In this document: one piece after another, positions 1 through 64,000 of the stretch
Numbering within the stretch: position 1 is the first letter of the stretch
Layout: the number at the start of each line of letters is the position of its first letter
Assembly: GCA_963677595.1 (NCBI GenBank)
Contig: OY782041.1
Coordinates: forward strand, 1,408,001-1,472,000
Reading direction: 5' to 3'
DNA length: 64,000 nucleotides
DNA from: Spirochaetia bacterium
Lineage (GTDB): Bacteria > Spirochaetota > Spirochaetia > CAKZLE01
Translations under genes and position numbers: made by a program
Notes under the pieces: model-generated
Databases searched by the model: none
What the model was told of the DNA's origin: nothing
The model's input: only the letters and a program-made list of their open reading frames with translations

Positions 1-1195
1 TATCAACCGTCATACGACCCGCCTCATCCAGATGATAATCAATGAGCTGCAGTAGGGGTTTGGAGAAAGCCTCCAAGGATGCATCATAAGCCGCCTGTTC
101 TTTTACCATGACTGCTGAGACCGGGAACATCAGACCATTTGGGACAACCTGTTCCAACGAAAGGATATTGTGTATTAAGAACCGATGGATTCGTCCGTTC
201 CCATCTTCAAACGGATGCAGGAACACAAAGCCATAGGCTATGATCGCTGCATGTATCACCGGCGAGACATGTCCTGATCTCATCAGGTTGTGAGAAGCGA
301 TCAAGCCCTCCATCAGACTTGGCAGGTCATCAGGTTTTGGGCTGATGAAATGAATGATCTCTTTCTGATACCCCACTGTCTGCCCAACGTAATTCTGGCT
401 TGCCCGGTAGCTGCTTTCTTTGAATCGGGGATCAACGATGAGGTTCTGCAGCTCTACCAACCTGTTCTTTGCACAGAAATCTTCTTTCTCGGCAAGTTCC
501 AGTGATGTTATGAATTTTGCGGTTCGGGATTCGCTGGGTCGTATATGCTCAATCTCGAAGGATGATTTGGTTTCCTTGTGGTACAGATAGTTCAATGCCC
601 GACGGAGCACTTCCGCTGGATACGAAGTGACAATGTCCTCACACGCTCTCTTGAGGTCAGATGTATCGAGCGCGGAAAGCTTCCTGGTTCTTCTGACAAT
701 CGGGCAGAACGTACGAGGGCCAAGAAGGTTGTTCACGATTCGGTGTCGTGAAGACCTTGTCCCATTCTGTATCGTGTAATATTCATCTGCTTCAAGTGCA
801 TCAATATAATTTCCGGCAGTCAGGTTATCGATTGGCAGCTGTTTTTCCCTAAGGAACTCGTAGAAGAACCAGATTCTTCTGGCATACTTCCCGGTTGGCT
901 TGGACTTGATGTACTTCGTGAGATCTTCTTCAGGGATCTTTTCGAAGATCTGCGTCAGTAAACTCAGATTGACCCCGTCATATTTCAGTGCGAACTCAAG
1001 ATGCCGGCCAAGCGTTTCTCCCGGCCAGTATTGTTTCCTGAATACTTGATCTACCTGTTCCCCATGGAGCCTGGTATCGGAAGTACCTGTTGTGGAGACT
1101 GATGAACGATGCCAATTCGGCATACCTGTGAGGGCAAGTTTCTGCACCAGGTATTCGTAACCAGCCGGGAGAAGATCAAAATCGTTTAATTCCAT
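1..1195 (-). CDS. Fic family protein (3' end outside window)
   Basis: Not in ORF track because it is truncated. Manual translation from ATG 1195 (MELNDFDLLPAGYEYL...) is in frame with the Fic motif HPFEDGNGRIHR (His codon at 217) and an inhibitory-helix-like ETKSSFEIE. Confidence 0.9.
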   Translation of the reverse strand, partial: MELNDFDLLPAGYEYLVQKLALTGMPNWHRSSVSTTGTSDTRLHGEQVDQVFRKQYWPGETLGRHLEFALKYDGVNLSLLTQIFEKIPEEDLTKYIKSKPTGKYARRIWFFYEFLREKQLPIDNLTAGNYIDALEADEYYTIQNGTRSSRHRIVNNLLGPRTFCPIVRRTRKLSALDTSDLKRACEDIVTSYPAEVLRRALNYLYHKETKSSFEIEHIRPSESRTAKFITSLELAEKEDFCAKNRLVELQNLIVDPRFKESSYRASQNYVGQTVGYQKEIIHFISPKPDDLPSLMEGLIASHNLMRSGHVSPVIHAAIIAYGFVFLHPFEDGNGRIHRFLIHNILSLEQVVPNGLMFPVSAVMVKEQAAYDASLEAFSKPLLQLIDYHLDEAGRMTVD

Positions 1196-1413
1196 AGCCA
1201 ATCCTGACAAATCGATTAATTCACTGTAAATATAGTTATAATACACCGGTTGTTGAACAAAAACAATTATATAACAGGAAATATGGCAAAAACTATTATA
1301 TATTCCCCACTTTTTTGGATTCCCTGCAAAAACCATTACTCATCTGCAAAAACAGTTATAGATCGCATACTTCCTGCAATTTCATATATAACGCTTCCAC
1401 ATCCGAGGATGTC

Positions 1414-3066
1414 CTACTCCTCCAGGAGTTCTGCCAGCTCCACCAGCTGTATGAACTCGGCCCGGTAGCCTTCCTCATCAGGGCCTCTGGAGGCTTTTGC
1501 CAGGGCGGTTACCTGCTCCCAGGAGGAGTCCCCTTTATAGGGGCTGTCCCGCAGCAGCATGCCGAACTCCACCACGGCACTGGCAAAGGTGAAGTCTACA
1601 TCGGTCTCCCCTGATGGATGTGACAGGGCTGCCTCATCAGCCAGGAACTCTATGAGCCTGCTCTCTTCCCTTCCGTCTTCGGGCTTCTTGTACCGGAGCT
1701 TGAAGGACAGGAGGTCATCCGAGGGAATGACCGTATGCTCCTGGAATACCAGGGGATCCGACTGGGGAGCTGATGCTTCCGGGTCGGAGGCCAGGACCAG
1801 CTCGTAGAAGGCGGTGACTGTCTGTCCGGAACCCATCTCACCGGCATCCTTGGTATCATCATTGAAGTCTTCCCGTTCGAGCATGCGGTTCTCATACCCG
1901 ATCAGGCGATAGGAGCTTACGACTGCGGGATTGAACTCGACCTGCACCTTCACGTCCTTCGCTACCGCGAAGAGGTTCCCCCAGATCTCCTTGCCGAGCA
2001 CCTTCTTCCCTTCGAGCAGGTTATCGATGTAGGCATAATTGCCGTTCCCTTTGTTGGACAGCACCTCCATGCGAGAGTCCTTGTAGTTGCCCATCCCGAA
2101 TCCCAGGATCGTGAGGTAGATGTTCTTCTCCCGCTTCTCCTCGATCAGCCTCTCTAGCTCGCCGGTCGAGCTGACCCCGACATTGAAGTCCCCGTCAGTA
2201 CAGAGGATCACCCGGTTGTTCCCTCCCGGGATATAGTTCTGCCCGGCTATCTTGTAGGCAAGCTCGATACCGGCACCACCGGCTGTGGAGCCCCCCGCCC
2301 GCAGTTCTGTAAACGCCTGGAGAATCACCTGCTTCTCTGTCCCGGGGGTGGTCTCGAGGATGGTCCCTGCTGATCCGGCATAGGCCACGATGGAGACCGA
2401 GTCCTGGGGCCGCAGCTGCTCGACGAGGACCTTCATGCTCTTCTGCAGCAGCGGCAGCTTGTTATCATCATACATCGAGCCTGACGTATCGATGAGGAAG
2501 ACCAGGTTCGCGGCAGGCAGTTCTTCGGTCATGATCTCCTCAGCCTTCAGGGCAACGCGGAGCAGCCGGTGTGCGGGAGCCCATGGGGCGGGCTCCATAT
2601 CGAGCTGTATGACTACAGGATGCTCCCCTGTAGGCTGCGGGTAGGCATAGGTGAAGTACTGGAGGAACTCCTCGATGCGGACGGCATCCTTCGGCGGCAT
2701 CTCACCATTCTGGGAGAGGAACCTCCTGACATTCGCATAGCTTGCCGTATCTGCATCTATGGAGAAGGTGGAGACCGGGTGTTCTGAGGTGTTTCGGAAT
2801 GGATTATCTGTTATGCGGTCATACTCTTCCGTGTTCATCTCCGCGGCAGGAGCGTATAACGGGGGCATCGGCTCGGAAGCCATCGCTGGATTCGGCATGG
2901 CCGTAGCCTGAACTGCTGCCATGGGCATCGCCGCTGCCTTCTCTGCTGTAGTATACACTTCGGGAATCGCATCCGCGGCTTTTTCGGAGCCCGAAGCACA
3001 GCCAGCCAGGATGAAGAGGACAGCCAAGACCACCAGGATACTCGTACGGTATGATTTCCATTCCAT
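1414..3066 (-). CDS. vWA domain lipoprotein, YfbK/DUF3520-like
   Basis: Lipobox LAGC; STFSIDADTASY; MIDAS DTSGSM; LCTDGDFNVG; YRLIGYENR. GGAGG RBS precedes ATG 3066. Confidence 0.88.
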   Translation of the reverse strand: MEWKSYRTSILVVLAVLFILAGCASGSEKAADAIPEVYTTAEKAAAMPMAAVQATAMPNPAMASEPMPPLYAPAAEMNTEEYDRITDNPFRNTSEHPVSTFSIDADTASYANVRRFLSQNGEMPPKDAVRIEEFLQYFTYAYPQPTGEHPVVIQLDMEPAPWAPAHRLLRVALKAEEIMTEELPAANLVFLIDTSGSMYDDNKLPLLQKSMKVLVEQLRPQDSVSIVAYAGSAGTILETTPGTEKQVILQAFTELRAGGSTAGGAGIELAYKIAGQNYIPGGNNRVILCTDGDFNVGVSSTGELERLIEEKREKNIYLTILGFGMGNYKDSRMEVLSNKGNGNYAYIDNLLEGKKVLGKEIWGNLFAVAKDVKVQVEFNPAVVSSYRLIGYENRMLEREDFNDDTKDAGEMGSGQTVTAFYELVLASDPEASAPQSDPLVFQEHTVIPSDDLLSFKLRYKKPEDGREESRLIEFLADEAALSHPSGETDVDFTFASAVVEFGMLLRDSPYKGDSSWEQVTALAKASRGPDEEGYRAEFIQLVELAELLEE

Positions 3067-3133
3067 TGTGATGCCTCCATATACTAGGGAAACCACGCAA
3101 GGGGGGAATCGTTTCAAAGTTCCTTGGGGTACC

Positions 3134-4300
3134 CTATTGACCGACAGGCCATATTAATTCAAGGGCCTCTTCCCAGGGGAGGACTTGGATCCCGTTCGTG
3201 ATCTGCTTATGTCGGACTTGTGAGGCACAGATCAACTCTGCACCTGGGAAATCACTTGAAAGACGTGAAAGGTTCCTCACATGACGGTCATCGACCTGGT
3301 CGGTAGATTTGATCTCAAGAAGAATCGTGGCTTCCCCCGGGCGCTCTATGATCAGGTCGACTTCCACGTCATCTTTTGTCCGCAGGTACGAGAACCTGAA
3401 GTCTGTCTCATAATAATGATTCAAGCGAAAGCACTCACTGACGAACCAGCCTTCGAAGGCATCCCCATAATCACTGGTCTTGGGTGTAAGGGGCACATTC
3501 AATAGACCCTGCAGTGCCCGCTTCACCCCCTGGTCGAACAGGTAGAATTTAGGACTCTGTCTCTGCACCTTCCGTACTGAACGATGATACGGTTCAAGGA
3601 AGCATCCCAGATGGGTATCGACAAGTATCTGGTAATAGGTCTGTACGGTCTTGTAATCTACTCCTGTGTCTCGGGCAACATTGCTGAAATTCACGATCTG
3701 GGTATCCATCTGGGCCGTTATCGGGAGAAACAGCCTGAAAGGAGTGACTTTTCGAATCAGCTGTTCGACAAGGATCTCCTCTTTCACGTATGTCTGGGTA
3801 TACGCGCGAAGGAATCGTTTCTTATCCTGCTCTGAGCTATAACCCAGGATCCCCGGAAGGGTCCCCCACTGGAGTGCAGCGGGGAGGTCGAACTGTTCGC
3901 CGAGTTCACGAGCTGTGAATGGGAACAGAGCGAACCTGAAGGCACGCCCGGCAAGGAAGTTCGCCCCGCCCCGTTTCAGTTTTCTGCTGCTTGACCCGGT
4001 CAGGGCGAACCGAATATCGCGTTCAGAGAGGATACCATGCACATGATCCAGCAGTTTAGGGACCTTCTGGATCTCATCTATGATGATCCACTGGCCTTGG
4101 GCAAGGGCATCCGCCTGTTCATTCAATAATCCAGGTCGTATGCTGTATCGCTCCTCCACATCAGCATCAAGGAGGTCGATATACCATGCTTCTTGCAGGA
4201 ACGGCAGTGATTTAAGAAGTGTTGTCTTGCCGGTCCCACGGGCACCAAAGAGAAAGAAGCTGTTTGACTCTGATAGTCGCTGAAGACGCTCTATTTCCAT
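3134..4300 (-). CDS. AAA_14 ATPase with DUF4143 / C-terminal PD-(D/E)xK-like domain
   Basis: Walker A GARGTGKT, Walker B IIIDEIQ, LTGSS, LAGR, PKFYLFDQG, EVDLII...LEIKS. GGAGG before ATG 4300. Confidence 0.88.
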   Translation of the reverse strand: MEIERLQRLSESNSFFLFGARGTGKTTLLKSLPFLQEAWYIDLLDADVEERYSIRPGLLNEQADALAQGQWIIIDEIQKVPKLLDHVHGILSERDIRFALTGSSSRKLKRGGANFLAGRAFRFALFPFTARELGEQFDLPAALQWGTLPGILGYSSEQDKKRFLRAYTQTYVKEEILVEQLIRKVTPFRLFLPITAQMDTQIVNFSNVARDTGVDYKTVQTYYQILVDTHLGCFLEPYHRSVRKVQRQSPKFYLFDQGVKRALQGLLNVPLTPKTSDYGDAFEGWFVSECFRLNHYYETDFRFSYLRTKDDVEVDLIIERPGEATILLEIKSTDQVDDRHVRNLSRLSSDFPGAELICASQVRHKQITNGIQVLPWEEALELIWPVGQ

Positions 4301-4319
4301 GACACCTCCAGGAATCATA

Positions 4320-4390
4320 GACCTAACTCCTAATTTAGCGTTAAAATTAGGAGTTAAGTCCAGTATAATCCTATCATGGGTATTTTTCAA
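4320..4390 (-). promoter_or_regulatory. sigma70 promoter plus 17-bp inverted repeat (candidate operator) of the AAA/DUF4143 gene
   Basis: Minus strand TTGAAA-17-TATACT (4390-4362), immediately followed by GACCTAACTCCTAATTT-N7-AAATTAGGAGTTAAGTC (4320-4360, 16/17 match). Confidence 0.7.
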
Positions 4391-4408
4391 GGCTGTCTTG
4401 CGTAATCC

Positions 4409-6385
4409 TCAGTCCTGGATCGGCAGGAAGCAGAAGGCCTCGTCATCTGCCTCACGTATGCACTTCTTGAGCTCGTCCGGCGAGAACTTCACGAACTCGC
4501 CGAGGGTCGTCACGAAATCGGTATCGATCTCGTACCCGTGCTGGATATAGGTGACCTGGTAGAAGGCGAGCTTCTTCTCACGGTGGACGGACTTCTCGAT
4601 CAGCCGCTGCGCACCAGCCTGCAGGAGCTTGAGGCGACCTAAGAGCTCTTCATGGGAGGTGACGCTCCAGACGCCGAGCAGGATCGGCTGGCTGTGGTCG
4701 TTCATATCCCCGACCATCTCGCCGCGCAGCAGGGCATCCCGCACCCCACCGAGGTAGGGGACGAAGTCGAGGTGCTCGGCGAGTTTCCGGTCCGTCGCGA
4801 GGAAGTCCCCCGAGACGGGATCCAAAGTGAAGATCATCACATGGTTCAGGGCCTGCCCATAGGAACGGAAGAGGGGGCCGCGATACTTTACGGGATCGAT
4901 CACCTGCAACAGGTGCGCATTCTGCTTCCGGATCATCCGGATGATGCCGGACAGCCAAGTCCGGAACTCAGGCCGGTCGGTCCGGTAGGAGGCGATGAGC
5001 TTCTCGACTTCGTCTTCCTGCATGAACCCCTCGAGGTAGGCGAGCATGCTCCGGTAGATCTCCCTGATGTTGTACTCCTTCCCGAACTGGTTGATGATGT
5101 CGTACATGAAGATCTCCATCTTCCTCAGCTGCCAGATGAAGGCGATAATCTCCGTCCTGGCAGTATCCCGGTCGATATGCTGCATCTCGATGAGGTCCTG
5201 GAACTCATGGTAGCGCCGCTCGAGCTGGGTGAACCACTTCTCCACCCCGTACTTGGGCCGCTTCAGCCCGATCGTCCAGACAGATCCGACCCCCAGCTGG
5301 CTGATCACCGATATATTGTCCGGGCCGAAGGTCTCATAGACCTGGATCGTTCCCAGTCCCTCACCGGCAGCCCTGCCCTTGGAGGTCTGTCCGACGAACT
5401 TCGGGACCCCGCGTTCATCCAGGGCAAGGAGTGCCCCGGGGATCCCGACGCCGTTATCGTGGATCCGCAAGACCGCCTGGTCCTCCCCGTCCGAGAGATC
5501 GATCTCGATGAGCCCGGGGACACCCCGTTCAGCTATGGCGTCAAGTGCGTTCGATATGATGTTGACCAAAGCTCTGGAGTGGCTGATGTAATAGCCCATG
5601 ACCATGGGGTTGTCACTGTTGAGGGTGAGCTTGACCGTACAGGGTATGTGGGAGCCGTTGATGAAGGGGATGATCCGCTCCAGGATCAGTTCCTGGATGT
5701 TTATCTCATGGGTGACGCTCACAGAGTCCCGGAACTCGTTGAGCATGTTGATCAGGGTGGTCGACTCCCGGTTTATATCCTCGATGATCCTGCCGGCATT
5801 GGCCAGGTCGAGCGTGTCGACGAGGTGGGAGAGGAGCCTGATGGTCTTGCGTGCGTCGTGGCGGGTCTTCCCGATATCCTCTTTCAGGATGGTCCGTGCC
5901 GGGCTCCAGTCCTTATGGTAGATCTGCTCCTGGAGGGTCTTCGCTGATGCTGAGAGGTGGTAGTACCGCCGGTTCCGGTAGACTACCGGCTCGAGGACGT
6001 TGAATCCCTTGTTCTGGAAGTACTCGATCGTGTCATTCTGCTTCTCCCAGAGGTAAAGGTAGATGTTCGCATCAGGGTCCACCTTCTCGGAGAGGTGGTT
6101 GATGAACGAGTTCCCGATCCCCCTCCCCCGGCCAAAGGGGCTGGTGACGATCTTGTAGATATGGAAGTTCATCTTCTGCTCATCGGAGTAGACCTGCATG
6201 TAGCCGAGCACCTCGCCCTCATCGACCCAGGCATAGCTGTGCTCATGGTCCTTGCTGATCTCGATGTCCCGTATATAGGGGGAGGGGATGATGAAGGTAT
6301 CGATGTTCAGCAGCGGGTTGCGGAGGATGCTCTCCTCCAGCCCCTCGTCGAGGGTCTGGATATGTTTTGCGATTGATTCGATCAT
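4409..6385 (-). CDS. GNAT acetyltransferase-like / histidine kinase fusion with unknown C-terminal domain
   Basis: GNAT motif A (SPFGRGRGIG) and YFQNKGF; H-box-like RHDARK; N-box NIISNALDA; G1 DNGVGIP; G2 GEGLGT. No obvious transmembrane segment. Confidence 0.8.
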   Translation of the reverse strand: MIESIAKHIQTLDEGLEESILRNPLLNIDTFIIPSPYIRDIEISKDHEHSYAWVDEGEVLGYMQVYSDEQKMNFHIYKIVTSPFGRGRGIGNSFINHLSEKVDPDANIYLYLWEKQNDTIEYFQNKGFNVLEPVVYRNRRYYHLSASAKTLQEQIYHKDWSPARTILKEDIGKTRHDARKTIRLLSHLVDTLDLANAGRIIEDINRESTTLINMLNEFRDSVSVTHEINIQELILERIIPFINGSHIPCTVKLTLNSDNPMVMGYYISHSRALVNIISNALDAIAERGVPGLIEIDLSDGEDQAVLRIHDNGVGIPGALLALDERGVPKFVGQTSKGRAAGEGLGTIQVYETFGPDNISVISQLGVGSVWTIGLKRPKYGVEKWFTQLERRYHEFQDLIEMQHIDRDTARTEIIAFIWQLRKMEIFMYDIINQFGKEYNIREIYRSMLAYLEGFMQEDEVEKLIASYRTDRPEFRTWLSGIIRMIRKQNAHLLQVIDPVKYRGPLFRSYGQALNHVMIFTLDPVSGDFLATDRKLAEHLDFVPYLGGVRDALLRGEMVGDMNDHSQPILLGVWSVTSHEELLGRLKLLQAGAQRLIEKSVHREKKLAFYQVTYIQHGYEIDTDFVTTLGEFVKFSPDELKKCIREADDEAFCFLPIQD

Positions 6386-6565
6386 GAGTCTATTATTACG
6401 GGAAAGGGGGAACTTCACAAGGGGAAGAATCGGGGAAGGAGATGTCGCCCCCACGCTTTTTAACTGATTTCTCATCAAAAACAGATGCAGAAAGGATATG
6501 GTATGATTGACTTATTCTCATTTCGTCATTACGCTAAATATAGATTTTATAGAAGAGAGGAACCT

Positions 6566-7627
6566 ATGAAAGAAGAGAACACGACAGGCATATCGGTATT
6601 CGAGAAATACCTGACTGTATGGGTAGCTGCATGCATCATCGTCGGGGTCGCGATCGGGCGGCTGCTTCCCGGCGTCCCGGAGTTCTTCGGCAAGCTGGAG
6701 GTCGCACATGTCTCGATCCCGATTGCCGTCCTGATCTGGCTCATGATCTACCCCATGATGCTGAAAGTCGACTTCTCGTCGATCACCCACAGGATCCGGC
6801 AGCCGAAGGGACTGGTGATCACCCTGATCGTCAACTGGCTGATCAAGCCCTTCACCATGTACCTGATCGCGGGCCTCTTCTTCAAGACCATATTCGCAAG
6901 CCTCATCCCTGCATCGCTCGGGGAGGAGTACATCGCCGGTGCCGTCCTGCTCGGGGCTGCGCCCTGTACCGCGATGGTCTTCGTGTGGAGCCACCTCACG
7001 AAGGGGGACCCGGCCTATACCGTCGTCCAGGTCGCGATCAATGACCTGATCATCCTGCTGGCCTTCACCCCGATCGTCGCCTTCCTGCTCGGTCTGAGCA
7101 GCATCACCGTTCCCTACGACACGCTCTTCCTCTCGGTCGTCCTCTTCGTCGTCCTGCCCCTCAGTATCGGGGTCCTCTCCCGGCACCTGGTGATCAAGCA
7201 CCACAGCAGAGACTATTTCGAGAACGTCTTCATCCATAAGTTCGACAAGGTGACCATCTCCGGCCTGCTGCTCACCCTGGTGCTGATCTTCTCTTTCCAG
7301 GGGGATGTCATCCTGAGCAACCCGACCCACATCCTGCTGATCGCCGTCCCACTGATCATCCAGACCTTCCTCATCTTCGTCATCGGCTACCTCTGGGGAT
7401 ATGCCTGGAACCTCACCCATGAGATCGCGGCTCCCGCGAGCATGATCGGTGCCAGCAACTTCTTCGAGCTTGCGGTCGCCGTGGCGATATCGGTGTTCGG
7501 GATCTCCTCAGGGGCCACCCTGACCACGGTCGTGGGAGTGCTGGTCGAAGTCCCTGTCATGCTCTTCCTGGTATCGATCGCGAACCGCTCCAGGGGGCGT
7601 TTCCCGAGGAAGGCGGCAGCTGCCTAG
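6566..7627 (+). CDS. acr3: Arsenite efflux transporter Acr3
   Basis: FEKYLTVWV, IWLMIYPMM, NWLIKPF, GAAPCTAMVFVW, GASNFFELAVAVA, VGVLVEVPVML. TTGACT-17-TACGCT upstream. Confidence 0.95.
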   Translation: MKEENTTGISVFEKYLTVWVAACIIVGVAIGRLLPGVPEFFGKLEVAHVSIPIAVLIWLMIYPMMLKVDFSSITHRIRQPKGLVITLIVNWLIKPFTMYLIAGLFFKTIFASLIPASLGEEYIAGAVLLGAAPCTAMVFVWSHLTKGDPAYTVVQVAINDLIILLAFTPIVAFLLGLSSITVPYDTLFLSVVLFVVLPLSIGVLSRHLVIKHHSRDYFENVFIHKFDKVTISGLLLTLVLIFSFQGDVILSNPTHILLIAVPLIIQTFLIFVIGYLWGYAWNLTHEIAAPASMIGASNFFELAVAVAISVFGISSGATLTTVVGVLVEVPVMLFLVSIANRSRGRFPRKAAAA

Positions 7628-7738
7628 AAATACGCTAGATATAATGCAATCTTACGGGTTGTTATTTACAAACACACTACATAGGGTCTACAATAGAGAT
7701 ATACCACTAAAGTAGATATTTCTTAGGAGGTCTCCCGT

Positions 7739-10700
7739 TTGAGTTCCTCTGAAACCAGGACCCTGTACCTCATTCCCTATGTCCACCTCGACACGCAGTG
7801 GAGGTGGACTACCGCAACTACGATCTCTACCTACCTGCCTGATACCGTGAGGAAGAACCTCGCCCTCATCAGGGACTACCCCGGGTATTCCATCAATGTC
7901 ACCGGGGCCTATCGGTATGCCCTGTTGGAAGAGTACTACCCGGACCTCTTCGAGCAGGTACGGGAGGCGGTCGCGGATGGGGCCTGGCACCCCTCCGGCT
8001 CCCTCTGGGAGGAGACGGATGTCCTGATCCCGAGTGCCGAGTCACTGATCAGGAACATCCTCTACGGGAGGTCGTTCTTCCAGAAACATTTCGGGAGGCA
8101 GACCCTCGATGTCATGCTCCCCGACTCGTTCGGCTTCCATGAGGACCTGCCGACGATCCTCTCCCACTGCCGGGTCAACGGCTTCTCGACCCAGAAGCTC
8201 AGCTGGGACCCGGTCAAACCCATCCCCTTCGACATCGGGATCTGGAACGGGCCGGACGGCTCATCGCTCCCGGTCATCCTGCGTCCCGGCAGGTATGTCT
8301 CCAGGCTCAGGATCCCGCCCCACCTCCATCCAGGCTGGAGGATGCGGATCAGCCGCCACCTGCGCTCCCACTCGCTCGCCAAGGCTGCCAGATACTTCGG
8401 CAACGGCGATATCGGGGGTGCCCCGACACGCCTCTCAGTCTGGAACGCCATGCGCTCAATCCGGCACACCGGCGGGAACCTGCGGACGGTCTGCGGCGAA
8501 TCCGACCGGCTCTTCCGGGAACTCACCGAAGCAGAACGTGAGAGCATGCCGCGGTATGCAGGGGAACTGCTGCTCACCAGGCACTCAGCCGGCTCACTGA
8601 CCTCCCAGAGGATCGTCAAGCGATGGAACAGGAGGAATGAGCAGCTCGCCTTCCTCGCAGATGTCTCCTCTGTCATCGCCTCACGGGAGATCCATACAGC
8701 CTACCCGAAGGAACTGCTCGAGAAGGGGTGGAAGCTGCTTGTAGCCTCCCAGATGCACGACACCCTCCCCGGCACCTGCACCCCGGAGGCCTACCGGGAC
8801 ACCTATAACACCCTTGGTGTCATCGCGAACCTCTTCAACGGGATCATCGACGATGCGGTCTCGGCCCTTGCCAGGCAGCTCCCCCTCCGCAAGCATGAGG
8901 AGGCGATCTTCCTGCTCAACCCGAACTCCACTGCACGGGAGGAGCTCGTCCCCCTCGCCCTGCCGGTCCCGGAGGGCGAGGAGGCTGTGATCCTCGATGC
9001 CGACGGCATCCCCGTCCCCTGCCAGGAACTCCAGCGGGAGGGTGATTCACTCCATCTCGTCTGCCGGCTCAGCGTCCCGCCCGTCGGCTGGAGCTCCTAC
9101 CAGTGGCACAGGAGAGCCCTGGAACCGGTCGAGGAAGAGCCGCAGGAAGAGAAGGCCCCGGAAGGGTTCGTACTCGAGAACCGCCTTCTCAAGGTCACGA
9201 TCGATGATGACGGGAACATCTCCTCCATCTATGTAAAACGTACCAGGACCGAGATGCTGAAGGAACCGGTCAGGTTCGTCTGCCTTGATGAGAGACCGAA
9301 GACCTTTCCCGCCTGGAACATGGAATGGAAGGACAGGAAACGCAGCACCGTGATCACCCTGCCCCCTGCCGAGCGGATCTATCACAGCCGGCGCGGCCCG
9401 CTGCTGAGCTCGATCACCATCGAGCGGACCTTCAACAACTCACGCTTCGTCCATACCGTATCGCTCCACCATCAGGGGGTGGAGGACATGGTCTTCTGCC
9501 GGGACTCCATCTTCTGGCAGGAGCAGGCAAGCTCCCTGAAGCTCTCGATCCTGCTCGCATTCTCCAATGAGTCAGCCTCCTACTCACTGGACACGACAGA
9601 GGTCTCACGCCTCCCCAATGATTCCCACATGTACGAGTTCCCCTCCAAGGGCTGGATCAACCTCGATGCCGATGACGGGTCCTGCGGGTTCTCCTTCATC
9701 CATGGCGATATCTACGGGTCTGACCGTCCCGATGACCATACGATCAGGCCGACGCTCCTCTATACCCCGGGCCGGAGTCACGGGACGTTCATGTTCCATG
9801 ACCAGATGACCCAGGACTGGGGCAGGCACCAGTTCTCCTACGGGCTGCTTCCCCACAACGGCTCCTGGGACACTTCCAAGGCCGCTGCCTACAGCAGCAT
9901 GATCTCGAACCCGCTCCGCCCTTACCAGGTCACGAGGAGTCATCGGGCCCTCAGGAACCACCTGGCACACCCGAGCCGCTCATCATTCATCTCCTTCTCC
10001 ACCCGGAACCTGGACCTGATAGCCTGCAAGCGGTCCGAGGAGGACCAGTCCTATATCATCCTGCGGGTCAGGGAGATCGCGGGACAGGATGTCGTCTCTG
10101 CCTTCATCTCCTTCACCTCCCAGGTCGTTGAGGCCTATGAGGTAGATGGGCTGGAGACCCCGATCCATTCCGTATCGATCATCGGGAATACCCTCTCAGT
10201 GAAGATGCAGCGCAACAGCATCAAGTCATTCGCCGTCAAGCTGCAGGACCAGGACATCTCAGTGACCATCGACTCGGAGAAGCATGCACCGATCCAGGTG
10301 GAGACCGATCTCTTCGAACCGCTGCTCAGCGATGAGTTCGATGAGAGCGAGATCCTCCCATCCGGGCAGATCAGGTATACTTCGATACCGCTGGACTTCA
10401 ATACCGCCACCTGCTCCCCGGACGGCAGTACGGTATCAGGGGATGTGACCTTCCCGCTCGAGCAGATGCCTGAATCCATCATCATCGAGGACATACAGTT
10501 CCCGCTCCACCGGGAAGGGGGGCTCCATGCCCTCGCCTGCGGTGGGGAACGGTTCGAGATCCCGGCCACCCCGGGTGGACACCCTGCCTCGAGGCTCCAC
10601 CTGGTCATGACTGCACAGCATGCAGTGACCGGTTCCTTCACACTCTCAGCCGCCGACGGCTTGTCATCCACCCATGAGCTCTTCATCCCGCCGGTGACCG

Positions 10701-11029
10701 GCTTCATCGCACAGTATGACACCAGGACCTGGAAGCGCCCTGCCAGGTCGCCGAGGGACTACCTCTGGTGGAATCCCTGTACCGGCCTCAAGGAGGGATA
10801 TGTCCATTCCCGGAGGATCGCCTGGTTCACGACCCATATGCATGCGGCAGGGGTGAACCTCCCCCACCAGTTCGGCTACCTCTACTACTTCACCATCCCC
10901 CTGCAGGAGACCGATGCCTTCCTGACCCTCCCCCATGACATCCGGATCCACCTCTATGGTGCAGTGGTCTCGAACATGCTCGTCCATACGGACTCCTGCA
11001 GGATCCCAACGGATACCTGGGATCTATAG
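7739..11029 (+). CDS. Glycoside hydrolase family 38 (alpha-mannosidase-like)
   Basis: HLDTQWRW, LPDSFGF, FGNGDIGGAP, QMHDTLPGT. TTG start after AGGAGG; no signal peptide. Confidence 0.88.
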   Translation: MSSSETRTLYLIPYVHLDTQWRWTTATTISTYLPDTVRKNLALIRDYPGYSINVTGAYRYALLEEYYPDLFEQVREAVADGAWHPSGSLWEETDVLIPSAESLIRNILYGRSFFQKHFGRQTLDVMLPDSFGFHEDLPTILSHCRVNGFSTQKLSWDPVKPIPFDIGIWNGPDGSSLPVILRPGRYVSRLRIPPHLHPGWRMRISRHLRSHSLAKAARYFGNGDIGGAPTRLSVWNAMRSIRHTGGNLRTVCGESDRLFRELTEAERESMPRYAGELLLTRHSAGSLTSQRIVKRWNRRNEQLAFLADVSSVIASREIHTAYPKELLEKGWKLLVASQMHDTLPGTCTPEAYRDTYNTLGVIANLFNGIIDDAVSALARQLPLRKHEEAIFLLNPNSTAREELVPLALPVPEGEEAVILDADGIPVPCQELQREGDSLHLVCRLSVPPVGWSSYQWHRRALEPVEEEPQEEKAPEGFVLENRLLKVTIDDDGNISSIYVKRTRTEMLKEPVRFVCLDERPKTFPAWNMEWKDRKRSTVITLPPAERIYHSRRGPLLSSITIERTFNNSRFVHTVSLHHQGVEDMVFCRDSIFWQEQASSLKLSILLAFSNESASYSLDTTEVSRLPNDSHMYEFPSKGWINLDADDGSCGFSFIHGDIYGSDRPDDHTIRPTLLYTPGRSHGTFMFHDQMTQDWGRHQFSYGLLPHNGSWDTSKAAAYSSMISNPLRPYQVTRSHRALRNHLAHPSRSSFISFSTRNLDLIACKRSEEDQSYIILRVREIAGQDVVSAFISFTSQVVEAYEVDGLETPIHSVSIIGNTLSVKMQRNSIKSFAVKLQDQDISVTIDSEKHAPIQVETDLFEPLLSDEFDESEILPSGQIRYTSIPLDFNTATCSPDGSTVSGDVTFPLEQMPESIIIEDIQFPLHREGGLHALACGGERFEIPATPGGHPASRLHLVMTAQHAVTGSFTLSAADGLSSTHELFIPPVTGFIAQYDTRTWKRPARSPRDYLWWNPCTGLKEGYVHSRRIAWFTTHMHAAGVNLPHQFGYLYYFTIPLQETDAFLTLPHDIRIHLYGAVVSNMLVHTDSCRIPTDTWDL

Positions 11030-11051
11030 ATCCCCGGGATCTTTAGATCCC
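11019..11051. repeat. Two tandem 16-bp palindromes (17-bp period)
   Basis: GGGATCTATAGATCCC (11019-11034) and GGGATCTTTAGATCCC (11036-11051), spanning the GH38 stop codon. Confidence 0.7.
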
Positions 11052-11147
11052 TGGGATTCCTTGGTGACCCGTTGTTTTTCTGCCCCTATTCTGGTATCCT
11101 GACGCAATATAACGAACGCATACAACCACCATACAGGAGTAGTTCAT

Positions 11148-12896
11148 ATGAGGATGTCCCGACTATTTTCACGTACCCTGCGGGAGGCACCCGCCTCAGC
11201 CGAGAGCAAGGGGTATGAGTACCTTTTAAGGGCAGGCTATATCAGGCAGCTGGGAGCTGGGATCTTCTCCTCACTCCCGCTCGGCCTGAGGACCGTGAGG
11301 AAGATCGAGAAGATCATCCGCGAGGAGATCGATGCGATCGGGGGCCAGGAGATCCAGATGCCCCTGGTCAACCCCGCCGATATCTGGAAGGAGACCGGCC
11401 GGTACTACAGCATCGACAAGGAGCTCAGCCGGTTCGAGGACCGTACCGGCCGTGACATGGTGCTGGCCATGACCCATGAGGAGGCTGTCACCGATATCGC
11501 GAGGGGCGAGATCGACTCCTACAAGCGGCTTCCCTCCCTCGTGTACCAGATCCAGACGAAGTGGCGGGATGACCCGAGGCCGAGGGCTGGCCTGATCCGG
11601 GTACGGGAGTTCACCATGAAGGACAGCTACAGCTTCGACAAGGACTGGGAAGGCCTTGAGGAGCAGTACAAAGCCCACTACCAGGCATATTTCAGGATCT
11701 TCGGCAGGTGCGGTCTCCCCACGATCGCTGTCGGGTCCGACTCGGGCATGATGGGCGGCAAGGTCGCCCATGAGTACATGTACCTCTCCCCCATCGGGGA
11801 GGACTCCATCGTGATCTGCGACAAGTGCGGCATGACTGCCAACCGGCAGGTCGCCAGGTTCGTCAAGGAGGAGTTCCCCGAGGAACCCGCTGCGATGGAA
11901 GAGGTCTTCACCCCCCATACCAAGACGATCGAGGACCTCGCACGGTTCCTCGAGATCCCGGAGAGGAAGACGGCGAAGGGAGTCTTCATGATGGGGACCT
12001 ATACCAACGATGAGGGTGAGGAGTATGAGGAACTCATCTGCGCCGTCATCAGGGGGGACCTCGATGTCGAGGAGGCAAAACTCCAGAATGCCGCAAAAGC
12101 CAACAGGCTGCGGCCCGCACATGATGAGGAGATCAGGGAGAAGGGGATCATCCCCGGCTATGGTTCACCCATCGGGTCGTCAGTGAAGATCATCATCGTC
12201 GATGACAGCGTCGTGAAATCGAACAACCTCGTTGCAGGGGCAAACAAGGAGGAGTACCACTTCCTCAACACCAACTACGGCAGGGATTTCAACGGCACCG
12301 TCGCCGACATCGCGAGTGCCGCGGAAGGCTATGTCTGCCCCGAGTGCGGGGCTCCCCTTCACCTGAGCAAGGGTGTCGAAGTCGGGAACATCTTCCAGCT
12401 CGGTACCAGGTACTCAGAGTCCATGGGCTGTTTCTTCCAGACCGAGGACGGTAAACGGGCCCCGGTCATCATGGGCTCCTACGGGATCGGCGTCGGCCGG
12501 CTCCTCGCCTGCCTCGCAGAGGAGACCAGCACGGAGAACGGGCTGCAGCTCCCGATCACCGTCGCACCCTACCAGGTGCACCTCGTCGGCCTCGTGAAGG
12601 GTTCCGATGTGCCTGACCAGCTCTATGAGGAGCTCACTGCCCGCGGCATCGAGGTACTCTTCGATGACAGGAAGGCCTCCCCCGGCGTCAAGTTCAACGA
12701 TGCGGACCTGATCGGCATACCGAACAGGATTACCGTCGGGAACCGCGGCCTCAAGGAGAACAGCGTGGAACTCCGCGTCCTCAGCGAGGAGGAGAGCAGG
12801 ATGGTCCCGCTCGATACGATCGCTGATACCATCGTGAAGATCATTGATTCGCAGATCACTGCGATCCATGATACAATGGAAGTCAAGAGCCTTTAA
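11148..12896 (+). CDS. proS: Proline--tRNA ligase (with insertion editing domain)
   Basis: MRMSRLF start, LAMTHEE, RPRAGLIRVREFTMKDSYSF, EVGNIFQLG, MGSYGIGVGR, PGVKFNDADLIG. Confidence 0.97.
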   Translation: MRMSRLFSRTLREAPASAESKGYEYLLRAGYIRQLGAGIFSSLPLGLRTVRKIEKIIREEIDAIGGQEIQMPLVNPADIWKETGRYYSIDKELSRFEDRTGRDMVLAMTHEEAVTDIARGEIDSYKRLPSLVYQIQTKWRDDPRPRAGLIRVREFTMKDSYSFDKDWEGLEEQYKAHYQAYFRIFGRCGLPTIAVGSDSGMMGGKVAHEYMYLSPIGEDSIVICDKCGMTANRQVARFVKEEFPEEPAAMEEVFTPHTKTIEDLARFLEIPERKTAKGVFMMGTYTNDEGEEYEELICAVIRGDLDVEEAKLQNAAKANRLRPAHDEEIREKGIIPGYGSPIGSSVKIIIVDDSVVKSNNLVAGANKEEYHFLNTNYGRDFNGTVADIASAAEGYVCPECGAPLHLSKGVEVGNIFQLGTRYSESMGCFFQTEDGKRAPVIMGSYGIGVGRLLACLAEETSTENGLQLPITVAPYQVHLVGLVKGSDVPDQLYEELTARGIEVLFDDRKASPGVKFNDADLIGIPNRITVGNRGLKENSVELRVLSEEESRMVPLDTIADTIVKIIDSQITAIHDTMEVKSL

Positions 12897-12923
12897 TTTT
12901 CTGCTTCCAGGCTATACGCTATC

Positions 12924-12960
12924 TGGCTATCCCATTCGTCCCGGGATAGCCATTTTTTTT
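12924..12960 (+). terminator. Intrinsic terminator after proS
   Basis: TGGCTATCCC-N9-GGGATAGCCA followed by T8. Confidence 0.88.
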
Positions 12961-13010
12961 GTGCCCTGCTGTGCCGTGTTTTCCTGCATCTGTCGATAAT
13001 CTGAAAAGTG

Positions 13011-13039
13011 TTGATTATGTGCGCACATCGTTGTATCGT
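13011..13039 (+). promoter_or_regulatory. Promoter with 12-bp palindrome upstream of RHH gene
   Basis: TTGATT-17-TATCGT; perfect palindrome ATGTGCGCACAT (13017-13028) in the spacer. Confidence 0.55.
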
Positions 13040-13044
13040 GAGGT

Positions 13045-13335
13045 ATGACTGACAAATATCTTGATAAAGAAGAACAGGAATTTGCCGAAGCGTTCGAACA
13101 TATTGACCTTTCTGAGACCCCACCACCCACAGAGACTGAACAGGCGAACTTCAGGGCTGCAGCCAAAGAGTTCATGAAGAAAGAGACGAAGATGAACATA
13201 CGGATCGATTATTTCGAGCTTGAGAAGATCAAGGAATACGCTATGAATGAGGGATTGAAGTACCAGACCTTCGTCAAGAGTGTACTCCACAAGTACATCA
13301 CCGGGCAGCTTGTCGAGAAGAGGAAGCTCGACTGA
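13045..13335 (+). CDS. CopG/BrnA-like ribbon-helix-helix antitoxin (no adjacent toxin)
   Basis: YLDKEEQE N-terminus and KMNIRI...KIKEYAMNEGLKYQTFVKSVLHKY. Confidence 0.8.
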   Translation: MTDKYLDKEEQEFAEAFEHIDLSETPPPTETEQANFRAAAKEFMKKETKMNIRIDYFELEKIKEYAMNEGLKYQTFVKSVLHKYITGQLVEKRKLD

Positions 13336-13411
13336 TACCGGCTTGTGTCTCTCGGCCGATTCTTTTCTCCTGAGTTTTTACTTTTCCCCCTGATTTGATT
13401 ATATTTACCCC

Positions 13412-14401
13412 ATGGACAGAACTATGAGAGCAGTGACATTCGATCCACAGCATGACAGCTTCAGCCTGAAGGACATCACCATTCCCTCACCCGGCCCGGA
13501 TGAGGTGAGGGTTAGGGTCCTCGCATCCTCGATCAACCCGGTCGACGCGAAGATCATCCACTGGAAACGGCAGGTGAAGGATATGACAGCGGACTGGGTC
13601 CCCGGGGTCGATGTCTCAGGCATCATCGATGCGGTGGGATCTGCGGTGAGAGGATGGTCCCCGGGAGACCGGGTCCTCTATCACGGGAACATGTTCAGGG
13701 ACCATGGCGGGTTCGCCGAGTACGCCATCCATCGGGCTGCCACGCTCATACCCCATCCGGATGTACCACCGGAGACTGCGGCGGCGGTTCCCTGCGCCGG
13801 CTGGACCGCATACCGGGCCCTGGTCGACAAGCTGCAGGTCAGTACACAGGACAGCCTGCTCGTTGGCGGGGGATCCGGCAGTGTCGGGGGCTTCGCCGTA
13901 CAGATCGCGAGGGCACTTGGGGTAGGGACGGTCATCGCGACCTGCTCTCCCGCCAATGCAGCCTATGTGCAGTCTCTCGGGGCTTCCCATACCATCGACT
14001 ACCACCATGAGGACATCGTGGGAAAGGTCATGGAGATAACCGGGGGGACAGGGGCGACCCGTGCCCTCGATACCATCGGAAACGGTGCCGAAGTCCCGAT
14101 CGCGGACTCGCTCGCCTTCGAGGGGCAGATCGCAGAGATCGTATCGCTTCTCAGGCCCGAACTCTATGAGGGTGCTGCCGCGAAGGGTCTGAGCTTCCAC
14201 CAGCTCGCACTCGGGAACGCCCACGGCTCCCCTGCTACCGAACACCTGCTCGTCAAAGCCGGGCTCGCCTGTTCGAGGCTGCTCGAGGAGGGGAAGCTCA
14301 CCGTCACGAGGAAGCGGGTGATCACCCTCGAGGAGGCTGCTTCCCTGATGGGCTCGTTCCTCAAGTCCCGTCCCCAAGAGAAGCTTATTATTGTTCCATA
14401 A
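13412..14401 (+). CDS. MDR-family quinone oxidoreductase-like dehydrogenase
   Basis: SINPVDAK, PGVDVSG, GGFAEY, VPCAGWTAY, GGSGSVGGFAVQIA. Confidence 0.88.
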   Translation: MDRTMRAVTFDPQHDSFSLKDITIPSPGPDEVRVRVLASSINPVDAKIIHWKRQVKDMTADWVPGVDVSGIIDAVGSAVRGWSPGDRVLYHGNMFRDHGGFAEYAIHRAATLIPHPDVPPETAAAVPCAGWTAYRALVDKLQVSTQDSLLVGGGSGSVGGFAVQIARALGVGTVIATCSPANAAYVQSLGASHTIDYHHEDIVGKVMEITGGTGATRALDTIGNGAEVPIADSLAFEGQIAEIVSLLRPELYEGAAAKGLSFHQLALGNAHGSPATEHLLVKAGLACSRLLEEGKLTVTRKRVITLEEAASLMGSFLKSRPQEKLIIVP

Positions 14402-14761
14402 GGCACTTATTGGCATCGCCCCGCAGTCATGAACGTGTTGGTTCCAATCAGTTCTATACATGGTTATGATCATTTATTCTGACCCCAAAACAGGGGAACG
14501 CGATGCGCCCTATTTCGGGTCCCAGGTGCATCCCGAATAACTCCTTACATTACAAATGGAAAGGTAAAAAGTTTTTTCTTTACAAAAGTTCGGTTCATTG
14601 TCAAAAATATTTCGCATCATAAACGGTCCCAGACTGGAAAGCATCTTCCTTTTTTGCTAAGATTGAAGTGTTTCAGAAGAACAGCCTCCCCAACCCCGAA
14701 CTGCCTGTCGTCGACGGACAGATGGAGAGGTAACAACAACTATATAAAAGGATTTGCATAT

Positions 14762-16924
14762 ATGATTGGATTGGTTATCGTAGCAGCACTAGCTGCGCTC
14801 GCCTTCGCTGCCATCAACTTCTATGGCATGAAGCGCAAGGATCCCGGTACCGAAGAGATGCAGCAGATCGCTGAAGCCATTCAAGAGGGAGCTGGAGCCT
14901 TCCTCCGACATGAGTACAAAGTGATCGGTATCGTCGTCGTCGTCATCGCGGCCATTCTCCTGGTAGTCGTCTCCTGGACGGGTGCCGTCGCATTCATGCT
15001 TGGAGCCCTCATGAGTGCCAGTGCCGGCTGGATCGGCATGAACATCGCGACCATCTCGAACGTGAGGGTCTCGAACGAGGCCCGCATGACGAAGAGCATC
15101 GGCAAGACGCTCCGTGTCGCCTTCCAGGGCGGTTCGGTCATGGGGCTCTCGGTCGGCGGTTTCGCCCTCCTCGGACTCTTCATCGTCTATATGGTCTTCG
15201 GTGTAGCCCTGAAGCAGGCCACACCGGAACACCTGGTCTTCCACAAGAACTGGCTCGGCATCAGTGATATCCCGTTCACCATGACCGTATCGAGCTATGC
15301 CCTCGGCTGTTCGATCATCGCCATGTTCAACCGTGTCGGCGGCGGTATCTATACCAAGGCAGCTGACATGGGAGCAGACCTCGTCGGGAAGACCGAGGCA
15401 GGTATCCCGGAGGACGATCCCCGGAACCCTGCGACCATCGCCGACAACGTCGGTGACAACGTCGGTGATGTTGCCGGTCTCGGATCGGACCTCCTCGAGA
15501 GTTATGTGGGTGCCCTGGTATCTGCAGTCATCCTTGCAGCCTACACCTATTTCTCCAACCAGCACGCTAGCAACGCGATCACGGGCAGCCTGATCAGCAA
15601 GCTGATGTACCTCCCGCTCTTCATCGCGGCCGTGGGACTGGTCTCATCGATCATCGGGATCATCTTCCTTCTCGTGAAGAAGGTATCCAAGAACCCGCAC
15701 AAGGAGCTCAACATGGCGACCCTTGTGGGAGCAGGTCTCACGATCATCTCCTCAGGCGTGGTCGTCTATCTCTCCCTCCGGGGCGAGAATGTCTCTGCGA
15801 TCGGGTTCAACCTCGGGGCGCTCTCCCCATGGGTCTGTGCGGTCTTAGGTATCGTCAGCGGTATCGTGATCGGCCAGCTCGCAGAATACTATACCAGTTA
15901 CGACTACAAGCCCACCCAGAAGATCGCTGCATCATCCCAGGAGGGTGCGGCACTGACGATCACCCAGGGTATGTCCGTCGGGATGATCTCGGTCATCGCA
16001 CCGGTCCTCATCCTCGGTATCTGCATCATCGCGGCAAACTCGGTAGCCGGCCTTTACGGTGTGGCCATGGCAGCCATCGGTATGCTCTCCTTCGTCACGG
16101 TCACGGTCTCGGTCGATACCTACGGCCCGATCGCGGACAATGCAGGCGGAATCAGCGAGATGGCAAAACTGCATCCGGAAGTCCGTGAGATCACCGACGA
16201 ACTCGATGCAGTCGGCAACACCACCGCCGCTATCGGCAAGGGGTTCGCCATCGGTTCCGCGGCACTCGCGGCTCTCTCGCTCTTCGCATCCTACCTCTAC
16301 GCACAGGCCGGTGAGGCTTCCGCCAACGGGCTGGAACTGATCCTCAACATGGTCAACACCCTCACCCTGGTCGGGGCGATCGTCGGTGGTGCCCTTCCCT
16401 ACCTCTTCTCAGGCATCCTGATCGAGGCAGTCGCCAATGCGGCACGGAAGATGGTCCAGGAAGTGCGAAGGCAGTTCAAGGCAGACCCCGGGATCATCAA
16501 GGGGACGAGCAAGCCTGACTACAAGACCTGTATCTCGATCTCCTCTGCAGGAGCCCTTGCAGAGATGAAACTACCCGCCCTTATATCGGTAGCGACCCCG
16601 ATCGTGACCGGCTTCCTCTTCGGTGCTGAGTTCGTAGGTGGATTATTGATAGGGACAACCCTTTCTTCCATCATGCTCGCATTGTATACTGCTAATGCAG
16701 GAGGTGCATGGGACAACGGGAAGAAGTATATCGAGCATGGGCACTTCGGTGGTAAGGGGTCAGAAGCCCACAAAGCAGCTGTCGTCGGGGACACCGTCGG
16801 TGACCCGCTCAAGGATACGGTCGGACCTTCACTCGATATCCTGATCAAGATCATGTCGATCGTATCGCTGATCTCCGTTTCGATCTTCAGTAAGTACAAC
16901 CTGTTTGCCTTACTGTTCAACTAG
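14762..16924 (+). CDS. hppA: Membrane ion-translocating pyrophosphatase, K+-dependent, likely Na+-pumping
   Basis: GGGIYTKAADMGADLVGK, EDDPRNPATIADNVGDNVGD, DLLES, GNTTAA (Ala indicates K+-dependent type), GDTVGDPLKDT. Confidence 0.95.
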   Translation: MIGLVIVAALAALAFAAINFYGMKRKDPGTEEMQQIAEAIQEGAGAFLRHEYKVIGIVVVVIAAILLVVVSWTGAVAFMLGALMSASAGWIGMNIATISNVRVSNEARMTKSIGKTLRVAFQGGSVMGLSVGGFALLGLFIVYMVFGVALKQATPEHLVFHKNWLGISDIPFTMTVSSYALGCSIIAMFNRVGGGIYTKAADMGADLVGKTEAGIPEDDPRNPATIADNVGDNVGDVAGLGSDLLESYVGALVSAVILAAYTYFSNQHASNAITGSLISKLMYLPLFIAAVGLVSSIIGIIFLLVKKVSKNPHKELNMATLVGAGLTIISSGVVVYLSLRGENVSAIGFNLGALSPWVCAVLGIVSGIVIGQLAEYYTSYDYKPTQKIAASSQEGAALTITQGMSVGMISVIAPVLILGICIIAANSVAGLYGVAMAAIGMLSFVTVTVSVDTYGPIADNAGGISEMAKLHPEVREITDELDAVGNTTAAIGKGFAIGSAALAALSLFASYLYAQAGEASANGLELILNMVNTLTLVGAIVGGALPYLFSGILIEAVANAARKMVQEVRRQFKADPGIIKGTSKPDYKTCISISSAGALAEMKLPALISVATPIVTGFLFGAEFVGGLLIGTTLSSIMLALYTANAGGAWDNGKKYIEHGHFGGKGSEAHKAAVVGDTVGDPLKDTVGPSLDILIKIMSIVSLISVSIFSKYNLFALLFN

Positions 16925-16939
16925 ACAAGGGGGGTTTAG

Positions 16940-17713
16940 ATGATTCATTACTATTTTCTGTTTTCACCGATTGAGGCGCTGATCGCTTCCCAGCTCGAAC
17001 CGAAGGCCTTCGGTATGTACATGGCACAGGGATCGAAGAAGGGTTCTGCAGAACAGCTGATGTTCGCCGAGGTCAAGGGCGAATTCGGGGACTTCTTCGA
17101 CTGGGACTACGCCAAGGAGCGGTGCGTCAAGCACCCCGACGGGCAGCCGAAGACCTCGGTCTACCTCTCGATCTACCGTGTCCTGGAGAACATCCCCACT
17201 GATGCCTTCATGATGGCATACCTGGTGACCAAGGACGGCCGTACCCTCTCCCTCGAGCAGGCTCCCTACAAGGATCCTGAGAACTGGAAGGGATACGCCC
17301 TCTACAAGGAACTCTGCCCCGTCCATCCCCTGATCGTCAGCACGCTGAACCCGAGGGAACTTGGCGAGTACGTCATCAGCGGCACGGAGAAGAAGCTCAC
17401 CCTCCCCGCACTGGTCTTCACCGACATCAGGGTGATCGACTTCAACAACCTGGAGAACAGCGGGAACATCGGGAGCATGTACGACCGGGACCTCGACCAC
17501 CTCAAGGAGTGCATCATGGCCTTGAAGACCGGGAAGGGAACCAAGAAGACGAAGACCGTCGACCGGTCATTCTCCAGCAAGTTCACCTACCAGATCATCG
17601 AGAGCGGTATCTACATCGTGAGGGGGAAGGATATCATCTTCTTCAGGATGCCTACCCGCGAAGAGCTTCGTGAGACTGCCTATGATTGGGGAAGGTCCGC
17701 GAACATCTTCTAG
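16940..17713 (+). CDS. Hypothetical protein with internal duplication, cotranscribed with hppA
   Basis: 15 bp after hppA stop, with RBS and host-like codon usage; two similar halves. Confidence 0.8.
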   Translation: MIHYYFLFSPIEALIASQLEPKAFGMYMAQGSKKGSAEQLMFAEVKGEFGDFFDWDYAKERCVKHPDGQPKTSVYLSIYRVLENIPTDAFMMAYLVTKDGRTLSLEQAPYKDPENWKGYALYKELCPVHPLIVSTLNPRELGEYVISGTEKKLTLPALVFTDIRVIDFNNLENSGNIGSMYDRDLDHLKECIMALKTGKGTKKTKTVDRSFSSKFTYQIIESGIYIVRGKDIIFFRMPTREELRETAYDWGRSANIF

Positions 17714-17741
17714 CTGAAGATAAGACACACAGCATAGCTGC

Positions 17742-17779
17742 AGGGCCTGCTTCCTCTCCGGGGAGCAGGCCCTCTTCTT
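17742..17779. terminator. Hairpin terminator between convergent genes
   Basis: AGGGCCTGCTTCC / GGGAGCAGGCCCT stem followed by CTTCTT. Confidence 0.7.
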
Positions 17780-18311
17780 ATCTGCGGAGGTCCCCGGGCA
17801 GCAGGTCCATGAGGATCTGGTCGTATCGCTTCCCTTCCCTCTCCATGGATGACCGCCAGCTGCCAATCTTCTGGAACCCCACCTTCTCATAACAGCGGAC
17901 GGCTCCGGGATTGAAGCTGTAGACCCGTAAGAACAGTGACTTGATATTAAGATAGTCGAATGCATAGCCGCAGAGCAGCCTGAGCGCCTCAGTCCCGATT
18001 CCCCGGCCCCGGTTCTCCTCATCTCCGATGAAGATCCCGGCCTCTGCGGTCCCGTGAAGCTGGTTCCAGTCGAGCAGCCCGCAGTTCCCGAGCAGGGTAT
18101 CCGTCTGTGAATCCACGATCGCATAGGTATGGTCCTGAGAGAGTCTCTCCAGGGCATCCTTCTCCCCATGGAGCGTGATGTTCATCGATGCGATGGTGAG
18201 GGTCCTCGCAGTATCGAGGTCATTGAGCCACTCCGTATACTGGGCTGCATCCTCCAGGCTGATGGGAGAGAGGTAGCACTTCTCCCCTGAGAGTTTCTTG
18301 AAATACCGCAT
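17778..18311 (-). CDS. GNAT N-acetyltransferase, RimJ/RimL family
   Basis: AEAGIFIG...RGRGIGTEA, FNPGAVRCYEKVGF. Confidence 0.9.
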   Translation of the reverse strand: MRYFKKLSGEKCYLSPISLEDAAQYTEWLNDLDTARTLTIASMNITLHGEKDALERLSQDHTYAIVDSQTDTLLGNCGLLDWNQLHGTAEAGIFIGDEENRGRGIGTEALRLLCGYAFDYLNIKSLFLRVYSFNPGAVRCYEKVGFQKIGSWRSSMEREGKRYDQILMDLLPGDLRR

Positions 18312-18379
18312 GAAGCACCTCCTGCACGTTCATGATACAGGAGAGCTCTGAGGTTTGACAATATGGGTCAGGTTCTTTT

Positions 18380-18985
18380 TTAGAGACTGCCCAGGGCTTC
18401 CATAGCGAGGCTGTAGTACTCTTCCTCAGCTCGCATGCCGAGAATGGGTTCACCGATCACCTTCCCGTTCCCGTCGACGAAGATGGTCGTCGGGACCGCA
18501 TAAGCGATCTCGAAGATGGTCTTCTCGACCTTCTTGTCCGGCACGATGTTGAGGTAGGTGACCCCGGTGGAATCGATGATCCTCTGGGCTGCGGTTCCGC
18601 TGGTCCTCCCGTCACCAATCACGCCGATGAGATGAATCCCTGCTGCTTCCAGCCTGCCCGAGAGGTTCTCGAGCATCGGCATCTCCTCGATGCAGTAGGG
18701 ACAGGTGGTCGTCCAGATGTTCATCATGGTCAGGTTCTGCTGCTTCAGCAGTTCAGGACCATACGCCTCCCCGCTGAGGGTGACACCGGCGAACATGGCG
18801 AGCTTGTTGTCCTGCTTGAGCAGCAGCGATCCCGTACCATCCCCGCCTGCAGCGGTCGTGGCTGTACCGGCAGTCGTGGAGAGCTCATTCGTTTCCTGGG
18901 CAGGGGCTGCCTCAGCTTCTTTCGAACACCCGGCGATCCCGAGGATGAACCCGGCTGCCAGCATAAAGATTACTATTTTTCTCAT
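18380..18985 (-). CDS. TlpA-like thioredoxin-fold lipoprotein
   Basis: Lipobox IAGC; NIWTTTCPYCIEEMP; VPTTIFVD. Confidence 0.88.
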   Translation of the reverse strand: MRKIVIFMLAAGFILGIAGCSKEAEAAPAQETNELSTTAGTATTAAGGDGTGSLLLKQDNKLAMFAGVTLSGEAYGPELLKQQNLTMMNIWTTTCPYCIEEMPMLENLSGRLEAAGIHLIGVIGDGRTSGTAAQRIIDSTGVTYLNIVPDKKVEKTIFEIAYAVPTTIFVDGNGKVIGEPILGMRAEEEYYSLAMEALGSL

Positions 18986-19009
18986 CTTTACAATATACTC
19001 ACGTACTCC

Positions 19010-19717
19010 CTAGGAATCCAGAAGAATCTTCTTAATTCCCAGCACTTCTTTCTGTGCGTCCATAATCGTGCGGATCCCCCCTTCGGCGGCATCGAGGAGG
19101 CTGTTGAGTTCATCCCGTGAGAAGACGCCCTCCTCCCCGGTTCCCTGGACTTCTACAAGGTCCCCGTCGCGCATGACGACGTTCATATCGACCTCGGCTC
19201 GGGAATCATGGGCATAGTCGAGGTCGCAGATGATCTTTCCCGACACCTTCCCGACACTGACGGCAGCGACCTGGCCGAGGAGGTAGTACCCCGGTCCCGC
19301 TGTTCCCTGCTGGTCCGAGAGGACCTCAAGGGCATCATAGAGGGCCACCCAGCCCCCGGTGATCGAGGCGGTCCGTGTCCCGCCGTCGGCCTGAAGGACA
19401 TCGCAGTCGATGGTGATCGAGACCTCCCCAAGTCTCCCAAGGTCTACGGCAGAGCGCAGGCTCCTCCCGATCAGCCGCTGGATCTCGGTGGACCTGCCGT
19501 CCTTCTTCACGCCGTCCCGGCGTTTCCTCCCCCCGCCGGTGCTCCCCGGGAGCATGGCGTACTCCGCGGTAACCCAGCCCTTGCCGGTCCCCTTGAGGAA
19601 GGGGGGGACATCCGTGCTGATGCTCGCCGTGCAGATGACCTTCGTGTCACCGAAACTGATCAGGCAGGAGCCCGCCGGGTGCTTGATGTACTCTCGTTCT
19701 ATGGTTATTTCTCTCAT
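19010..19717 (-). CDS. rph: Ribonuclease PH
   Basis: [58 protein letters not shown]. Confidence 0.97.
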
Positions 19718-19793
19718 GTGAGTATTCTATCATAATCGGGCAGGTGTGAGCCATCCTCTTTTGTTTCCCGCCCCCATATTGTATAGTAGATGC

Positions 19794-20885
19794 ATGATAA
19801 CAAAAGAGATCATACGACAGGTCCCGAAGGTTGAACTGCACGACCACCTTGACGGGGGCCTCAGGCCTGCGACCATCCTGGAACTGGCTGGTGAGTACGG
19901 GATCAGCCTCCCCGCATCGGATGAACATTCCCTGGAAGCATGGTTCCACCGGGGGGCGAAACAGAAGAGCCTCCCCCTCTATCTCGAGACCTTTGCGGTG
20001 ACCGTTGCCGTCATGCAGACGAAAGAGGCCCTGGAACGGGTCGCCTTCGAGGCCATTGAAGATCTCGCACGAGAGCATGTCGTCTATGCCGAGATCCGGT
20101 TCGCGCCGGTCCTGCACCAGGAAAAGGGCCTGAATACCGAGGACATCGTGTCATCGGTGCTCGCCGGGCTCGAGCGGGGCAGGAGAGCAACGGGGACCGA
20201 GTACGGCCTCATCCTCTGCGCCCTGCGCAGCCAGGATCCCAAGCTGTCACTCGATATTGCCGAACTGGCTGTTGCCTTCAGCGACCGGGGAGTCGTGGGC
20301 TTCGACCTGGCCGGGGATGAGAACGGGCACCCGCCCAAGAAGCACCTCGAGGCCTTCCAGTACATCCGGAACAGGAACTTCAACATCACGATCCACGCCG
20401 GGGAGGCGTTCGGCCTCGAGTCGATCTGGCAGGCGATCCAGACCTGCGGCTCCCACCGCATCGGCCACGGGACGCATCTGATCGAGGACATGACCGTACG
20501 GGGCACGAAGATCGAGAAACTCGGGACACTCGCCAACTTCATCCGCGACAAGCGGATCCCGCTCGAGATGTGCCTCTCGTCCAACATCGGGACCGGGGCT
20601 GCCAAGAACATCGATGAGCATCCCTTCAACATCTTCTACCGGAACCACTTCAGGGTCTTCCTCTGCACAGACAACCGGCTCATGAGCGATACCACACTGA
20701 CGAAGGAGATGGCCCTTGCGGCCGACCACTTCAGCCTCACGCTCCGGGACCTGGAGAAGATCACCCTCAATGCCATGAAATCGGCATTCGCACACCATGA
20801 TGAGAAGATCCGCCTCATCTATGACGTGATCAAGCGCGGCTATGCCGCGGTGCGGGATCAATATGAATACCACGGAGAGCTTTGA
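19794..20885 (+). CDS. add: Adenosine deaminase
   Basis: PKVELHDHLDG, YAEIRFAP, GFDLAGDE, TIHAGE, RIGHG, TDNRLMS. Confidence 0.93.
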   Translation: MITKEIIRQVPKVELHDHLDGGLRPATILELAGEYGISLPASDEHSLEAWFHRGAKQKSLPLYLETFAVTVAVMQTKEALERVAFEAIEDLAREHVVYAEIRFAPVLHQEKGLNTEDIVSSVLAGLERGRRATGTEYGLILCALRSQDPKLSLDIAELAVAFSDRGVVGFDLAGDENGHPPKKHLEAFQYIRNRNFNITIHAGEAFGLESIWQAIQTCGSHRIGHGTHLIEDMTVRGTKIEKLGTLANFIRDKRIPLEMCLSSNIGTGAAKNIDEHPFNIFYRNHFRVFLCTDNRLMSDTTLTKEMALAADHFSLTLRDLEKITLNAMKSAFAHHDEKIRLIYDVIKRGYAAVRDQYEYHGEL

Positions 20886-21757
20886 TGGACATACCTGCCG
20901 ATGTGATGAAGCAGCTGGAAGTCGACCAGCAGAACGAGATCGACGCCCATGAGATCTATACCAGGGCCGCAGCCCGCTGTAAGGACGAGGAGAACCGGAA
21001 GGTCCTCGAACATATCGCGGCCGATGAGCTCGCCCACTACACCATGCTCAAGAAGCACACCGGGAAGGAGATGCGCTTCCGCAGGAGGAAGGTTTTCTTC
21101 TTCCTCTTCATCACCTCCTTCTTCGGCCTAACCTTCGGGCTGAAGCTCTTAGAGAAGGCAGAGGACAATGCCGTGAACCTCGACTATGCCGGGCTTGATA
21201 CCTACATACCGGGGATCAAGAAGGTCATCGACCAGGAGGAGCGCCACGAGAAGGAGCTGCTCGCGATGATCAACGAGGAGCGCCTCTCCTACATGGGATC
21301 GATCGTCCTCGGGCTCAATGATGCGCTCGTCGAGCTGACCGGGACCCTCGCAGGCCTCTCCTTCGCCTTCCAGAACACGAGGATCATCGCCCTCTCGGGC
21401 CTGATCACGGGGATTGCGGCATCCTTCTCGATGGCTGCCTCCGAGTACCTCTCGACCAAGGCCGATAACGGCGATGATGCACTCAAGTCCTCCCTCTATA
21501 CCGGGGCGGCATACATCATCACGGTCTTCCTGCTGATCCTCCCCTACCTGCTGCTTGACAACTACCTCATCTGCCTGGCAGTGACCCTTACCGTGTCGGT
21601 GGCCATCATCTTCCTCTTCAACTACTATATATCGGTGGCGAAGGATTATAACTTCTCCAAGAGGTTCCTGGAGATGGCAGGGATCAGCCTCGGGGTCGCC
21701 GCTTTCTCGTTCGGCATCGGCGTACTGGTGAAGTACATCTTCGGGGTTGAGCTGTAG
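20885..21757 (+). CDS. Rubrerythrin-like / VIT1-CCC1 fusion (iron export or storage type)
   Basis: ExxH ferritin-like motifs (DELAH, EERH), then IVLGLNDALVE and SMAASEYLS. ATG overlaps the add stop (TGATG). Confidence 0.88.
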   Translation: MDIPADVMKQLEVDQQNEIDAHEIYTRAAARCKDEENRKVLEHIAADELAHYTMLKKHTGKEMRFRRRKVFFFLFITSFFGLTFGLKLLEKAEDNAVNLDYAGLDTYIPGIKKVIDQEERHEKELLAMINEERLSYMGSIVLGLNDALVELTGTLAGLSFAFQNTRIIALSGLITGIAASFSMAASEYLSTKADNGDDALKSSLYTGAAYIITVFLLILPYLLLDNYLICLAVTLTVSVAIIFLFNYYISVAKDYNFSKRFLEMAGISLGVAAFSFGIGVLVKYIFGVEL

Positions 21758-21758
21758 G

Positions 21759-23000
21759 CTAGATACAGGAGGCAGGGATCTGGATGATCCGCTCATGCAG
21801 CATCTTCACCTCGGTGTCGTTGTTGATCACGATACCGAGCGGGAGGTCCTGACTCTCCACGAAATACCTCAGGGACTTTAGCTGGCTGATGTCCGTCGAG
21901 CTTCCCGACTTGATCTCAATCGGCAGGGTGCCGAATCTCCCATCAAGGACCAGATCCACCTCGATACCGTTCTTTGTCCGGTAATAGTAATAGTCCCAGC
22001 CGCGGACCGGGGAGGCAGAGAGGCCCTTGATCAGTTCCTCTATGATGAACGACTCGAAATTCTGGCCGAAATTCGGCGACCTGAGCATCTTCTCCCGGGA
22101 GTCCACGGATGACAGGTAATGCAGGAGTCCGGTATCCCTCAGGATGCCCTTCGGCATCTTCGTAACGGACTTGACCCTGGTCTTCTCAAAGGAAGGGATC
22201 ATCCTCCAAATGAAGGTCTTGTGTGCGATCTCGAGATAGTCCCTGACTGTCACTTCACTGATATCGAGGGATCTCCCGACCTGGGCTTTGTTGATGATCG
22301 TGCCGGACAGTTCAGAGAGCATGGAGATGAACCGGCGATACCGGACCCTGTCGAGTTTCGGGAAGAGCCTTGAGATATCACGGGAGATATAGATCTGGAA
22401 ATAGAATTCCATCCATTCTTCCAGGAAGGTCTCATCTCCTTTGAGAACAGGACCAGGGAACCCGCCGCGCCGGCAGAGATCCAGGACATCGATGGTCCCC
22501 GAGATCGGCTGCAGACCGCGAAGGGAATCCAGCGTACCAGAAGAGAGCGGCTGCTCGAAGATCGTGTAGAATGGCGACAACGGGACTTCCAGCAGCTCGT
22601 TCATCTTGCAGGTACCAAGCTCAACGATCCCGATCCGACCTGCCAGACTGTCACTGGCGTGCTGGATCAACTCCGGGGAACTGGAGCCGGTCAGGATGAA
22701 GCGGTCAGTCCTGTCGCGGTCGTTGTCAATGACCCCCCTGAGATGCTTGAACAGTCGTGGAAATTCCTGGGCCTCATCTATGACGATCTCTGAATCGAAC
22801 TCCCGGAAGAAGAAGTCAAGGTCCGAGGTGATGAACTCGAAGTCCTTCGAATTCTCCAGGTCGAAGTAGTTCCAGGTCGGCCGCACCATCCTCGACAGGG
22901 TGGATTTCCCGCTCTGCCGTACCCCAAGGATAAGGACTACAGGGAACAGGGAAAGAAGGTGCTCGATCTTCTCCTGCTGGTTTCTCTTAATCAAAGACAT
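21759..23000 (-). CDS. AAA_14 ATPase with DUF4143 (second copy)
   Basis: GVRQSGKS, IVIDEAQ, ILTGSS, SLAGR, GGFP, DTGLL, EVDLVL...IEIKS. Confidence 0.88.
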   Translation of the reverse strand: MSLIKRNQQEKIEHLLSLFPVVLILGVRQSGKSTLSRMVRPTWNYFDLENSKDFEFITSDLDFFFREFDSEIVIDEAQEFPRLFKHLRGVIDNDRDRTDRFILTGSSSPELIQHASDSLAGRIGIVELGTCKMNELLEVPLSPFYTIFEQPLSSGTLDSLRGLQPISGTIDVLDLCRRGGFPGPVLKGDETFLEEWMEFYFQIYISRDISRLFPKLDRVRYRRFISMLSELSGTIINKAQVGRSLDISEVTVRDYLEIAHKTFIWRMIPSFEKTRVKSVTKMPKGILRDTGLLHYLSSVDSREKMLRSPNFGQNFESFIIEELIKGLSASPVRGWDYYYYRTKNGIEVDLVLDGRFGTLPIEIKSGSSTDISQLKSLRYFVESQDLPLGIVINNDTEVKMLHERIIQIPASCI

Positions 23001-23035
23001 ATCCTAATAATACCTTAGGATTTGTCTGCAGTCAA
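23001..23035 (-). promoter_or_regulatory. sigma70 promoter with inverted repeat over the -10 box
   Basis: Minus strand TTGACT-17-TATTAT-6-ATG; ATCCTAA-N7-TTAGGAT at 23001-23021. Confidence 0.68.
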
Positions 23036-23051
23036 GCTTGCTGTATGAACC

Positions 23052-23705
23052 TTAGCCCCAGGGGCCCCTCCTGTGTGTTCCCCGCCACTCATCGATCGGG
23101 TTGATCCGCAGCCTGACGAGCAGGTAAAGATAGGAGAAGGCGAAGCCGGCAAGGTGGGTGAAGTGGGCTACCCCTGAACGCATCGAAGTCACCTGGCTGA
23201 AGATCTCGATGGCCGTATAAATGACCACAAGGATCGGGGCCTGGATCGGGATGATGCCGAAGACGAAGATCCTCGCCTGGGGGAAATAGGCCGCGAAGGC
23301 GAGCAAGACGGCGAAGACCGCGCCTGAAGCCCCGAGCAGGATCACCCCGTACCCCCCGGTCGCCCAGTAGTAGAAGAACGAGAACAGCCCGGCTAGGAAA
23401 CCGGTCAGGAGGTAGAAGAGCAGGAACTCCTTCGAGCCCATCCTCCGCTCTACCTGCGTACCGAAGAAGAAGAGGCCGAGCATGTTGAAGAGGATGTGGC
23501 TGAAGTTGGAGTGGGCGAACATGTAGGTGAAGAACTGCCAGTAGTAGTGCTCCTGGAGGACGAGACCCGGGATCATGGAGAGGTAGACAAGCAGGTCCCT
23601 GCTGATATAGGTCAGCATGAACACTGCAGCGTTTATGAGTATGAGGTACAACGTCACATTACTGTAGCTGTACCGGAATCTTCTTTGTAGTATTGAGCCG
23701 TTCAT
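23052..23705 (-). CDS. Rhomboid intramembrane serine protease
   Basis: WQFFTYMFAH, HILFNM, GASG, AHFTHLAG. Confidence 0.93.
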   Translation of the reverse strand: MNGSILQRRFRYSYSNVTLYLILINAAVFMLTYISRDLLVYLSMIPGLVLQEHYYWQFFTYMFAHSNFSHILFNMLGLFFFGTQVERRMGSKEFLLFYLLTGFLAGLFSFFYYWATGGYGVILLGASGAVFAVLLAFAAYFPQARIFVFGIIPIQAPILVVIYTAIEIFSQVTSMRSGVAHFTHLAGFAFSYLYLLVRLRINPIDEWRGTHRRGPWG

Positions 23706-23751
23706 CTGTTAAACATAGATATTTTCTTCCGAACAGTCAAACAGATAATGC

Positions 23752-24792
23752 TCAGGAACGCCTGAACCGATCGATCATCGCCAGCAGTTCATCACGTGCG
23801 AGTGAGTCATCGAAGAGTTCACGGATCTCCGTTACCGACTCCTCGAGGAGCTCCATCGCCCGGGCTTCTGCCTGCTCGACGACCCCGCTTTCCATGAGGA
23901 GCCCGATGAGCCGTTCGACCTCGTCATGGGCCCGATCGATCCCTCGGGTTTTCGCAATAGAGAAGACCTCGAGCACCTCCGGCAGCCGGTCGGGATGCTG
24001 CTGCAGGAAGAGGATGACCGGGAGGCTCTTCTTGTTCTCCACGATGTCATCGCCCCGGTGCTTGCCGGGATTCCCCTCCCGTATATTGATCACGTCATCC
24101 TTGATCTGGAACCCGACCCCGATCTTCTCGGCCAGGACCCCTGCCCTTCGGATGACCGCCCCGTCATCGGTCGCCACGACGGCCCCGATCTCAGCGCTCA
24201 TGCCGGCAAGGCAGCCGGTCTTGAACCGGCACATCTGCTCATACTCCTCCGGATCGGGTATCAAGCCGGCATCCCGGTGCCAGGTGATGTCGAGCCCCTG
24301 GCCGAGATGGACGCGCCGCAGGTATTTCGCATAGACCTGGTAGACCTTCAGCTGCTTGTCTGCAGGCAGGCCGGAATCGTCTATGGCTGCCGTCGGCAGG
24401 TAGTAGAGCAGGTTCCCCGCATTGATCGATACATCCACCCCATGCGTGATATAAGCGGCAGGGGCGCCCCTGCGCACCTCCGATGAGTCCTCGATATCAT
24501 CGATGATGAGCGACCCATTGTGGGGCAGCTCCACCACGGGCGTCAGCCGGTATGCCTGCTGTGCGGCCTCCTCACCCCCGAGCATCTCGGCGATGAGTAC
24601 CATGAGCAGCGGTCTCCACCGCTTCCCGCCGGCACCAAGGAGATCCCGGGCAGGGAGGCAGAACCGGTCATAGGTCCCCGTCGTGGGGTTCTCCACCTTC
24701 GTCCCGGTGACCCAGTCGATCCAGGATGGGGTAACTGCCGCGGGGAGGACTCTCTCGAGTTCCTGTTCTATTCGTTCTAATCGGTCTTGCAT
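23752..24792 (-). CDS. Polyprenyl diphosphate synthase
   Basis: GGKRWRP, first Asp-rich motif IIDDIED...RRG, GQGLD, KTG, FQIKDD, DDIVENKKS. Confidence 0.92.
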   Translation of the reverse strand: MQDRLERIEQELERVLPAAVTPSWIDWVTGTKVENPTTGTYDRFCLPARDLLGAGGKRWRPLLMVLIAEMLGGEEAAQQAYRLTPVVELPHNGSLIIDDIEDSSEVRRGAPAAYITHGVDVSINAGNLLYYLPTAAIDDSGLPADKQLKVYQVYAKYLRRVHLGQGLDITWHRDAGLIPDPEEYEQMCRFKTGCLAGMSAEIGAVVATDDGAVIRRAGVLAEKIGVGFQIKDDVINIREGNPGKHRGDDIVENKKSLPVILFLQQHPDRLPEVLEVFSIAKTRGIDRAHDEVERLIGLLMESGVVEQAEARAMELLEESVTEIRELFDDSLARDELLAMIDRFRRS

Positions 24793-24930
24793 ACCGCAAG
24801 GATAGGTTCGAATACCTCAGCCTGTCAAGGAGACCGCGTAGAAATTTCACACTATCTCCACCCGGGGACAATGTTGCACATACCAGCCGATGATTACCCC
24901 CTCATAAGCCGGTTTTCCGGGTATAAAAGT

Positions 24931-24946
24931 TGGCACGGGCATTGCT
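24931..24946 (+). promoter_or_regulatory. sigma54 (-24/-12) promoter
   Basis: TGGCAC-GGGCA-TTGCT matches the TGGCAC-N5-TTGC consensus. Confidence 0.8.
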
Positions 24947-24955
24947 ATATACTTG

Positions 24956-25057
24956 GTGCAAAGCAGTTGATTTTTTCATACCTCCTCTATGTGTAGGCGG
25001 TTGATCCGGATCCCTCTCCCTCCCTCCCCTATTCCCGGATCAATCGCCACTTTTTTT
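24956..25057 (+). ncRNA. Candidate ~100-nt sigma54-dependent small RNA
   Basis: Bounded by the sigma54 promoter and a 14-bp stem (24996-25009 / 25035-25048) plus T7; no plausible ORF; anti-SD CATACCTCCT and a C/T-rich loop. Confidence 0.65.
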
Positions 25058-25087
25058 GTCCTGGCCACATGTGGTATACTCTAGTCC

Positions 25088-25690
25088 ATGGCAAAGAATA
25101 GAGAACAAGCTGATTTCTACACGAAGAAAGCGAAAAAAGAAGGGTATCCCGCCCGTTCCGTCTATAAACTCGAGGAGATCCAGCAGAAGTTCCGGGTGAT
25201 CAAGCCCGGGGATGCAGTCCTCGACATCGGGGCAGCACCGGGAAGCTGGACTCTCTACACCCATCGCGAGCTCATCAAGGGAACAGGATCGATCGTGGCG
25301 GTCGATCTCAAGCCGCTGGGACTCAACCCGGTCCCGCCGACGGTGACTGCCCTTACCGGGGATGCCTTCGGGGAGGATAACCTGCAGGAGATCACCGGAA
25401 GAGGACCCTATAACTGCATCATCAGCGATGCCGCACCAGCAACGACCGGGAACCGGTCGGTCGACACCCTGCGGTCCCAGGGGCTGGCAGAATCGGTGAT
25501 CGAGGTAGCAAGGCAGCAGCTCAAGCCCCACGGCAACCTGGTGATCAAGATCTTCCAGGGCGGCGGAGAACAGGATGTGATCAAGCTGATGCGGGAGTTC
25601 TTCACCAAGGTGAAGCCCATCAAGCCGAAAGCCTGCAGAAACGAGTCCTTCGAGGTCTTCCTCGTCGGGCTCGATCGTAAGGAGGAGTGA
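25088..25690 (+). CDS. rlmE: 23S rRNA Um2552 methyltransferase RlmE/FtsJ
   Basis: YPARSVYKL, LDIGAAPGSW, ISDAAP, VIKIFQG, KPKACRNESFE. Confidence 0.95.
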   Translation: MAKNREQADFYTKKAKKEGYPARSVYKLEEIQQKFRVIKPGDAVLDIGAAPGSWTLYTHRELIKGTGSIVAVDLKPLGLNPVPPTVTALTGDAFGEDNLQEITGRGPYNCIISDAAPATTGNRSVDTLRSQGLAESVIEVARQQLKPHGNLVIKIFQGGGEQDVIKLMREFFTKVKPIKPKACRNESFEVFLVGLDRKEE

Positions 25691-25691
25691 C

Positions 25692-26297
25692 ATGGGCAAG
25701 GAGAGGGCGTTGCTGATCGTGGACCTGCAGAATGATTTCTGCTTCGGGGGAGCACTCGAAGTACCGGGGGCTGACCAGATCGTGGACGTGGTGAACATGC
25801 TCCAGCGGGACTACTCCTGCATCATCGCGACCCAGGACTGGCACCCGGAGGGGCACTTCTCCTTCGCCTCGACCCATGAGGGCAAGGAGCCCTTCGAGAC
25901 GATCCCCTGGAGGGATGGGCTGCAGGTCCTCTGGCCCGATCACTGCACCGCCGGCACCGACGGGGCTGCCTTCCATCCCGACCTCGACACCGACGGCATC
26001 TGCCTCATCCTGAGGAAGGGCATGGACCCGCTCATCGACTCCTACTCCGCCTTCTTCGAGAACGACCATACCACCCCGACCGGCCTGGAGGGCTTGCTGA
26101 GGTCCCGGGGGATCACCTCCCTCGACATCTGCGGGCTGGCTACCGACTACTGTGTCCACTACACAGCCCTCGATGCACTGGCCTGCGGCTTCTCCGTACG
26201 TATCCTCATCGATGCGGTCCGGGGCCTCGACCAGCCGAAGGGATCCCTGGCAGAGAAACTGAGAAGTTTGGAGGCCCTTGGGGCCTCACTCGCATGA
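25692..26297 (+). CDS. pncA: Nicotinamidase/pyrazinamidase
   Basis: VDLQNDF, TQDWHP, LWPDHC, DSYSAF, GLATDYCV. Confidence 0.95.
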   Translation: MGKERALLIVDLQNDFCFGGALEVPGADQIVDVVNMLQRDYSCIIATQDWHPEGHFSFASTHEGKEPFETIPWRDGLQVLWPDHCTAGTDGAAFHPDLDTDGICLILRKGMDPLIDSYSAFFENDHTTPTGLEGLLRSRGITSLDICGLATDYCVHYTALDALACGFSVRILIDAVRGLDQPKGSLAEKLRSLEALGASLA

Positions 26298-26363
26298 GGA
26301 GCAGCAACTGTTGTACCCTGATAATTTTCTGCAACATTTTCACAGAAACCCGGGGTCGGCGTG

Positions 26364-26445
26364 TTGCATAAATATGTGGAAATAGGTACTATCCTACCAA
26401 TTTAAGTCGATGATAAACCGTAATTTCTGTATAAATATACAGAAA
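26364..26445 (+). promoter_or_regulatory. carAB promoter with ARG-box-like palindrome
   Basis: TTGCAT-17-TACTAT (26364-26392); TTTCTGTATA-AA-TATACAGAAA (26424-26445); a partial box TGCATAAATAT overlaps the -35. Confidence 0.6.
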
Positions 26446-26473
26446 ATATACAAAAACAAGGAAGGGTATCATA

Positions 26474-27622
26474 TTGAGTACTGCGTATCTGGTCCTGGCT
26501 GACGGGACGGTGTATCAAGGCAGCTCGTTCGGGGCTCCGCCGCTTACTGCACGTGACCTGACGGGGGAGACATCCACCGGCAGCGGTGAGGTCGTCTTCA
26601 ATACGAGCATGACCGGGTATCATGAGATCCTGACCGATCCCTCATACACCGGGCAGATCATCCTGATGACCTATCCCCACATCGGGAATTACGGCTCTCT
26701 AGACCAGTGGTCAGAGGGCGGTCCCGAGCAGGGAGAGCATATCACCCGGATCAAGTCCGCAGGACTCATCGTCCGGGACTACTATGAAGGGCCCATCCCC
26801 CCGGGGAGGGAGACCCTCGCCTCTTTCATGGCACGGGAAGGGATCCCGGGGATCTCGGGAATCGATACCCGGAAACTGACCCTCTCGATCCGCGATGAGG
26901 GAAGCCGGAACGGCATCATCATCGCTCCGGAGGGAACATCCCTCACGGAAGCGGAGTTCGGTACCGCGCTCGCCTGGCTGCGGGGACTTCCCTCGATGGA
27001 GGGGCAGAACCTCATCACCGAAGTGGGGACTGCCGAGACCTGCGTGATCAATGTGGAAGGCTCCTTCAGCATGGGGCTCATCGATTACGGGATCAAGGAC
27101 TCCATAATCCGGGAACTGACCAAACGGGATGTGAAGGTGACCCTCTTCCCCTCGGATGTCACGACAGCCGAGATAGAAACATCAGGCATCCAGGCACTCT
27201 TCCTCTCCAACGGCCCCGGGGACCCAGCGGTCCTCACGCCGCAGATCGAGCTGATCAGGGAGTGCATCGGTAAGATGCCCGTCTACGGGATCTGTCTCGG
27301 TCACCAGCTGATCGCCGAGGCGGTGGGGGCAAAGACCTTCAAGATGGCCTTCGGCCACCACGGCGGGAACCACCCGGTCAGGGATGAGGAGACGAAGAAG
27401 GTCTTCGTCACCTCCCAGAACCACGGGTTCGCAGTCGATCCCAAGAGCATGCCGGCCGACGTGAAGTGCTGGTTCGTCAATGCCAACGACGGTTCCGTCG
27501 AGGGGCTCAAGCACACGAAGCTCCCCGTCATGTCCGTCCAGTTCCATCCCGAGGCATCACCAGGGCCGCATGACGGCAGCTGGTTCTTCGATGCCGTATT
27601 AGCACAAGCGAAAGAGTCCTAG
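26474..27622 (+). CDS. carA: Carbamoyl-phosphate synthase small subunit
   Basis: [43 protein letters not shown]. Confidence 0.97.
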
Positions 27623-27630
27623 GAGGGGTT

Positions 27631-30600
27631 ATGCCTGCAAGAAAAGATATACAATCGATCCTGATCATCGGCAGCGGGCCGATCGTCATCGGGCAGGCCT
27701 GTGAGTTCGACTACTCCGGCACACAGGCAGTGAAGGCACTGAAGGAAGAGGGGTACCGGGTCATCCTCGTGAACCCGAACCCTGCCACGGTCATGACCAC
27801 CCCGGGGATCGCTGACAGCATCTACATGGAACCGCTCTCTGTGGAGTATGTCGAGGAGATCATCAGGAACGAACGGCCTGATGCCGTGCTCACCACGATG
27901 GGCGGGCAGACGGGGCTCAACCTGACGCTCGACCTCGCCAAGGCAGGGATCCTCGAGAAATACGGGGTCGAGGTCATCGGTGCCGGGATCGAATCCATCA
28001 CCCTCGCTGAAGACCGCGGGGAGTTCAAGAAGGTCATCGAGGGCTTGGGGCTCGAGTCCCCCAACTCGGACCTGATCAGGAGCGTCGACGGGGCACTGGC
28101 CTTCAAGGAGAAGATCGGGCTGCCGATCATCATCCGGCCGAGTTATACCCTCGGCGGGTTCGGCGGGAGTATCGCCGAGACGGAGGAGGAGTTCATCCCC
28201 CTCGTGGAAAAGGCCCTCCAGGCCAGCCCCACCCATGAGGCCCTCGTCGAGGAGTCCCTCATCGGCTGGAAGGAGTTCGAGCTCGAGGTCATGCGTGACC
28301 GGGCCGATAACGCCATCATCGTCTGCTCGATCGAGAACATAGACCCCATGGGGGTCCACACCGGCGACAGCATCACCGTGGCACCGATCCAGACCCTCTC
28401 CGACCGGGAATACCAGGTCATGAGGACCGCAGCTATCGACATCCTCAGGGCTGTCGGCGTCGACTGCGGAGGGTCGAACGTGCAGTTCGCCATGAAACCC
28501 GACAGCGACAGGCTCGTGGTCATCGAGATGAACCCGAGAGTATCGCGTTCATCCGCGCTGGCCTCAAAGGCGACCGGCTTCCCGATTGCCCGGTGCTCGG
28601 CCAAGCTCGCCGTGGGCTACACCCTTGATGAGGTTCTCAATGAGATCACCGGCGTGACAGCCTCCTGTTTCGAACCGGTCCTCGATTACTGTGCGGTGAA
28701 GGTGCCCAGGTTCGAGTTGGAGAAGTTCCCCATGGGCTATTCCGCCCTCGGGACCCAGATGAAGAGCGTGGGGGAGACCCTTGCGATCGGCAGGACCCTC
28801 AATGAGGCACTGAACAAGGCGATCCGTGCAACGGAACGGTCCTACCAGGGACTCGGACCCCTCGAAGGTTTCTCTGATGAGGAGCTGGAGAAGATCCTGA
28901 CCTCGGCCCACCCCTTGCGTATCTTCGCCATCTACTCCAAACTCATGGAACTCGGACCCGACGCTGTCGGGGAGCTCTCGGAGAAGACGGGCTACGACAG
29001 GTGGTTCCTCTACCAGATGACCAGGCAGATCGAGCTGGAGAGCTCCATCAAGGCTGCAGGGACAGCGATCACTGCAGACCTTCTTATGCAGGCAAAGAGG
29101 ATGGGCTTTTCTGATACGCATATCGCGAACCTCACCGGGATCCCCGAGCAGGACGTGCGAACCTCACGCCTTGAATCCGGGATCACCCCGGCCTTCCACC
29201 TCGTAGATACCTGTGCCGGCGAGTTCGCCGCACAGACACCCTACTTCTACTCCACCTACGGTGAGATCGATGAGGGGGAACCCATCGGCGAGGGCGGGGT
29301 CATCATCCTGGCAAGCGGTCCCAACCGGATCGGGCAGGGCCTCGAGTTCGACACCTGTTGTACCCTGGCATCCCTTGCCTACCAGGACCACGGGAAGAAG
29401 GCGATCCTCGTCAACTCCAACCCCGAGACCGTCTCCACCGACTTCAACACCTCCGACCGTCTCTATATGGAGCCCCTGACCGCAGAACACGTCATCTCCA
29501 TCATGGAAAAAGAGGGCATCCGGGATGTCGTCGTCCAGCTCGGCGGGCAGACGCCCCTGAACATGGCTGAGACCCTCCAGCAGGCCGGTGCGAATATCAT
29601 CGGGACCCCGATCGAGAGCATCAACGATGCGGAGGACCGGGGCAAGTTCTCAGCCCTCATCACCAGGCTCAAGCTCAGGCAGCCGGAGAACAGGATGGCA
29701 GGTACCAACGAGAAGGTACGTGCGGCAGCCCATGAGATCGGGTTCCCCGTCCTCCTGCGGCCCTCCTTCGTCCTCGGCGGACGGAGCATGTTCATCGCCT
29801 ATAATAACGAAGAGCTTGATGAGTTCCTCCAGAAGGGGATCACGATCTCCGAGGCTGCACCCGTGCTCGTGGACCAGTTCCTCGAGGACGCCTTCGAGTA
29901 CGACCTCGACGCGATCAGCGATGGCTACAATGTCTATATCGGGGGGATCATGCAGCATATCGAGGCTGCAGGGGTCCACTCCGGCGACTCAGCCTGTGTC
30001 TTCCCTCCCTATAAGACTTCTGAGGCGATCAATGAGGAGATGAAGGCTGCGGCTGTCGCGATAGCACGCGAGACCAAGCTGCACGGCTTCCTCAACATCC
30101 AGTTCGCCGTGAAGGACGAGGTCCTCTACATCCTCGAGGTCAACCCGAGGGCTTCCAGGACCATACCCTTCCTCTCCAAGAACTCGAGCGTGAACCTGAT
30201 CGATGCGGTAGTCCAGTCATGGCTCGGCAGGGACCTGAAGGCACAGGGACTCGTCGGGAAGGATGGTATCGGCATGGGAACCTGCACCACCGGCTGGGCG
30301 GTGAAGGAGGCAGTCTTCTCCTTCGACCGGTTCAGCAACATCGACCCGGTACTCGGGCCGGAGATGCGTTCTACCGGAGAGGTCCAGGGTTCAGGCAAGA
30401 CCTTCGGTGAGGCGTTCGCCAAGTCGCAGATCGGGGCCGGGAACCGGCTTCCCCACCAGGGGAAGGTCTTCATCTCCGTCAACAAGCGGGACCGGAAGAC
30501 CATCATCCCCATCGCGCGGGCCTTCGAGCAGCTCGGCTTCTCGATCACGGCGACCAGGGGGACTGCACGGGACCTCTATGATGCCGGGATCCTCTGCGAG

Positions 30601-30852
30601 GTCATCCTCAAGGTACATGAGGGCCACCCGAACATCATCGACAACATCAGGAACCGGAAGATCGACCTGGTCATCAATACCCCCATGGGCTTCATGGCCA
30701 AGAAGAGTGATGATGACATCAGGACCGAGGCCATGAGGATGAAGGTCCCCTACACTACCACGACCAGTGCGGCCGAAGCGGCTATCGCGGCGATCAGGCA
30801 CCTCAACACCACGATCCCGCTGGTCAAGAGACTCCCGGAGTACCGGCAGTAG
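27631..30852 (+). CDS. carB: Carbamoyl-phosphate synthase large subunit
   Basis: [35 protein letters not shown], duplicated ATP-grasp, C-terminal MGS domain. Confidence 0.98.
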
Positions 30853-30875
30853 CCCTTTTTCGCTGAGATTGACAG

Positions 30876-30907
30876 AGGCTGCCCGTGTTCGGGCAGCCTT
30901 CTTCTTG
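30876..30907 (+). terminator. Intrinsic terminator after carB
   Basis: AGGCTGCCCG-TGTT-CGGGCAGCCT then TCTTCTT. Confidence 0.8.
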
Positions 30908-31000
30908 TGTCGGGGTATAAAAGCGGTTTTGCGTGAGAATTCTCTTGTACACTTCATGAGGATGTTCTATGCTTTTAGAAAATGACTAGTGTGGGGAGTC

Positions 31001-32662
31001 ATGAGTTCTAAAGGTAACTGGCTGAAACTGGCAGTCCATATTCTCTTTATTGTGCTGGTGGTCATCCTGGTGGGCCTGTTCATGTCCATCAGCAGCGATG
31101 CCTACCGGCTTGATACGCACATACAACCGCTCAATGAAGGTTGGACGGTCACCTACGGCGACACGGTCATCGAGGATGCGACACTCCCCATGGAGCTTGA
31201 TGTCCCCCCAGGGACCCCCTACACGATAACCCAGGATGCTGTGTATGCCCAGAAGTCCGCCTCGACCCTGCGGATCAGGGCCTCGATGATGAGCATCACC
31301 GTCCGCATCGGGGGTGATATCATCTTCTCCGAGGACATCACGGAGCAGGATTCATGGTTCCATGACCCCTATGCGAGCGTCTGGCACTTCATCCATATCC
31401 CGGAGGAGCGGTACGGACAGCCGCTGAGCATCACCTTCATCTCCCCCTTGAGCGAGTTCTCTGGAACGTTGAATGCCGTCTATTACGGAGCCGGGGTCTC
31501 CCTGCTCACTGCCGCGATCCGAGAGCGGATCGTCGATTTCTTCATCGCCCTCTTCCTGATCATGGCGGGCTTCGTGTTCATCTTCACCACCCCGCTCACA
31601 AACAGGCTCAATGGTGATGCACGCATCCTCTACCTAGGGGAATTCGCCATCATCATCGGGTTCTGGCTCCTCTCGGAAACCAGGTTCCTGCAGATCTTCA
31701 CCGGGAACCGCTTCCTCATCGGCAGCCTGGGGTATCTATGCGTCGCGCTCATCCCCATCCCGCTGATGCTCTATATTCGCGGGATCGTGCAGAAACGGCT
31801 GCGGAAGGTGTTCACCATCCTGGCGATCGGGTTCGCCATCCTCTTTCTCCATATCATCTATCTGCAGGTGACGGGGAAGGCCTTCTATATCGAGATCACC
31901 CAGTTCTCCCTGATCTTTCTGGTTGCCGCAGCCATCTTCATCATCGGGGTGCTGATCTATGAGACCATACGGCATGCCAACCAGGCTGCCAAACGGTTCC
32001 TGCGCCACTTCATCGTCCTCTTCGTCTTTGCCTCCCTGGAGATCATCTTCTTCTTCCTCAGGCTCTATGACTTCCAGTCGAACTTCATCTCGATCGGCAT
32101 CATGATCTTCTACCTGCTCCTTGCCTATGACTCAGTGGGGTATATCAACGACCTGCTGGTAAAGAAGAATGAGTCCGCCTTCTTCGAACGCCTGGCTTAC
32201 CGCGACCACCTGACGGGAGGGGCCAACAGGACTGCCTTCGAACGGGATCTGGAAGCATATCTGGGGAAGGAGCACACAGCAAGCTTCAGGCTCGTACTCT
32301 TCGACCTGAATGAGCTGAAGAAGCTCAATGACACCTACGGCCATGTGGTCGGGGACCAGGCGCTGACTGCCGTTTTCGAGGCCCTGGAGGCCTCGTTCGG
32401 GACCTACGGGAGGTGCTACCGGATCAGCGGAGATGAGTTCGCCGCCCTGGTCGAGAATACCAGCGATGAGGTATTCACGGAATCGTCGGCTATGCTGAAG
32501 CAGGAGCTCCTCCTCAGGTCTGCCGGGCTGCCCCAGCTCCTTGAGGTCGCCCTCGGCTCCGATGTCTACAGCAAGGCCCATGAGATGAGCTTCGATGAGT
32601 TCTACCACACCGTCGACCAGAGGATGTACGAGAACAAACGGTCCATGAAACAGAAGAGCTGA
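31001..32662 (+). CDS. Multi-TM sensor diguanylate cyclase (SGDEF variant)
   Basis: Extracytoplasmic domain, about 7 TM helices, DHLTGGANR, NDTYGHVVGD, YRISGDEF. Confidence 0.87.
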   Translation: MSSKGNWLKLAVHILFIVLVVILVGLFMSISSDAYRLDTHIQPLNEGWTVTYGDTVIEDATLPMELDVPPGTPYTITQDAVYAQKSASTLRIRASMMSITVRIGGDIIFSEDITEQDSWFHDPYASVWHFIHIPEERYGQPLSITFISPLSEFSGTLNAVYYGAGVSLLTAAIRERIVDFFIALFLIMAGFVFIFTTPLTNRLNGDARILYLGEFAIIIGFWLLSETRFLQIFTGNRFLIGSLGYLCVALIPIPLMLYIRGIVQKRLRKVFTILAIGFAILFLHIIYLQVTGKAFYIEITQFSLIFLVAAAIFIIGVLIYETIRHANQAAKRFLRHFIVLFVFASLEIIFFFLRLYDFQSNFISIGIMIFYLLLAYDSVGYINDLLVKKNESAFFERLAYRDHLTGGANRTAFERDLEAYLGKEHTASFRLVLFDLNELKKLNDTYGHVVGDQALTAVFEALEASFGTYGRCYRISGDEFAALVENTSDEVFTESSAMLKQELLLRSAGLPQLLEVALGSDVYSKAHEMSFDEFYHTVDQRMYENKRSMKQKS

Positions 32663-32714
32663 TACCCCATCAGGAGTATCAGCTCTTCATGATCTATCTA
32701 CATGGTATGTATCA

Positions 32715-34586
32715 CTACAGGATCTTGGCAAGCACCTCGCTCAATCGGGAAGCGAACTCCGCGGGATTCTTGATCATGACCCCCTCGGCAAGCATCGCCT
32801 GGTCAAGCAGGATATTGCTGACATCCTTCACCATCTCCTCATCGCTGATCTCAGCGATCCTCTGCAGGATCGCATGGTCGGGGTTCACCTCGAGGATAGG
32901 GGTGAACTCCGGCATCTCGGTCTGTCCCATGGCTTTCAGCATCTGCTGCATCTGCACGGTGGGGTCGTTCTCGTCAACGACGACACAGGCAGGAGCCTCT
33001 TCGAGCCTTGTGGATGCGATGACATCCTTGACCCGCTCACCGAGTGCCTCCTTGATCTTCTCAAGCACCGGTTTGGCAGCCTCTTCCTTCTGCTTGTCCT
33101 CTTCGGTCTTGATGTCATCGGCTGCACCGGACTTGTTGATTGCCTTCAGGTCGAGGTCCTGGAACTTCCCGATGGTAGGGATCACGATGTCATCGATCTC
33201 ATCATCCATGATGAGGACCTCGTACCCCTTGTTGGTGTATCCCTTGATCAGCGGGGAACGCCTGAGCGTCTCCTCATTGCCGCCGGCGATATAGTAGATC
33301 GCCTTCTGGTCCTCACCCATCCGCTCCTTGTAGGCTGAAAGGCTGGTATAGCCTTCGGACTCAGTGGTCTTGAAACGTACGAGCTCGAGCAGGGTGTCTT
33401 TGTTTGCATGATCGGAGTAGAGGCCCTCCTTGAGCGGACGGTTGAACTCCTTGATGAACTCATCGTACTTCTCGGGCGTGTTCTCCGATACCTTCTTGAA
33501 CTCACCGAGCAGCTTCTTCACGGAAGCTGACTTGATGTTCGACATGACCCGGTTCTGCTGCAGGATCTCTCTCGAGACGTTGAGGGGAAGGTCCTCGGAG
33601 TCGATGACACCCTTCACGAACCTCAGGTAGGGAGGAAGCAGCTCCTTCTCGTCGTCCGTGATATAGACACGCTTCACGTAGAGCTTCACGCCGGGCTTGT
33701 AGTCAGCCTGGTAGAGGTCGAACGGGGCCTTCTTCGGGATATAGAAGAGGGTGGTGTACTCAATGGCACCTTCTGCCTTCGTGTGGAGATAGAAGAGCGC
33801 GTCCTCGTAGTCGTAGGAGAGGCTCTTGTAGAACTCCTGGTACTCCTCATCGGTCAGTTCCGATTTTGATCGCTTCCAGAGGGCCGCTGCCGTGTTGACC
33901 TGCTCGATCTTGTGCTCGACCTTCTTCTCCTTATTATCCTCGCCCTCGTAGGACTCCTGGTCATACTCGAGGAAGATCGGGAATGCGATATGGTCGGAGT
34001 ACTTCTTCACGAGCTGCTCGATCTGCCACCTGTTGGCATACTCCTCGCCCTCGCTGTTGAGTTCGATGATGATCGTCGTACCCTGCTCTTCCCGCTCGGC
34101 CTCCTCGACCTTGTAGGAGTTCTTGCCGTCACTGCTCCATTTCCAGGCCTGGTCCGTCCCTGCCTTCTTCGTGATCACGTCCACATGGTCGGCGACCATG
34201 AAGCAGGAGTAGAAGCCGACACCAAACTGTCCGATGAGGTTTGCATCCTTCTTCGCATCCTCATGCATCGACTTGAGGAACTTCTTAGTCCCTGACCGTG
34301 CGATGGTACCGAGCTGGGTATCGAGGTCATCGGCATCCATCCCGATGCCGTTGTCCCGGAGGGTGATGGTCCGCTTATCGCCTTCGGAGAAGGTGATATC
34401 GATCCGGGGTGAGAAAGCCAGCCCCTTGAACTCTTCCTCGGTCAGGGTCAGGTACTTGAGTTTGTCCAGTGCATCGGAAGCATTGGAGATGAGCTCCCGC
34501 AGGAAGATCTCCTTGTGGGAGTAGAGTGAGTGGATGATCAACTCCAGCAGCTGATTCACTTCGGTCTTGAAACGTTTCTGGGCCAT
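32715..34586 (-). CDS. htpG: Chaperone HtpG (Hsp90)
   Basis: YSHKEIFLRELISNASDALDK, IGQFGVGFYS, LPLNVSREILQ. Confidence 0.98.
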   Translation of the reverse strand: MAQKRFKTEVNQLLELIIHSLYSHKEIFLRELISNASDALDKLKYLTLTEEEFKGLAFSPRIDITFSEGDKRTITLRDNGIGMDADDLDTQLGTIARSGTKKFLKSMHEDAKKDANLIGQFGVGFYSCFMVADHVDVITKKAGTDQAWKWSSDGKNSYKVEEAEREEQGTTIIIELNSEGEEYANRWQIEQLVKKYSDHIAFPIFLEYDQESYEGEDNKEKKVEHKIEQVNTAAALWKRSKSELTDEEYQEFYKSLSYDYEDALFYLHTKAEGAIEYTTLFYIPKKAPFDLYQADYKPGVKLYVKRVYITDDEKELLPPYLRFVKGVIDSEDLPLNVSREILQQNRVMSNIKSASVKKLLGEFKKVSENTPEKYDEFIKEFNRPLKEGLYSDHANKDTLLELVRFKTTESEGYTSLSAYKERMGEDQKAIYYIAGGNEETLRRSPLIKGYTNKGYEVLIMDDEIDDIVIPTIGKFQDLDLKAINKSGAADDIKTEEDKQKEEAAKPVLEKIKEALGERVKDVIASTRLEEAPACVVVDENDPTVQMQQMLKAMGQTEMPEFTPILEVNPDHAILQRIAEISDEEMVKDVSNILLDQAMLAEGVMIKNPAEFASRLSEVLAKIL

Positions 34587-34771
34587 GTGCAAAAACTCCT
34601 TATGGATTCGTACAAAATAATCTGTAGTATGGTCGCGACTCGCAACCGTAAAAAACATACTAATTTTATACCTCAGGGGCAAGTACATCTCCGGGTTTTC
34701 ACCGGTTTTTCCGCATCGGCACCTGCCTGAACACCGAATATAGCAGTATACTTGCAGAAGAAGGGGTCTTT

Positions 34772-35422
34772 ATGGTACACAGGCACACCTCCCCGCGGAG
34801 GGTCATCCGTGCGATCCTCATCCTGCTCATCTCACTGATCGTCCTCTACGGGGCAGCCCTTGCGGTTGGGGCCCTTATCCCGACCGGGAGGCAGCCACCT
34901 TCTGAAGCAGACTCCTTCATCTACCTGGTCGACAACGGCGTCCATGTGGAGCTCTGCCTTCCTGCAGGGAGGGCGCCGGAATCGCTCCCTTCCCTCCTCG
35001 GGCAGCAGGAGAAGCCGTTCCTCTACTGCTTCGGCTGGGGCGACCGGTACTTCTATCCCGGGACCCCGTCATTATCAGATATGGAGCTCCTCCCCAGCCT
35101 GAAGGCGATCTTCCTCCCCACAGGAGGGGCGATCGGGATCACCTGGTACGGGAACTACCTGATCGAGGGAGAGCATGTGCACAGGATCGAAGTCTCATTC
35201 GAACAGATCGACTTACTCTATGGGTTCATCCTCTCCTACCTCACGGCAGCAGCCTTACCTGATGAGAACGTCTCCCCCGGATATGATGAGATCCGGTTCT
35301 TCGAGGCAGGGGGAACCTACAGCCTCTTCTTCACCTGCAACAACTGGACGAATCGGGCCTTGCGGCATGCGGGGATTCCGTCACATCTGTGGACTCCGAC
35401 AACATGGGGGGTCGGGCCGTAG
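34772..35422 (+). CDS. DUF2459-like membrane-anchored protein
   Basis: NGVHVE, FGWGDRYFY, YSLFFTCNNWTNRAL, LWTP. Confidence 0.75.
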   Translation: MVHRHTSPRRVIRAILILLISLIVLYGAALAVGALIPTGRQPPSEADSFIYLVDNGVHVELCLPAGRAPESLPSLLGQQEKPFLYCFGWGDRYFYPGTPSLSDMELLPSLKAIFLPTGGAIGITWYGNYLIEGEHVHRIEVSFEQIDLLYGFILSYLTAAALPDENVSPGYDEIRFFEAGGTYSLFFTCNNWTNRALRHAGIPSHLWTPTTWGVGP

Positions 35423-35427
35423 GGGGG

Positions 35428-36555
35428 CTAGCAGAACCGCCTCAGTATACCGTCCACTGCAGTCTGGTTCACATAGGGGTCGCGCCACACGGCACAGATG
35501 ATATCTGCTCTGCCGACCTGATCGGCGATCGTATCCAATACATAGGGATCTGAGTCAGGATCGAGGAATACCTGGATCTTCTTCCCGGCAGCAGCGATCT
35601 TCCTGAACACCCCGGGCCACTCTGAGAGCGGGGCTGAACCCTCTCCGGGGATCCACTGGATCCCCTGGAGCTTCTCGATATCGAGCAGCATATCAAGATG
35701 GGCTAACTGCCCGGTCCCGTCAAGATGGTAGAATGGGCGTTCCAGGAGGTCACAGGCTGCCTTTAATTCATCCAGGATGAACTTCTCGAACATTTCCGGG
35801 CCGATCATGTAGGCCAGGTCGCACTGCAGCATGTAGTAACTCTTCTTCGAGAGGAGAGGCGTCCAGCAGGTATACCCCGGTGTGATCTCATTGATGATCG
35901 CTGCATACTCACTGAAGACGCGCTTCCACGCTTCGTGAACCCGCCATATCTGCTGTCTCACGACCTCCGGCTCATCGTAGAAGTCCAAAAGCAGCATACC
36001 GCCGGGTGAGAACGAGTTCAGGATATCGGCAGTCCCCCCGATATCTGTCATACCGACCTGGAACAACCCCTTCGGCAGGATCTCAGCCAGCCGGGTATAG
36101 ATCTGCCTCAGCAGTACGAACCAGTGGTTCTGGGGATCGAGTGCAAAGGCCCGATCCTTCAGCGGGACCCGATCCTCTGGTTCGAACCAGACTGACCCGC
36201 TGACATTCTTCGATACGGCTCCCAGCATCGCCGCAAGCACCCCTGCACCGAATTGGGGGAACCGCTGCGGGAAGCCGTCCCCGTAACAGCGCATCGCATC
36301 AAGGTCATAGAGCATCGCGATGATCATGGAATCGATGGTGGTCCCGTCAGGATGATAGGTCCAGAACCTCTGGTAGGGGATCAGGCCCTCGTCATAGGCA
36401 AGGTCAGTCCTGGGGTTCGAGAAGTGGAGCAGCGGCCTGCCAAGGCTTCCTGCCCACCAGGACTCATATACGGACAGCTTCTGCTGCCAGTATGCGGCAT
36501 CATATTTGGATATATAGGAATCGATCAATCGTGAGATCGTCTGCTGCAGACTCAT
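35428..36555 (-). CDS. Uroporphyrinogen decarboxylase (URO-D/CIMS)-like protein
   Basis: LQCDLAYMIGPEMFEKF, YHLDG, IQWIPGEG. Confidence 0.72.
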   Translation of the reverse strand: MSLQQTISRLIDSYISKYDAAYWQQKLSVYESWWAGSLGRPLLHFSNPRTDLAYDEGLIPYQRFWTYHPDGTTIDSMIIAMLYDLDAMRCYGDGFPQRFPQFGAGVLAAMLGAVSKNVSGSVWFEPEDRVPLKDRAFALDPQNHWFVLLRQIYTRLAEILPKGLFQVGMTDIGGTADILNSFSPGGMLLLDFYDEPEVVRQQIWRVHEAWKRVFSEYAAIINEITPGYTCWTPLLSKKSYYMLQCDLAYMIGPEMFEKFILDELKAACDLLERPFYHLDGTGQLAHLDMLLDIEKLQGIQWIPGEGSAPLSEWPGVFRKIAAAGKKIQVFLDPDSDPYVLDTIADQVGRADIICAVWRDPYVNQTAVDGILRRFC

Positions 36556-36649
36556 ACAACTCCTCCCTAGTTATCATTTTCTCTTATCTTATAGCATAAT
36601 AATTCCTGCTTCATTGCAGATTCTCTGAAATATGTTATCATTTTTTCAT

Positions 36650-37486
36650 ATGAGTAGAGTCAAGTTATCATTCCCCCCAGGACAGAGCGGGTATCTCTTC
36701 TTCACTGGCTGGGATACTGATCTGCGGTATCCCCACAGTCATGAGGATCTGGAATTGAACATCATCGAATCAGGCGAGGTGGTCTACCTCATTGACAGCA
36801 AGCAGTACACGCTTACTGCCGGGAGTTGTCTCTGGCTCTTCCCGGACCAGGAGCATCAGATCATCCAGAAGTCCCCGGAATTGTCCATGCTGGTCCTGGT
36901 CTTCAGGGCAGCCTCACTGCAGCGCATGGTCACCTCAGAGACGGCAGCACCCCTCGTGGACAGGCAGCAGGAACACGTCATGTGCCGCAAGCTCACCACT
37001 TCCGGGGTAAAGGAGGTTCTCAGGACTGCACGAAGGCTCATCGAACATGACGGGTTCCTCGAGTATCGGGAAGCAGGGATCACATGGCTCCTGTTCTCTG
37101 TCTGGGAGTTGTTCCTGGAAGCTGAGATAATACAGGGGAAGGCTTGTCATTGGGCAGTCGAGCAGGCGCTCAAACTCATCGAGGCTGACCTCTCCCTCCA
37201 GATACCGGAGGTATGTGCCAGGTTGAACGTCTCCCAGGGATACCTCAGCAGCCTGTTCCACCAGGAGTTGGGCATGACCATACCACAATACAGGAATCGG
37301 AGACGGGTAGAAGACTTCCTAATGCTCTATGAACCACAGAAGACTATTCTTGATTGTGCTCTCGAGGCTGGGTTCGGCAGCTATGCCCAATTCTACCGGG
37401 TCTTCTCAAGAATGCTGGGAACATCCCCCCAGGATCACTTCAGGGAAGCTGTTGATGGTAAACACGACCATCGCAGGGATGTATAG
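36650..37486 (+). CDS. AraC family transcriptional regulator
   Basis: Cupin HSHEDLE; C-terminal ALEAGFGSYAQFYRVF...SP. Divergent from the URO-D-like gene. Confidence 0.9.
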   Translation: MSRVKLSFPPGQSGYLFFTGWDTDLRYPHSHEDLELNIIESGEVVYLIDSKQYTLTAGSCLWLFPDQEHQIIQKSPELSMLVLVFRAASLQRMVTSETAAPLVDRQQEHVMCRKLTTSGVKEVLRTARRLIEHDGFLEYREAGITWLLFSVWELFLEAEIIQGKACHWAVEQALKLIEADLSLQIPEVCARLNVSQGYLSSLFHQELGMTIPQYRNRRRVEDFLMLYEPQKTILDCALEAGFGSYAQFYRVFSRMLGTSPQDHFREAVDGKHDHRRDV

Positions 37487-37725
37487 CTCTGGAATTCATC
37501 ATTGCCTCATTCAGGCACCTCACCAGGATCTCTTCTGTAAGATCCAGTCGAAGTTTCAGTGTGTCCAATGGGTGTTCAGGGTAGCAGGTATTATACTGAT
37601 CGACTAGCTCCCAGGTCCCTACTTCATATGTCGGTAACACCATGTGTCGTATTCCTCCATTTCAATGCTTACTATACTTCCATCTGCTCATATGTGATTT
37701 CTCCTGGTTATTTCAGGGATAAAGA

Positions 37726-37760
37726 CTCCCTGCCCTCATCCCAATAATGAGGACAGGGAG
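37726..37760 (-). terminator. Terminator after tctA
   Basis: 14-bp stem CTCCCTG(T)CCTCAT / ATGAGG(G)CAGGGAG on the minus strand, followed by TCTTT. Confidence 0.7.
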
Positions 37761-37798
37761 CACACAGTGGGTATATATCAACAAACTATCACATCATG

Positions 37799-39304
37799 TC
37801 ATTCTTCTTCAGCATCCTGCGCGAACTGCTCGATCTTCTTATTCTGGTGGTACATGACAACGAACAGGAGGACCGAGATGATGATGAATGTCAAACAGAC
37901 AGGCCTGGTAATGAAGATCAGGAGCGATCCATTCCCCATGACGAAAGACCCATCCAGATTGAACTCGATGATAGGGCCTAAGATGAACCCTAAGATGAAG
38001 GGGGCACCGCTTGCCCCGAATTTCTGGAGCCAATAGTAGAGATACCCGAAACCGATGAGGATCCCGATATCAAAGACCCGCTGCTGGAAACTGAAACTCC
38101 CGATGATGCAGAAGACGACCAGAATCGGCAGCAGGAGGGTATTCGGGATGTTGATGATCTTCTTGAAAAGTCGCAGGAGATACCGCCCCTCCAGCAGGAG
38201 GAAGAACTGGATCACGATGAACCCGAAGATGATCCCATAGAAGTACTGTGCCTGGTTCTCTATCATCAATGGACCGGGGATGATCCCCTGAAGGGTCAAA
38301 GCCCCCAGCAGGATGGAAGAGACCACATTACCCGGTATGCCAAGCGTCAGGAGCGGGATGAATGCAGATGCACAGACTGCATTGTTCGAAGACTCAGGAG
38401 CAATGATACCCTGCAGCTCTCCCTTCCCGAAGGTCTGGGGATGCTTGGAGGACCTTTTGGCTTCTGTATATGCAAGGAATGACGCGATCGAGATACCTGC
38501 ACCAGGGACTGCCCCAATGAAACTTCCTATGAATGAGGACTTGATCATTGTCTTGATGCTTTTAAAGAAGTCGGATACATGAAAGATATCATCTGCCTGT
38601 TTGGCAAAGGTCTCCTTATTATAGATGCTGTCCTGTGACATGATCCCGCGAAGGACCAGGGTCAGGGCAAAGATACCCAGCAGGACCGGAAGGTTTCCCA
38701 GGCCGCCCATCAGCTCGACCCGATCAAACGCGAAGCGGGTTACTCCCGAAAGGGGGTTCATCCCGACAACCGAACAGAGCAGGCCGAGGGAAGCACTGAT
38801 GAAGCCAGTAAGAGGATTACTCCCGCCCACCCCTGAGATGATAGCTATCCCCAGTAAGGCCACTGCGAAGTATTCCGGAGGCCCAAGATGAATTGCCGCT
38901 TTTGATAATAACGGGCTGGCAACCAGCAGGAGGACACTCCCAAAGATCCCCCCGAAAACGGAGGCATACAATGCGGCTTTCAGCGCCTTGTTCGGCTGAC
39001 CTTTCCGGGCAAGTGCATGTCCATCCACGACGGTAGCAGCTGCCCCTCCTGTTCCCGGTGTCCCTATCAGGATTGCGGAGATCGAGCCTCCATAGGTAGA
39101 CCCGTTATAGATACCCAATAAGAACAGGATCCCTGCCATCGGGTTGCTCATGGAGAATGTCAGGGGCAGCAGCACGACGATGGCGATCGCCCCTGTCAGC
39201 CCCGGGATGGCTCCGAACACGATACCTATGAAGACACCGATGACCATGAAAATGATGTTCTGGAGCGATAAGATGAATAACAGGCTATCTAACAGTACAT
39301 GCAT
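37799..39304 (-). CDS. tctA: Tripartite tricarboxylate transporter large permease
   Basis: GAIPGL, YGGSISAILIGTPGT, APESSNNA, IPLLTLGIPG. Confidence 0.93.
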   Translation of the reverse strand: MHVLLDSLLFILSLQNIIFMVIGVFIGIVFGAIPGLTGAIAIVVLLPLTFSMSNPMAGILFLLGIYNGSTYGGSISAILIGTPGTGGAAATVVDGHALARKGQPNKALKAALYASVFGGIFGSVLLLVASPLLSKAAIHLGPPEYFAVALLGIAIISGVGGSNPLTGFISASLGLLCSVVGMNPLSGVTRFAFDRVELMGGLGNLPVLLGIFALTLVLRGIMSQDSIYNKETFAKQADDIFHVSDFFKSIKTMIKSSFIGSFIGAVPGAGISIASFLAYTEAKRSSKHPQTFGKGELQGIIAPESSNNAVCASAFIPLLTLGIPGNVVSSILLGALTLQGIIPGPLMIENQAQYFYGIIFGFIVIQFFLLLEGRYLLRLFKKIINIPNTLLLPILVVFCIIGSFSFQQRVFDIGILIGFGYLYYWLQKFGASGAPFILGFILGPIIEFNLDGSFVMGNGSLLIFITRPVCLTFIIISVLLFVVMYHQNKKIEQFAQDAEEE

Positions 39305-39316
39305 GATGATCCTCCC

Positions 39317-39799
39317 TTACTTCCCGAACAGCCATCTGAGGGGATAGCCCCAGGGGAGTTTTGCCACATGGAGCCCATATTTGAACAACAGGAACACGGC
39401 TATGATGAGCAGAATAAGGAAGAGATAGTGTTTCTTCTCCCTATCTGCTTGAATGAACAGGATGAAACAGCCTATCAAGGATGTGCTGATGATGAATCCC
39501 ACATACTTGAAGATGATCAGGTCAAGGATCAGGCCGGCAAATACTGCCAGTACCCGCAGTTCCTTCTTCAGCTCGATGCTCACATCTGAATCCTTGTGAA
39601 AGACCAGACTCATGATGATATTGCTAAAGCCGAACAGCAGTAAGAGCACCGCTGCCAGTCGAGGAAAGGTGCTGGGGCTCAAATGGACATTATCTTCACT
39701 GACAAACCCGATACCTATCTGAGTCCAACTGAAAACCAGAGCTATCACCCCGAACATCATCGAGATCACCCCAATAGACAGATTCTTCTTAAGTCTCAT
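39317..39799 (-). CDS. tctB: TTT small permease
   Basis: Four TM helices, PSTFPRL, VGFIIST, LPWG; position between tctC and tctA. Confidence 0.85.
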   Translation of the reverse strand: MRLKKNLSIGVISMMFGVIALVFSWTQIGIGFVSEDNVHLSPSTFPRLAAVLLLLFGFSNIIMSLVFHKDSDVSIELKKELRVLAVFAGLILDLIIFKYVGFIISTSLIGCFILFIQADREKKHYLFLILLIIAVFLLFKYGLHVAKLPWGYPLRWLFGK

Positions 39800-39866
39800 T
39801 CATTCCTTCCTTATCAGGTGCTCCCCCTTCTCAGAAAGGGGGAACATCTTGGTTCTCTAAACCAGT

Positions 39867-40862
39867 CTAGTTTCCTGCAAGTATAGCATTCACCTGCGGG
39901 ATCGACTTCACTTTCTCCTTGAGGATATTCTCCCCAAAACTATATGAGGAGTCTTCCAGCAGCGGCTGGCCGGCTTTCGCCCAATCAGCCTGAAAGTCCG
40001 GGTTCGCGTAGACTGTTGCAAGAGCCTCTCGCATGAACGATATGGCCTCAGGATTTGCATCTGACCGGATAGCCAGCATATTACATGAAGCATAGGAGAA
40101 ATCGATGCCCATGCTTTTCATGGTCGGTACTTCGATGGTTTTGTCATCGCCAAGATATTCATTCACCCCCACACCAATGATCGGCCGGATCTTTCCTGCC
40201 TTATAATACTCCTTCCCGGTAGGGTAGTCAGCAAGGACCATCTCCACATGTCCTCCCATCATATTCGCAAGACTCTCTGGGATAGAATTACCAACGACAT
40301 AATCCATCTTGATCCCTGAAGCCATCGTTGCAAGCTTCGTTGCCAGAAACCCGGCTGACCCTGGAGCACCTGTCCCGAATATGATCTTCTCAGTCTTGCC
40401 TTTTGCCATAACATCTTCCCAGGTCTTGTATTCAGAATCGCTGTTCACCCAGAAATACGGTTCAGTGTTACTCAAGGCTACCAATGGAACGAAACTCTCA
40501 TACGAGTAGTCCGCTTTCTGGACGATCGGACTGAATACCATATGATCGGCACTCAGGTTGACGATCGAATCAGAATCCTTGGAATCTGCTAAGTAAGTCT
40601 TGGTCCCAATGACGGTACCACCCCCGGGAATATTGTCAATGATGACATTCTTCCCTATCTCCTCTGATAGGTATTTTGCGACGATCCTGCTCTGCAGGTC
40701 CATCTGTCCCCCGGCAGATACCGGACAGACGAATGTCAGGGTATCACCTTGCGGGAACGGTACAGCATTCCCTTCAGCTGTCTCAGCTGAACCATTTGCC
40801 CATACCATGGATGCGGCCAACACTATGAGGATACAAACCATACCTGTGATTCTCTTCTTCAT
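39867..40862 (-). CDS. tctC: TTT substrate-binding protein
   Basis: Signal peptide; CPVSAGGQMDLQSR; NIPGGGTVIG; MMGGHVE. Confidence 0.88.
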   Translation of the reverse strand: MKKRITGMVCILIVLAASMVWANGSAETAEGNAVPFPQGDTLTFVCPVSAGGQMDLQSRIVAKYLSEEIGKNVIIDNIPGGGTVIGTKTYLADSKDSDSIVNLSADHMVFSPIVQKADYSYESFVPLVALSNTEPYFWVNSDSEYKTWEDVMAKGKTEKIIFGTGAPGSAGFLATKLATMASGIKMDYVVGNSIPESLANMMGGHVEMVLADYPTGKEYYKAGKIRPIIGVGVNEYLGDDKTIEVPTMKSMGIDFSYASCNMLAIRSDANPEAISFMREALATVYANPDFQADWAKAGQPLLEDSSYSFGENILKEKVKSIPQVNAILAGN

Positions 40863-40997
40863 TCTCTCTTCTCCTTTTGATTCTTCTATTATTTCCCAAG
40901 CGACCCTTACCATCAATGTTCTGTAGAATTAATTTCTCCAGCCATTGCTCATACATAAGGATTCTCTTGTAAAATCCATGTCATAACAGACCCTGCA

Positions 40998-42761
40998 TCA
41001 GTAATGCCGACCGTTCAGGACCGTGAAGTACCTAACCATCTCCTGCGATTCAGGGGGTATCACATCCTGTATCACGTTTCGGATCACATTGCTGTCCACG
41101 CTGTCAGTCTCTGCATGCTTCTGGATGGCTTCAACCAGTGAGGTCAAATCATCCTCCTCAATGAATCGCAGCAGACAGTAGTACATATTCTTTGCAGGAG
41201 TATCCCACGAGAGATGCCGCAGCCTGATCGGTATGGTATCGATGACATCCCCTTCATGGGACTTCCTTACCTCATCTACGGTAACCGCTTCATTCCTTGG
41301 CAGGTTGAATCGAACGTAGCTCTCTGTCGGCGCGTCATTCTTCTTCATCAAGGCAATCATGTTCTGCATCAGTTCGGTCTCAATCGTATAATCGGTGAGA
41401 GGAGCCTCCTGGAAAGGATCCTCAGACAAGTCATAGAGCCGGGTCCCGTAGTTCGCTGGATTGGTCTTTCCAGGTCTTGCCTTGATACGCATCGTCTGGC
41501 AGCCTTTCGTGAAATCGAAGGGAGGAGCCAACGAAATAGTCTGCAGCTCCGCAGGGCTGAACATGCAGCGCATGTGAGTAGGCATCAGGGTATAGTCATA
41601 CAGCATCTCGTCCAGGTGGTTCTTCGGGGAACGCATATAGACATACCTGCCGTCCGTGATATTCACATGTGATTCATGGTAGCCGAATAGAATATGCTCA
41701 TGGACAGGTTCATCCTGCTCGATAGTCCTGCGCAGGGATTCCCCCATCATCTCCTTAGGCTTCTCGATAGAGAAGAAATCCAGGATGGTCGCAGGGATAT
41801 CGATGGTCTGGGTCAGTTTGGCTGACCTGTCATTCTTTGCTTTGACCTGCGGGAAATGAATGAACAGCGGGGTACGGGCGATCTCCTCATAGATCGGCAT
41901 GACCGCTTTCCCCCACCATCCATGCTCACCTAACAGGTAGCCATGATCCGTGTTGACCACGAGCAGGGTATCTTCCCACATATTGTGCTGATCCATGAAA
42001 TCGAGGACCTTCCCCAGATACCGGTCACACATGGTAATGAGTGCAGCATAGGAATTCTTGATATAGTCGATCTCCTCACCCGTTTCTGTGACAAAGTAAT
42101 TCAATGGCCAATCGGATAAGTCAAGGACCTCAGCATCCAGCTCATTCTTGACATTCTCCGGGATGAAGAACGGTTCATGGGGATCGAAGGTCTCGATCTG
42201 CAGGAACCAGTTATCAGCATCAACATTCCTTTCAAGGAACTCAAGGCCCCTGGTGAAGGTGACCGCCTGCGGCATCTTTTCCAATTCATCGATATAGCTT
42301 CTGTTCGCCTGGTCATGGATATGCAGTCTTGCTGACTCCTGCATATGCGGCTCCTGCTGAAATGCTCGGATCAGTTCAGGCGTCACGATCCAGGGATCGC
42401 CCTCCTGTCCCCTTGAGGTCTCCCAGGAATTATACCGTGTATGGTAGGTACAGCCGCCATCTTCCCAGTAATGGGCATGGTCACTTACGAGATGTGTATA
42501 TACCCCGTTTGATTTCAGGATCTCGGGCATGGAATTGTCAAAAGGCTCCATCGGTCCCCAGCTTCTATGGAGGAAATTATATCTGCCGGTATGCAGTTCC
42601 CGTCTTGCAGGCATACACGGCATACTGCCAACATAATTACAGTCAAACGTCACTGCCTTCTCTGCCAACCGATTGAAGTTTGGGGTCTTTATACCTTTAC
42701 ATCCATATGGTTCAAGATACTTGCGATTTAATGAATCAAACATGACCATGATAGCTTTCAT
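40998..42761 (-). CDS. Cys-type formylglycine-dependent sulfatase (cytoplasmic)
   Basis: MFDSLN, CMPARRELHTGR (CxPxR), FDPHEPF, NTDHGYLLGEH...K. Confidence 0.93.
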   Translation of the reverse strand: MKAIMVMFDSLNRKYLEPYGCKGIKTPNFNRLAEKAVTFDCNYVGSMPCMPARRELHTGRYNFLHRSWGPMEPFDNSMPEILKSNGVYTHLVSDHAHYWEDGGCTYHTRYNSWETSRGQEGDPWIVTPELIRAFQQEPHMQESARLHIHDQANRSYIDELEKMPQAVTFTRGLEFLERNVDADNWFLQIETFDPHEPFFIPENVKNELDAEVLDLSDWPLNYFVTETGEEIDYIKNSYAALITMCDRYLGKVLDFMDQHNMWEDTLLVVNTDHGYLLGEHGWWGKAVMPIYEEIARTPLFIHFPQVKAKNDRSAKLTQTIDIPATILDFFSIEKPKEMMGESLRRTIEQDEPVHEHILFGYHESHVNITDGRYVYMRSPKNHLDEMLYDYTLMPTHMRCMFSPAELQTISLAPPFDFTKGCQTMRIKARPGKTNPANYGTRLYDLSEDPFQEAPLTDYTIETELMQNMIALMKKNDAPTESYVRFNLPRNEAVTVDEVRKSHEGDVIDTIPIRLRHLSWDTPAKNMYYCLLRFIEEDDLTSLVEAIQKHAETDSVDSNVIRNVIQDVIPPESQEMVRYFTVLNGRHY

Positions 42762-42845
42762 ATATGCCTCTTTATCCAATCTCTCTATATTTGTTACATC
42801 TCAGTTACGTTGGTATATTCATTAAACATCCAGTCTGCTATAATG

Positions 42846-42887
42846 TCCAATAACAATAACTGGTAGATCGATCAGTTTTTCTTATCG
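42846..42887. promoter_or_regulatory. Candidate LysR site, copy 1
   Basis: ATCGATCAGTTTTTCTTATCG (42867-42887), with TCCAATA starting 21 bp earlier. Confidence 0.62.
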
Positions 42888-42913
42888 GTAATATGTAAGA
42901 TAGGAGATATATC

Positions 42914-43819
42914 ATGATCCACAGATACCTGGAACAGTTCAAAGCCATCGCTGAGACCAATTCGATGCGTCAGGCTTCCGAAGCTCTACACGTCTCACAG
43001 CCGGCTCTCTCCCGGAGTATAAAGATCCTTGAGGATCTCATGGACACACAACTCTTCACACGGAAGAATAAAGGCATCGAACTCAATGAATACGGCAAGA
43101 TCCTGTATCAGCAGGTTTGTTCCATGGATAAGGACTTCATGTATGCCGTCAATGAGATCGAGTTCAAGAAGAGAAACAAGGCAAGGGAACTGAAACTTGG
43201 GGCGGGGTTCGTTTGGCAATACTCGATCTTCCCTGAAGTGTTCAGCAGATACAATGACAGTTTCCCGGACGTGAACATATCCCTGGTCACCGGGTATTCA
43301 CAGAGATTGTACAAGCAGTTCCTTGAAGGGGAATTTGATATCATATTCTGCGATCTGGATCCCCTGGAGCAGATCAAGGGGGTAGTATTCAAACATATGT
43401 TTGATGTCCATTTCTCCTTCTTCGCGGCAGAATCCCACCCCATTTTCACAGAGCCGTCGATAACAAAAGACGATCTGCCGTCGTATGATCTCGCAATGTT
43501 CTCTCACAGTAATCGGGCCGATATCGGGGCAACACAGCATATGAGTGCGAACCTGCTGAAACATATCAAATTCACCAGCGGTTCAATATACAACTTACTG
43601 GCAGTGGTCAGCACCACGCATTATATCACTACCCTTCCCCTGGAGATCACCGCCTATGCCGCGCAGTTCGGCATCAGGGAGATCAACCCTGAGTTCAGGA
43701 TAAACCCATTCCCCAGCGGTGTCATATACCGGGAGAACTCGATCATCCAGGACCATATTCATGGGTTCCTGGACCTGACTCAGCAGCAGGTAGATACACT
43801 GCAGATGGGGATCCTATAA
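42914..43819 (+). CDS. LysR family regulator
   Basis: ASEALHVSQPALSRSIKILE...LFTR; divergent from the sulfatase. Confidence 0.93.
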   Translation: MIHRYLEQFKAIAETNSMRQASEALHVSQPALSRSIKILEDLMDTQLFTRKNKGIELNEYGKILYQQVCSMDKDFMYAVNEIEFKKRNKARELKLGAGFVWQYSIFPEVFSRYNDSFPDVNISLVTGYSQRLYKQFLEGEFDIIFCDLDPLEQIKGVVFKHMFDVHFSFFAAESHPIFTEPSITKDDLPSYDLAMFSHSNRADIGATQHMSANLLKHIKFTSGSIYNLLAVVSTTHYITTLPLEITAYAAQFGIREINPEFRINPFPSGVIYRENSIIQDHIHGFLDLTQQQVDTLQMGIL

Positions 43820-43839
43820 TCATGGTGTAGAAATACTTC

Positions 43840-44334
43840 TTATCGACTTTTTGAAGTATATATGCGGATGATGCCCATACTGTTCACAAGCAGGCTCAAG
43901 GAGTCATTGAGGATCGCACCATAACTCCTCAGGCTGATATTGACCAGCAGCCACATGAGGGTGCACAACCCCAGGAGGACCCTCATCCTGACCCCTTTCT
44001 GGCAGAATAATGCATACCCGCTCAGCAGGCTCCCAAACATAGGAAATATGTCAGTACGAGTGGAGAATAACACTATCCCGATGGTGATCTGTACAAGGGC
44101 AAACGGCAGGAACCAGGGGAATCCATGTTTCCTTGCAGCAATCTGGTTCCTGATACTGTTGAATGCGAGGTTCACTCCTGCCACATAGGAGGCAAGCAGC
44201 ACATAGTGGACTGATAACAGTCCGGCAGAAATAGCGATACACAATTTCAGAGTCGTATCTTTCTTGTTCAGATATCCGTATGTGGTAACAAAGAAAGCAC
44301 AGAACCCCAGTGTCTTTGCTATATAGACTTCCAT
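43840..44334 (-). CDS. YgjV-like inner membrane protein
   Basis: 164 aa, hydrophobic; HYVLL, IRN, GVRMRV, WLLVNI. Confidence 0.75.
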   Translation of the reverse strand: MEVYIAKTLGFCAFFVTTYGYLNKKDTTLKLCIAISAGLLSVHYVLLASYVAGVNLAFNSIRNQIAARKHGFPWFLPFALVQITIGIVLFSTRTDIFPMFGSLLSGYALFCQKGVRMRVLLGLCTLMWLLVNISLRSYGAILNDSLSLLVNSMGIIRIYTSKSR

Positions 44335-44502
44335 CGACTTTCCTTGCAGCTTTCAAGCACCATGAAAAGGTCAGTTCCTAACCCAGCAAGTGGATTAGGA
44401 ACCTCTCATCATTCGCAATCTTCTTTTTTTGTGTGTAAGTAAAAATATGAAGACTTTGAGAACTTTTGATTATCTACAGTACATACCAGCAGCCTTGATA
44501 AA

Positions 44503-44544
44503 TCCAATATAATTTTCTTTGAAATCGATCAGTATTTCTTATCG
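44503..44544. promoter_or_regulatory. Candidate LysR site, copy 2
   Basis: ATCGATCAGTATTTCTTATCG (44524-44544, 20/21 identical to copy 1), with TCCAATA at the same offset. Confidence 0.62.
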
Positions 44545-44759
44545 ATCCTGTTGAGATCATAAGTTCACATATCTCGAGGAGGATAATCGCATAAAAGCCA
44601 CAGGCAGACAGCCTTATGGGGTTATGGCGGGGATATAAGAAGAGGAATACCTGTTTGGGGGATCTTCACGGAAGCTGGTTCGCTTCTTTAGCCGGTTCCC
44701 TTTCCCGGGAACCGGGGTTTGTGGTATCTATGGTAAAAGACAGGGGCGAAAAAGCCTAT

Positions 44760-45410
44760 TCAGCAAATCTCCAACCGGCAGTTCTCACCATACACCCCGA
44801 TATGCGCACCCTTCTTTGCAGCAGGCCCTTCTGCATGGGCAAGCATCCACTTGTTCTTCATCCAGAGCTTGCCGTCAGGACCCCCGTCAAGCGGGGTGTT
44901 CGTCCCTGCTGGCAGGATGATGACCGCCGTGAACTGCTTCTCATCAACCCGGCAGGGAGCGAGATGGAGTGTGGTGGAATAGAGCTCTGCAATGGTCCCT
45001 TTCGGGAGGTAGACGTATTCGGTCAGCGCAGAGTCCCAGCCCTGCTCCGGATCGACGTCCTGCAGCTGCCCGAGCATCAGCACCAGGTCTGTCGCGGCAC
45101 CGATCACCTCACTGGACTTATGGTATTCCATCCCGTTGAGCAGGGTGTTGTACCCAAAACAGCAGCCTGCCTCCACGGGGATCTCCCCGAAGACATGCCT
45201 GCTGATCTCCCTGACCACCCCGAACCCTTCGAGTTGGTCGTTCGAGGCCTCGTAACCGGTAGCCCCTTCCTCAGCATGGAAGATACGGCATGCATGATCG
45301 AGCAGCTCTCCCGCATCAAGCGAGAGGATCTCGCCATACTCACGGAACTTCCGATCATGGACATCGAGGATCTCTTTTGTGGGGTTGCCTGCCCGTAATC
45401 GTGCTAGCAT
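44760..45410 (-). CDS. DUF4867 family protein (SftX/SqvB-like, typical of sulfoglycolysis clusters)
   Basis: NGMEYHKSSE, ELYSTTLHLAPC, LPAGTN, NKWMLAH; overlaps the SQase stop. Confidence 0.82.
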   Translation of the reverse strand: MLARLRAGNPTKEILDVHDRKFREYGEILSLDAGELLDHACRIFHAEEGATGYEASNDQLEGFGVVREISRHVFGEIPVEAGCCFGYNTLLNGMEYHKSSEVIGAATDLVLMLGQLQDVDPEQGWDSALTEYVYLPKGTIAELYSTTLHLAPCRVDEKQFTAVIILPAGTNTPLDGGPDGKLWMKNKWMLAHAEGPAAKKGAHIGVYGENCRLEIC

Positions 45411-47407
45411 GAGCGCAGTCCCTCGAACACTGACGTGAAATCTGACCCCTTCCTGAAGAAGACCGGCGGTTCCCCATAGGGAGCGGGGACCGTGACGGTC
45501 ACCCCTCCCTCGAACTCATCACCTGACCAGAGGTGTACCCACCTTCCCTTAGGGAGCCGGGCATTCATGAGCTTCCGCTTCTTGTAGATGACCGGTGCTA
45601 CCAGGAGGTCTCGCCCGTACAGGTACTGATACGGCCACTTCTCAAGTTCCTTCCGCTCCTGCGGGTATTCCAGGTGCACCATCCTCATCGGCGGGATCCC
45701 GGTCTCCTGGTACTCCTCGGCCAGCGCCATATGGTAGGGCTTCAGGGCGGCATAGACCCTGGTCATCCGTCCGACCTGCCCAAGGACCTCATCGTCACTG
45801 TCGAACTGCACGTTGTTCTGGGGCCGGTTCCCCTCGTGGGAACGCATGATCTGGGTGAATGCCGCATACTCGGCCCACCGGATCAGCAGTTCCTTGGAAC
45901 GCTTCTTGCTCCCGAGGGTCGTGTACCCGCCGACATCGGAGTGGACATAGCCTACCCCGGCGACCCCCATCATGAGGGATGCATTGATCGCCGAGGGGAA
46001 CCCGTCCTCCTTCGTCCAGTCGACGAGCTGGTCACCGGTCCAGAACGAGGACATATACTTGATCGCCTTCGATGAGGTAGACCGCATGAAGAAGATCACC
46101 TCATCCTCCATACCTGCCTCCTGGATCGCCTCATGGTTGATCCTGGCCCAGTCCTCGGGGTACCGGTTATGGTAGGTCATCGGGCTCTCCCCGGAAGACA
46201 GCGTGCTGTCCGACGGGATATACTCCCCGAAATCTGCCATCCAGCCGGAGATCCCCTGCTCGATCAGGTTCTTCTTGATGATCCCCTTCAGCCATTCACA
46301 GGCCTCGGGATTGGTGAAGTCGACGAGCATCGCCGGGTCGAAGGGGACATAGACCGGGTAGTTCTCCCCCTCCCGGTTCTTGATCAGGTACCCCTTCCGG
46401 TCTGCCTCATCGAACATCTCGCTCCCCGGTGTGAGGAAGGTATTCGTGTAGGCAAGGAACCTGACGCCCTTCTTGCGCAGTTCCTTGATGTACTGGGGAA
46501 GGTCCGGATAGAGTTTCTGGTCGTACTCCCAGCACCACCGCAGCTGCTTACCGAACGAGGTCATCCTGATCCCTTCCCAGTCCTGGCACCAGATAGCCCC
46601 AATCCTGAAGTCATGCTTCAGGGCTTTGCCGACCTTCTCCTCAGCGATGGCCTTCCCGCCCTGCATGCCGATCCACATACCGTCATAGACCCAGTGGGGC
46701 AGCCTCGGCTGCCGTCCTATCAGGTCAGAGAGGTGGGTCAGGGCTTTTTTCATCGTCCCTGCTATCCCTATATGGATGACCTGGGGGATCTCCCAGCAGT
46801 AGAAGGTGTTCTTCTCCTGCTGTGTCAGGTTCAACCGGCCGAAGGCACTGGTCTCGGCATAGAAATAGAGGCCGGCTGACGTGATCCACGCCGGCTGGGC
46901 AAAGTTCGTGTTATACCACTTCGGCAGGTGGCCTGTCTTCGCGGCGACACTGAGTGTGAAGAGGTCGAGGCGTCTTCCCACCCCGGGTTCCGAGATCCAT
47001 AAGGGGGCGTTGCTGCCCCTGAGGTTCTGCCGGTCGAAGAGTTCCCCCCCGCCGTAGACTCCCTCATCGGTAAGGGCCCCGAGGTGGAGCCGGTACCGGT
47101 TGTACTGGAGGTCGAGCAGCCAGCTTCTCACCAGTACCTGGTTCCCGTCCTCCTGCTCCTCGAGGACCACATGGAGCATGCCGGGGAAGGAGATCTCCAT
47201 CTTCTTCTCCGACTCGATCTTTATCCTGGCCTTCGGCATGGCAGCCCATGCGACCTTGTTCTCCTTGACCTTGAAGACGCCGGAATGGGACTCTACCCTG
47301 GATACCCCGATCCCGACCTGAAAACAGGGGTGCTCCGACGTATGGTGAAGGATCTCCCTCTCCCCTATCGAGAGGCTGAACCCCTTATCGATCTCTCTGC
47401 ACTGCAT
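45404..47407 (-). CDS. yihQ: Sulfoquinovosidase (GH31)
   Basis: SEPGVGR, GMQGG, QDWEGIRMTSFGKQLRW, WMADFGEY, GDQLVDW, DVGGYT, RSHEGNRP. Confidence 0.92.
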   Translation of the reverse strand: MQCREIDKGFSLSIGEREILHHTSEHPCFQVGIGVSRVESHSGVFKVKENKVAWAAMPKARIKIESEKKMEISFPGMLHVVLEEQEDGNQVLVRSWLLDLQYNRYRLHLGALTDEGVYGGGELFDRQNLRGSNAPLWISEPGVGRRLDLFTLSVAAKTGHLPKWYNTNFAQPAWITSAGLYFYAETSAFGRLNLTQQEKNTFYCWEIPQVIHIGIAGTMKKALTHLSDLIGRQPRLPHWVYDGMWIGMQGGKAIAEEKVGKALKHDFRIGAIWCQDWEGIRMTSFGKQLRWCWEYDQKLYPDLPQYIKELRKKGVRFLAYTNTFLTPGSEMFDEADRKGYLIKNREGENYPVYVPFDPAMLVDFTNPEACEWLKGIIKKNLIEQGISGWMADFGEYIPSDSTLSSGESPMTYHNRYPEDWARINHEAIQEAGMEDEVIFFMRSTSSKAIKYMSSFWTGDQLVDWTKEDGFPSAINASLMMGVAGVGYVHSDVGGYTTLGSKKRSKELLIRWAEYAAFTQIMRSHEGNRPQNNVQFDSDDEVLGQVGRMTRVYAALKPYHMALAEEYQETGIPPMRMVHLEYPQERKELEKWPYQYLYGRDLLVAPVIYKKRKLMNARLPKGRWVHLWSGDEFEGGVTVTVPAPYGEPPVFFRKGSDFTSVFEGLRSC

Positions 47408-48724
47408 CTACTCGATGACCTCCCAGCCTTTGATCTTAGCCAGTAACCTGAACGGCCTGACGTAATCACCATAGACGACTGACGCATGGTGGGCAATACC
47501 CTTGTCGACCACCGTCTGCAGGACATCCTTCACATGCCTGGTGAAGCGTGCCTTCATATAGGTTCCCCGCAGCTCCTTCTCCATCGGGATCACCGTCCCC
47601 TGGGCAAGGAATACCCGGTAGTCGGTACCGGCAGAGTCGAGCCTGAGGACGGATACGTCCCCATCCTTGAGGACGAAGTCAGCCGTGACTCCCTTCCCGC
47701 CGGCGAAGTAGGTCGAGAGCGACCGTGTGCATCGCCCGTCCCACAGGTTGCAGGGAGCGACACCGCAGTGCCAGAGCAGGGCGGAATCCTCCTCGAAATC
47801 GACCTGGGAGAAATCGAAGAGGTAGGGAGTCTCAGCCCCGACCGCCTGGTGGGCGATCATGGAGAGCGCCCCTTCGATGTCCCCTTCGCAGGAGAGGATC
47901 CTCCCCTCGCTCTGGAGGATGGACATCGCGGCACAGGGGGAGATCCCGAACTCAGCGGCGAACTCCGGCCAGCAGCGTACGGCCATGGCTGTTACCCCAT
48001 GCTCATCCATGAAGCCGTTGAGCTTCGCCGTGAGTTCCGCTACCCGTGTCACCTGGTAGTCATTGAGCTCGCTGACATCGAAGATCTTCTTCACCTGGGC
48101 GAGCCGCTCCTGCAGCTGCTCATCGGTGATCTTGTAGTCCCAGACCTGCCCGAGCTCGAAGTGGTTGATGAGGATCCCCATCTGTTCATAGACGTTGAGG
48201 TCATAGACCCCAAGGTTGAAGAACCCCTTTGCCCGATAACCGAGGACACCGAGGCTGGTGTTCCTGAAGGCGGCATCGACCCTGATCGCGTCGACCCACT
48301 CCTCATCTATCGTCTCACCGACATTCACTGTGTAGGTCCTGATCCCGCTCTTGTAGAGGTTCGAGGCATTGAGGTTGACCCCGCAGACCGAGTTGAGCCT
48401 GATCTTGCCGCCGTTATAGGGGAGCTCGGGCAGTCCCCACAGGAGCAGTGGCGCATGGAGCACCTTGTCGAGCTCAAGCACCAGGTGCCCGAGGTGGAAT
48501 GTGCCGCTGATGACCACCAAGCCGTCTATCTGCTGCCCAGCCAGGTACCGGGCTGCCGCCTTTGCCTCATCAACCTCTATGACGAGGCTCTCCACGGCAC
48601 AGACCTCGACAGCCTCTACCTCCCTGATCGAGTGTAGTATCTCTGTATAGAGTTCGCCTGCCGCCTCGAAATCGAAGGTGGTCCTTGCCAGGCAGACAAC
48701 TCCTAATCGTACGTTCGCTTTCAT
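47408..48724 (-). CDS. sqvD: Fucose/arabinose isomerase-like sulfoquinovose isomerase (SqvD/SftI-type)
   Basis: LARTTFD, SGTFHLG, GKIRLNSVCG, RCWPEF, CEGD, WHCG, AHH; adjacent to the SQase. Confidence 0.82.
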   Translation of the reverse strand: MKANVRLGVVCLARTTFDFEAAGELYTEILHSIREVEAVEVCAVESLVIEVDEAKAAARYLAGQQIDGLVVISGTFHLGHLVLELDKVLHAPLLLWGLPELPYNGGKIRLNSVCGVNLNASNLYKSGIRTYTVNVGETIDEEWVDAIRVDAAFRNTSLGVLGYRAKGFFNLGVYDLNVYEQMGILINHFELGQVWDYKITDEQLQERLAQVKKIFDVSELNDYQVTRVAELTAKLNGFMDEHGVTAMAVRCWPEFAAEFGISPCAAMSILQSEGRILSCEGDIEGALSMIAHQAVGAETPYLFDFSQVDFEEDSALLWHCGVAPCNLWDGRCTRSLSTYFAGGKGVTADFVLKDGDVSVLRLDSAGTDYRVFLAQGTVIPMEKELRGTYMKARFTRHVKDVLQTVVDKGIAHHASVVYGDYVRPFRLLAKIKGWEVIE

Positions 48725-48747
48725 GGATCCATACTCCTGCTTTTTAT

Positions 48748-48768
48748 TTAGTTTCACTAAGTAAGTAA
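48748..48768. promoter_or_regulatory. Cluster operator upstream of the isomerase operon
   Basis: TTAGTTTC-ACTAA-GTAAGTAA (two mismatches to TTACTTAC-N5-GTAAGTAA). Confidence 0.75.
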
Positions 48769-48798
48769 AACATGGAACCATGGTTATGTCAATCTAAA

Positions 48799-48834
48799 TC
48801 AGGTGATTAATCCCATGAAATCATAATGAGTCAT
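48799..48834 (-). pseudogene. Possible N-terminal remnant of a PemK/MazF toxin
   Basis: MTHYDFMGLIT* starts within the antitoxin 3' end, where the coupled toxin normally begins. Confidence 0.4.
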
Positions 48835-49003
48835 AGACAGCATCCTCGTCGTTATCCCAGACTTGTGCAAAGGATGCTTCCGAAGCTTGCGCCCATTCCT
48901 GGTCTCTTGATCGGATGAAATCGATGAAATCATTGATCTCTGAAAGGTTTTCAGGGGAAACCTGTTCCAATTTCCTGATCACATCTTCTACTCGTATTTG
49001 CAT
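48821..49003 (-). CDS. DUF2281-like antitoxin
   Basis: EINDFIDFI and ASEASFAQVWDNDEDAVYDSL; GGAGG RBS. Confidence 0.75.
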   Translation of the reverse strand: MQIRVEDVIRKLEQVSPENLSEINDFIDFIRSRDQEWAQASEASFAQVWDNDEDAVYDSL

Positions 49004-49030
49004 ATATCCTCCCCATGCCAGGCAGGCCTA

Positions 49031-50137
49031 TCACAAGCCCCCTGCCGATTCCAGGGCCGCGACCGATGCAGCCAGCGAGCGGATCCCGTCTTCCACGGTC
49101 GCGGTCACCGGTTCCCCGGCTGCGATAGCCCTGCAGAACTCCTTCACCATCTCCCGTATGTTGAACGGCTCGGTCGCCTCCTCCCCGTAGGTGGTCACCT
49201 CCGCATCCTTCGGCCCATCCCCCGGCTTCCCGACGGAGACGATCCCGAGGTAGTCAGTAGCCCCGTTATCGAGGGAGGAGTAGACTTCCTCCTTCAGCCC
49301 CGCCCATGCGGTGCCGTCAGCCCCATGGATGGTCAGCTGGAGGCTGAAATCGAAGCCGGTGAGGGCATGGGAGACCTGGAAGATCCCCCCATCCTCGTAC
49401 CGCCCCTGAATGTAGGCGACATCCTCGAAGTCGAAGTCGTCATGGACCCCGGAGGCCGTCACGCAGTGTATAGTGCCGATCTCCTTCGAGGTGATGAAAC
49501 GGGCCAGGTCGAACCAGTGGCAGGTCTCCTCGATGATGAGGCCTCCTGAGAACTCCCGCTGCTGGATCCAATGGTTCCATTTATCACGCCTGAAGGGGGT
49601 CCTGAAGTGGTAGAGGGAGAAGGCCTCAACCCTGCCTATCCTGCCTGAGTCGACGATCTGTTTCAGCTGCTGTACTACCGGGTTCATCCGGAACTCATAG
49701 CCGATGCAGACCTGCTTCCCATAGGCTTCCGCCAGCCTCCCGATCTCGTGTGCATCCTCCATGGTGATGGCGACCGGCTTCTCAAGCATGATGTGCTTGC
49801 CTGATTCCATGACCCGTCTCAAGTGCCCTGCATGGAGGTAATCAGGCGTGCAGATGCTCACAATGTCAATCTCCGGGTCTTCCAGGATCGAATCCATGGA
49901 ATCTGTCGTTCTTACCCCTATATCCTCCCATCGCCTGCCAAGCAGTTCTTCCTTGAACAGGGGCTTGAGGCAGAGCATGCTCCCCTGCTCGAAGGTTCCC
50001 CCTACCGAGGCAAGGCGCCCCGGTATGAGGTCACAGACTGCTGCAAGCTCTGCGTATTCACTCTCCAGGTAGCCCGCGACATGGGCCATCCCGATCCCCA
50101 GGCCGATCACTGCGGCTTTTTTCTTCTCTATACTCAT
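49031..50137 (-). CDS. Gfo/Idh/MocA NAD-dependent oxidoreductase
   Basis: VIGLGIG, CTPDYLH, LEKP, SGGLIIEETCHWFD. Confidence 0.88.
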   Translation of the reverse strand: MSIEKKKAAVIGLGIGMAHVAGYLESEYAELAAVCDLIPGRLASVGGTFEQGSMLCLKPLFKEELLGRRWEDIGVRTTDSMDSILEDPEIDIVSICTPDYLHAGHLRRVMESGKHIMLEKPVAITMEDAHEIGRLAEAYGKQVCIGYEFRMNPVVQQLKQIVDSGRIGRVEAFSLYHFRTPFRRDKWNHWIQQREFSGGLIIEETCHWFDLARFITSKEIGTIHCVTASGVHDDFDFEDVAYIQGRYEDGGIFQVSHALTGFDFSLQLTIHGADGTAWAGLKEEVYSSLDNGATDYLGIVSVGKPGDGPKDAEVTTYGEEATEPFNIREMVKEFCRAIAAGEPVTATVEDGIRSLAASVAALESAGGL

Positions 50138-50142
50138 AGTTA

Positions 50143-51066
50143 TTATTCCTTCTCATCTCTGAACAATTCCATGCAGTTCTGCAGGAACATCGAATATGTC
50201 ACATCCTCAGGCAGCCCTAGCGACCTGACCGAGGCCTCTCCGTCGTCACCCCATGGATAGGGATCGTCTAGCATCTCATGAGAGCTGAGGAAGGTATGTA
50301 TCCTCTGCACGGTCCGGCTGTTCTCCTCTACAGACATCCAGGGAAAGAGTTTATCCGTTTTACTGAAGAACATGGCATCACTCCCGAAGAGGATCCTCTC
50401 CCGGTACCTGGTGAAGAACTCAATTGACTCCTCCCGCTGGTTCGAGAGTACCCGGTAGAACCAGCGTCCGGGAGCCGTATCAAGGGAGAGATTCTGGTGC
50501 CGGTCCATGATCGCAGAGAGTTCCCCCAGGTCGCCACCTGAGAGGAACAGCAGGTGGGCACAGATGACGTTCGTCCCCGGACAGCGTCCGAGCAGCTGCT
50601 CGAACTGCGCGATATACCAGCTGAAGGGAGGATAGTCCTTTGCATACATTCCACCCTTCTCCCAGAATGCAGGGGGATCAGCTGCATGGACCAGAACCGG
50701 CATGCCGAGTTCCCCTGCCGCACAGACAGCCTCCTCGATCTCCCCTGAGACCATCTGCATACCGTGGGCTCTCCCGATCGAGGGTTTCCCGATCCAGAGC
50801 TTCAGCCCGGAGAACCCTGCAGTCTGCAGGTCCCTGACCTGCCCTACAGCCCCTCGCTCCCCGATCCTCCCGTACTCCAGGCAGCCGTAGCCGAAGAACC
50901 GGGATGGGTCACGTTCGAGGGCATACAGGATCGCCGGGTTGTAAGAGGTACCGTCTGCCTTCGGCAGCGATACCAGGCCAGCCCGTTCTATCCCGTTGAG
51001 GTCACAGAAGGAGACGAGATCCCCATACCGTTGGGTTTCACAGAAATGGACATGTGCATCGATCAT
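50143..51066 (-). CDS. Amidohydrolase (Amidohydro_2 type)
   Basis: IDAHVH, GLKL, VLVHAADP, ICAH, RILFGSD. Confidence 0.85.
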   Translation of the reverse strand: MIDAHVHFCETQRYGDLVSFCDLNGIERAGLVSLPKADGTSYNPAILYALERDPSRFFGYGCLEYGRIGERGAVGQVRDLQTAGFSGLKLWIGKPSIGRAHGMQMVSGEIEEAVCAAGELGMPVLVHAADPPAFWEKGGMYAKDYPPFSWYIAQFEQLLGRCPGTNVICAHLLFLSGGDLGELSAIMDRHQNLSLDTAPGRWFYRVLSNQREESIEFFTRYRERILFGSDAMFFSKTDKLFPWMSVEENSRTVQRIHTFLSSHEMLDDPYPWGDDGEASVRSLGLPEDVTYSMFLQNCMELFRDEKE

Positions 51067-51902
51067 CTCAGGGCGAACTCCGGCGTACCCGCCACGATCG
51101 GCGTCACATAATACTTGATAGCAGGATGTCCCTGCACCAGGGTCACGGGGAATTCAGGGGTCGGTTCGGTAAGCAGCGCCTTCCTGAAGACCGATGCCTG
51201 CCAGGGTCGGTTGAAGAAGATCTGGAGCTTCCGTGCCCCTGCGATCTGCTTCATCCCCACGGTAACCGCCCGTTTCGGTATCTCCTCGAACGCCCCCCGC
51301 AGGGCCGTGTTGGAGTTGATCGTGATCGTCTCCCGAGTCAGCTCCACTACCCGCGTGGGGAGATGGAGGAACTCCTCAGCCGTGATCTTCGCTTCACTGA
51401 TCGGTTCGTTGAAGGCAAGGTGCCCCACGATGCCCACTCCTGCATGACAGAGGTCGATACCGCCGAGCTCCTCGATCCTCGCATCATAGGCCCCTGGGTC
51501 TGCAGGGTCGGGGAAATGGATCTGTTCTGGATTCAGCCCGTACTGTTCAGGCATGGGATCGATCAGTTCCCGCCTGATGAAGCCCTGGAAGGAGAGGGGG
51601 TCGTCAGGATCTACCCTCAGATCGGTGCCGTCTTGGAGGTACTCATCCATGAAGAAGAGGTGGAGGTTCGAGAGGTCGATCGGCCGGTAGTCCAGCAGGG
51701 TGATGAACCTGCGGTACTGGAAGACCGGCCCGACCGGCATGATGCAGGTCGTAGGCTTCCCGAGAGCATTCTGCTCCTCGATCGTCTGGTACAGCGATAA
51801 CGCCATGTGGTAATAGAGGTCGATGTCTGACTCGACTGTCGTGATGTCAGACCCTGTCCGAGATGTGATCTCTTTTACTGTTGTGGAATAGATTGGATTC
51901 AT
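51063..51902 (-). CDS. Glucosamine-6-phosphate deaminase/isomerase-like protein (divergent NagB)
   Basis: FMDEY, GGIDL, GVGIVGHLAFNEP, PKRAVTVGM; PVGP replaces the usual TGST loop. Confidence 0.82.
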   Translation of the reverse strand: MNPIYSTTVKEITSRTGSDITTVESDIDLYYHMALSLYQTIEEQNALGKPTTCIMPVGPVFQYRRFITLLDYRPIDLSNLHLFFMDEYLQDGTDLRVDPDDPLSFQGFIRRELIDPMPEQYGLNPEQIHFPDPADPGAYDARIEELGGIDLCHAGVGIVGHLAFNEPISEAKITAEEFLHLPTRVVELTRETITINSNTALRGAFEEIPKRAVTVGMKQIAGARKLQIFFNRPWQASVFRKALLTEPTPEFPVTLVQGHPAIKYYVTPIVAGTPEFALR

Positions 51903-52060
51903 CTTCTTGCTCCTTTGCAGTGTGCAAGAAAGAAAATTAGCCCGGGCTTCGCCCAAACGCCTCCCGGTGACCTCGGATGGCCTTACCTGCCATTGATGAT
52001 CCCGGAATGGGACAAGGAGTGTCCGTATCGCAAGCTTACCATAGATGCAGTATTATGCAA
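51903..52060 (-). promoter_or_regulatory. Promoter and structured ~125-nt leader of the NagB-like operon
   Basis: Minus strand TTGCAT-16-TAAGCT (52060-52033); hairpins at 52010-52024, 51964-52005 and 51944-51954, then a T-rich run. Confidence 0.5.
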
Positions 52061-52062
52061 GG

Positions 52063-52091
52063 GGAAAAGCTGCTCTCGGAACAGCTTTTCC
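52063..52091 (-). terminator. Hairpin after the DASS gene
   Basis: GGAAAAGCTG-N9-CAGCTTTTCC; weak U-tract. Confidence 0.6.
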
Positions 52092-52100
52092 GCCAAGTAC

Positions 52101-53564
52101 CTAATATAATCCCGTCCCCAGCCCGACGAGGTAGACGACGCCGGAGAGGATGATCGACCCGAAGAGGGTCATGAGCAGTCCCGACTTCGCGAAGTCCGCG
52201 ATCGAGAAGTAGCCAGCCGAATAGGGGATGACGTTCGTGGGTGAGGAGGTCACCAGGATGAACGCAAGCGATGCCACCAGTGAGGCCGGCAGGGCCACGG
52301 AGAGCACCGGCAGTCCCAAGGCGACGGCCAACTCGATCATGATCGGGATGATGATCGTTGCCGTGACCGTGTTACTCGAGAAGACGATCTTCAGCAGCGA
52401 GATCATCAGCACGATCACGAACACCATCACGTACGACGGCAGGCTCCCGATGCCTGAGAGCAGTACCACCGACAGCCATCTCGCAGCTCCCGTCGTGTAG
52501 AGCATCATCCCCAGCGAGATACCCGTCACGATCAGGATGATCCCGCTCCACGATACCTGCGGCTCGATCTGCTTCCACGGAATACGCGATACCTTCGGCA
52601 GGAAGAACAGACAGGCGGTGAACATCACCGGCATCGAGATCGGGATGCTGATCCCCAGCCACTTCCCGAGCACCGGCGAACCGAGCCACAGCACCACCGT
52701 GATCAGGAAGAGCACCATTGTGATGATCTCCTCCCGCCCCATCGGCGGCAGGTCCCTCGACTCCTGCTTGAGCTCTTCCTTCGTCTTCGACAAGTGGCTC
52801 ATCTCCGGCTTGAAGAAGATCATCAGCGTCACCCAGGAGGCCGGGATCATCAACAGTGCCGCCGGCACCCCGTAGAGCATCCACTGCCCGAAGGTTACGT
52901 CATAGCCTGCCATATCCTTCAGGAATCCGATCGCCAACGCGTTCGGTCCCGCACCTGAGGGGGTCGCGATCCCCCCGATGATCGAGCCTTGCGCACACGC
53001 GATCAAGAGCGCTCTCCCGAAGTTGCTCTCCAGCGGCTTGATCCCTTCCTCTTCCAGGATCGCCACCGCCAGCGGCATCAGCATCGCCGCTACCGCCATG
53101 TTCGTGATCCACATCGACAGCAGACCACCTGCCAGCAGGAACCCGAAGAGGATGCTCTTCGTCGAGTTCCCCGTCTTCGAGAGGATCAGTACACCGATGC
53201 GTTTCCCCAGTCCCGATGTCGTGATGAACGCTGAGAGGATCAGTACCCCGATGAAGAACGTCACCGTGTTCGACCCGAACCCCTCTTTCACGATCACCTT
53301 GTAGGTATCTACCCGAAACAACGTCAGCAGCACGATCGACAGCATCCCCGTCACATGGAACGGGATCGCCTCGGTCATCCACAGCACCAGCGCGAAGGCC
53401 AGTACCCCCATCGCCGCCTGTCCGGTCACCGTCAACTCCGCACTCCCCACGATCCGCACCGAATCGGCGATCGGCATACTCTTCACCACCACCATCAGTA
53501 CGACCGCCAGCACGAAGTACAGCAGCTTCTTCGCATCTATCTTCTGTATCTCATTCAGGCTCAT
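52101..53564 (-). CDS. DASS/SLC13 anion transporter (candidate sulfoacetate exporter)
   Basis: WMTEAIP, SMWITN, GGIATPSGAGPN, FSSNT, SSPTN; last gene of the sqwD-ligase operon. Confidence 0.87.
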   Translation of the reverse strand: MSLNEIQKIDAKKLLYFVLAVVLMVVVKSMPIADSVRIVGSAELTVTGQAAMGVLAFALVLWMTEAIPFHVTGMLSIVLLTLFRVDTYKVIVKEGFGSNTVTFFIGVLILSAFITTSGLGKRIGVLILSKTGNSTKSILFGFLLAGGLLSMWITNMAVAAMLMPLAVAILEEEGIKPLESNFGRALLIACAQGSIIGGIATPSGAGPNALAIGFLKDMAGYDVTFGQWMLYGVPAALLMIPASWVTLMIFFKPEMSHLSKTKEELKQESRDLPPMGREEIITMVLFLITVVLWLGSPVLGKWLGISIPISMPVMFTACLFFLPKVSRIPWKQIEPQVSWSGIILIVTGISLGMMLYTTGAARWLSVVLLSGIGSLPSYVMVFVIVLMISLLKIVFSSNTVTATIIIPIMIELAVALGLPVLSVALPASLVASLAFILVTSSPTNVIPYSAGYFSIADFAKSGLLMTLFGSIILSGVVYLVGLGTGLY

Positions 53565-53578
53565 CGAGCTCTCCTCTC

Positions 53579-54463
53579 TCAGTCTTCCAGCAGTTCCTTC
53601 AGCAACTCTCCCACGAACCGCGGCCGTTCAGCCACCAGCCCGCCGGCTTCCGTCAAGGCAGCGATCTTCCCTTCCACCGTCCCTTTACCACCAGTCACGA
53701 TCGCTCCCGCATGGCCCATCCGCTTCCCTTTCGGTGCCGTACGGCCCCCTAAGAATGCCACCACCGGCTTCGTGAAGCTCCCGTCTGCCATCGCCTCGGC
53801 TACTTCCTCTTCCATCGTCCCGCCAAGCTCCCCGATGATCACCACCGCGTCGGTCGTCTCATCGGCTTCATAGAGCGGCAACATCTCGGCAAACCGCGTC
53901 CCCGGTACCGGGTCACCCCCGATCCCGATGAGCGAACTCACCCCAAAGCCTGCGGCGACTACCATCGCCGTCACCTCATTGGTCAACGACCCGCTTCGCG
54001 TCATGACCCCGATCCGTCCCGGCTTGTACACCCGATCGATCCAGTACGGGAACATCCCCATCATCGCCGATCCCGGGCTGATCACCCCAGAGGTGTTCCC
54101 ACCGACCACCATCGCCCCGCAGCTCTTCGCTGCAGCACGGATCTCCACCATCTCATGCAGCGGGATCCCGTCGGCGATCGTCACGATTTTTTTGATCCCG
54201 CCATCAAGTGCCTCGAAGACAGCATCTTTGGTGAACCGCGGTGGCACGAACAGCATCGCCGCATCCACCTCATGCTCTGCCACTGCCCGTCTCACCGAGT
54301 GGTAGACCGGCTTCCCGCAGACAGCCTGCCCTTCTTTCCCCGGCGTCACCCCGCAGGTCACCTGCGTCCCAAGATCTATCATATGGCCCGTCCAGAAGCT
54401 CCCCTCTTTCCCGGTGATCCCCTGCACGAGTACCTTCGTATCCCTGTCTATGAATATGCTCAT
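53579..54463 (-). CDS. sqwL: ADP-forming acid--CoA ligase alpha subunit (SucD-like; sulfoacetate--CoA ligase by context)
   Basis: VQGITG, GVTPGK, RSGSLT, GIGGDP, MGHAGA. GGNTSG replaces SucD GPNCPG. The K/L subunit naming is from memory. Confidence 0.78.
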   Translation of the reverse strand: MSIFIDRDTKVLVQGITGKEGSFWTGHMIDLGTQVTCGVTPGKEGQAVCGKPVYHSVRRAVAEHEVDAAMLFVPPRFTKDAVFEALDGGIKKIVTIADGIPLHEMVEIRAAAKSCGAMVVGGNTSGVISPGSAMMGMFPYWIDRVYKPGRIGVMTRSGSLTNEVTAMVVAAGFGVSSLIGIGGDPVPGTRFAEMLPLYEADETTDAVVIIGELGGTMEEEVAEAMADGSFTKPVVAFLGGRTAPKGKRMGHAGAIVTGGKGTVEGKIAALTEAGGLVAERPRFVGELLKELLED

Positions 54464-54468
54464 CTCTC

Positions 54469-55587
54469 TTAAGCTCCCTTCGCGATCGCCACGGCTTTCC
54501 GTACAGCCTCTTCCGTATCGAACAGCGGCTCGAGTCCTGCAGCTTGCAGGATCCTCACGGCCTCTTCCTCGTTCGTCCCACGGATGCACGTCACGATCGG
54601 CCGGTCCGGCTTCAGCTTCGTCATCGCTTCCACGATCCCCTCTGCCATCACGTCCGCCCGCGCGATCGTCCCGAAGGTCACCATCAGGATCACCTTCGAC
54701 TCGTTTTGCAGACACAGTTCCATCGCTCGCATCGCCTTCCGGTAGTTCGGCCCCCCGAACTCCAGGTAGTTCGCGACCTTCCCCCCTTCGTAGTTGATCA
54801 GGTCGTAGACGGTCGTCGTCAGTCCTGCCCCCGCACACATCAACGAGATGTCCCCGTCGAACTGCAGGTACGGGATCCCCTCTCTCGCTGCCTCGAACTC
54901 CATGTCGCTCTCGTAGTACTCCCGGGTCCGCTCATACCCCGGCTGCCGCTCCATCGAGTTCTCATCGATACTGAGCTTCCCGTCCCCAGCAAGCACCTGC
55001 CCCTCACTCGTGATGAACAGCGGGTTGATCTCCGCAAGCTCCGCATCACAGCTGGAGAAGACCTCGTAGAGCTGCATCACGATCTTCTTCACCTGCTTCG
55101 CCACCATACCCTCGCAGCCCAGCCGGTAGGCAAGGTCCCCTGCCTGGTACGGCTGCAGCCCCGCGGTGATGTCCACCGCCTCCTGGATGATCTTCTCAGG
55201 GTCACTCACCGCCAAGCTCTCGATCTCCACCCCGCCTTCTGCGCTCGCGATGATCAATGCAGACGGGGCCACCGGGTCGATCGTCACCGACAGGTAGATC
55301 TCACGGTCGATAGACACCGCTTCTTCCACCAGCAGCTTCTTCACCCCATGCTCGGAGGCAAACAACCGCTCGGCTTCAGATTTCGCTTCATCTGCCGTTC
55401 TCACGAACGGGATCAGTCCCGCCTTCCCGCGCCCGCCCCGCAGCACCTGCGATTTCAGCACGCACGGCAGCCCGACTTCCTCGATCGCTGCACGCACCTC
55501 TTCCACGCTCTCGGCCAGTATACCCTTCGGCGTCGGTATCCCGTGGGTCCGGAAGACCGCTTTCGCCTGGTATTCGAATAGTTTCAT
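54469..55587 (-). CDS. sqwK: ADP-forming acid--CoA ligase beta subunit (SucC-like; sulfoacetate--CoA ligase by context)
   Basis: MKLFEYQAK, GGRGKAG, AEINPL. CAGAGL, NYLEFGG and FGTIARAD deviate from SucC NGAGL, NFLDVGG and FGGIVRCD. Confidence 0.78.
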   Translation of the reverse strand: MKLFEYQAKAVFRTHGIPTPKGILAESVEEVRAAIEEVGLPCVLKSQVLRGGRGKAGLIPFVRTADEAKSEAERLFASEHGVKKLLVEEAVSIDREIYLSVTIDPVAPSALIIASAEGGVEIESLAVSDPEKIIQEAVDITAGLQPYQAGDLAYRLGCEGMVAKQVKKIVMQLYEVFSSCDAELAEINPLFITSEGQVLAGDGKLSIDENSMERQPGYERTREYYESDMEFEAAREGIPYLQFDGDISLMCAGAGLTTTVYDLINYEGGKVANYLEFGGPNYRKAMRAMELCLQNESKVILMVTFGTIARADVMAEGIVEAMTKLKPDRPIVTCIRGTNEEEAVRILQAAGLEPLFDTEEAVRKAVAIAKGA

Positions 55588-55592
55588 CGCTC

Positions 55593-57011
55593 TTATTCCC
55601 CGTACTTCTCTACGAATGCTCCAAACATCTCCTCATCACTCGGCTTCACCGGCGTGATCGGCTTCGAAAGCCATGTCACATTCAGGAAGTGCTTGTAGTT
55701 GATGTTCTCCGTCGTGATGTTCCCGCCCCACGTACCGCAGCCTAACGTTACCGTACTCGGCATCCCGTTGAAGAAGTTCCCCCCGTTCGCCGGCGCCTGC
55801 GGCTGGTTCACGATGATCCTCGAGGACTTCATGTGGGTCCCGAGGTAGTCGATGTATGCCTCCTTCTGCGTGAAGATCCCGCAGGAGTGTCCTGTCCCGT
55901 TGTTGTCCGTGATCTCTTTGAGCAGCGTATACCCCTCTTCGAAGTCTGCGTACTTCCATACCGTGAGCACCGGAGAGAGCTTCTCCTTCGCATACCGGTC
56001 TTCGGTGATCGGCCTCTTCCCCTCTACCACGAGCATCCGCTTCTCTGCAGGGATCGAAAGCCCTGCATCAGCTGCGATCACCTGCGCCGACTTCGCCACG
56101 ATCCCGGGGTTCAGGGCCACATACCCCTTCTTGTTCTCGACCCACATCCAGTGCTCTAACGTCTGCTTCTCTTCAGCCGAACACAGGTATCCGCCTTCTG
56201 CTTCCAGGAGTCTCATGAACTCGTCATAGATCGACTCTTGCACGATCACGGAGTTCTCCGACGAGCAGCTCGTCGCGTTGTCGAAGCATTTGCTCAATGC
56301 TACCTTCGCTGCCGCGTCGGCTACATCGGCATCCTCGGCGATGATCTGCACCGAGTTCCCCGGCCCTACCCCGTAGGCTGGCGTGCCCGATGAGTAGGCG
56401 GCCTTCACCATCGCGGAGCCCCCGGTCGCCAAGACCAGGTCCACCTTCGCCATCAGTTCCCCCGTGGCCGGGATCGACGGTTCTGCGATGATCTGGATGA
56501 GATCCTCAGGTGCCCCCACCTTCTTCAAGCCGGCACGCATGTACTCGACTGCCAGTGAGGAGGCTGCCTTCGACCGCGGGTGCGGTGCGAAGATCACCGC
56601 GTTCCGCCCTTTGAGCACGCTCACCGCGTTGCTCCCCGGCGTCGCCGTCGGGTTCGTCACCGGCGTCAATGCCCCGATGACCCCCACCGGCTTGGCATAC
56701 TTGAAGATCTGCTTCGCCTCATTCACCTCGATGAGCCCCACTGACTTCGCGCCTGAGTCCATCACGTCCTTCAGTACCCCGAGAATCTTCCCCTTGTGCT
56801 TCTTCACCTTGTCCTCGTAGTTCCCCATCCCCGTCTCCTCGACGGCCAATGCGGCGAGTTTCTCGATGTTCTCGTCCTTGTACACTTCCCATCCGATCGC
56901 CAAGCACACCTCGTCGATCTGCTCCTGGGTGTAGTCGGCTACCTGCGCCTGCGCGGCTCGGGCCTTCTCTACGAGTTCCGCGATCATATCCTGGGTTTCC
57001 TGCTCTGCCAT
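55593..57011 (-). CDS. sqwD: CoA-acylating sulfoacetaldehyde dehydrogenase (SauS/SqwD-type)
   Basis: PVTNP, ATGG, GVGPGN, SKCFDNATSCSSENS, EKLSPVL, LGCGTWGGN. Confidence 0.85.
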   Translation of the reverse strand: MAEQETQDMIAELVEKARAAQAQVADYTQEQIDEVCLAIGWEVYKDENIEKLAALAVEETGMGNYEDKVKKHKGKILGVLKDVMDSGAKSVGLIEVNEAKQIFKYAKPVGVIGALTPVTNPTATPGSNAVSVLKGRNAVIFAPHPRSKAASSLAVEYMRAGLKKVGAPEDLIQIIAEPSIPATGELMAKVDLVLATGGSAMVKAAYSSGTPAYGVGPGNSVQIIAEDADVADAAAKVALSKCFDNATSCSSENSVIVQESIYDEFMRLLEAEGGYLCSAEEKQTLEHWMWVENKKGYVALNPGIVAKSAQVIAADAGLSIPAEKRMLVVEGKRPITEDRYAKEKLSPVLTVWKYADFEEGYTLLKEITDNNGTGHSCGIFTQKEAYIDYLGTHMKSSRIIVNQPQAPANGGNFFNGMPSTVTLGCGTWGGNITTENINYKHFLNVTWLSKPITPVKPSDEEMFGAFVEKYGE

Positions 57012-57039
57012 GGTTTATACTCCTATCTATGATAATGTA

Positions 57040-57060
57040 TTACTTACTTCTAGTAAGAAA
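57040..57060. promoter_or_regulatory. Cluster operator upstream of sqwD
   Basis: TTACTTAC-TTCTA-GTAAGAAA. Confidence 0.78.
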
Positions 57061-57146
57061 CTATAGCACGAGAAGGGAATACTGTCTATGAAAAACCGTT
57101 TGAAATCTGTAATTACCTGGTTGTCAGTTAAGCAGGGAACAGGGAT

Positions 57147-57177
57147 CCATGGACTGAACAGTACGTTCAGTCCATGG
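57147..57177 (-). terminator. Perfect 13-bp hairpin after the ABC operon
   Basis: CCATGGACTGAAC-AGTAC-GTTCAGTCCATGG; no clear U-tract. Confidence 0.6.
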
Positions 57178-57186
57178 CTGTGGTCA

Positions 57187-58041
57187 TTATCCCTTCACCG
57201 CCCCTGCAGTCATGCCGCTGATGATGCGGTCATGGAGGAAGATGTAGACGAAGATCGTCGGGATCATCGTGATCACGATCGCGGCCAGCATGCTGGTGTA
57301 ATCGATGACGAACTGGCTCCGGAAGAACCTGATACCGAGCTGCAGTGTCCTTGAGGCCTCAGAGGAGGTGAGCAGCATGGCATAGGTGAACTCATTCCAG
57401 CAATAGATGAAGACGAGGGTTCCCGCGGTGACCAAGCCCGGCTTGGTCAAGGGGAACACGACCTTGGTGAACCTCTGGGCGAAGCTGCAGCCATCGATGA
57501 CGGCGGCTTCCTCCAGTTCTACAGGAATGGATCCCATGAACCCGTGGACGAGGAAGAGTGATACCGGGATGTTCATCGCCGCATAGGTGATGACCAGGCC
57601 CAGCAGGGTGTCATAGAGTCCGAAACCGCTGACGATCTTGAAATAGGGGACCATCAGCGCGATGATCGGGACGAGGACACCTGCGAGGATGACGTTGAGC
57701 AGGGTCTCATTGAACCGGAACTTCTCCCGCGAGATGGCGAACGCCCCCATGGCCGATACCACGAGGTTCAGGGCCATCGCGCAGGTGGAGACGATCGCTG
57801 AGTTCAGGAAGAGTCTCGGCAGACCTGCCATGTCGAGTGCCTTCGCATAGTTCTGGAACTGCCAGACTGCCGGAAGCGCAAAGGGCTGCGTCTCGAACTC
57901 GAGGTTCGTCTTGAACGACGAGATGATCAGCCAGATGATGGGTACAAAGGTCATGATCACGAAGAAGATGATATAGGCCCATTTCGCGATCTTGGCGATA
58001 TAGTCGACTGCAGTACGTTTCTGTAATGTGTTCTTTCCCAT
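57187..58041 (-). CDS. Carbohydrate ABC transporter permease (MalG-like)
   Basis: ELEEAAVIDG EAA loop, WNEF, GAVKG C-terminus. Confidence 0.92.
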   Translation of the reverse strand: MGKNTLQKRTAVDYIAKIAKWAYIIFFVIMTFVPIIWLIISSFKTNLEFETQPFALPAVWQFQNYAKALDMAGLPRLFLNSAIVSTCAMALNLVVSAMGAFAISREKFRFNETLLNVILAGVLVPIIALMVPYFKIVSGFGLYDTLLGLVITYAAMNIPVSLFLVHGFMGSIPVELEEAAVIDGCSFAQRFTKVVFPLTKPGLVTAGTLVFIYCWNEFTYAMLLTSSEASRTLQLGIRFFRSQFVIDYTSMLAAIVITMIPTIFVYIFLHDRIISGMTAGAVKG

Positions 58042-58051
58042 GATGCTCCCC

Positions 58052-58930
58052 CTACTGCACTGTATCAGCAGCGTCGTCCCTGCTGAAGATCCATCGGATG
58101 AACGCGATGATGGCACCGCCGAAGATGATCAGGACAGACCCGATCGCGTTCGCCTCGCCGTATTTCAACGCCCCGAGGTCCCTGAAGAGCATGATCCCCA
58201 AAACAGAGGTGGAATGTGCCGGCCCGCCGTTGGTCATCAGGTAGGTTGACTCGAAGTGCCTCATCCCGTAGGCGAGTGCCAGGGTACTTGTCGTGACCAG
58301 GATCCCCTTGAGCATCGGGATCGTGATGTGCCGTTCCTGCTGGAAGATGTTGGCCCCGTCGATCTCCGCCGCCTCATAGAAGGTCTCTGAGATGCCCATC
58401 CGTGAGGCGAGGATGACGATCATGAAATAACCGATATAGAAGAGCTGCTGTACGATCACAGCAGGGAATGCCGTATTCATGTCACCGAGCCAGTTCCGCG
58501 TCAGCCCATCCAGGCCAACAGCTCCCAGCAGGTTGTTCAGGATGCCGAACTCCGCGTTATAGATAGCAAGCCACATCATGGCGAGGGCTACCTGCGAGAT
58601 GACGTTCGGGAGAAAATAGACCGTCCTGAACAGTTTCCATCCCTTCGGTTTCCGTGCCAGGATCATAGCCATCCCCGCAGCCAGCGGGATCTGTACGAAG
58701 CCGAGCACGAGTGCCCAGACGATGTTGTTCCTCAGAGAGAGCCTGAACGTCTCATCACTGAACAGATCGATATAGTTCTTGAAGCCGATGAACTCCATCT
58801 TCCCTATACCGTTCCATTTAGTGAAGCTCGTCGCCATGACGAATCCGAGCGGATAGACGAAATAGGCAATGAAGAGAATCAGAACGGGGAGGAGGAAGAC
58901 AAGGATCATCTTCCAGTTCTTGTTCCGCAT
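58052..58930 (-). CDS. Carbohydrate ABC transporter permease (MalF-like)
   Basis: FIGFKNY, YEAAEIDGA, MTNGGP. Confidence 0.92.
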   Translation of the reverse strand: MRNKNWKMILVFLLPVLILFIAYFVYPLGFVMATSFTKWNGIGKMEFIGFKNYIDLFSDETFRLSLRNNIVWALVLGFVQIPLAAGMAMILARKPKGWKLFRTVYFLPNVISQVALAMMWLAIYNAEFGILNNLLGAVGLDGLTRNWLGDMNTAFPAVIVQQLFYIGYFMIVILASRMGISETFYEAAEIDGANIFQQERHITIPMLKGILVTTSTLALAYGMRHFESTYLMTNGGPAHSTSVLGIMLFRDLGALKYGEANAIGSVLIIFGGAIIAFIRWIFSRDDAADTVQ

Positions 58931-59010
58931 AATACTAACCACCTTTTCGCAGAAGGCCCGGTGAAACACCAGGCCTTCATTGTTTTCTGTACGTGTTATG
59001 ATCCTGCGGA

Positions 59011-60276
59011 TCAGTCGATCTTGTCTGCGATCTGCTGGACGAACTGCTTCGGGGTAGCGTTCCCCAGAGCCATCTTGGCAAGAGCCTGACCGAACTCAGC
59101 GACCACGTCAGTGGTGAAGTTGGCCTGGAAGTGGGTGACCATGAATTCTGCGTCATTGACGGCATTCATGAACTTGCCCTGCAGTTCATCGACGTTGTCC
59201 CCTGCATCTACGGAGTACTTCACTGCGAACATCGAACCTGCATCGAAGGAGATCCTCTTCACGTTCTCAGGCTTTGTCATCCATCGCATGAACGCGATGA
59301 CTGCATCCTGCTTCCTTGGGTCATCTGTAGCACCGGCAGCAAGATTGGACTGCGGGAACCCGATCATGGCGCCAGAGTAGTTGATCCCGGGTGCGGAACC
59401 GACTTCGGTAGCGGCATAGACATCAGGCACTTCACTCTTTACCCGGCCGATGTACCAGGGACCGTTGATGAACATCGCTGACCGACCTGCGAGATAGTGG
59501 CCGCCTGCCACGCCGGCATCTCCGCCGACAGCGTCCTTGGAGGTGTTGCCGTCTGAGTACATCTTCAGGAGGATCTCAGCAGCCTGTACGAATACGGGGT
59601 CCGTGATGTCCTTCTTCCATACATCGGGTCCGCCGATCGCTGCTGCGATATGGGAGAACCAGAGCATCGATGTCCATGCGTTGGTACCGCCGGTCATCTG
59701 GCTTGTCGGGATATAGCCTGCAGCCTTGATCTTATCGCATGCTGCGAAGAACTCGTCATAGGTCTCGGGGATCTTGGAGACACCTGAAGCCTTGAGGATG
59801 TCCATGTTGTACCAGATCGGGGTCACGCCGATCTCGAACGGGATGGACTTGGTCTCACCCTTGATGGTAGCGCCGTCGATGGCACCTGCGACGAAGCTGT
59901 CTCCCCAGTCGCTGTCAAGGGCATCCGAGAAGTCCATGAGCAGGTCACCCTCATAGAATGAGAAGGATGTCGGGTCCGGGTTGAACACGAACAGGTCAGG
60001 GACGACGCCTGCTGCGATCTGTGAGTTCAGTTTGTTCCGGTATGCATCATAATCGGGGTTTGCCTCGATATCGACCTGGTATTTGCCTTCATACATGACA
60101 TTGAACTCGTCAACAAGGGCAGCAACGGTCGCAGCCTTCGAGTCCTCACCTACCCAGATGGTAGGCCACTTGAGCACGATCTCTCCGGTCCCTTCCTGCT
60201 GTCCACCTGCCCAGGCCATTGCCGGCATCAGGAACAATACAAGAGCCATCACAAATAAGATTCGTTTAGTCCTCAT
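59011..60276 (-). CDS. Carbohydrate ABC substrate-binding protein (probably SQ or SQ-glycosides)
   Basis: Signal peptide ending AWAGGQQE, IWYNMDIL, MFINGPW, TGGTNAWTSMLW; cluster context. Confidence 0.88.
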   Translation of the reverse strand: MRTKRILFVMALVLFLMPAMAWAGGQQEGTGEIVLKWPTIWVGEDSKAATVAALVDEFNVMYEGKYQVDIEANPDYDAYRNKLNSQIAAGVVPDLFVFNPDPTSFSFYEGDLLMDFSDALDSDWGDSFVAGAIDGATIKGETKSIPFEIGVTPIWYNMDILKASGVSKIPETYDEFFAACDKIKAAGYIPTSQMTGGTNAWTSMLWFSHIAAAIGGPDVWKKDITDPVFVQAAEILLKMYSDGNTSKDAVGGDAGVAGGHYLAGRSAMFINGPWYIGRVKSEVPDVYAATEVGSAPGINYSGAMIGFPQSNLAAGATDDPRKQDAVIAFMRWMTKPENVKRISFDAGSMFAVKYSVDAGDNVDELQGKFMNAVNDAEFMVTHFQANFTTDVVAEFGQALAKMALGNATPKQFVQQIADKID

Positions 60277-60294
60277 AGAAACTCTCCTTTATTT

Positions 60295-60315
60295 TTACTT
60301 ACACTAAGTAAGTAA
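60295..60315. promoter_or_regulatory. Cluster operator upstream of the ABC operon
   Basis: TTACTTAC-ACTAA-GTAAGTAA (perfect arms). Confidence 0.82.
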
Positions 60316-60451
60316 AACACAGTTGATACCAGTTGTCAATATTTTTCTTGGTACATAATTCTCGCCCTTCCGCTCTTTGACAACATCCCCATAGGTACAC
60401 TATACCATGAAACCAATACCATCTCTGTCAGTACTTGGTTATAAAGTCCCA

Positions 60452-61636
60452 TCACACGATCGAGAAGAACTCATCGAAGACCAGGTCACAGGCCCCGAGG
60501 CCGGCTTCCAACGCACTGTAGTCATCGGCATAGACGGAGACCTCCTTCCCCTTCGGGTTGTAGGAGTCATTCTGCAGGCACTCCCTCACCACTTCCGCGA
60601 GCACTTTCGACAGCTCCGGGAAGCGGGTGATCACCAGCAGCCCGTCGGGGGAGAGGATCCTGAAGATGTTCTGGGCACTCACTGCCAGGGCAGAGGCTTC
60701 ACGCTTGATGAGTTCCCTCACTTCCACCTCCCCGGTCTCCAGTGCCTTCTCGACCGCCTCGATCGACTCGAACCGGTAGCCCTCCGCTCGCAGGGACTCC
60801 ATGATCCCCGTCTCGGAAACATAGGTCTCCAGGCAGCCGTTGGAACCGCAGTAGCACTCCCTGCCGCCGACATCCATGATCATATGGCCGATCTCGAAGG
60901 TCGTCCTCCCCAGCACGGAAAAGAGGTTCCCCTGGGTGATGAAGGCCCCGCCAACACCCTGGCGGATGAAGAAGGTGAACAGTGCCCCGGAATCCTTCGC
61001 GACCCCTCTGCGGTAGGCGTTCATTGCCACGACCCCGGCATTGTTGGTCACGACCACCGGGATCCTGAACTCATCCTCAAGGATCTTCCCGATCGGGAAG
61101 TTCTCGAACCCCTTGATCCGTGAATAGAAGATCACCTCCCGGGTCTCGACATTGATGCGGCCCGGTGCACCGACCCCGATACCGAGGATCCTTTCGCCAG
61201 TGATCCCTGACTTCCTGATCGCCTGGCTGATCATGTCGATGATGCTTCCTATGACCAGGTCGGCATCGGCATCTTCCGGGAGCAGCAGGTCATCGGAATA
61301 GATCGGCTTCTTGGTGAAGTCCACGATGAGCACATGTGCTGACCGTGACCAGAACTCGATCCCGATCACGTAATGGGCCGCAGCATTCACCTGGTAGTAG
61401 ACCGGCTTCCTCCCCTTCCTGTCAGGGGTCTTCGCGGCATAATCCTTCACGATGCGGATCAGTCCCTTCTCCTCGAGGATGGAGAAGATACGCAGGACCG
61501 TCGGGGCCTTGAGACCGGTCATGTTCACGACCTCGGACTGGGAAAGGGCGTCACTCATCTGGATAGCCCGAAGGACGATCTTCTCGTTCTTCTCCCTGAT
61601 GTCCTCTCCCCGCAACGGCATGTTCTTCATAGTCAT
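60452..61636 (-). CDS. ROK family transcriptional repressor
   Basis: N-terminal wHTH, GRKP, GIGVGAPG, EIGH...CYCGSNGCLE. Confidence 0.92.
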   Translation of the reverse strand: MTMKNMPLRGEDIREKNEKIVLRAIQMSDALSQSEVVNMTGLKAPTVLRIFSILEEKGLIRIVKDYAAKTPDRKGRKPVYYQVNAAAHYVIGIEFWSRSAHVLIVDFTKKPIYSDDLLLPEDADADLVIGSIIDMISQAIRKSGITGERILGIGVGAPGRINVETREVIFYSRIKGFENFPIGKILEDEFRIPVVVTNNAGVVAMNAYRRGVAKDSGALFTFFIRQGVGGAFITQGNLFSVLGRTTFEIGHMIMDVGGRECYCGSNGCLETYVSETGIMESLRAEGYRFESIEAVEKALETGEVEVRELIKREASALAVSAQNIFRILSPDGLLVITRFPELSKVLAEVVRECLQNDSYNPKGKEVSVYADDYSALEAGLGACDLVFDEFFSIV

Positions 61637-61736
61637 ATGCTAACTCCTGCAGTCATAGACGGTTGCCGCCTCTTCCCGCTATTTCTCTCTTTTATACCAT
61701 TTTCTCCTTTACAAAGGAAGGATATAATGATATTTT

Positions 61737-61759
61737 TTTACTTACTTAATGTAAGTAAA
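61737..61759. promoter_or_regulatory. Cluster operator upstream of the transketolase operon
   Basis: TTTACTTAC-TTAAT-GTAAGTAAA just downstream of a TATAAT box. Confidence 0.82.
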
Positions 61760-61778
61760 TTATAGCAAGGAGTTCCTG

Positions 61779-62609
61779 ATGAATCAAGAAAAAAAGCAGG
61801 ACCTGCAGGAAAAGGCGCGACTCGTCCGTATCGAGACCCTGAAGTCGATCGGGCATCTCGGGGTCGGCCACGTCGGCGGGGCGATGTCCATCGTCGAGGT
61901 CCTGACCTATCTCTATTATTCGGAGATGAAGGTGGATCCTGAGAAACCGAGGATGGAAGACCGTGACCGTCTCGTCCTCTCCAAGGGACATGCCGGCCCG
62001 GCGCTCTACAGCGTACTGGCCATGAAGGGGTTCTTCCCGATGGAGTGGCTGCTGACCCTCAACGAGGGGGGGACCAACCTCCCGAGCCACTGTGACAGGA
62101 ACCGCACCCCGGGGATCGACATGACGACCGGTTCCCTCGGGCAGGGGCTCTCGGCAGCAGTCGGCATCGCCCTGGCTACCCGATACCAGGAACGGGGGAA
62201 CCGGGTGTTCGCTATCATCGGCGACGGCGAGTCCCAGGAGGGACAGAACTGGGAGGCGGCGATGAGTGCGGCACAGTTCAAGCTCGGCAGCCTGATCGCC
62301 TTCACTGATTATAATAAGATGCAGATAGACGGCATGACCGGCGATATCATGGACCTTGAGGGGCTGAAGGCTAAATGGGAATCATTCGGCTGGCACACCC
62401 AGCAGGTCGACGGGCATGACTTCGATGCGCTCGAGGAGGCCGTCGCCGCTGCGAAGGAGCAGGCTGACAAGCCGTCGATGATCATCCTCGACACGATCAA
62501 GGGCAGGGGCTGTTCCTTTGCCGAAGGGAAACTCGGCAGCCATAACATGCCGGTAACGGCTGAGGACCTCAAAGAGGCCCTCGCAGCGCTTGGAGAGGGA
62601 GGAAACTAG
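61779..62609 (+). CDS. sqwG: Split transketolase, N-terminal subunit (sulfofructose transketolase by context)
   Basis: GHVGG, LSKGH, TGSLGQG, ThDP motif GDGE...N. Confidence 0.85.
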   Translation: MNQEKKQDLQEKARLVRIETLKSIGHLGVGHVGGAMSIVEVLTYLYYSEMKVDPEKPRMEDRDRLVLSKGHAGPALYSVLAMKGFFPMEWLLTLNEGGTNLPSHCDRNRTPGIDMTTGSLGQGLSAAVGIALATRYQERGNRVFAIIGDGESQEGQNWEAAMSAAQFKLGSLIAFTDYNKMQIDGMTGDIMDLEGLKAKWESFGWHTQQVDGHDFDALEEAVAAAKEQADKPSMIILDTIKGRGCSFAEGKLGSHNMPVTAEDLKEALAALGEGGN

Positions 62610-62610
62610 C

Positions 62611-63549
62611 ATGGGAAAAGATATGAGACAGGTTTATACCGACACACTCATCGAGATGGCGAAGGACGATGAGAGGATCTGCGTACTCGAGGCCGACCTG
62701 ATGAATGCGACCGGGACGAGGTCGTTCCTCAACGCCTACCCCGACCGTACCTTTGATGTGGGGGTCGCCGAGGCCAACATGGTGGGAGTCGCCTCAGGGC
62801 TGTCAGCCGAGGGGATGATCCCTTTCGCAGCCTCCTTCGGGACGTTCTCCTCACGGAGAACCTTCGACCAGTTCTTCCTCTCCTCCAATTATGCGCAACT
62901 CAACGTGAAGCTCGTCGGGACCGATCCCGGAATCACTGCCCAGTACAACGGAGGGACCCACATGCCGTTCGAGGACATCGGGATGATGCGGCTCATACCG
63001 GGCCTGGTCATCGTGGAACCGTCGGACATCGTCTCCTGCGAAGCCCTGGTCAGGGCAGCGGCGGCACATGAGGGCTCGATGTACATCAGGCTCCACCGGA
63101 AGGGCTCGAATGCCCTGTATACGGATACTTCCGAGATAGAACTCGGGAAGGGCAACGTACTCGCAGACGGGACTGACGTCACGATCATCGCTTCAGGGTT
63201 CGTCATGGTGCCTGAAGCACTCAAGGCTGCCGAGCTGCTCGGGGAGCAGGGGATATCGGCGGCAGTCATCGACATGCACACGATCAAGCCGCTCGATGGT
63301 GAGCTCGTACTGGAATATGCCCGGAAGACCGGTGCGGTCGTGACCTGCGAGAACCACCAGGTCGCAGGCGGCCTCGGCGGGGCAGTCGCCGAGCTTCTCG
63401 GAGAGGAACTGCCCACCCCGATGGGCAGGATCGGCTCACAGGACCGATTCGGGCAGGTCGGTACCCAGGACTTCCTGATCAGGGAGTATGGGATGACAGC
63501 TGAGGATATCGCAAAGAAGGCTGTTGCGGTAATCAAGAAGAAGAGATAA
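62611..63549 (+). CDS. sqwH: Split transketolase, C-terminal subunit
   Basis: GVAEANM, NGGTHMPFED, HTIKPLD, ENH...GGLG. Confidence 0.85.
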   Translation: MGKDMRQVYTDTLIEMAKDDERICVLEADLMNATGTRSFLNAYPDRTFDVGVAEANMVGVASGLSAEGMIPFAASFGTFSSRRTFDQFFLSSNYAQLNVKLVGTDPGITAQYNGGTHMPFEDIGMMRLIPGLVIVEPSDIVSCEALVRAAAAHEGSMYIRLHRKGSNALYTDTSEIELGKGNVLADGTDVTIIASGFVMVPEALKAAELLGEQGISAAVIDMHTIKPLDGELVLEYARKTGAVVTCENHQVAGGLGGAVAELLGEELPTPMGRIGSQDRFGQVGTQDFLIREYGMTAEDIAKKAVAVIKKKR

Positions 63550-63563
63550 CAGGAGAGAGAAAT

Positions 63564-64000
63564 ATGGCAGACAAGATCACATTGGCAATAGCTTCCGACC
63601 TTTCGGGGTTCCCGCTGAAGACGGCGATCGTGGAGTACCTTAACACCCGCGATGATATCGAGGTGATAGATTTCGGTATCGAGTCACCGGACGCACCGAA
63701 GCCCTACTCGGTCCAGGCACCGAAGGTTGCCCAGGCCATCCAGGACGGCAAGGCAGAGAAAGGTATCCTCATCTGCGGGACAGGACAGGGGATGGCGATC
63801 GTCGCCAACAAGCACAAGGGCATCTACGCCTGCGTCGCTGACAGCGTCTTCTCCGGGGAACGCGCAAAGATCATCAACAACGCCAACGTCCTCACCATGG
63901 GCGGATGGATCACCGCACCCTTCCTCGGCGTCCAGATCGTGGAAGGCTGGCTGAATATGGCGTTCACCCAGAAGATGGAGTTCAAGCGGGACTTCCTCAC
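63564..64000 (+). CDS. sqwI: RpiB/LacAB-family isomerase (SqwI-type), truncated by the window edge
   Basis: Manual translation MADKITLAIASDLSGFPLK...GILICGTGQGMAIVANK...KIINNANVL; not in the ORF track. Confidence 0.8.
   Translation, partial: MADKITLAIASDLSGFPLKTAIVEYLNTRDDIEVIDFGIESPDAPKPYSVQAPKVAQAIQDGKAEKGILICGTGQGMAIVANKHKGIYACVADSVFSGERAKIINNANVLTMGGWITAPFLGVQIVEGWLNMAFTQKMEFKRDFL

Follow-up and report, generated by a model that had tools for sequence, protein, structure and literature searches.

A sigma54-type small RNA family of Spirochaetia with a seed complementary to the Shine-Dalgarno sequence and the start codon

The csRNAs, which act under the two-component system CiaRH, combine an anti-Shine-Dalgarno (anti-SD) sequence with a sequence complementary to the AUG (available text of PMC3091779). 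FopS pairs at translation-initiation regions, thereby repressing translation, and is induced by bile salts (accessible part of PMC11697453), and for both FopS and GibS a U5-CAU seed, pairing at start codons and binding by an RRM protein have been described (PMC11697453 and PMC7366714, as far as their text is available). The Qrr RNAs are multi-copy and block ribosome-binding sites (PMC13501541, text available in part), whilst AbcR1/AbcR2 and NfeR1 repress the mRNAs of periplasmic solute-binding proteins (PMC8844928, likewise in part). Spirochaetes are not mentioned in the accessible portion of a 2026 review of small RNAs (sRNAs) in gut commensals (PMC13750123), and a literature search, outside which most subscription papers lay, returned no sRNA or Rfam RNA-motif report for Sphaerochaeta.

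The element described here lies in a 64,000-nt stretch of DNA from a Spirochaetia bacterium, referred to throughout as the window. It represents a real, uncatalogued, multi-copy family of sigma54 sRNAs that is of a known kind: it would work like the csRNAs and FopS and belongs to neither.

The element and its family

The features of the locus, in window coordinates, are these:

23752..24792, minus strand: polyprenyl diphosphate synthase gene, the divergent upstream neighbour
24835..24851, plus strand: distal enhancer site, a predicted activator-binding site at -96 from the sigma54 box, with three mismatches and the right half intact
24864..24880, plus strand: proximal enhancer site at -67, with two mismatches, at the second peak of the family
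24931..24946, plus strand: sigma54 -24/-12 promoter, with TTGGCA and TTGC invariant in eight homologues and rpoN in the genome
near 24957, plus strand: predicted transcription start (+1), from the position of the sigma54 box
24957..25057, plus strand: predicted small RNA of about 100 nt, with putative ends
24959..24966, plus strand: conserved 5′ AGCA block, found in 127 of 133 copies, in part because the search pattern selected it
24971..24979, plus strand: seed half 1, U6-CAU, complementary to AUG-AAR-ARR, U pairing with A or G
24980..24988, plus strand: seed half 2, anti-SD ACCUCCUCU, read from the sequence
24996..25057, plus strand: intrinsic terminator with a 14-bp stem, a 25-nt C/U loop and T7
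25010..25034, plus strand: the 25-nt terminator loop, a possible second anti-SD seed
25072..25080, plus strand: extended -10 (TG-n-TATACT) of leaderless rlmE, a separate transcription unit, 7 nt before the ATG at 25088
25088..25690, plus strand: rlmE-like 23S rRNA methyltransferase gene, the usual, not obligatory, downstream neighbour

The sigma54 promoter, 14-bp stem, T7, 25-nt loop and extended -10 of rlmE that the first-pass annotation had reported are all present where it placed them. The -24 element (TGGCAC) occupies 24931-24936 and the -12 element (TTGC) 24942-24945, and the strict form of the box, TTGGCACG-N4-TTGC, occurs three times in the 4.3-Mb genome. The arms of the stem (24996-25009 and 25035-25048) form 14 bp with one G-U pair, and T7 (25051-25057) lies two bases 3′ of it. 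Folding of a 103-nt RNA (z = -4.55; none of 200 shuffles equally stable) gives one terminator hairpin and a largely open 5′ part; across copies the seed is only partly open (median unpaired probability 0.62). The proposed complementarity of this 5′ part to an SD and AUG-AAA-AAA is exact, the reverse complement of TTTTTTCATACCTCCTCT (24971-24988) being AGAGGAGG-T-ATG-AAA-AAA, with the qualification that in the window RNA only 2 nt (GGAG to AUG) link anti-SD to anti-AUG. Because the spacer in the mRNAs of solute-binding-protein genes is mostly 6-7 nt, pairing of both seed halves needs a bulge in the mRNA.

No Rfam model matched the window at its gathering score, the best sub-threshold match being VrrA (16 bits against a cut-off of 50); 16 homologous loci gave no such match except a tRNA, and a tRNA/tmRNA scan of the window found none. 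The rlmE-like product matches the RlmE/RrmJ models at scores below their equivalog cut-offs. Elsewhere in the window, an AT-rich stretch at 26300-26473, 5′ of carA-carB-like genes, contains several imperfect palindromes, possibly repressor sites.

By DNA search the element is present in all five family relatives, each of which keeps promoter, seed and hairpin, and in one of 35 other genomes, with conservation beginning at the promoter. A pattern of promoter plus U-tract matched 79 of 401 genomes of the class (the reversed pattern matched 8), including 5/5 genomes of family f1 and 27/38 of family f12; matches outside these two families are mostly chance or sigma54-led mRNAs. At least 128 stretches match in a collection of named genomes, the spirochaete-type ones mostly in Sphaerochaeta, Sphaerochaetaceae and Spirochaetales records. 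A sequence profile made from 27 copies added families f19 (5/5 genomes) and f20 (3/6 verified). The loci pooled from the matches listed numbered 142 distinct ones, and dropping two false matches (L015 and L028) left, among the matches listed, 140 distinct copies from at least four Spirochaetia families, often two or three in tandem. These four families are kin, not independent, and the genomes are related, near-identical strains included, so the counts describe spread and not independent events.

Every copy has the sigma54 box, U5-7-CA(U) and the anti-SD seed, with CAA or CAC in place of CAU in about half. A terminator, scored as a hairpin below -9 kcal/mol with a T-rich run after it, was called in 133 of the 140; since the call demanded the T-rich run, the U-count after the stem is circular and was not used. 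Loci with a terminated copy comprise 59 single, 34 double and 2 triple arrangements. The sequence of the stem varies freely, and the homologues with covariation by which the candidate was to be checked are both found: 140 copies, among the matches listed, and, in an eight-sequence alignment, 8 of 12 stem pairs changed on both sides, with none of 500 shuffles reaching the covariation score. With no Rfam match, rpoN in the genome and the failure of a leader reading (below), the sequences also uphold the original proposal of an unannotated, stand-alone RpoN-type sRNA gene, and that the element stands alone as an sRNA gene is very probable.

Some variants depart from this plan. The profile found seed and hairpin elements that have no sigma54 box in families f4 (L307, L309) and f35 (L310), and in f4 the terminator loop is plain anti-SD (ACCUCCUUU), which supports the loop as a second seed. 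Tandem copies at L055:1242 and L342 are without the anti-SD (L342 also without the U-tract) and keep the C-rich loop; their partner copies keep the 5′ seed, a possible division of labour. Some contigs with the labels Segatella, Bacteroidaceae, Clostridiales or Bacteroides also carry spirochaete-type elements (L059, L080, L094, L096), which probably reflect mislabelled or mis-binned records rather than transfer. At G000:C1:398588-398660 (L319:1478-1575), a seed-like stretch is followed by a hairpin with an anti-SD loop, with no sigma54 box, and its opposite strand carries an SD and a 14-codon signal-peptide-like ORF. The stretch is not conserved in 10 relatives; it may represent a second sibling, a sponge or the relic of a gene start.

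The likely activator and the proposed mechanism

Of 135 copies, 100 have the palindrome TGTG[AC]-N7-[TG]CACA, with at most one mismatch, upstream of them, where shuffles gave 2.1. Its positions peak at -100..-91 and -70..-61, near -96 and -67, and the sites in the window, degenerate as they are (two and three mismatches), fall at exactly these positions; the family relatives shown have retained the distal position, -96. The f19 and f20 copies also carry the palindrome, with sites in 7 of 9 loci. The genome contains rpoN, as the first-pass annotation asked to see confirmed together with an enhancer-binding protein, and 11 full bacterial enhancer-binding protein (bEBP; sigma54-activator) domains. 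Three bEBPs, namely an Rrp2-like regulator, PspF and a second response regulator, are common to this genome and all five relatives tested.

Only two perfect palindromes occur in the genome, and one of them lies 97 nt before a sigma54-like box that heads a kinase-regulator operon, a layout of palindrome, sigma54 box and kinase-regulator genes that is also found in relative G004. The two genes are:

G000:C1:836345-837715: sigma54 response regulator, candidate activator
G000:C1:837715-838974: histidine kinase, membrane-bound

Among 46 f12 genomes there are 17 matches to palindrome plus sigma54 box, of which 10 head the sRNA, five a TolC-like gene and two an rpoS-like gene. All four TolC-led loci examined, of the five, run TolC-MFP-ABC ATPase-MacB-type permease-kinase-regulator, with an M3 peptidase next in three of the four, and the one rpoS-led locus examined continues into kinase and regulator genes, with a receiver-less Rrp2-like gene just upstream. 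Of 151 class genomes, 19 have strong matches to the sensor domain of the kinase, and every one of these has the element; conversely, the kinase is present in 19 of the 20 genomes with a sigma54-type element, the exception being 55% complete.

The kinase and sigma54 response regulator are thus, on these sequence associations, the likely activating pair. The assignment goes no further than likely because the motif is absent directly upstream of the kinase in 4/4 small f12 genomes and because family f9 has the kinase-exporter operon and no detected sRNA. The Rrp2-like protein is an alternative activator, since it is shared by all five relatives tested and the motif precedes an rpoS-like gene in two genomes. 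PspF was rejected, the pspA promoters carrying a different palindrome by eye.

Other sigma54 loci of this genome may be recorded here. The pspF gene and two sigma54-type pspA operons (G000:C1:1382013-1385726; L226-L229 and L233) have promoters sharing a GGTAAA-N4-TACC-like palindrome, as judged by eye. At G000:C1:3675742-3683548, an Rrp2-like kinase/bEBP pair lies near a sigma54-driven rpoS-like sigma gene starting ATG-AAA-AAG, an arrangement that we take to resemble the RpoN-RpoS cascade of Borrelia. A nifA-like bEBP gene (G000:C1:43724-46529) is placed between two sigma54 promoters, one of them before a nifH-like start. The names Rrp2, RpoS-like, PspF and MacAB-TolC-type are presumptive, from Pfam domains, blast neighbours and background knowledge.

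From the promoter, the enhancer palindrome, the seed, the covarying terminator, the independence from rlmE, the tandem copies and the palindrome before the kinase-regulator operon, a full mechanism can be proposed, in which a sigma54 sRNA induced by the kinase and regulator would repress translation of exported proteins at SD plus AUG-AAR-ARR starts; as a whole we consider this somewhat better than an even chance. The regulator would bind the two enhancer sites and open the promoter. The signal may be envelope stress, because the same promoter heads the TolC-MFP-ABC-MacB-type exporter in relatives; this step draws on established knowledge of MacAB-TolC. The two half-seeds would then close over a bulged mRNA spacer of 4-5 nt and block ribosome loading, so that fewer solute-binding proteins and lipoproteins would enter the export pathway, the sRNA forming the repressing arm of a stress response. 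Hfq was not found in the genome (95% complete), which has one RRM_1 protein gene; the RRM protein is a candidate partner of the sRNA.

Predicted targets and rival readings

The target class was examined over 3529 genes from a crude caller, which missed 14 of 90 Pfam solute-binding matches, leaving 76 mapped (four families). An SD plus ATG-A-R5 start is found in 39 of these 76 genes, compared with 166 of 3453 others, and in 124 of 312 signal-peptide-like genes, compared with 148 of 3217, the signal-peptide filter being blind to Lys and Arg. By eye, 26 of the 30 f12 solute-binding genes examined, of 50 found, begin in this way. As U pairs with G too, the seed covers Lys and Arg codons. The resemblance is visible from the RNA side as well: three of the four next-best matches to the family profile in the genome are antisense to the starts of solute-binding-protein genes, and of 15 weak-match regions in other families, the seven seed-like matches shown are all antisense to gene starts, five of them solute-binding-like.

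In discriminating solute-binding genes among SD-led genes, the anti-AUG half of the seed gave an AUC of 0.75 and the anti-SD half 0.50; the whole seed core gave 0.68, a value that at least one of 40 shuffles reached. Specificity therefore appears to reside mainly in the U-tract-CAU half, favouring the starts of exported proteins. Energy ranking showed modest enrichment: it placed 15 exported proteins in the top 50 (4.4 expected; at most 13 in 40 shuffles), and the best shuffles beat the seed in the top 100 (26 versus 24) and top 200 (42 versus 38). For the 76 solute-binding genes the ranking was weak, with one among the top 50 and seven among the top 100, compared with 4 and 7 reached in 25 shuffles; with accessibility left out, six came within the top 100 and seven within the top 200. 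No single long complementary target was found, nothing in the genome exceeding 13 nt for either seed, and the rpoS-like gene, rank 185 of 3529, was rejected as main target. The predicted targets probably span a broad range in which exported proteins are favoured.

Two parts of the first-pass annotation fare less well here. It had likened the C-rich terminator loop to the seeds of RNAIII and RsaE, an analogy that is weakened, with the csRNAs and FopS closer, because the loop motif occurs in only 63 of 142 scanned copies and shows no target enrichment. Where analysed (59 copies) the motif is unpaired, with a median probability of 1.00; of 41 f12 genomes, 15 contain the complement of 14 nt of the loop, with only one or two occurrences in each and none standing out separately, and matches at coordinates seen before are the sRNA genes themselves. 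It had also suggested that the RNA would spare many leaderless mRNAs. Leaderless genes do exist: -10 boxes peak 6-7 nt ahead of the start, where 171 genes have one, compared with about 25-30 genes at each other position; by this count they are a minority, and ‘many’ was an overstatement.

The same sRNA could instead act on any SD-led, purine-rich start in response to a nutritional signal, as a broad translation brake or a nutrient-uptake regulator of the GcvB/AbcR type. In favour of this reading are the many cytoplasmic enzymes among the top-ranked duplexes, the roughly 90 solute-binding genes of the genome, the M3 oligoendopeptidase within the kinase operon, and the extracytoplasmic part of the kinase, for which there are only weak Cache-like leads (scores 0.88-0.91). 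AbcR1/2 also use two anti-SD motifs on transporter mRNAs (PMC8844928, in the text available). However, enrichment comes from the U-tract-CAU half and none from the anti-SD half alone, and the enhancer would co-regulate a MacAB-TolC-type exporter. We regard this reading as unlikely, with some weight left to it.

It is improbable that the RNA titrates a protein, with its U-tract and C-rich loop binding an RNA-binding protein such as the RRM protein and its likeness to mRNA starts being mimicry of the sites that this protein naturally binds. RbpB (RRM-1) does bind FopS (accessible text of PMC11697453), and the genome here has an RRM protein and gave no Hfq match. Although conserved and unpaired, the loop motif has a 14-nt complement that is rare; however, the motif is missing from over half of the copies, and the second half of the seed tracks the ribosome-binding signal of the host, being anti-SD in spirochaetes and a FopS-like block in the Bacteroidales copies described below. 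CsrB and CrcZ contain tandem repeats of one motif, and this RNA does not.

A role in cis, as a sigma54-driven leader or attenuator for rlmE or as a terminator merely insulating it, is very improbable. Within the 1.4-1.6 kb examined, rlmE does follow in 54 of 74 copies. However, in the other 20 of these 74, each with at least 1.4 kb of downstream sequence, rlmE is not nearby; where it is directly downstream, 38 of the 41 genes have their own -10 box 5-8 nt before the ATG and none has an SD; and tandem copies each have a full promoter and terminator. The earlier view that rlmE has a promoter of its own is borne out by these counts, on which the read-through or leader reading fails.

That the minus strand is the functional one, its SD and ATG-AAA-AAA opening a small peptide (25 codons here) or marking a relic gene start, is scarcely credible, for although the reverse complement resembles a signal-peptide start and a possible relic of like kind exists at G000:C1:398588, the antisense frames shift and range from 5 to more than 200 codons, the SD would lie 0-2 nt from the start, promoter and enhancers are oriented for the plus strand, and stem stability (60 versus 65) does not discriminate between strands.

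Comparison with described systems

The sigma54-sRNA features found here are a -24/-12 box at the correct spacing, rpoN, a bEBP and, degenerate in the window, predicted enhancer sites lying 60-150 nt upstream of the promoter. GlmY is under sigma54/GlrR control. The sigma54 promoter and a response-regulator-type bEBP are shared with Qrr1-5 (LuxO) and GlmY (GlrK/GlrR), which differ in that there is no sequence match and that no Hfq was found here; the regulator scores 346 bits against the LuxO cut-off of 800 and 356 against the GlrR cut-off of 763. AbcR1/AbcR2 and NfeR1 of rhizobia likewise have tandem siblings and anti-SD seeds, one of them in a loop, whereas the rhizobial RNAs are under LsrB/RpoH1 control, AbcR binds Hfq and a U-tract-CAU seed is absent (PMC8844928, as available). 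AbcR1/2 (alpha-r15) are three-hairpin, Hfq-bound RNAs with CUCCUCCC and UUCCCCUC seeds, in contrast to the single hairpin here, which has no Rfam match. The proposed repressing arm that would lower envelope-protein synthesis is reminiscent of MicA, RybB, MicL, CpxQ and VrrA of the sigmaE and Cpx responses (PMC5736990, in part); these have another sigma factor and other seeds, whereas the predicted spirochaete targets would be recognised by the codons of the signal-peptide n-region.

The csRNAs are closer. The Rfam consensus (RF02379) runs U6-CAU, linker, CUCC, terminator, in the same order as the spirochaete RNA; stretches antisense to the SD and to the start codon lie in a 5′ or unpaired region, as here (median unpaired probability 0.62); and csRNA hosts also lack Hfq. 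However, csRNAs are controlled by an OmpR-type regulator at NTTAAG-N5-TTTAAG with a -10 box, a repeat not found upstream of the element in the window, in contrast to the sigma54 box and bEBP palindrome of this other phylum, and they often have a 5′ hairpin and have a longer consensus linker, compared with one of mostly 2 nt in spirochaetes. The csRNA nonamer [A/C]UCCUAAA[A/C] occurs in 0/133 homologues, and at the gathering score of 57 bits the window has no match, the best score being 30 bits for a distant relative (L310).

FopS and GibS (RF04319 and RF04182; Bacteroidaceae) share a 5′ single-stranded UUUUUCAU seed, a terminator, the presence of paralogues, base-pairing around transporter-mRNA start codons and an RRM protein in the host. 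They differ in that AGUAUUAGAUUUAAGG, not an anti-SD, follows CAU in FopS; in that the R1 seed GUGUUUUUCAUAGUAUUAG is not present here, only its UUUUUCAUA part being common and then followed by anti-SD; and in their promoters, sigmaABfr or PM2, not sigma54. Their models gave no match for the window at E up to 10 (gathering scores of 56 and 115 bits), and none of the 41 genomes searched contained the 5′ pattern of GibS. The promoter of gibS is PM1 in supplement file 4 (row 18) of PMC7366714 and PM2 in its text, as far as available. The idea that PM2 is a sigma54 box was discarded, the mapped gibS upstream sequence having no -24/-12 box.

FopS-like RNAs do nevertheless occur behind sigma54 boxes, in four of the 251 genomes of Bacteroidales (the chosen centre being one of the four) and in further named records (L046, L057, L061, L074, L084, L099, L106, L114, L119, L122, L128, L156-L158, L237 and L240-L243). 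They are in tandem in Saccharicrinis/Labilibacter-type records and score about 30 bits on the FopS model, under its cut-off. The block after CAU is FopS-like and not anti-SD, consistent with pairing to the initiation signal of the host itself. The AGCA block common to these and the spirochaete RNAs is partly pattern-selected, and is present in only one of five copies from an unbiased search.

For spirochaetes of gut, digester and sediment, the family provides a widespread sRNA together with predictions of its activator, of the binding site and of the class of targets. Should the target bias hold, the sRNA would select mRNAs by the destination of the protein, through the codons of the signal-peptide start, rather than by gene-specific sites, and this would suggest why FopS and the csRNAs share a U6-CAU seed. 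A wider possibility, which we offer tentatively and think less likely than not to hold in full, is that three phyla use one design, a U-tract-CAU joined to the ribosome-binding signal of the host, in which the Lys/Arg codons at the beginning of the signal peptide would serve to recognise exported proteins as a class. The cases would be the csRNAs, FopS with its undescribed sigma54 branch and the spirochaete family, each under control linked to the envelope, the spirochaete RNA being a class-wide throttle on export wired to a MacAB-TolC-linked sigma54 two-component system.

Follow-up and report, generated by a model that had tools for sequence, protein, structure and literature searches.

A three-gene accessory module of spirochaete sulfoquinovose clusters and its possible role in amino-sulfosugar catabolism

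To our knowledge, the described entries into sulfoglycolysis are sulfoquinovose (SQ) or SQ glycosides, plus a separate sulfofucose route. The window analysed here, a stretch of 64,000 nucleotides from a Spirochaetia bacterium, contains an SQ cluster in which genes for a NagB-like protein, an amidohydrolase and a Gfo/Idh/MocA oxidoreductase (hereafter the trio) lie among the known sulfoglycolysis genes. Which substrate, if any, do these three enzymes bring into the pathway?

Layout and regulation of the cluster

The features of the cluster are as follows, in order of position.

44760-48769, minus strand: SftI-like SQ isomerase, YihQ-type GH31 SQase and DUF4867; operator-like motif at 48751-48769
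49031-50137, minus strand: GH188-like NAD-dependent Gfo/Idh/MocA enzyme, 368 aa; predicted 6-sulfoglycoside C3 oxidoreductase/glycosidase
50143-51066, minus strand: metal-dependent hydrolase of the Amidohydro_2 family (PF04909), 307 aa; de-N-acylase function predicted, with less certainty than the other two assignments
51063-51902, minus strand: NagB-like protein, 279 aa; predicted amino-sulfosugar deaminase/isomerase giving sulfofructose
51940-51958, minus strand: conserved hairpin 5' of the NagB-like gene, seen also in the relatives L002, L004, L005 and L042
52033-52060, minus strand: weak extended -10-type promoter-like site, read from the sequence and under the scan threshold
52101-57011, minus strand: sulfoacetate block with sqwD-, sqwK- and sqwL-like genes and a DASS exporter; operator-like site at 57039-57057
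57187-60316, minus strand: SQ-cluster ABC importer, substrate-binding protein (SBP) and two permeases, generic to spirochaete SQ clusters; operator-like motif at 60298-60316
60452-64000, mixed strands: ROK regulator (minus), split transketolase (TK), SqwGH-like (plus), and RpiB/SqwI-like gene (plus); operator-like motif at 61737-61755

The three minus-strand reading frames of the trio are tightly packed, the NagB-like and amidohydrolase frames overlapping by 4 nt and the Gfo frame following after 5 nt. The coupled operon of the preliminary description was recovered, together with the motifs quoted from it (PVGP, DEY, GHLAFNEP, FRTPFRRDKW and SGGLIIEETCHWFDL) and its position, with the SqwD-like, CoA-ligase alpha/beta and DASS genes upstream and the SftI-like isomerase, YihQ-type GH31 and DUF4867 genes downstream. 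The host cluster holds a full sulfo-TK set: SQase, isomerase, split TK, RpiB-type SqwI (the gene extends to 64049, beyond the window end), SqwD, SqwKL and exporter. The GH31 enzyme exceeds its cut-off (753 vs 553), while SqwD (SauS model, 532 vs 600) and the isomerase (SftI, 217 vs 700) score under the nearest curated cut-offs.

A 19-bp operator-like motif, derived by comparing upstream regions among loci, precedes the SBP, isomerase, ROK/TK and sqwD genes with 0, 2, 1 and 4 mismatches, respectively. Upstream of the trio the best match has 8 mismatches, in agreement with the earlier remark that the ROK operator is missing there. A NagC-type operator pattern was discarded, as its 5 matches were at chance level (4.65 expected). 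The claim that the cassette has its own promoter stands in part: the candidate site, just past the DASS terminator-like hairpin (52063-52091), is a weak match and absent from the consensus-scan list, but it is kept in L002, the sole relative with the same layout. The trio leader of about 140 nt folds at z -2.6, the fold taking in both hairpins, and no riboswitch was matched in Rfam at E<=1 across 44000-64000. Since hairpins like the conserved one are also seen in relatives lacking the sulfoacetate block, it is likely a relic of an ancestral spacer between the ABC genes and the trio.

Recurrence with sulfoquinovose genes

The neighbourhood was compared in a class sample of 401 Spirochaetia genomes, 69 of which carry a YihQ-type SQase. 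Orthologues of all three genes were found in 27 of the 401 genomes, and 25 of these 27 have YihQ, against 69/401 overall, the related genomes not being independent. Of the remaining two, one is a MAG of 74% completeness and the other a genome whose SQase is cut by a contig end (L006). No trio gene is present in 39 of the 69 YihQ genomes. Linkage to SQ genes was seen at 17/22 GTDB loci and 26/36 metagenome loci. Where the trio is absent, the ABC permease and the SQase are direct neighbours in 16/20 clusters, and the trio occupies this position elsewhere. The trio is an accessory module of spirochaete SQ clusters. The earlier caveat of an unrelated insertion is not supported, given the placement of the genes directly behind the ABC permease in 20/22 GTDB orthologue loci, with the operator-like motif on the ABC genes in the loci scanned. 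In this window the sulfoacetate block is the inserted element, separating the trio from the ABC operon and its operator.

The trio is found with both TK and transaldolase (TAL) back-ends, each of which begins at sulfofructose. At two loci (L162, L164) NagB-like orthologues adjoin transaldolase without the other two genes. Partial trios among the 401 genomes consist of the NagB-like and amidohydrolase genes only (five genomes) or the NagB-like gene only (two), and one complete genome (G317) retains in its SQ operon the amidohydrolase alone (1/401). Overall, the amidohydrolase is retained without a Gfo orthologue in 6/34 genomes. Partnership among the three genes is not obligate, and modules also occur apart. 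The Gfo orthologue was found in 28 genomes of the class sample besides this one and in none of 300 other genomes of a phylum-wide sample.

A dedicated importer for a new substrate was ruled out. The SBP, which has only distant and uninformative PDB relatives, is present in 34 of the 39 trio-less YihQ genomes; the importer is therefore generic and gives no hint of a new substrate.

Properties of the three proteins

The suggested resemblance of the oxidoreductase to GH188 enzymes was borne out, as SqgA chains are its top PDB matches both by sequence and by fold. SqgA (PDB 8QC2/3/5/6/8, 8ZN9; Kaur et al. 2023, PMC10755693) is the closest fold, with TM 0.81-0.82 and Z 39.9 (next family 36.3), at about 23% identity. 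No GH188 model was matched in Pfam or NCBIfam. Five residues are invariant in 121/121 homologues: R179 and K186, the predicted counterparts, at the level of sequence, of the sulfonate-binding Arg166 and Lys172 of SqgA (K186 aligns with a one-residue offset), and K120, E203 and H207, equivalent to the C3/C4 residues Lys107, Glu189 and His193. The suspected lack of the GH188 Tyr/His motifs was likewise confirmed, F149 replacing Tyr136 and E323 replacing His321 in 121/121; the latter assignment rests on the ungapped register and on alignment with canonical GH188. According to PMC10755693, Tyr136 contacts the C2-OH and His321 sits at the C1-OH. Because of these two replacements the protein is not filed as GH188, and the change of Tyr136 to Phe with the sulfonate residues kept fits a changed C2 substituent.

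The NagB-like protein reaches none of the NCBIfam cut-offs (TIGR00502, 75 bits vs 236.9) and had no match in Pfam. Its modelled fold is that of GlcN6P deaminase (TM 0.79 to 5HJ5). Deaminases rank ahead of 6-phosphogluconolactonases (E 1e-22 vs 1e-12), which disfavours assignment to the latter. D86 and H161 are kept in 62/62 homologues and E166 in 61/62; they correspond to Asp72, His143 and Glu148 of NagB (numbering from the 5HJ5 alignment), which we take to be catalytic. The phosphate site is lost, the Gly-Gly/Ser-Thr loop having become PVGP, with N198 and Q235 present. The earlier idea that this loop signals a sulfonate substrate is weakened, since the loop is family-wide and is shared by a sister clade whose members are linked to NagA, PFK, aldolase and TIM. 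As PVGP and R232 are both present in this PFK/aldolase/TIM-linked clade (10 genomes, YihQ in 1), they are no sulfonate marker. The loop also occurs beside nucleoside-catabolism genes and, on Haloarcula plasmids, in genes grouped with ketohexokinase. Related PVGP proteins adjoin de-N-acetylases, namely NagA above cut-off, PIG-L and YdjC, and one locus (L028) combines PIG-L, NagB-like, GH188-like and TauE genes. The same genome has a canonical NagB at another locus (L038).

The amidohydrolase has an intact metal site (HxH, Lys, His, His, Asp; PF04909), with H5/H7 conserved in 44/47 homologues (3 gaps), K89, K94, H127 and H171 in 47/47 and D230 in 46/47. It was rejected as a NagA (PF01979, TIGR00221), the hhalign probability against a NagA being 4%. 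No NCBIfam model was matched by any of 13 family members, and a PDB sequence search gave no meaningful match. Characterised PF04909 members are mostly lactonases, decarboxylases and hydratases, which counts against a de-N-acylase function.

Taken as a whole, the preliminary interpretation stands in placing the trio within sulfoglycolysis and in describing the oxidoreductase as GH188-like without Tyr136 and His321, and its feeder of an amino or N-acyl 6-sulfosugar to sulfofructose fits the data better than the other readings, whereas the unrelated insertion and the PVGP loop as a sulfonate sign did not hold up.

Possible substrate, alternatives and known systems

We give close to an even chance to the trio converting a 2-amino or N-acyl 6-sulfosugar, of the sulfoquinovosamine type, to sulfofructose for the resident TK/TAL pathway. 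Gene content, linkage, folds and conserved residues underlie this reading, and from them we infer the order of reactions. The cluster ABC importer would take in the sulfosugar or its small glycoside. The GH188-like NAD+ enzyme would hold the sulfonate via R179/K186, oxidise C3 and probably split off the aglycone; H177 and E323 are candidates for the roles of the lost Tyr/His. The amidohydrolase would take off an N-acyl group, if present, and the NagB-like enzyme would isomerise and deaminate the amino sugar to sulfofructose and ammonia, bypassing the SQ isomerase. Of these steps the deamination is the best supported and that of the amidohydrolase the weakest. Sulfoquinovosamine is said to have been described in 2015 from the S-layer glycan of Haloarcula hispanica, with a free amine, which would leave the amidohydrolase without a needed role. 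A literature search, most subscription papers being outside its reach, returned nothing on sulfoquinovosamine or H. hispanica S-layer quinovosamine and nothing joining sulfoglycolysis with an amidohydrolase or glucosamine deaminase.

It is conceivable, though unlikely, that the module salvages glycan fragments. An SQ-amino-sugar disaccharide, e.g. beta-linked SQ on GlcNAc from archaeal N-glycans, would be imported and its beta-sulfoquinovoside cut by the GH188-like enzyme; SQ would enter the normal pathway, and the amidohydrolase and NagB-like protein would turn the unphosphorylated aglycone into fructose. The generic importer suits such a route, as do the family-wide loss of the phosphate site and the ketohexokinase neighbours in Haloarcula. 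GH188 hydrolyses beta-PNPSQ (PMC10755693), and SQ is beta-linked in the Sulfolobus N-glycan (PMC11407970). However, the genome already has a canonical NagB, and NagB-like orthologues sit by transaldolase without the other two genes. Furthermore, two single-contig genomes keep the ABC, NagB-like, amidohydrolase and isomerase genes with no match for the Gfo orthologue or YihQ, and a plain SQ glycone leaves the loss of the C2-OH-binding Tyr unexplained.

We also consider it improbable that the NagB-like protein adds another aldose-ketose isomerase to the cluster, one for hydroxy sulfosugars (SQ itself or its C2 epimers, e.g. sulforhamnose), the other two enzymes processing unusual SQ glycosides or acylated SQ. 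The product would likewise be sulfofructose, the change of Tyr136 to Phe would fit a C2 epimer too, no isomerase candidate reaches the SftI cut-off, and no isomerase was seen in the examined DNA of several clusters without the trio. Yet NagB chemistry depends on the 2-amine, and the neighbours of the NagB-like family are de-N-acetylases. A separate isomerase is present in the window, with orthologues in 5/20 trio-less clusters; an SftI- or IolB-like gene occurs in the examined DNA of 12/22 GTDB trio loci and, nearby or elsewhere, in 5/5 further genomes checked.

A low probability is given to an oxidative side route that combines oxidation of a sulfosugar by the Gfo enzyme, lactone opening or hydration of a 3-keto intermediate by the amidohydrolase, and a lactonase or isomerase role for the NagB-like protein. 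PF04909 includes sugar lactonases, and without Tyr136/His321 the Gfo protein could be purely a dehydrogenase, but neither a dehydratase nor an aldolase of the KDG type is a conserved neighbour of the trio in annotated loci, the NagB-like fold and motifs belong to the deaminase branch, and the amidohydrolase persists without the Gfo orthologue, as noted above. An unrelated insertion acting on phosphosugars, suggested by the missing operator and the separate promoter-like site in this genome, is very remote in view of the linkage counts and the invariant GH188-type sulfonate pocket of the Gfo family, and as a general statement it is refuted by the neighbourhood data.

A broader claim for the amino-sulfosugar route is more tentative: it may be the first pathway for the breakdown of an amino sulfosugar. 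Sulfoquinovosamine of archaeal envelopes would be turned into sulfofructose by an NAD+ glycosidase that derives from GH188 and is retuned to a C2 amine, by a new de-N-acylase and by a NagB-type deaminase that works without phosphate. If so, sulfoglycolysis would be fed by archaeal glycans besides plant and algal sulfolipid, by an undescribed route in the sulfur cycle present in many environmental spirochaetes; a first function would be assigned within the PVGP proteins of the NagB family, a branch that is large and unannotated, and a mechanistically altered sister clade of GH188 would be marked out. The occurrence of the module in 27 of the 401 genomes (25 of the 69 YihQ carriers) points to a further natural sulfosugar input, a possibility that can be tested on three enzymes, all small and soluble, and a single substrate within reach of synthesis.

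Among known systems, the sulfo-TK variant leading to sulfoacetate (SqwGH, SqwI, SqwD, SqwKL; Chu et al. 2023, as reviewed in PMC12890257) is the set encoded around the trio. As claimed earlier, none of the three genes belongs to the described sulfo-TK sets, being absent from the published enzyme lists in the accessible texts, and the same holds for the sulfo-TAL lists examined. Compared to SqgA, the Gfo protein further has Glu for Lys190, His for Glu163/164 and Arg/Lys for Leu170, and carries an N-terminal-domain insert of about 28 residues. It co-occurs with a GH31 SQase, whereas GH188 clusters are without GH31 according to PMC10755693. The NagB-like protein shares the fold and the Asp72, His143 and Glu148 equivalents of NagB (EC 3.5.99.6; TIGR00502) and differs in the shortened phosphate loop, in Asn for Arg172 and Gln for Lys208, in Val or Asn at the Asp141 position and in a new invariant Arg232. 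The proposed de-N-acylation followed by deamination to a ketose resembles NagA-NagB (or AgaA-AgaI/S), with the differences that the trio hydrolase is of PF04909 and not a NagA, and that the proposed substrate would bear a C6 sulfonate and need no kinase.

The three-gene cassette and its link to sulfoglycolysis

The cassette was delimited in the window by ORF and family searches:

51063-51902, minus strand, divergent NagB-like protein
50143-51066, minus strand, PF04909 amidohydrolase
49031-50137, minus strand, Gfo/Idh/MocA protein

The coupling of the three ORFs claimed in the preliminary description is borne out by their positions, the shared strand, a 4-nt overlap between the first two and a 5-nt gap before the third, and every motif quoted there is present in the window proteins. 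The trio lies within a full sulfo-transketolase set of the sulfoacetate type: a ROK regulator, split transketolase, RpiB-type isomerase, ABC importer, SqwD/K/L-like genes, DASS exporter, SftI-like isomerase, DUF4867 gene and a YihQ-type GH31 sulfoquinovosidase (SQase) scoring above the family cut-off. The closest relatives are spirochaete records without exception.

Other genes flank these. A 60-aa ORF (48821-49003, minus strand) between the Gfo gene and the isomerase promoter, presumably similar to a lone antitoxin-type protein, is missing in the shorter spacers of the related loci L002, L004 and L005. Tripartite tricarboxylate transporter, sulfatase and LysR genes of lower GC (37799-43819; 0.46-0.53) adjoin the sulfoquinovose (SQ) cluster and are not conserved beside trio loci. 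Directly beyond the window end (L001:4143-4781), a class II aldolase/epimerase gene is convergent with the RpiB-like gene of the cluster; none was seen beside other trio clusters.

As orthologue threshold we took 43 % identity in the NagB-like or 45 % in the Gfo protein. The NagB-like protein was used to fetch 34 GTDB loci, and 22 of them were above the threshold; 16 of these had the full trio and 17 an SQ-pathway marker within the fetched DNA, and in 20 an ABC permease, always of the same type, directly preceded the trio genes. For three of the five marker-less loci an above-cut-off YihQ was present elsewhere in the genome. Among 68 metagenome loci, 36 were above the threshold and 26 of these carried an SQ marker, though many of the loci are short and some duplicated. 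Across 401 evenly sampled Spirochaetia genomes, 69 had YihQ, and orthologues of the Gfo, NagB-like and amidohydrolase proteins were found in 29, 34 and 34, respectively; the complete trio was found in 27, 25 of them with YihQ. Kin are included, so these counts are not independent and a Fisher p-value exaggerates the association. YihQ accompanies one of 11 more distant NagB-like matches, which were excluded from the orthologue count. Unlike in the class sample, no Gfo orthologue was found in 300 other genomes of a phylum-wide sample. The trio accompanies both transketolase back-ends and back-ends of transaldolase and aldehyde dehydrogenase, whose common entry compound is sulfofructose.

The recurrence with SQ genes that had been proposed as a check was thus seen in GTDB loci, metagenome loci and full-trio genomes, and we are confident that the trio is functionally linked to sulfoglycolysis. 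It is a real, conserved accessory module of spirochaete sulfoglycolysis, apparently undescribed so far. Passages of PMC12890257, PMC13436972, PMC11659671, PMC11407970, PMC6098224, PMC11284389 and the sulfofucose preprint 10.1101/2023.08.01.551581 do not mention these enzymes in SQ catabolism. A literature search on sulfoquinovosamine and trio-type enzymes gave no match; figures of Chu 2023 and Liu 2021 or the GH188 list may show the genes.

Four sulfo-transketolase clusters (L179, L180, L182, L190) have no recognisable SQ isomerase within the 14-18 kb fetched. In transaldolase-type spirochaete SQ clusters (L075:1130-3568, L010:2480-5353, L184, L188) a LarA-like gene of the lactate racemase family occurs, adjoining a SuyB-like altronate-dehydratase-family gene in L075, L184 and L188, which hints at a sulfolactate racemase that would supply a desulfonation step.

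Predicted substrate of the module

The structure model of the NagB-like protein (pLDDT 95.7) ranks GlcN6P deaminases above 6-phosphogluconolactonases. D86 and H161 are retained in 62/62 and E166 in 61/62 close homologues, R232 is a new invariant, and equivalents of the canonical Thr loop, Arg172 and Lys208 are gone. In NagB the Asp, His and Glu are catalytic, and the Thr loop, Arg172 and Lys208 belong to the phosphate site. Support for the clade of orthologues is high (100/99).

The PVGP loop, which replaces the Thr loop, was ruled out as a sulfonate marker by non-sulfur contexts across the wider PVGP family, whose common thread is amino-sugar catabolism. In a sister clade of the orthologues the neighbours are genes for PPi-PFK, class II aldolase, TIM and NagA, the last scoring above cut-off in the single case tested; other members adjoin PIG-L or YdjC deacetylases, or nucleoside hydrolase and ribokinase. 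Further SQ-type layouts contain PVGP genes as well: L162 (frameshifted) has one next to transaldolase and canonical GH188, L164 one next to transaldolase, L161 one within a separate sulfo-transketolase cluster, and L028 one together with PIG-L, TauE and a GH188-like gene.

Several such clusters deserve description. An operon of LacI, PPi-PFK, PVGP NagB-like, NagA, class II aldolase, TIM-like and LarA-like genes (L151, L152, L156, L160; NagA not in L160) is conserved in one spirochaete family and presumably handles an amino sugar. On a Vibrio plasmid (L111:8932-16158) a PVGP gene lies among genes for NupC, ribokinase, nucleoside hydrolase and adenosine deaminase, a set that may serve to degrade an amino-sugar nucleoside. 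Haloarcula plasmids (L109:9812-28754 and L110) carry two PVGP genes, ketohexokinase, class I aldolase, DUF3604, ABC genes, an SDR, a DgaE-like PLP lyase and a GH188-like Gfo gene whose product retains the sulfonate Arg and has lost Lys172; together they may encode an EMP-type pathway for amino(sulfo)sugars in haloarchaea. The window's own genome has a second, distant trio of Gfo, PVGP-type NagB-like and PIG-L deacetylase genes (L037, G000:C1:3272335-3276108).

The metal-site residues of the amidohydrolase are conserved (47 sequences), and no informative assignment was obtained in NCBIfam, PDB or Atlas. It is not NagA-like and was rejected as NagA; by analogy it may be a de-N-acylase. A NagB-like gene accompanies it in 32 of 34 genomes. 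Two single-contig genomes, in which no Gfo orthologue or YihQ was matched, retain this pair with importer and isomerase, as would be expected if a deacylase and a deaminase worked together and the glycosidase were dispensable. Speaking against such a pair, one 100%-complete genome retains the amidohydrolase alone in its SQ operon, and two genomes the NagB-like gene alone.

The best fit to most of the evidence, held tentatively and at slightly under even chances, is that the module feeds a 2-amino(N-acyl)-6-sulfohexose into the pathway; the sugar would be released from a glycoside, de-N-acylated and deaminated to sulfofructose. This gives a specific, cheaply testable substrate prediction. Sulfoquinovosamine was reportedly found by Lu and co-workers in 2015 in the Haloarcula hispanica S-layer glycan. 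Several of the orthologue records have Salinispira or Alkalispirochaeta in their titles, and a saline origin would agree with that.

Salvage of a disaccharide of SQ and an amino sugar is unlikely, and to the same degree so is a role of the NagB-like protein as a further isomerase acting on SQ or a C2 epimer. Orthologues of the window's SftI-like isomerase occur in 5 of 20 trio-less clusters, so SQ isomerisation is covered already; every isomerase candidate scored below the curated SftI cut-off. An oxidative route is less probable again. In several spirochaete SQ clusters (L015:5724-6479, L016, L019, L020, L021, L187) a KduI/IolB-family gene, a candidate further SQ isomerase type, replaces the SftI-like gene.

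Regulation and history of the locus

No trio gene is present in 39 of the 69 YihQ genomes, 34 of these have the same substrate-binding protein (SBP), and the permease abuts the SQase in 16 of 20 fetched trio-less clusters. The importer is therefore the one that spirochaete SQ clusters have in general, and the trio is an accessory block placed between it and the SQase. A FastTree phylogeny of 44 SBPs puts the loci whose permease is directly followed by the trio in one clade (support 0.87), together with four trio-less loci and one that has the amidohydrolase only; a single gain followed by losses would fit this.

A 19-bp motif, which we infer to be the target of the ROK protein, lies upstream of the SBP, isomerase, ROK/transketolase and sqwD genes in the window, and only two more sites in the 4.3-Mb genome match it at 4 mismatches; it was not found before the trio in the window. 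The distance from permease to trio is about 0-140 nt in most relatives, where the two are thus probably co-transcribed under the motif. The sulfoacetate block separates the two in the window and L002, which alone share a weak promoter-like site before the trio; a hairpin before the NagB-like gene is common to the window and relatives without the block (L004, L005, L042). An unrelated insertion, the caveat raised earlier, is thus very improbable, the lost operator and own promoter reflecting secondary rearrangement by the sulfoacetate block and not foreign origin.

The Gfo protein compared with GH188 sulfoquinovosidases

The best PDB matches of the Gfo protein in sequence searches are chains of SqgA, the GH188 SQase. 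With its structure model (pLDDT 91.9) these take ranks 1-8 in Foldseek (TM about 0.81), and VIA-align gives SqgA a Z of 39.9 against 36.3 for the next family. Kaur et al. (PMC10755693) place GH188 Tyr136 in contact with C2-OH, His321 at C1-OH, and the GH109 C2 base at the position of Gfo His177.

In an alignment of the query and the 120 matches listed of a total of 180, equivalents of Lys107, Arg166, Lys172, Glu189 and His193 are invariant (121/121), whereas Tyr136 is replaced by Phe and His321 by Glu (both 121/121). Among the homologues listed, His177 is a further invariant change, as is Glu204 in place of Lys190. The mapping is alignment-based. As the GH188-role residues are invariant, the protein likely binds a 6-sulfosugar and oxidises C3; judged from the alignment, it lacks two defining GH188 features. 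The likeness to GH188 without its Tyr/His motifs, noted in the preliminary description, thus holds.

In a stand-alone sister clade of the Gfo protein (L072:10001-11071, L074, L078; 42-43% identity), Tyr136 is retained, as are the Arg/Lys that bind the sulfonate; no SQ genes lie nearby, and cysteine/methionine synthesis genes adjoin. The GH188 variants described in PMC11465081 differ at Leu170 and form a group separate from the window protein.
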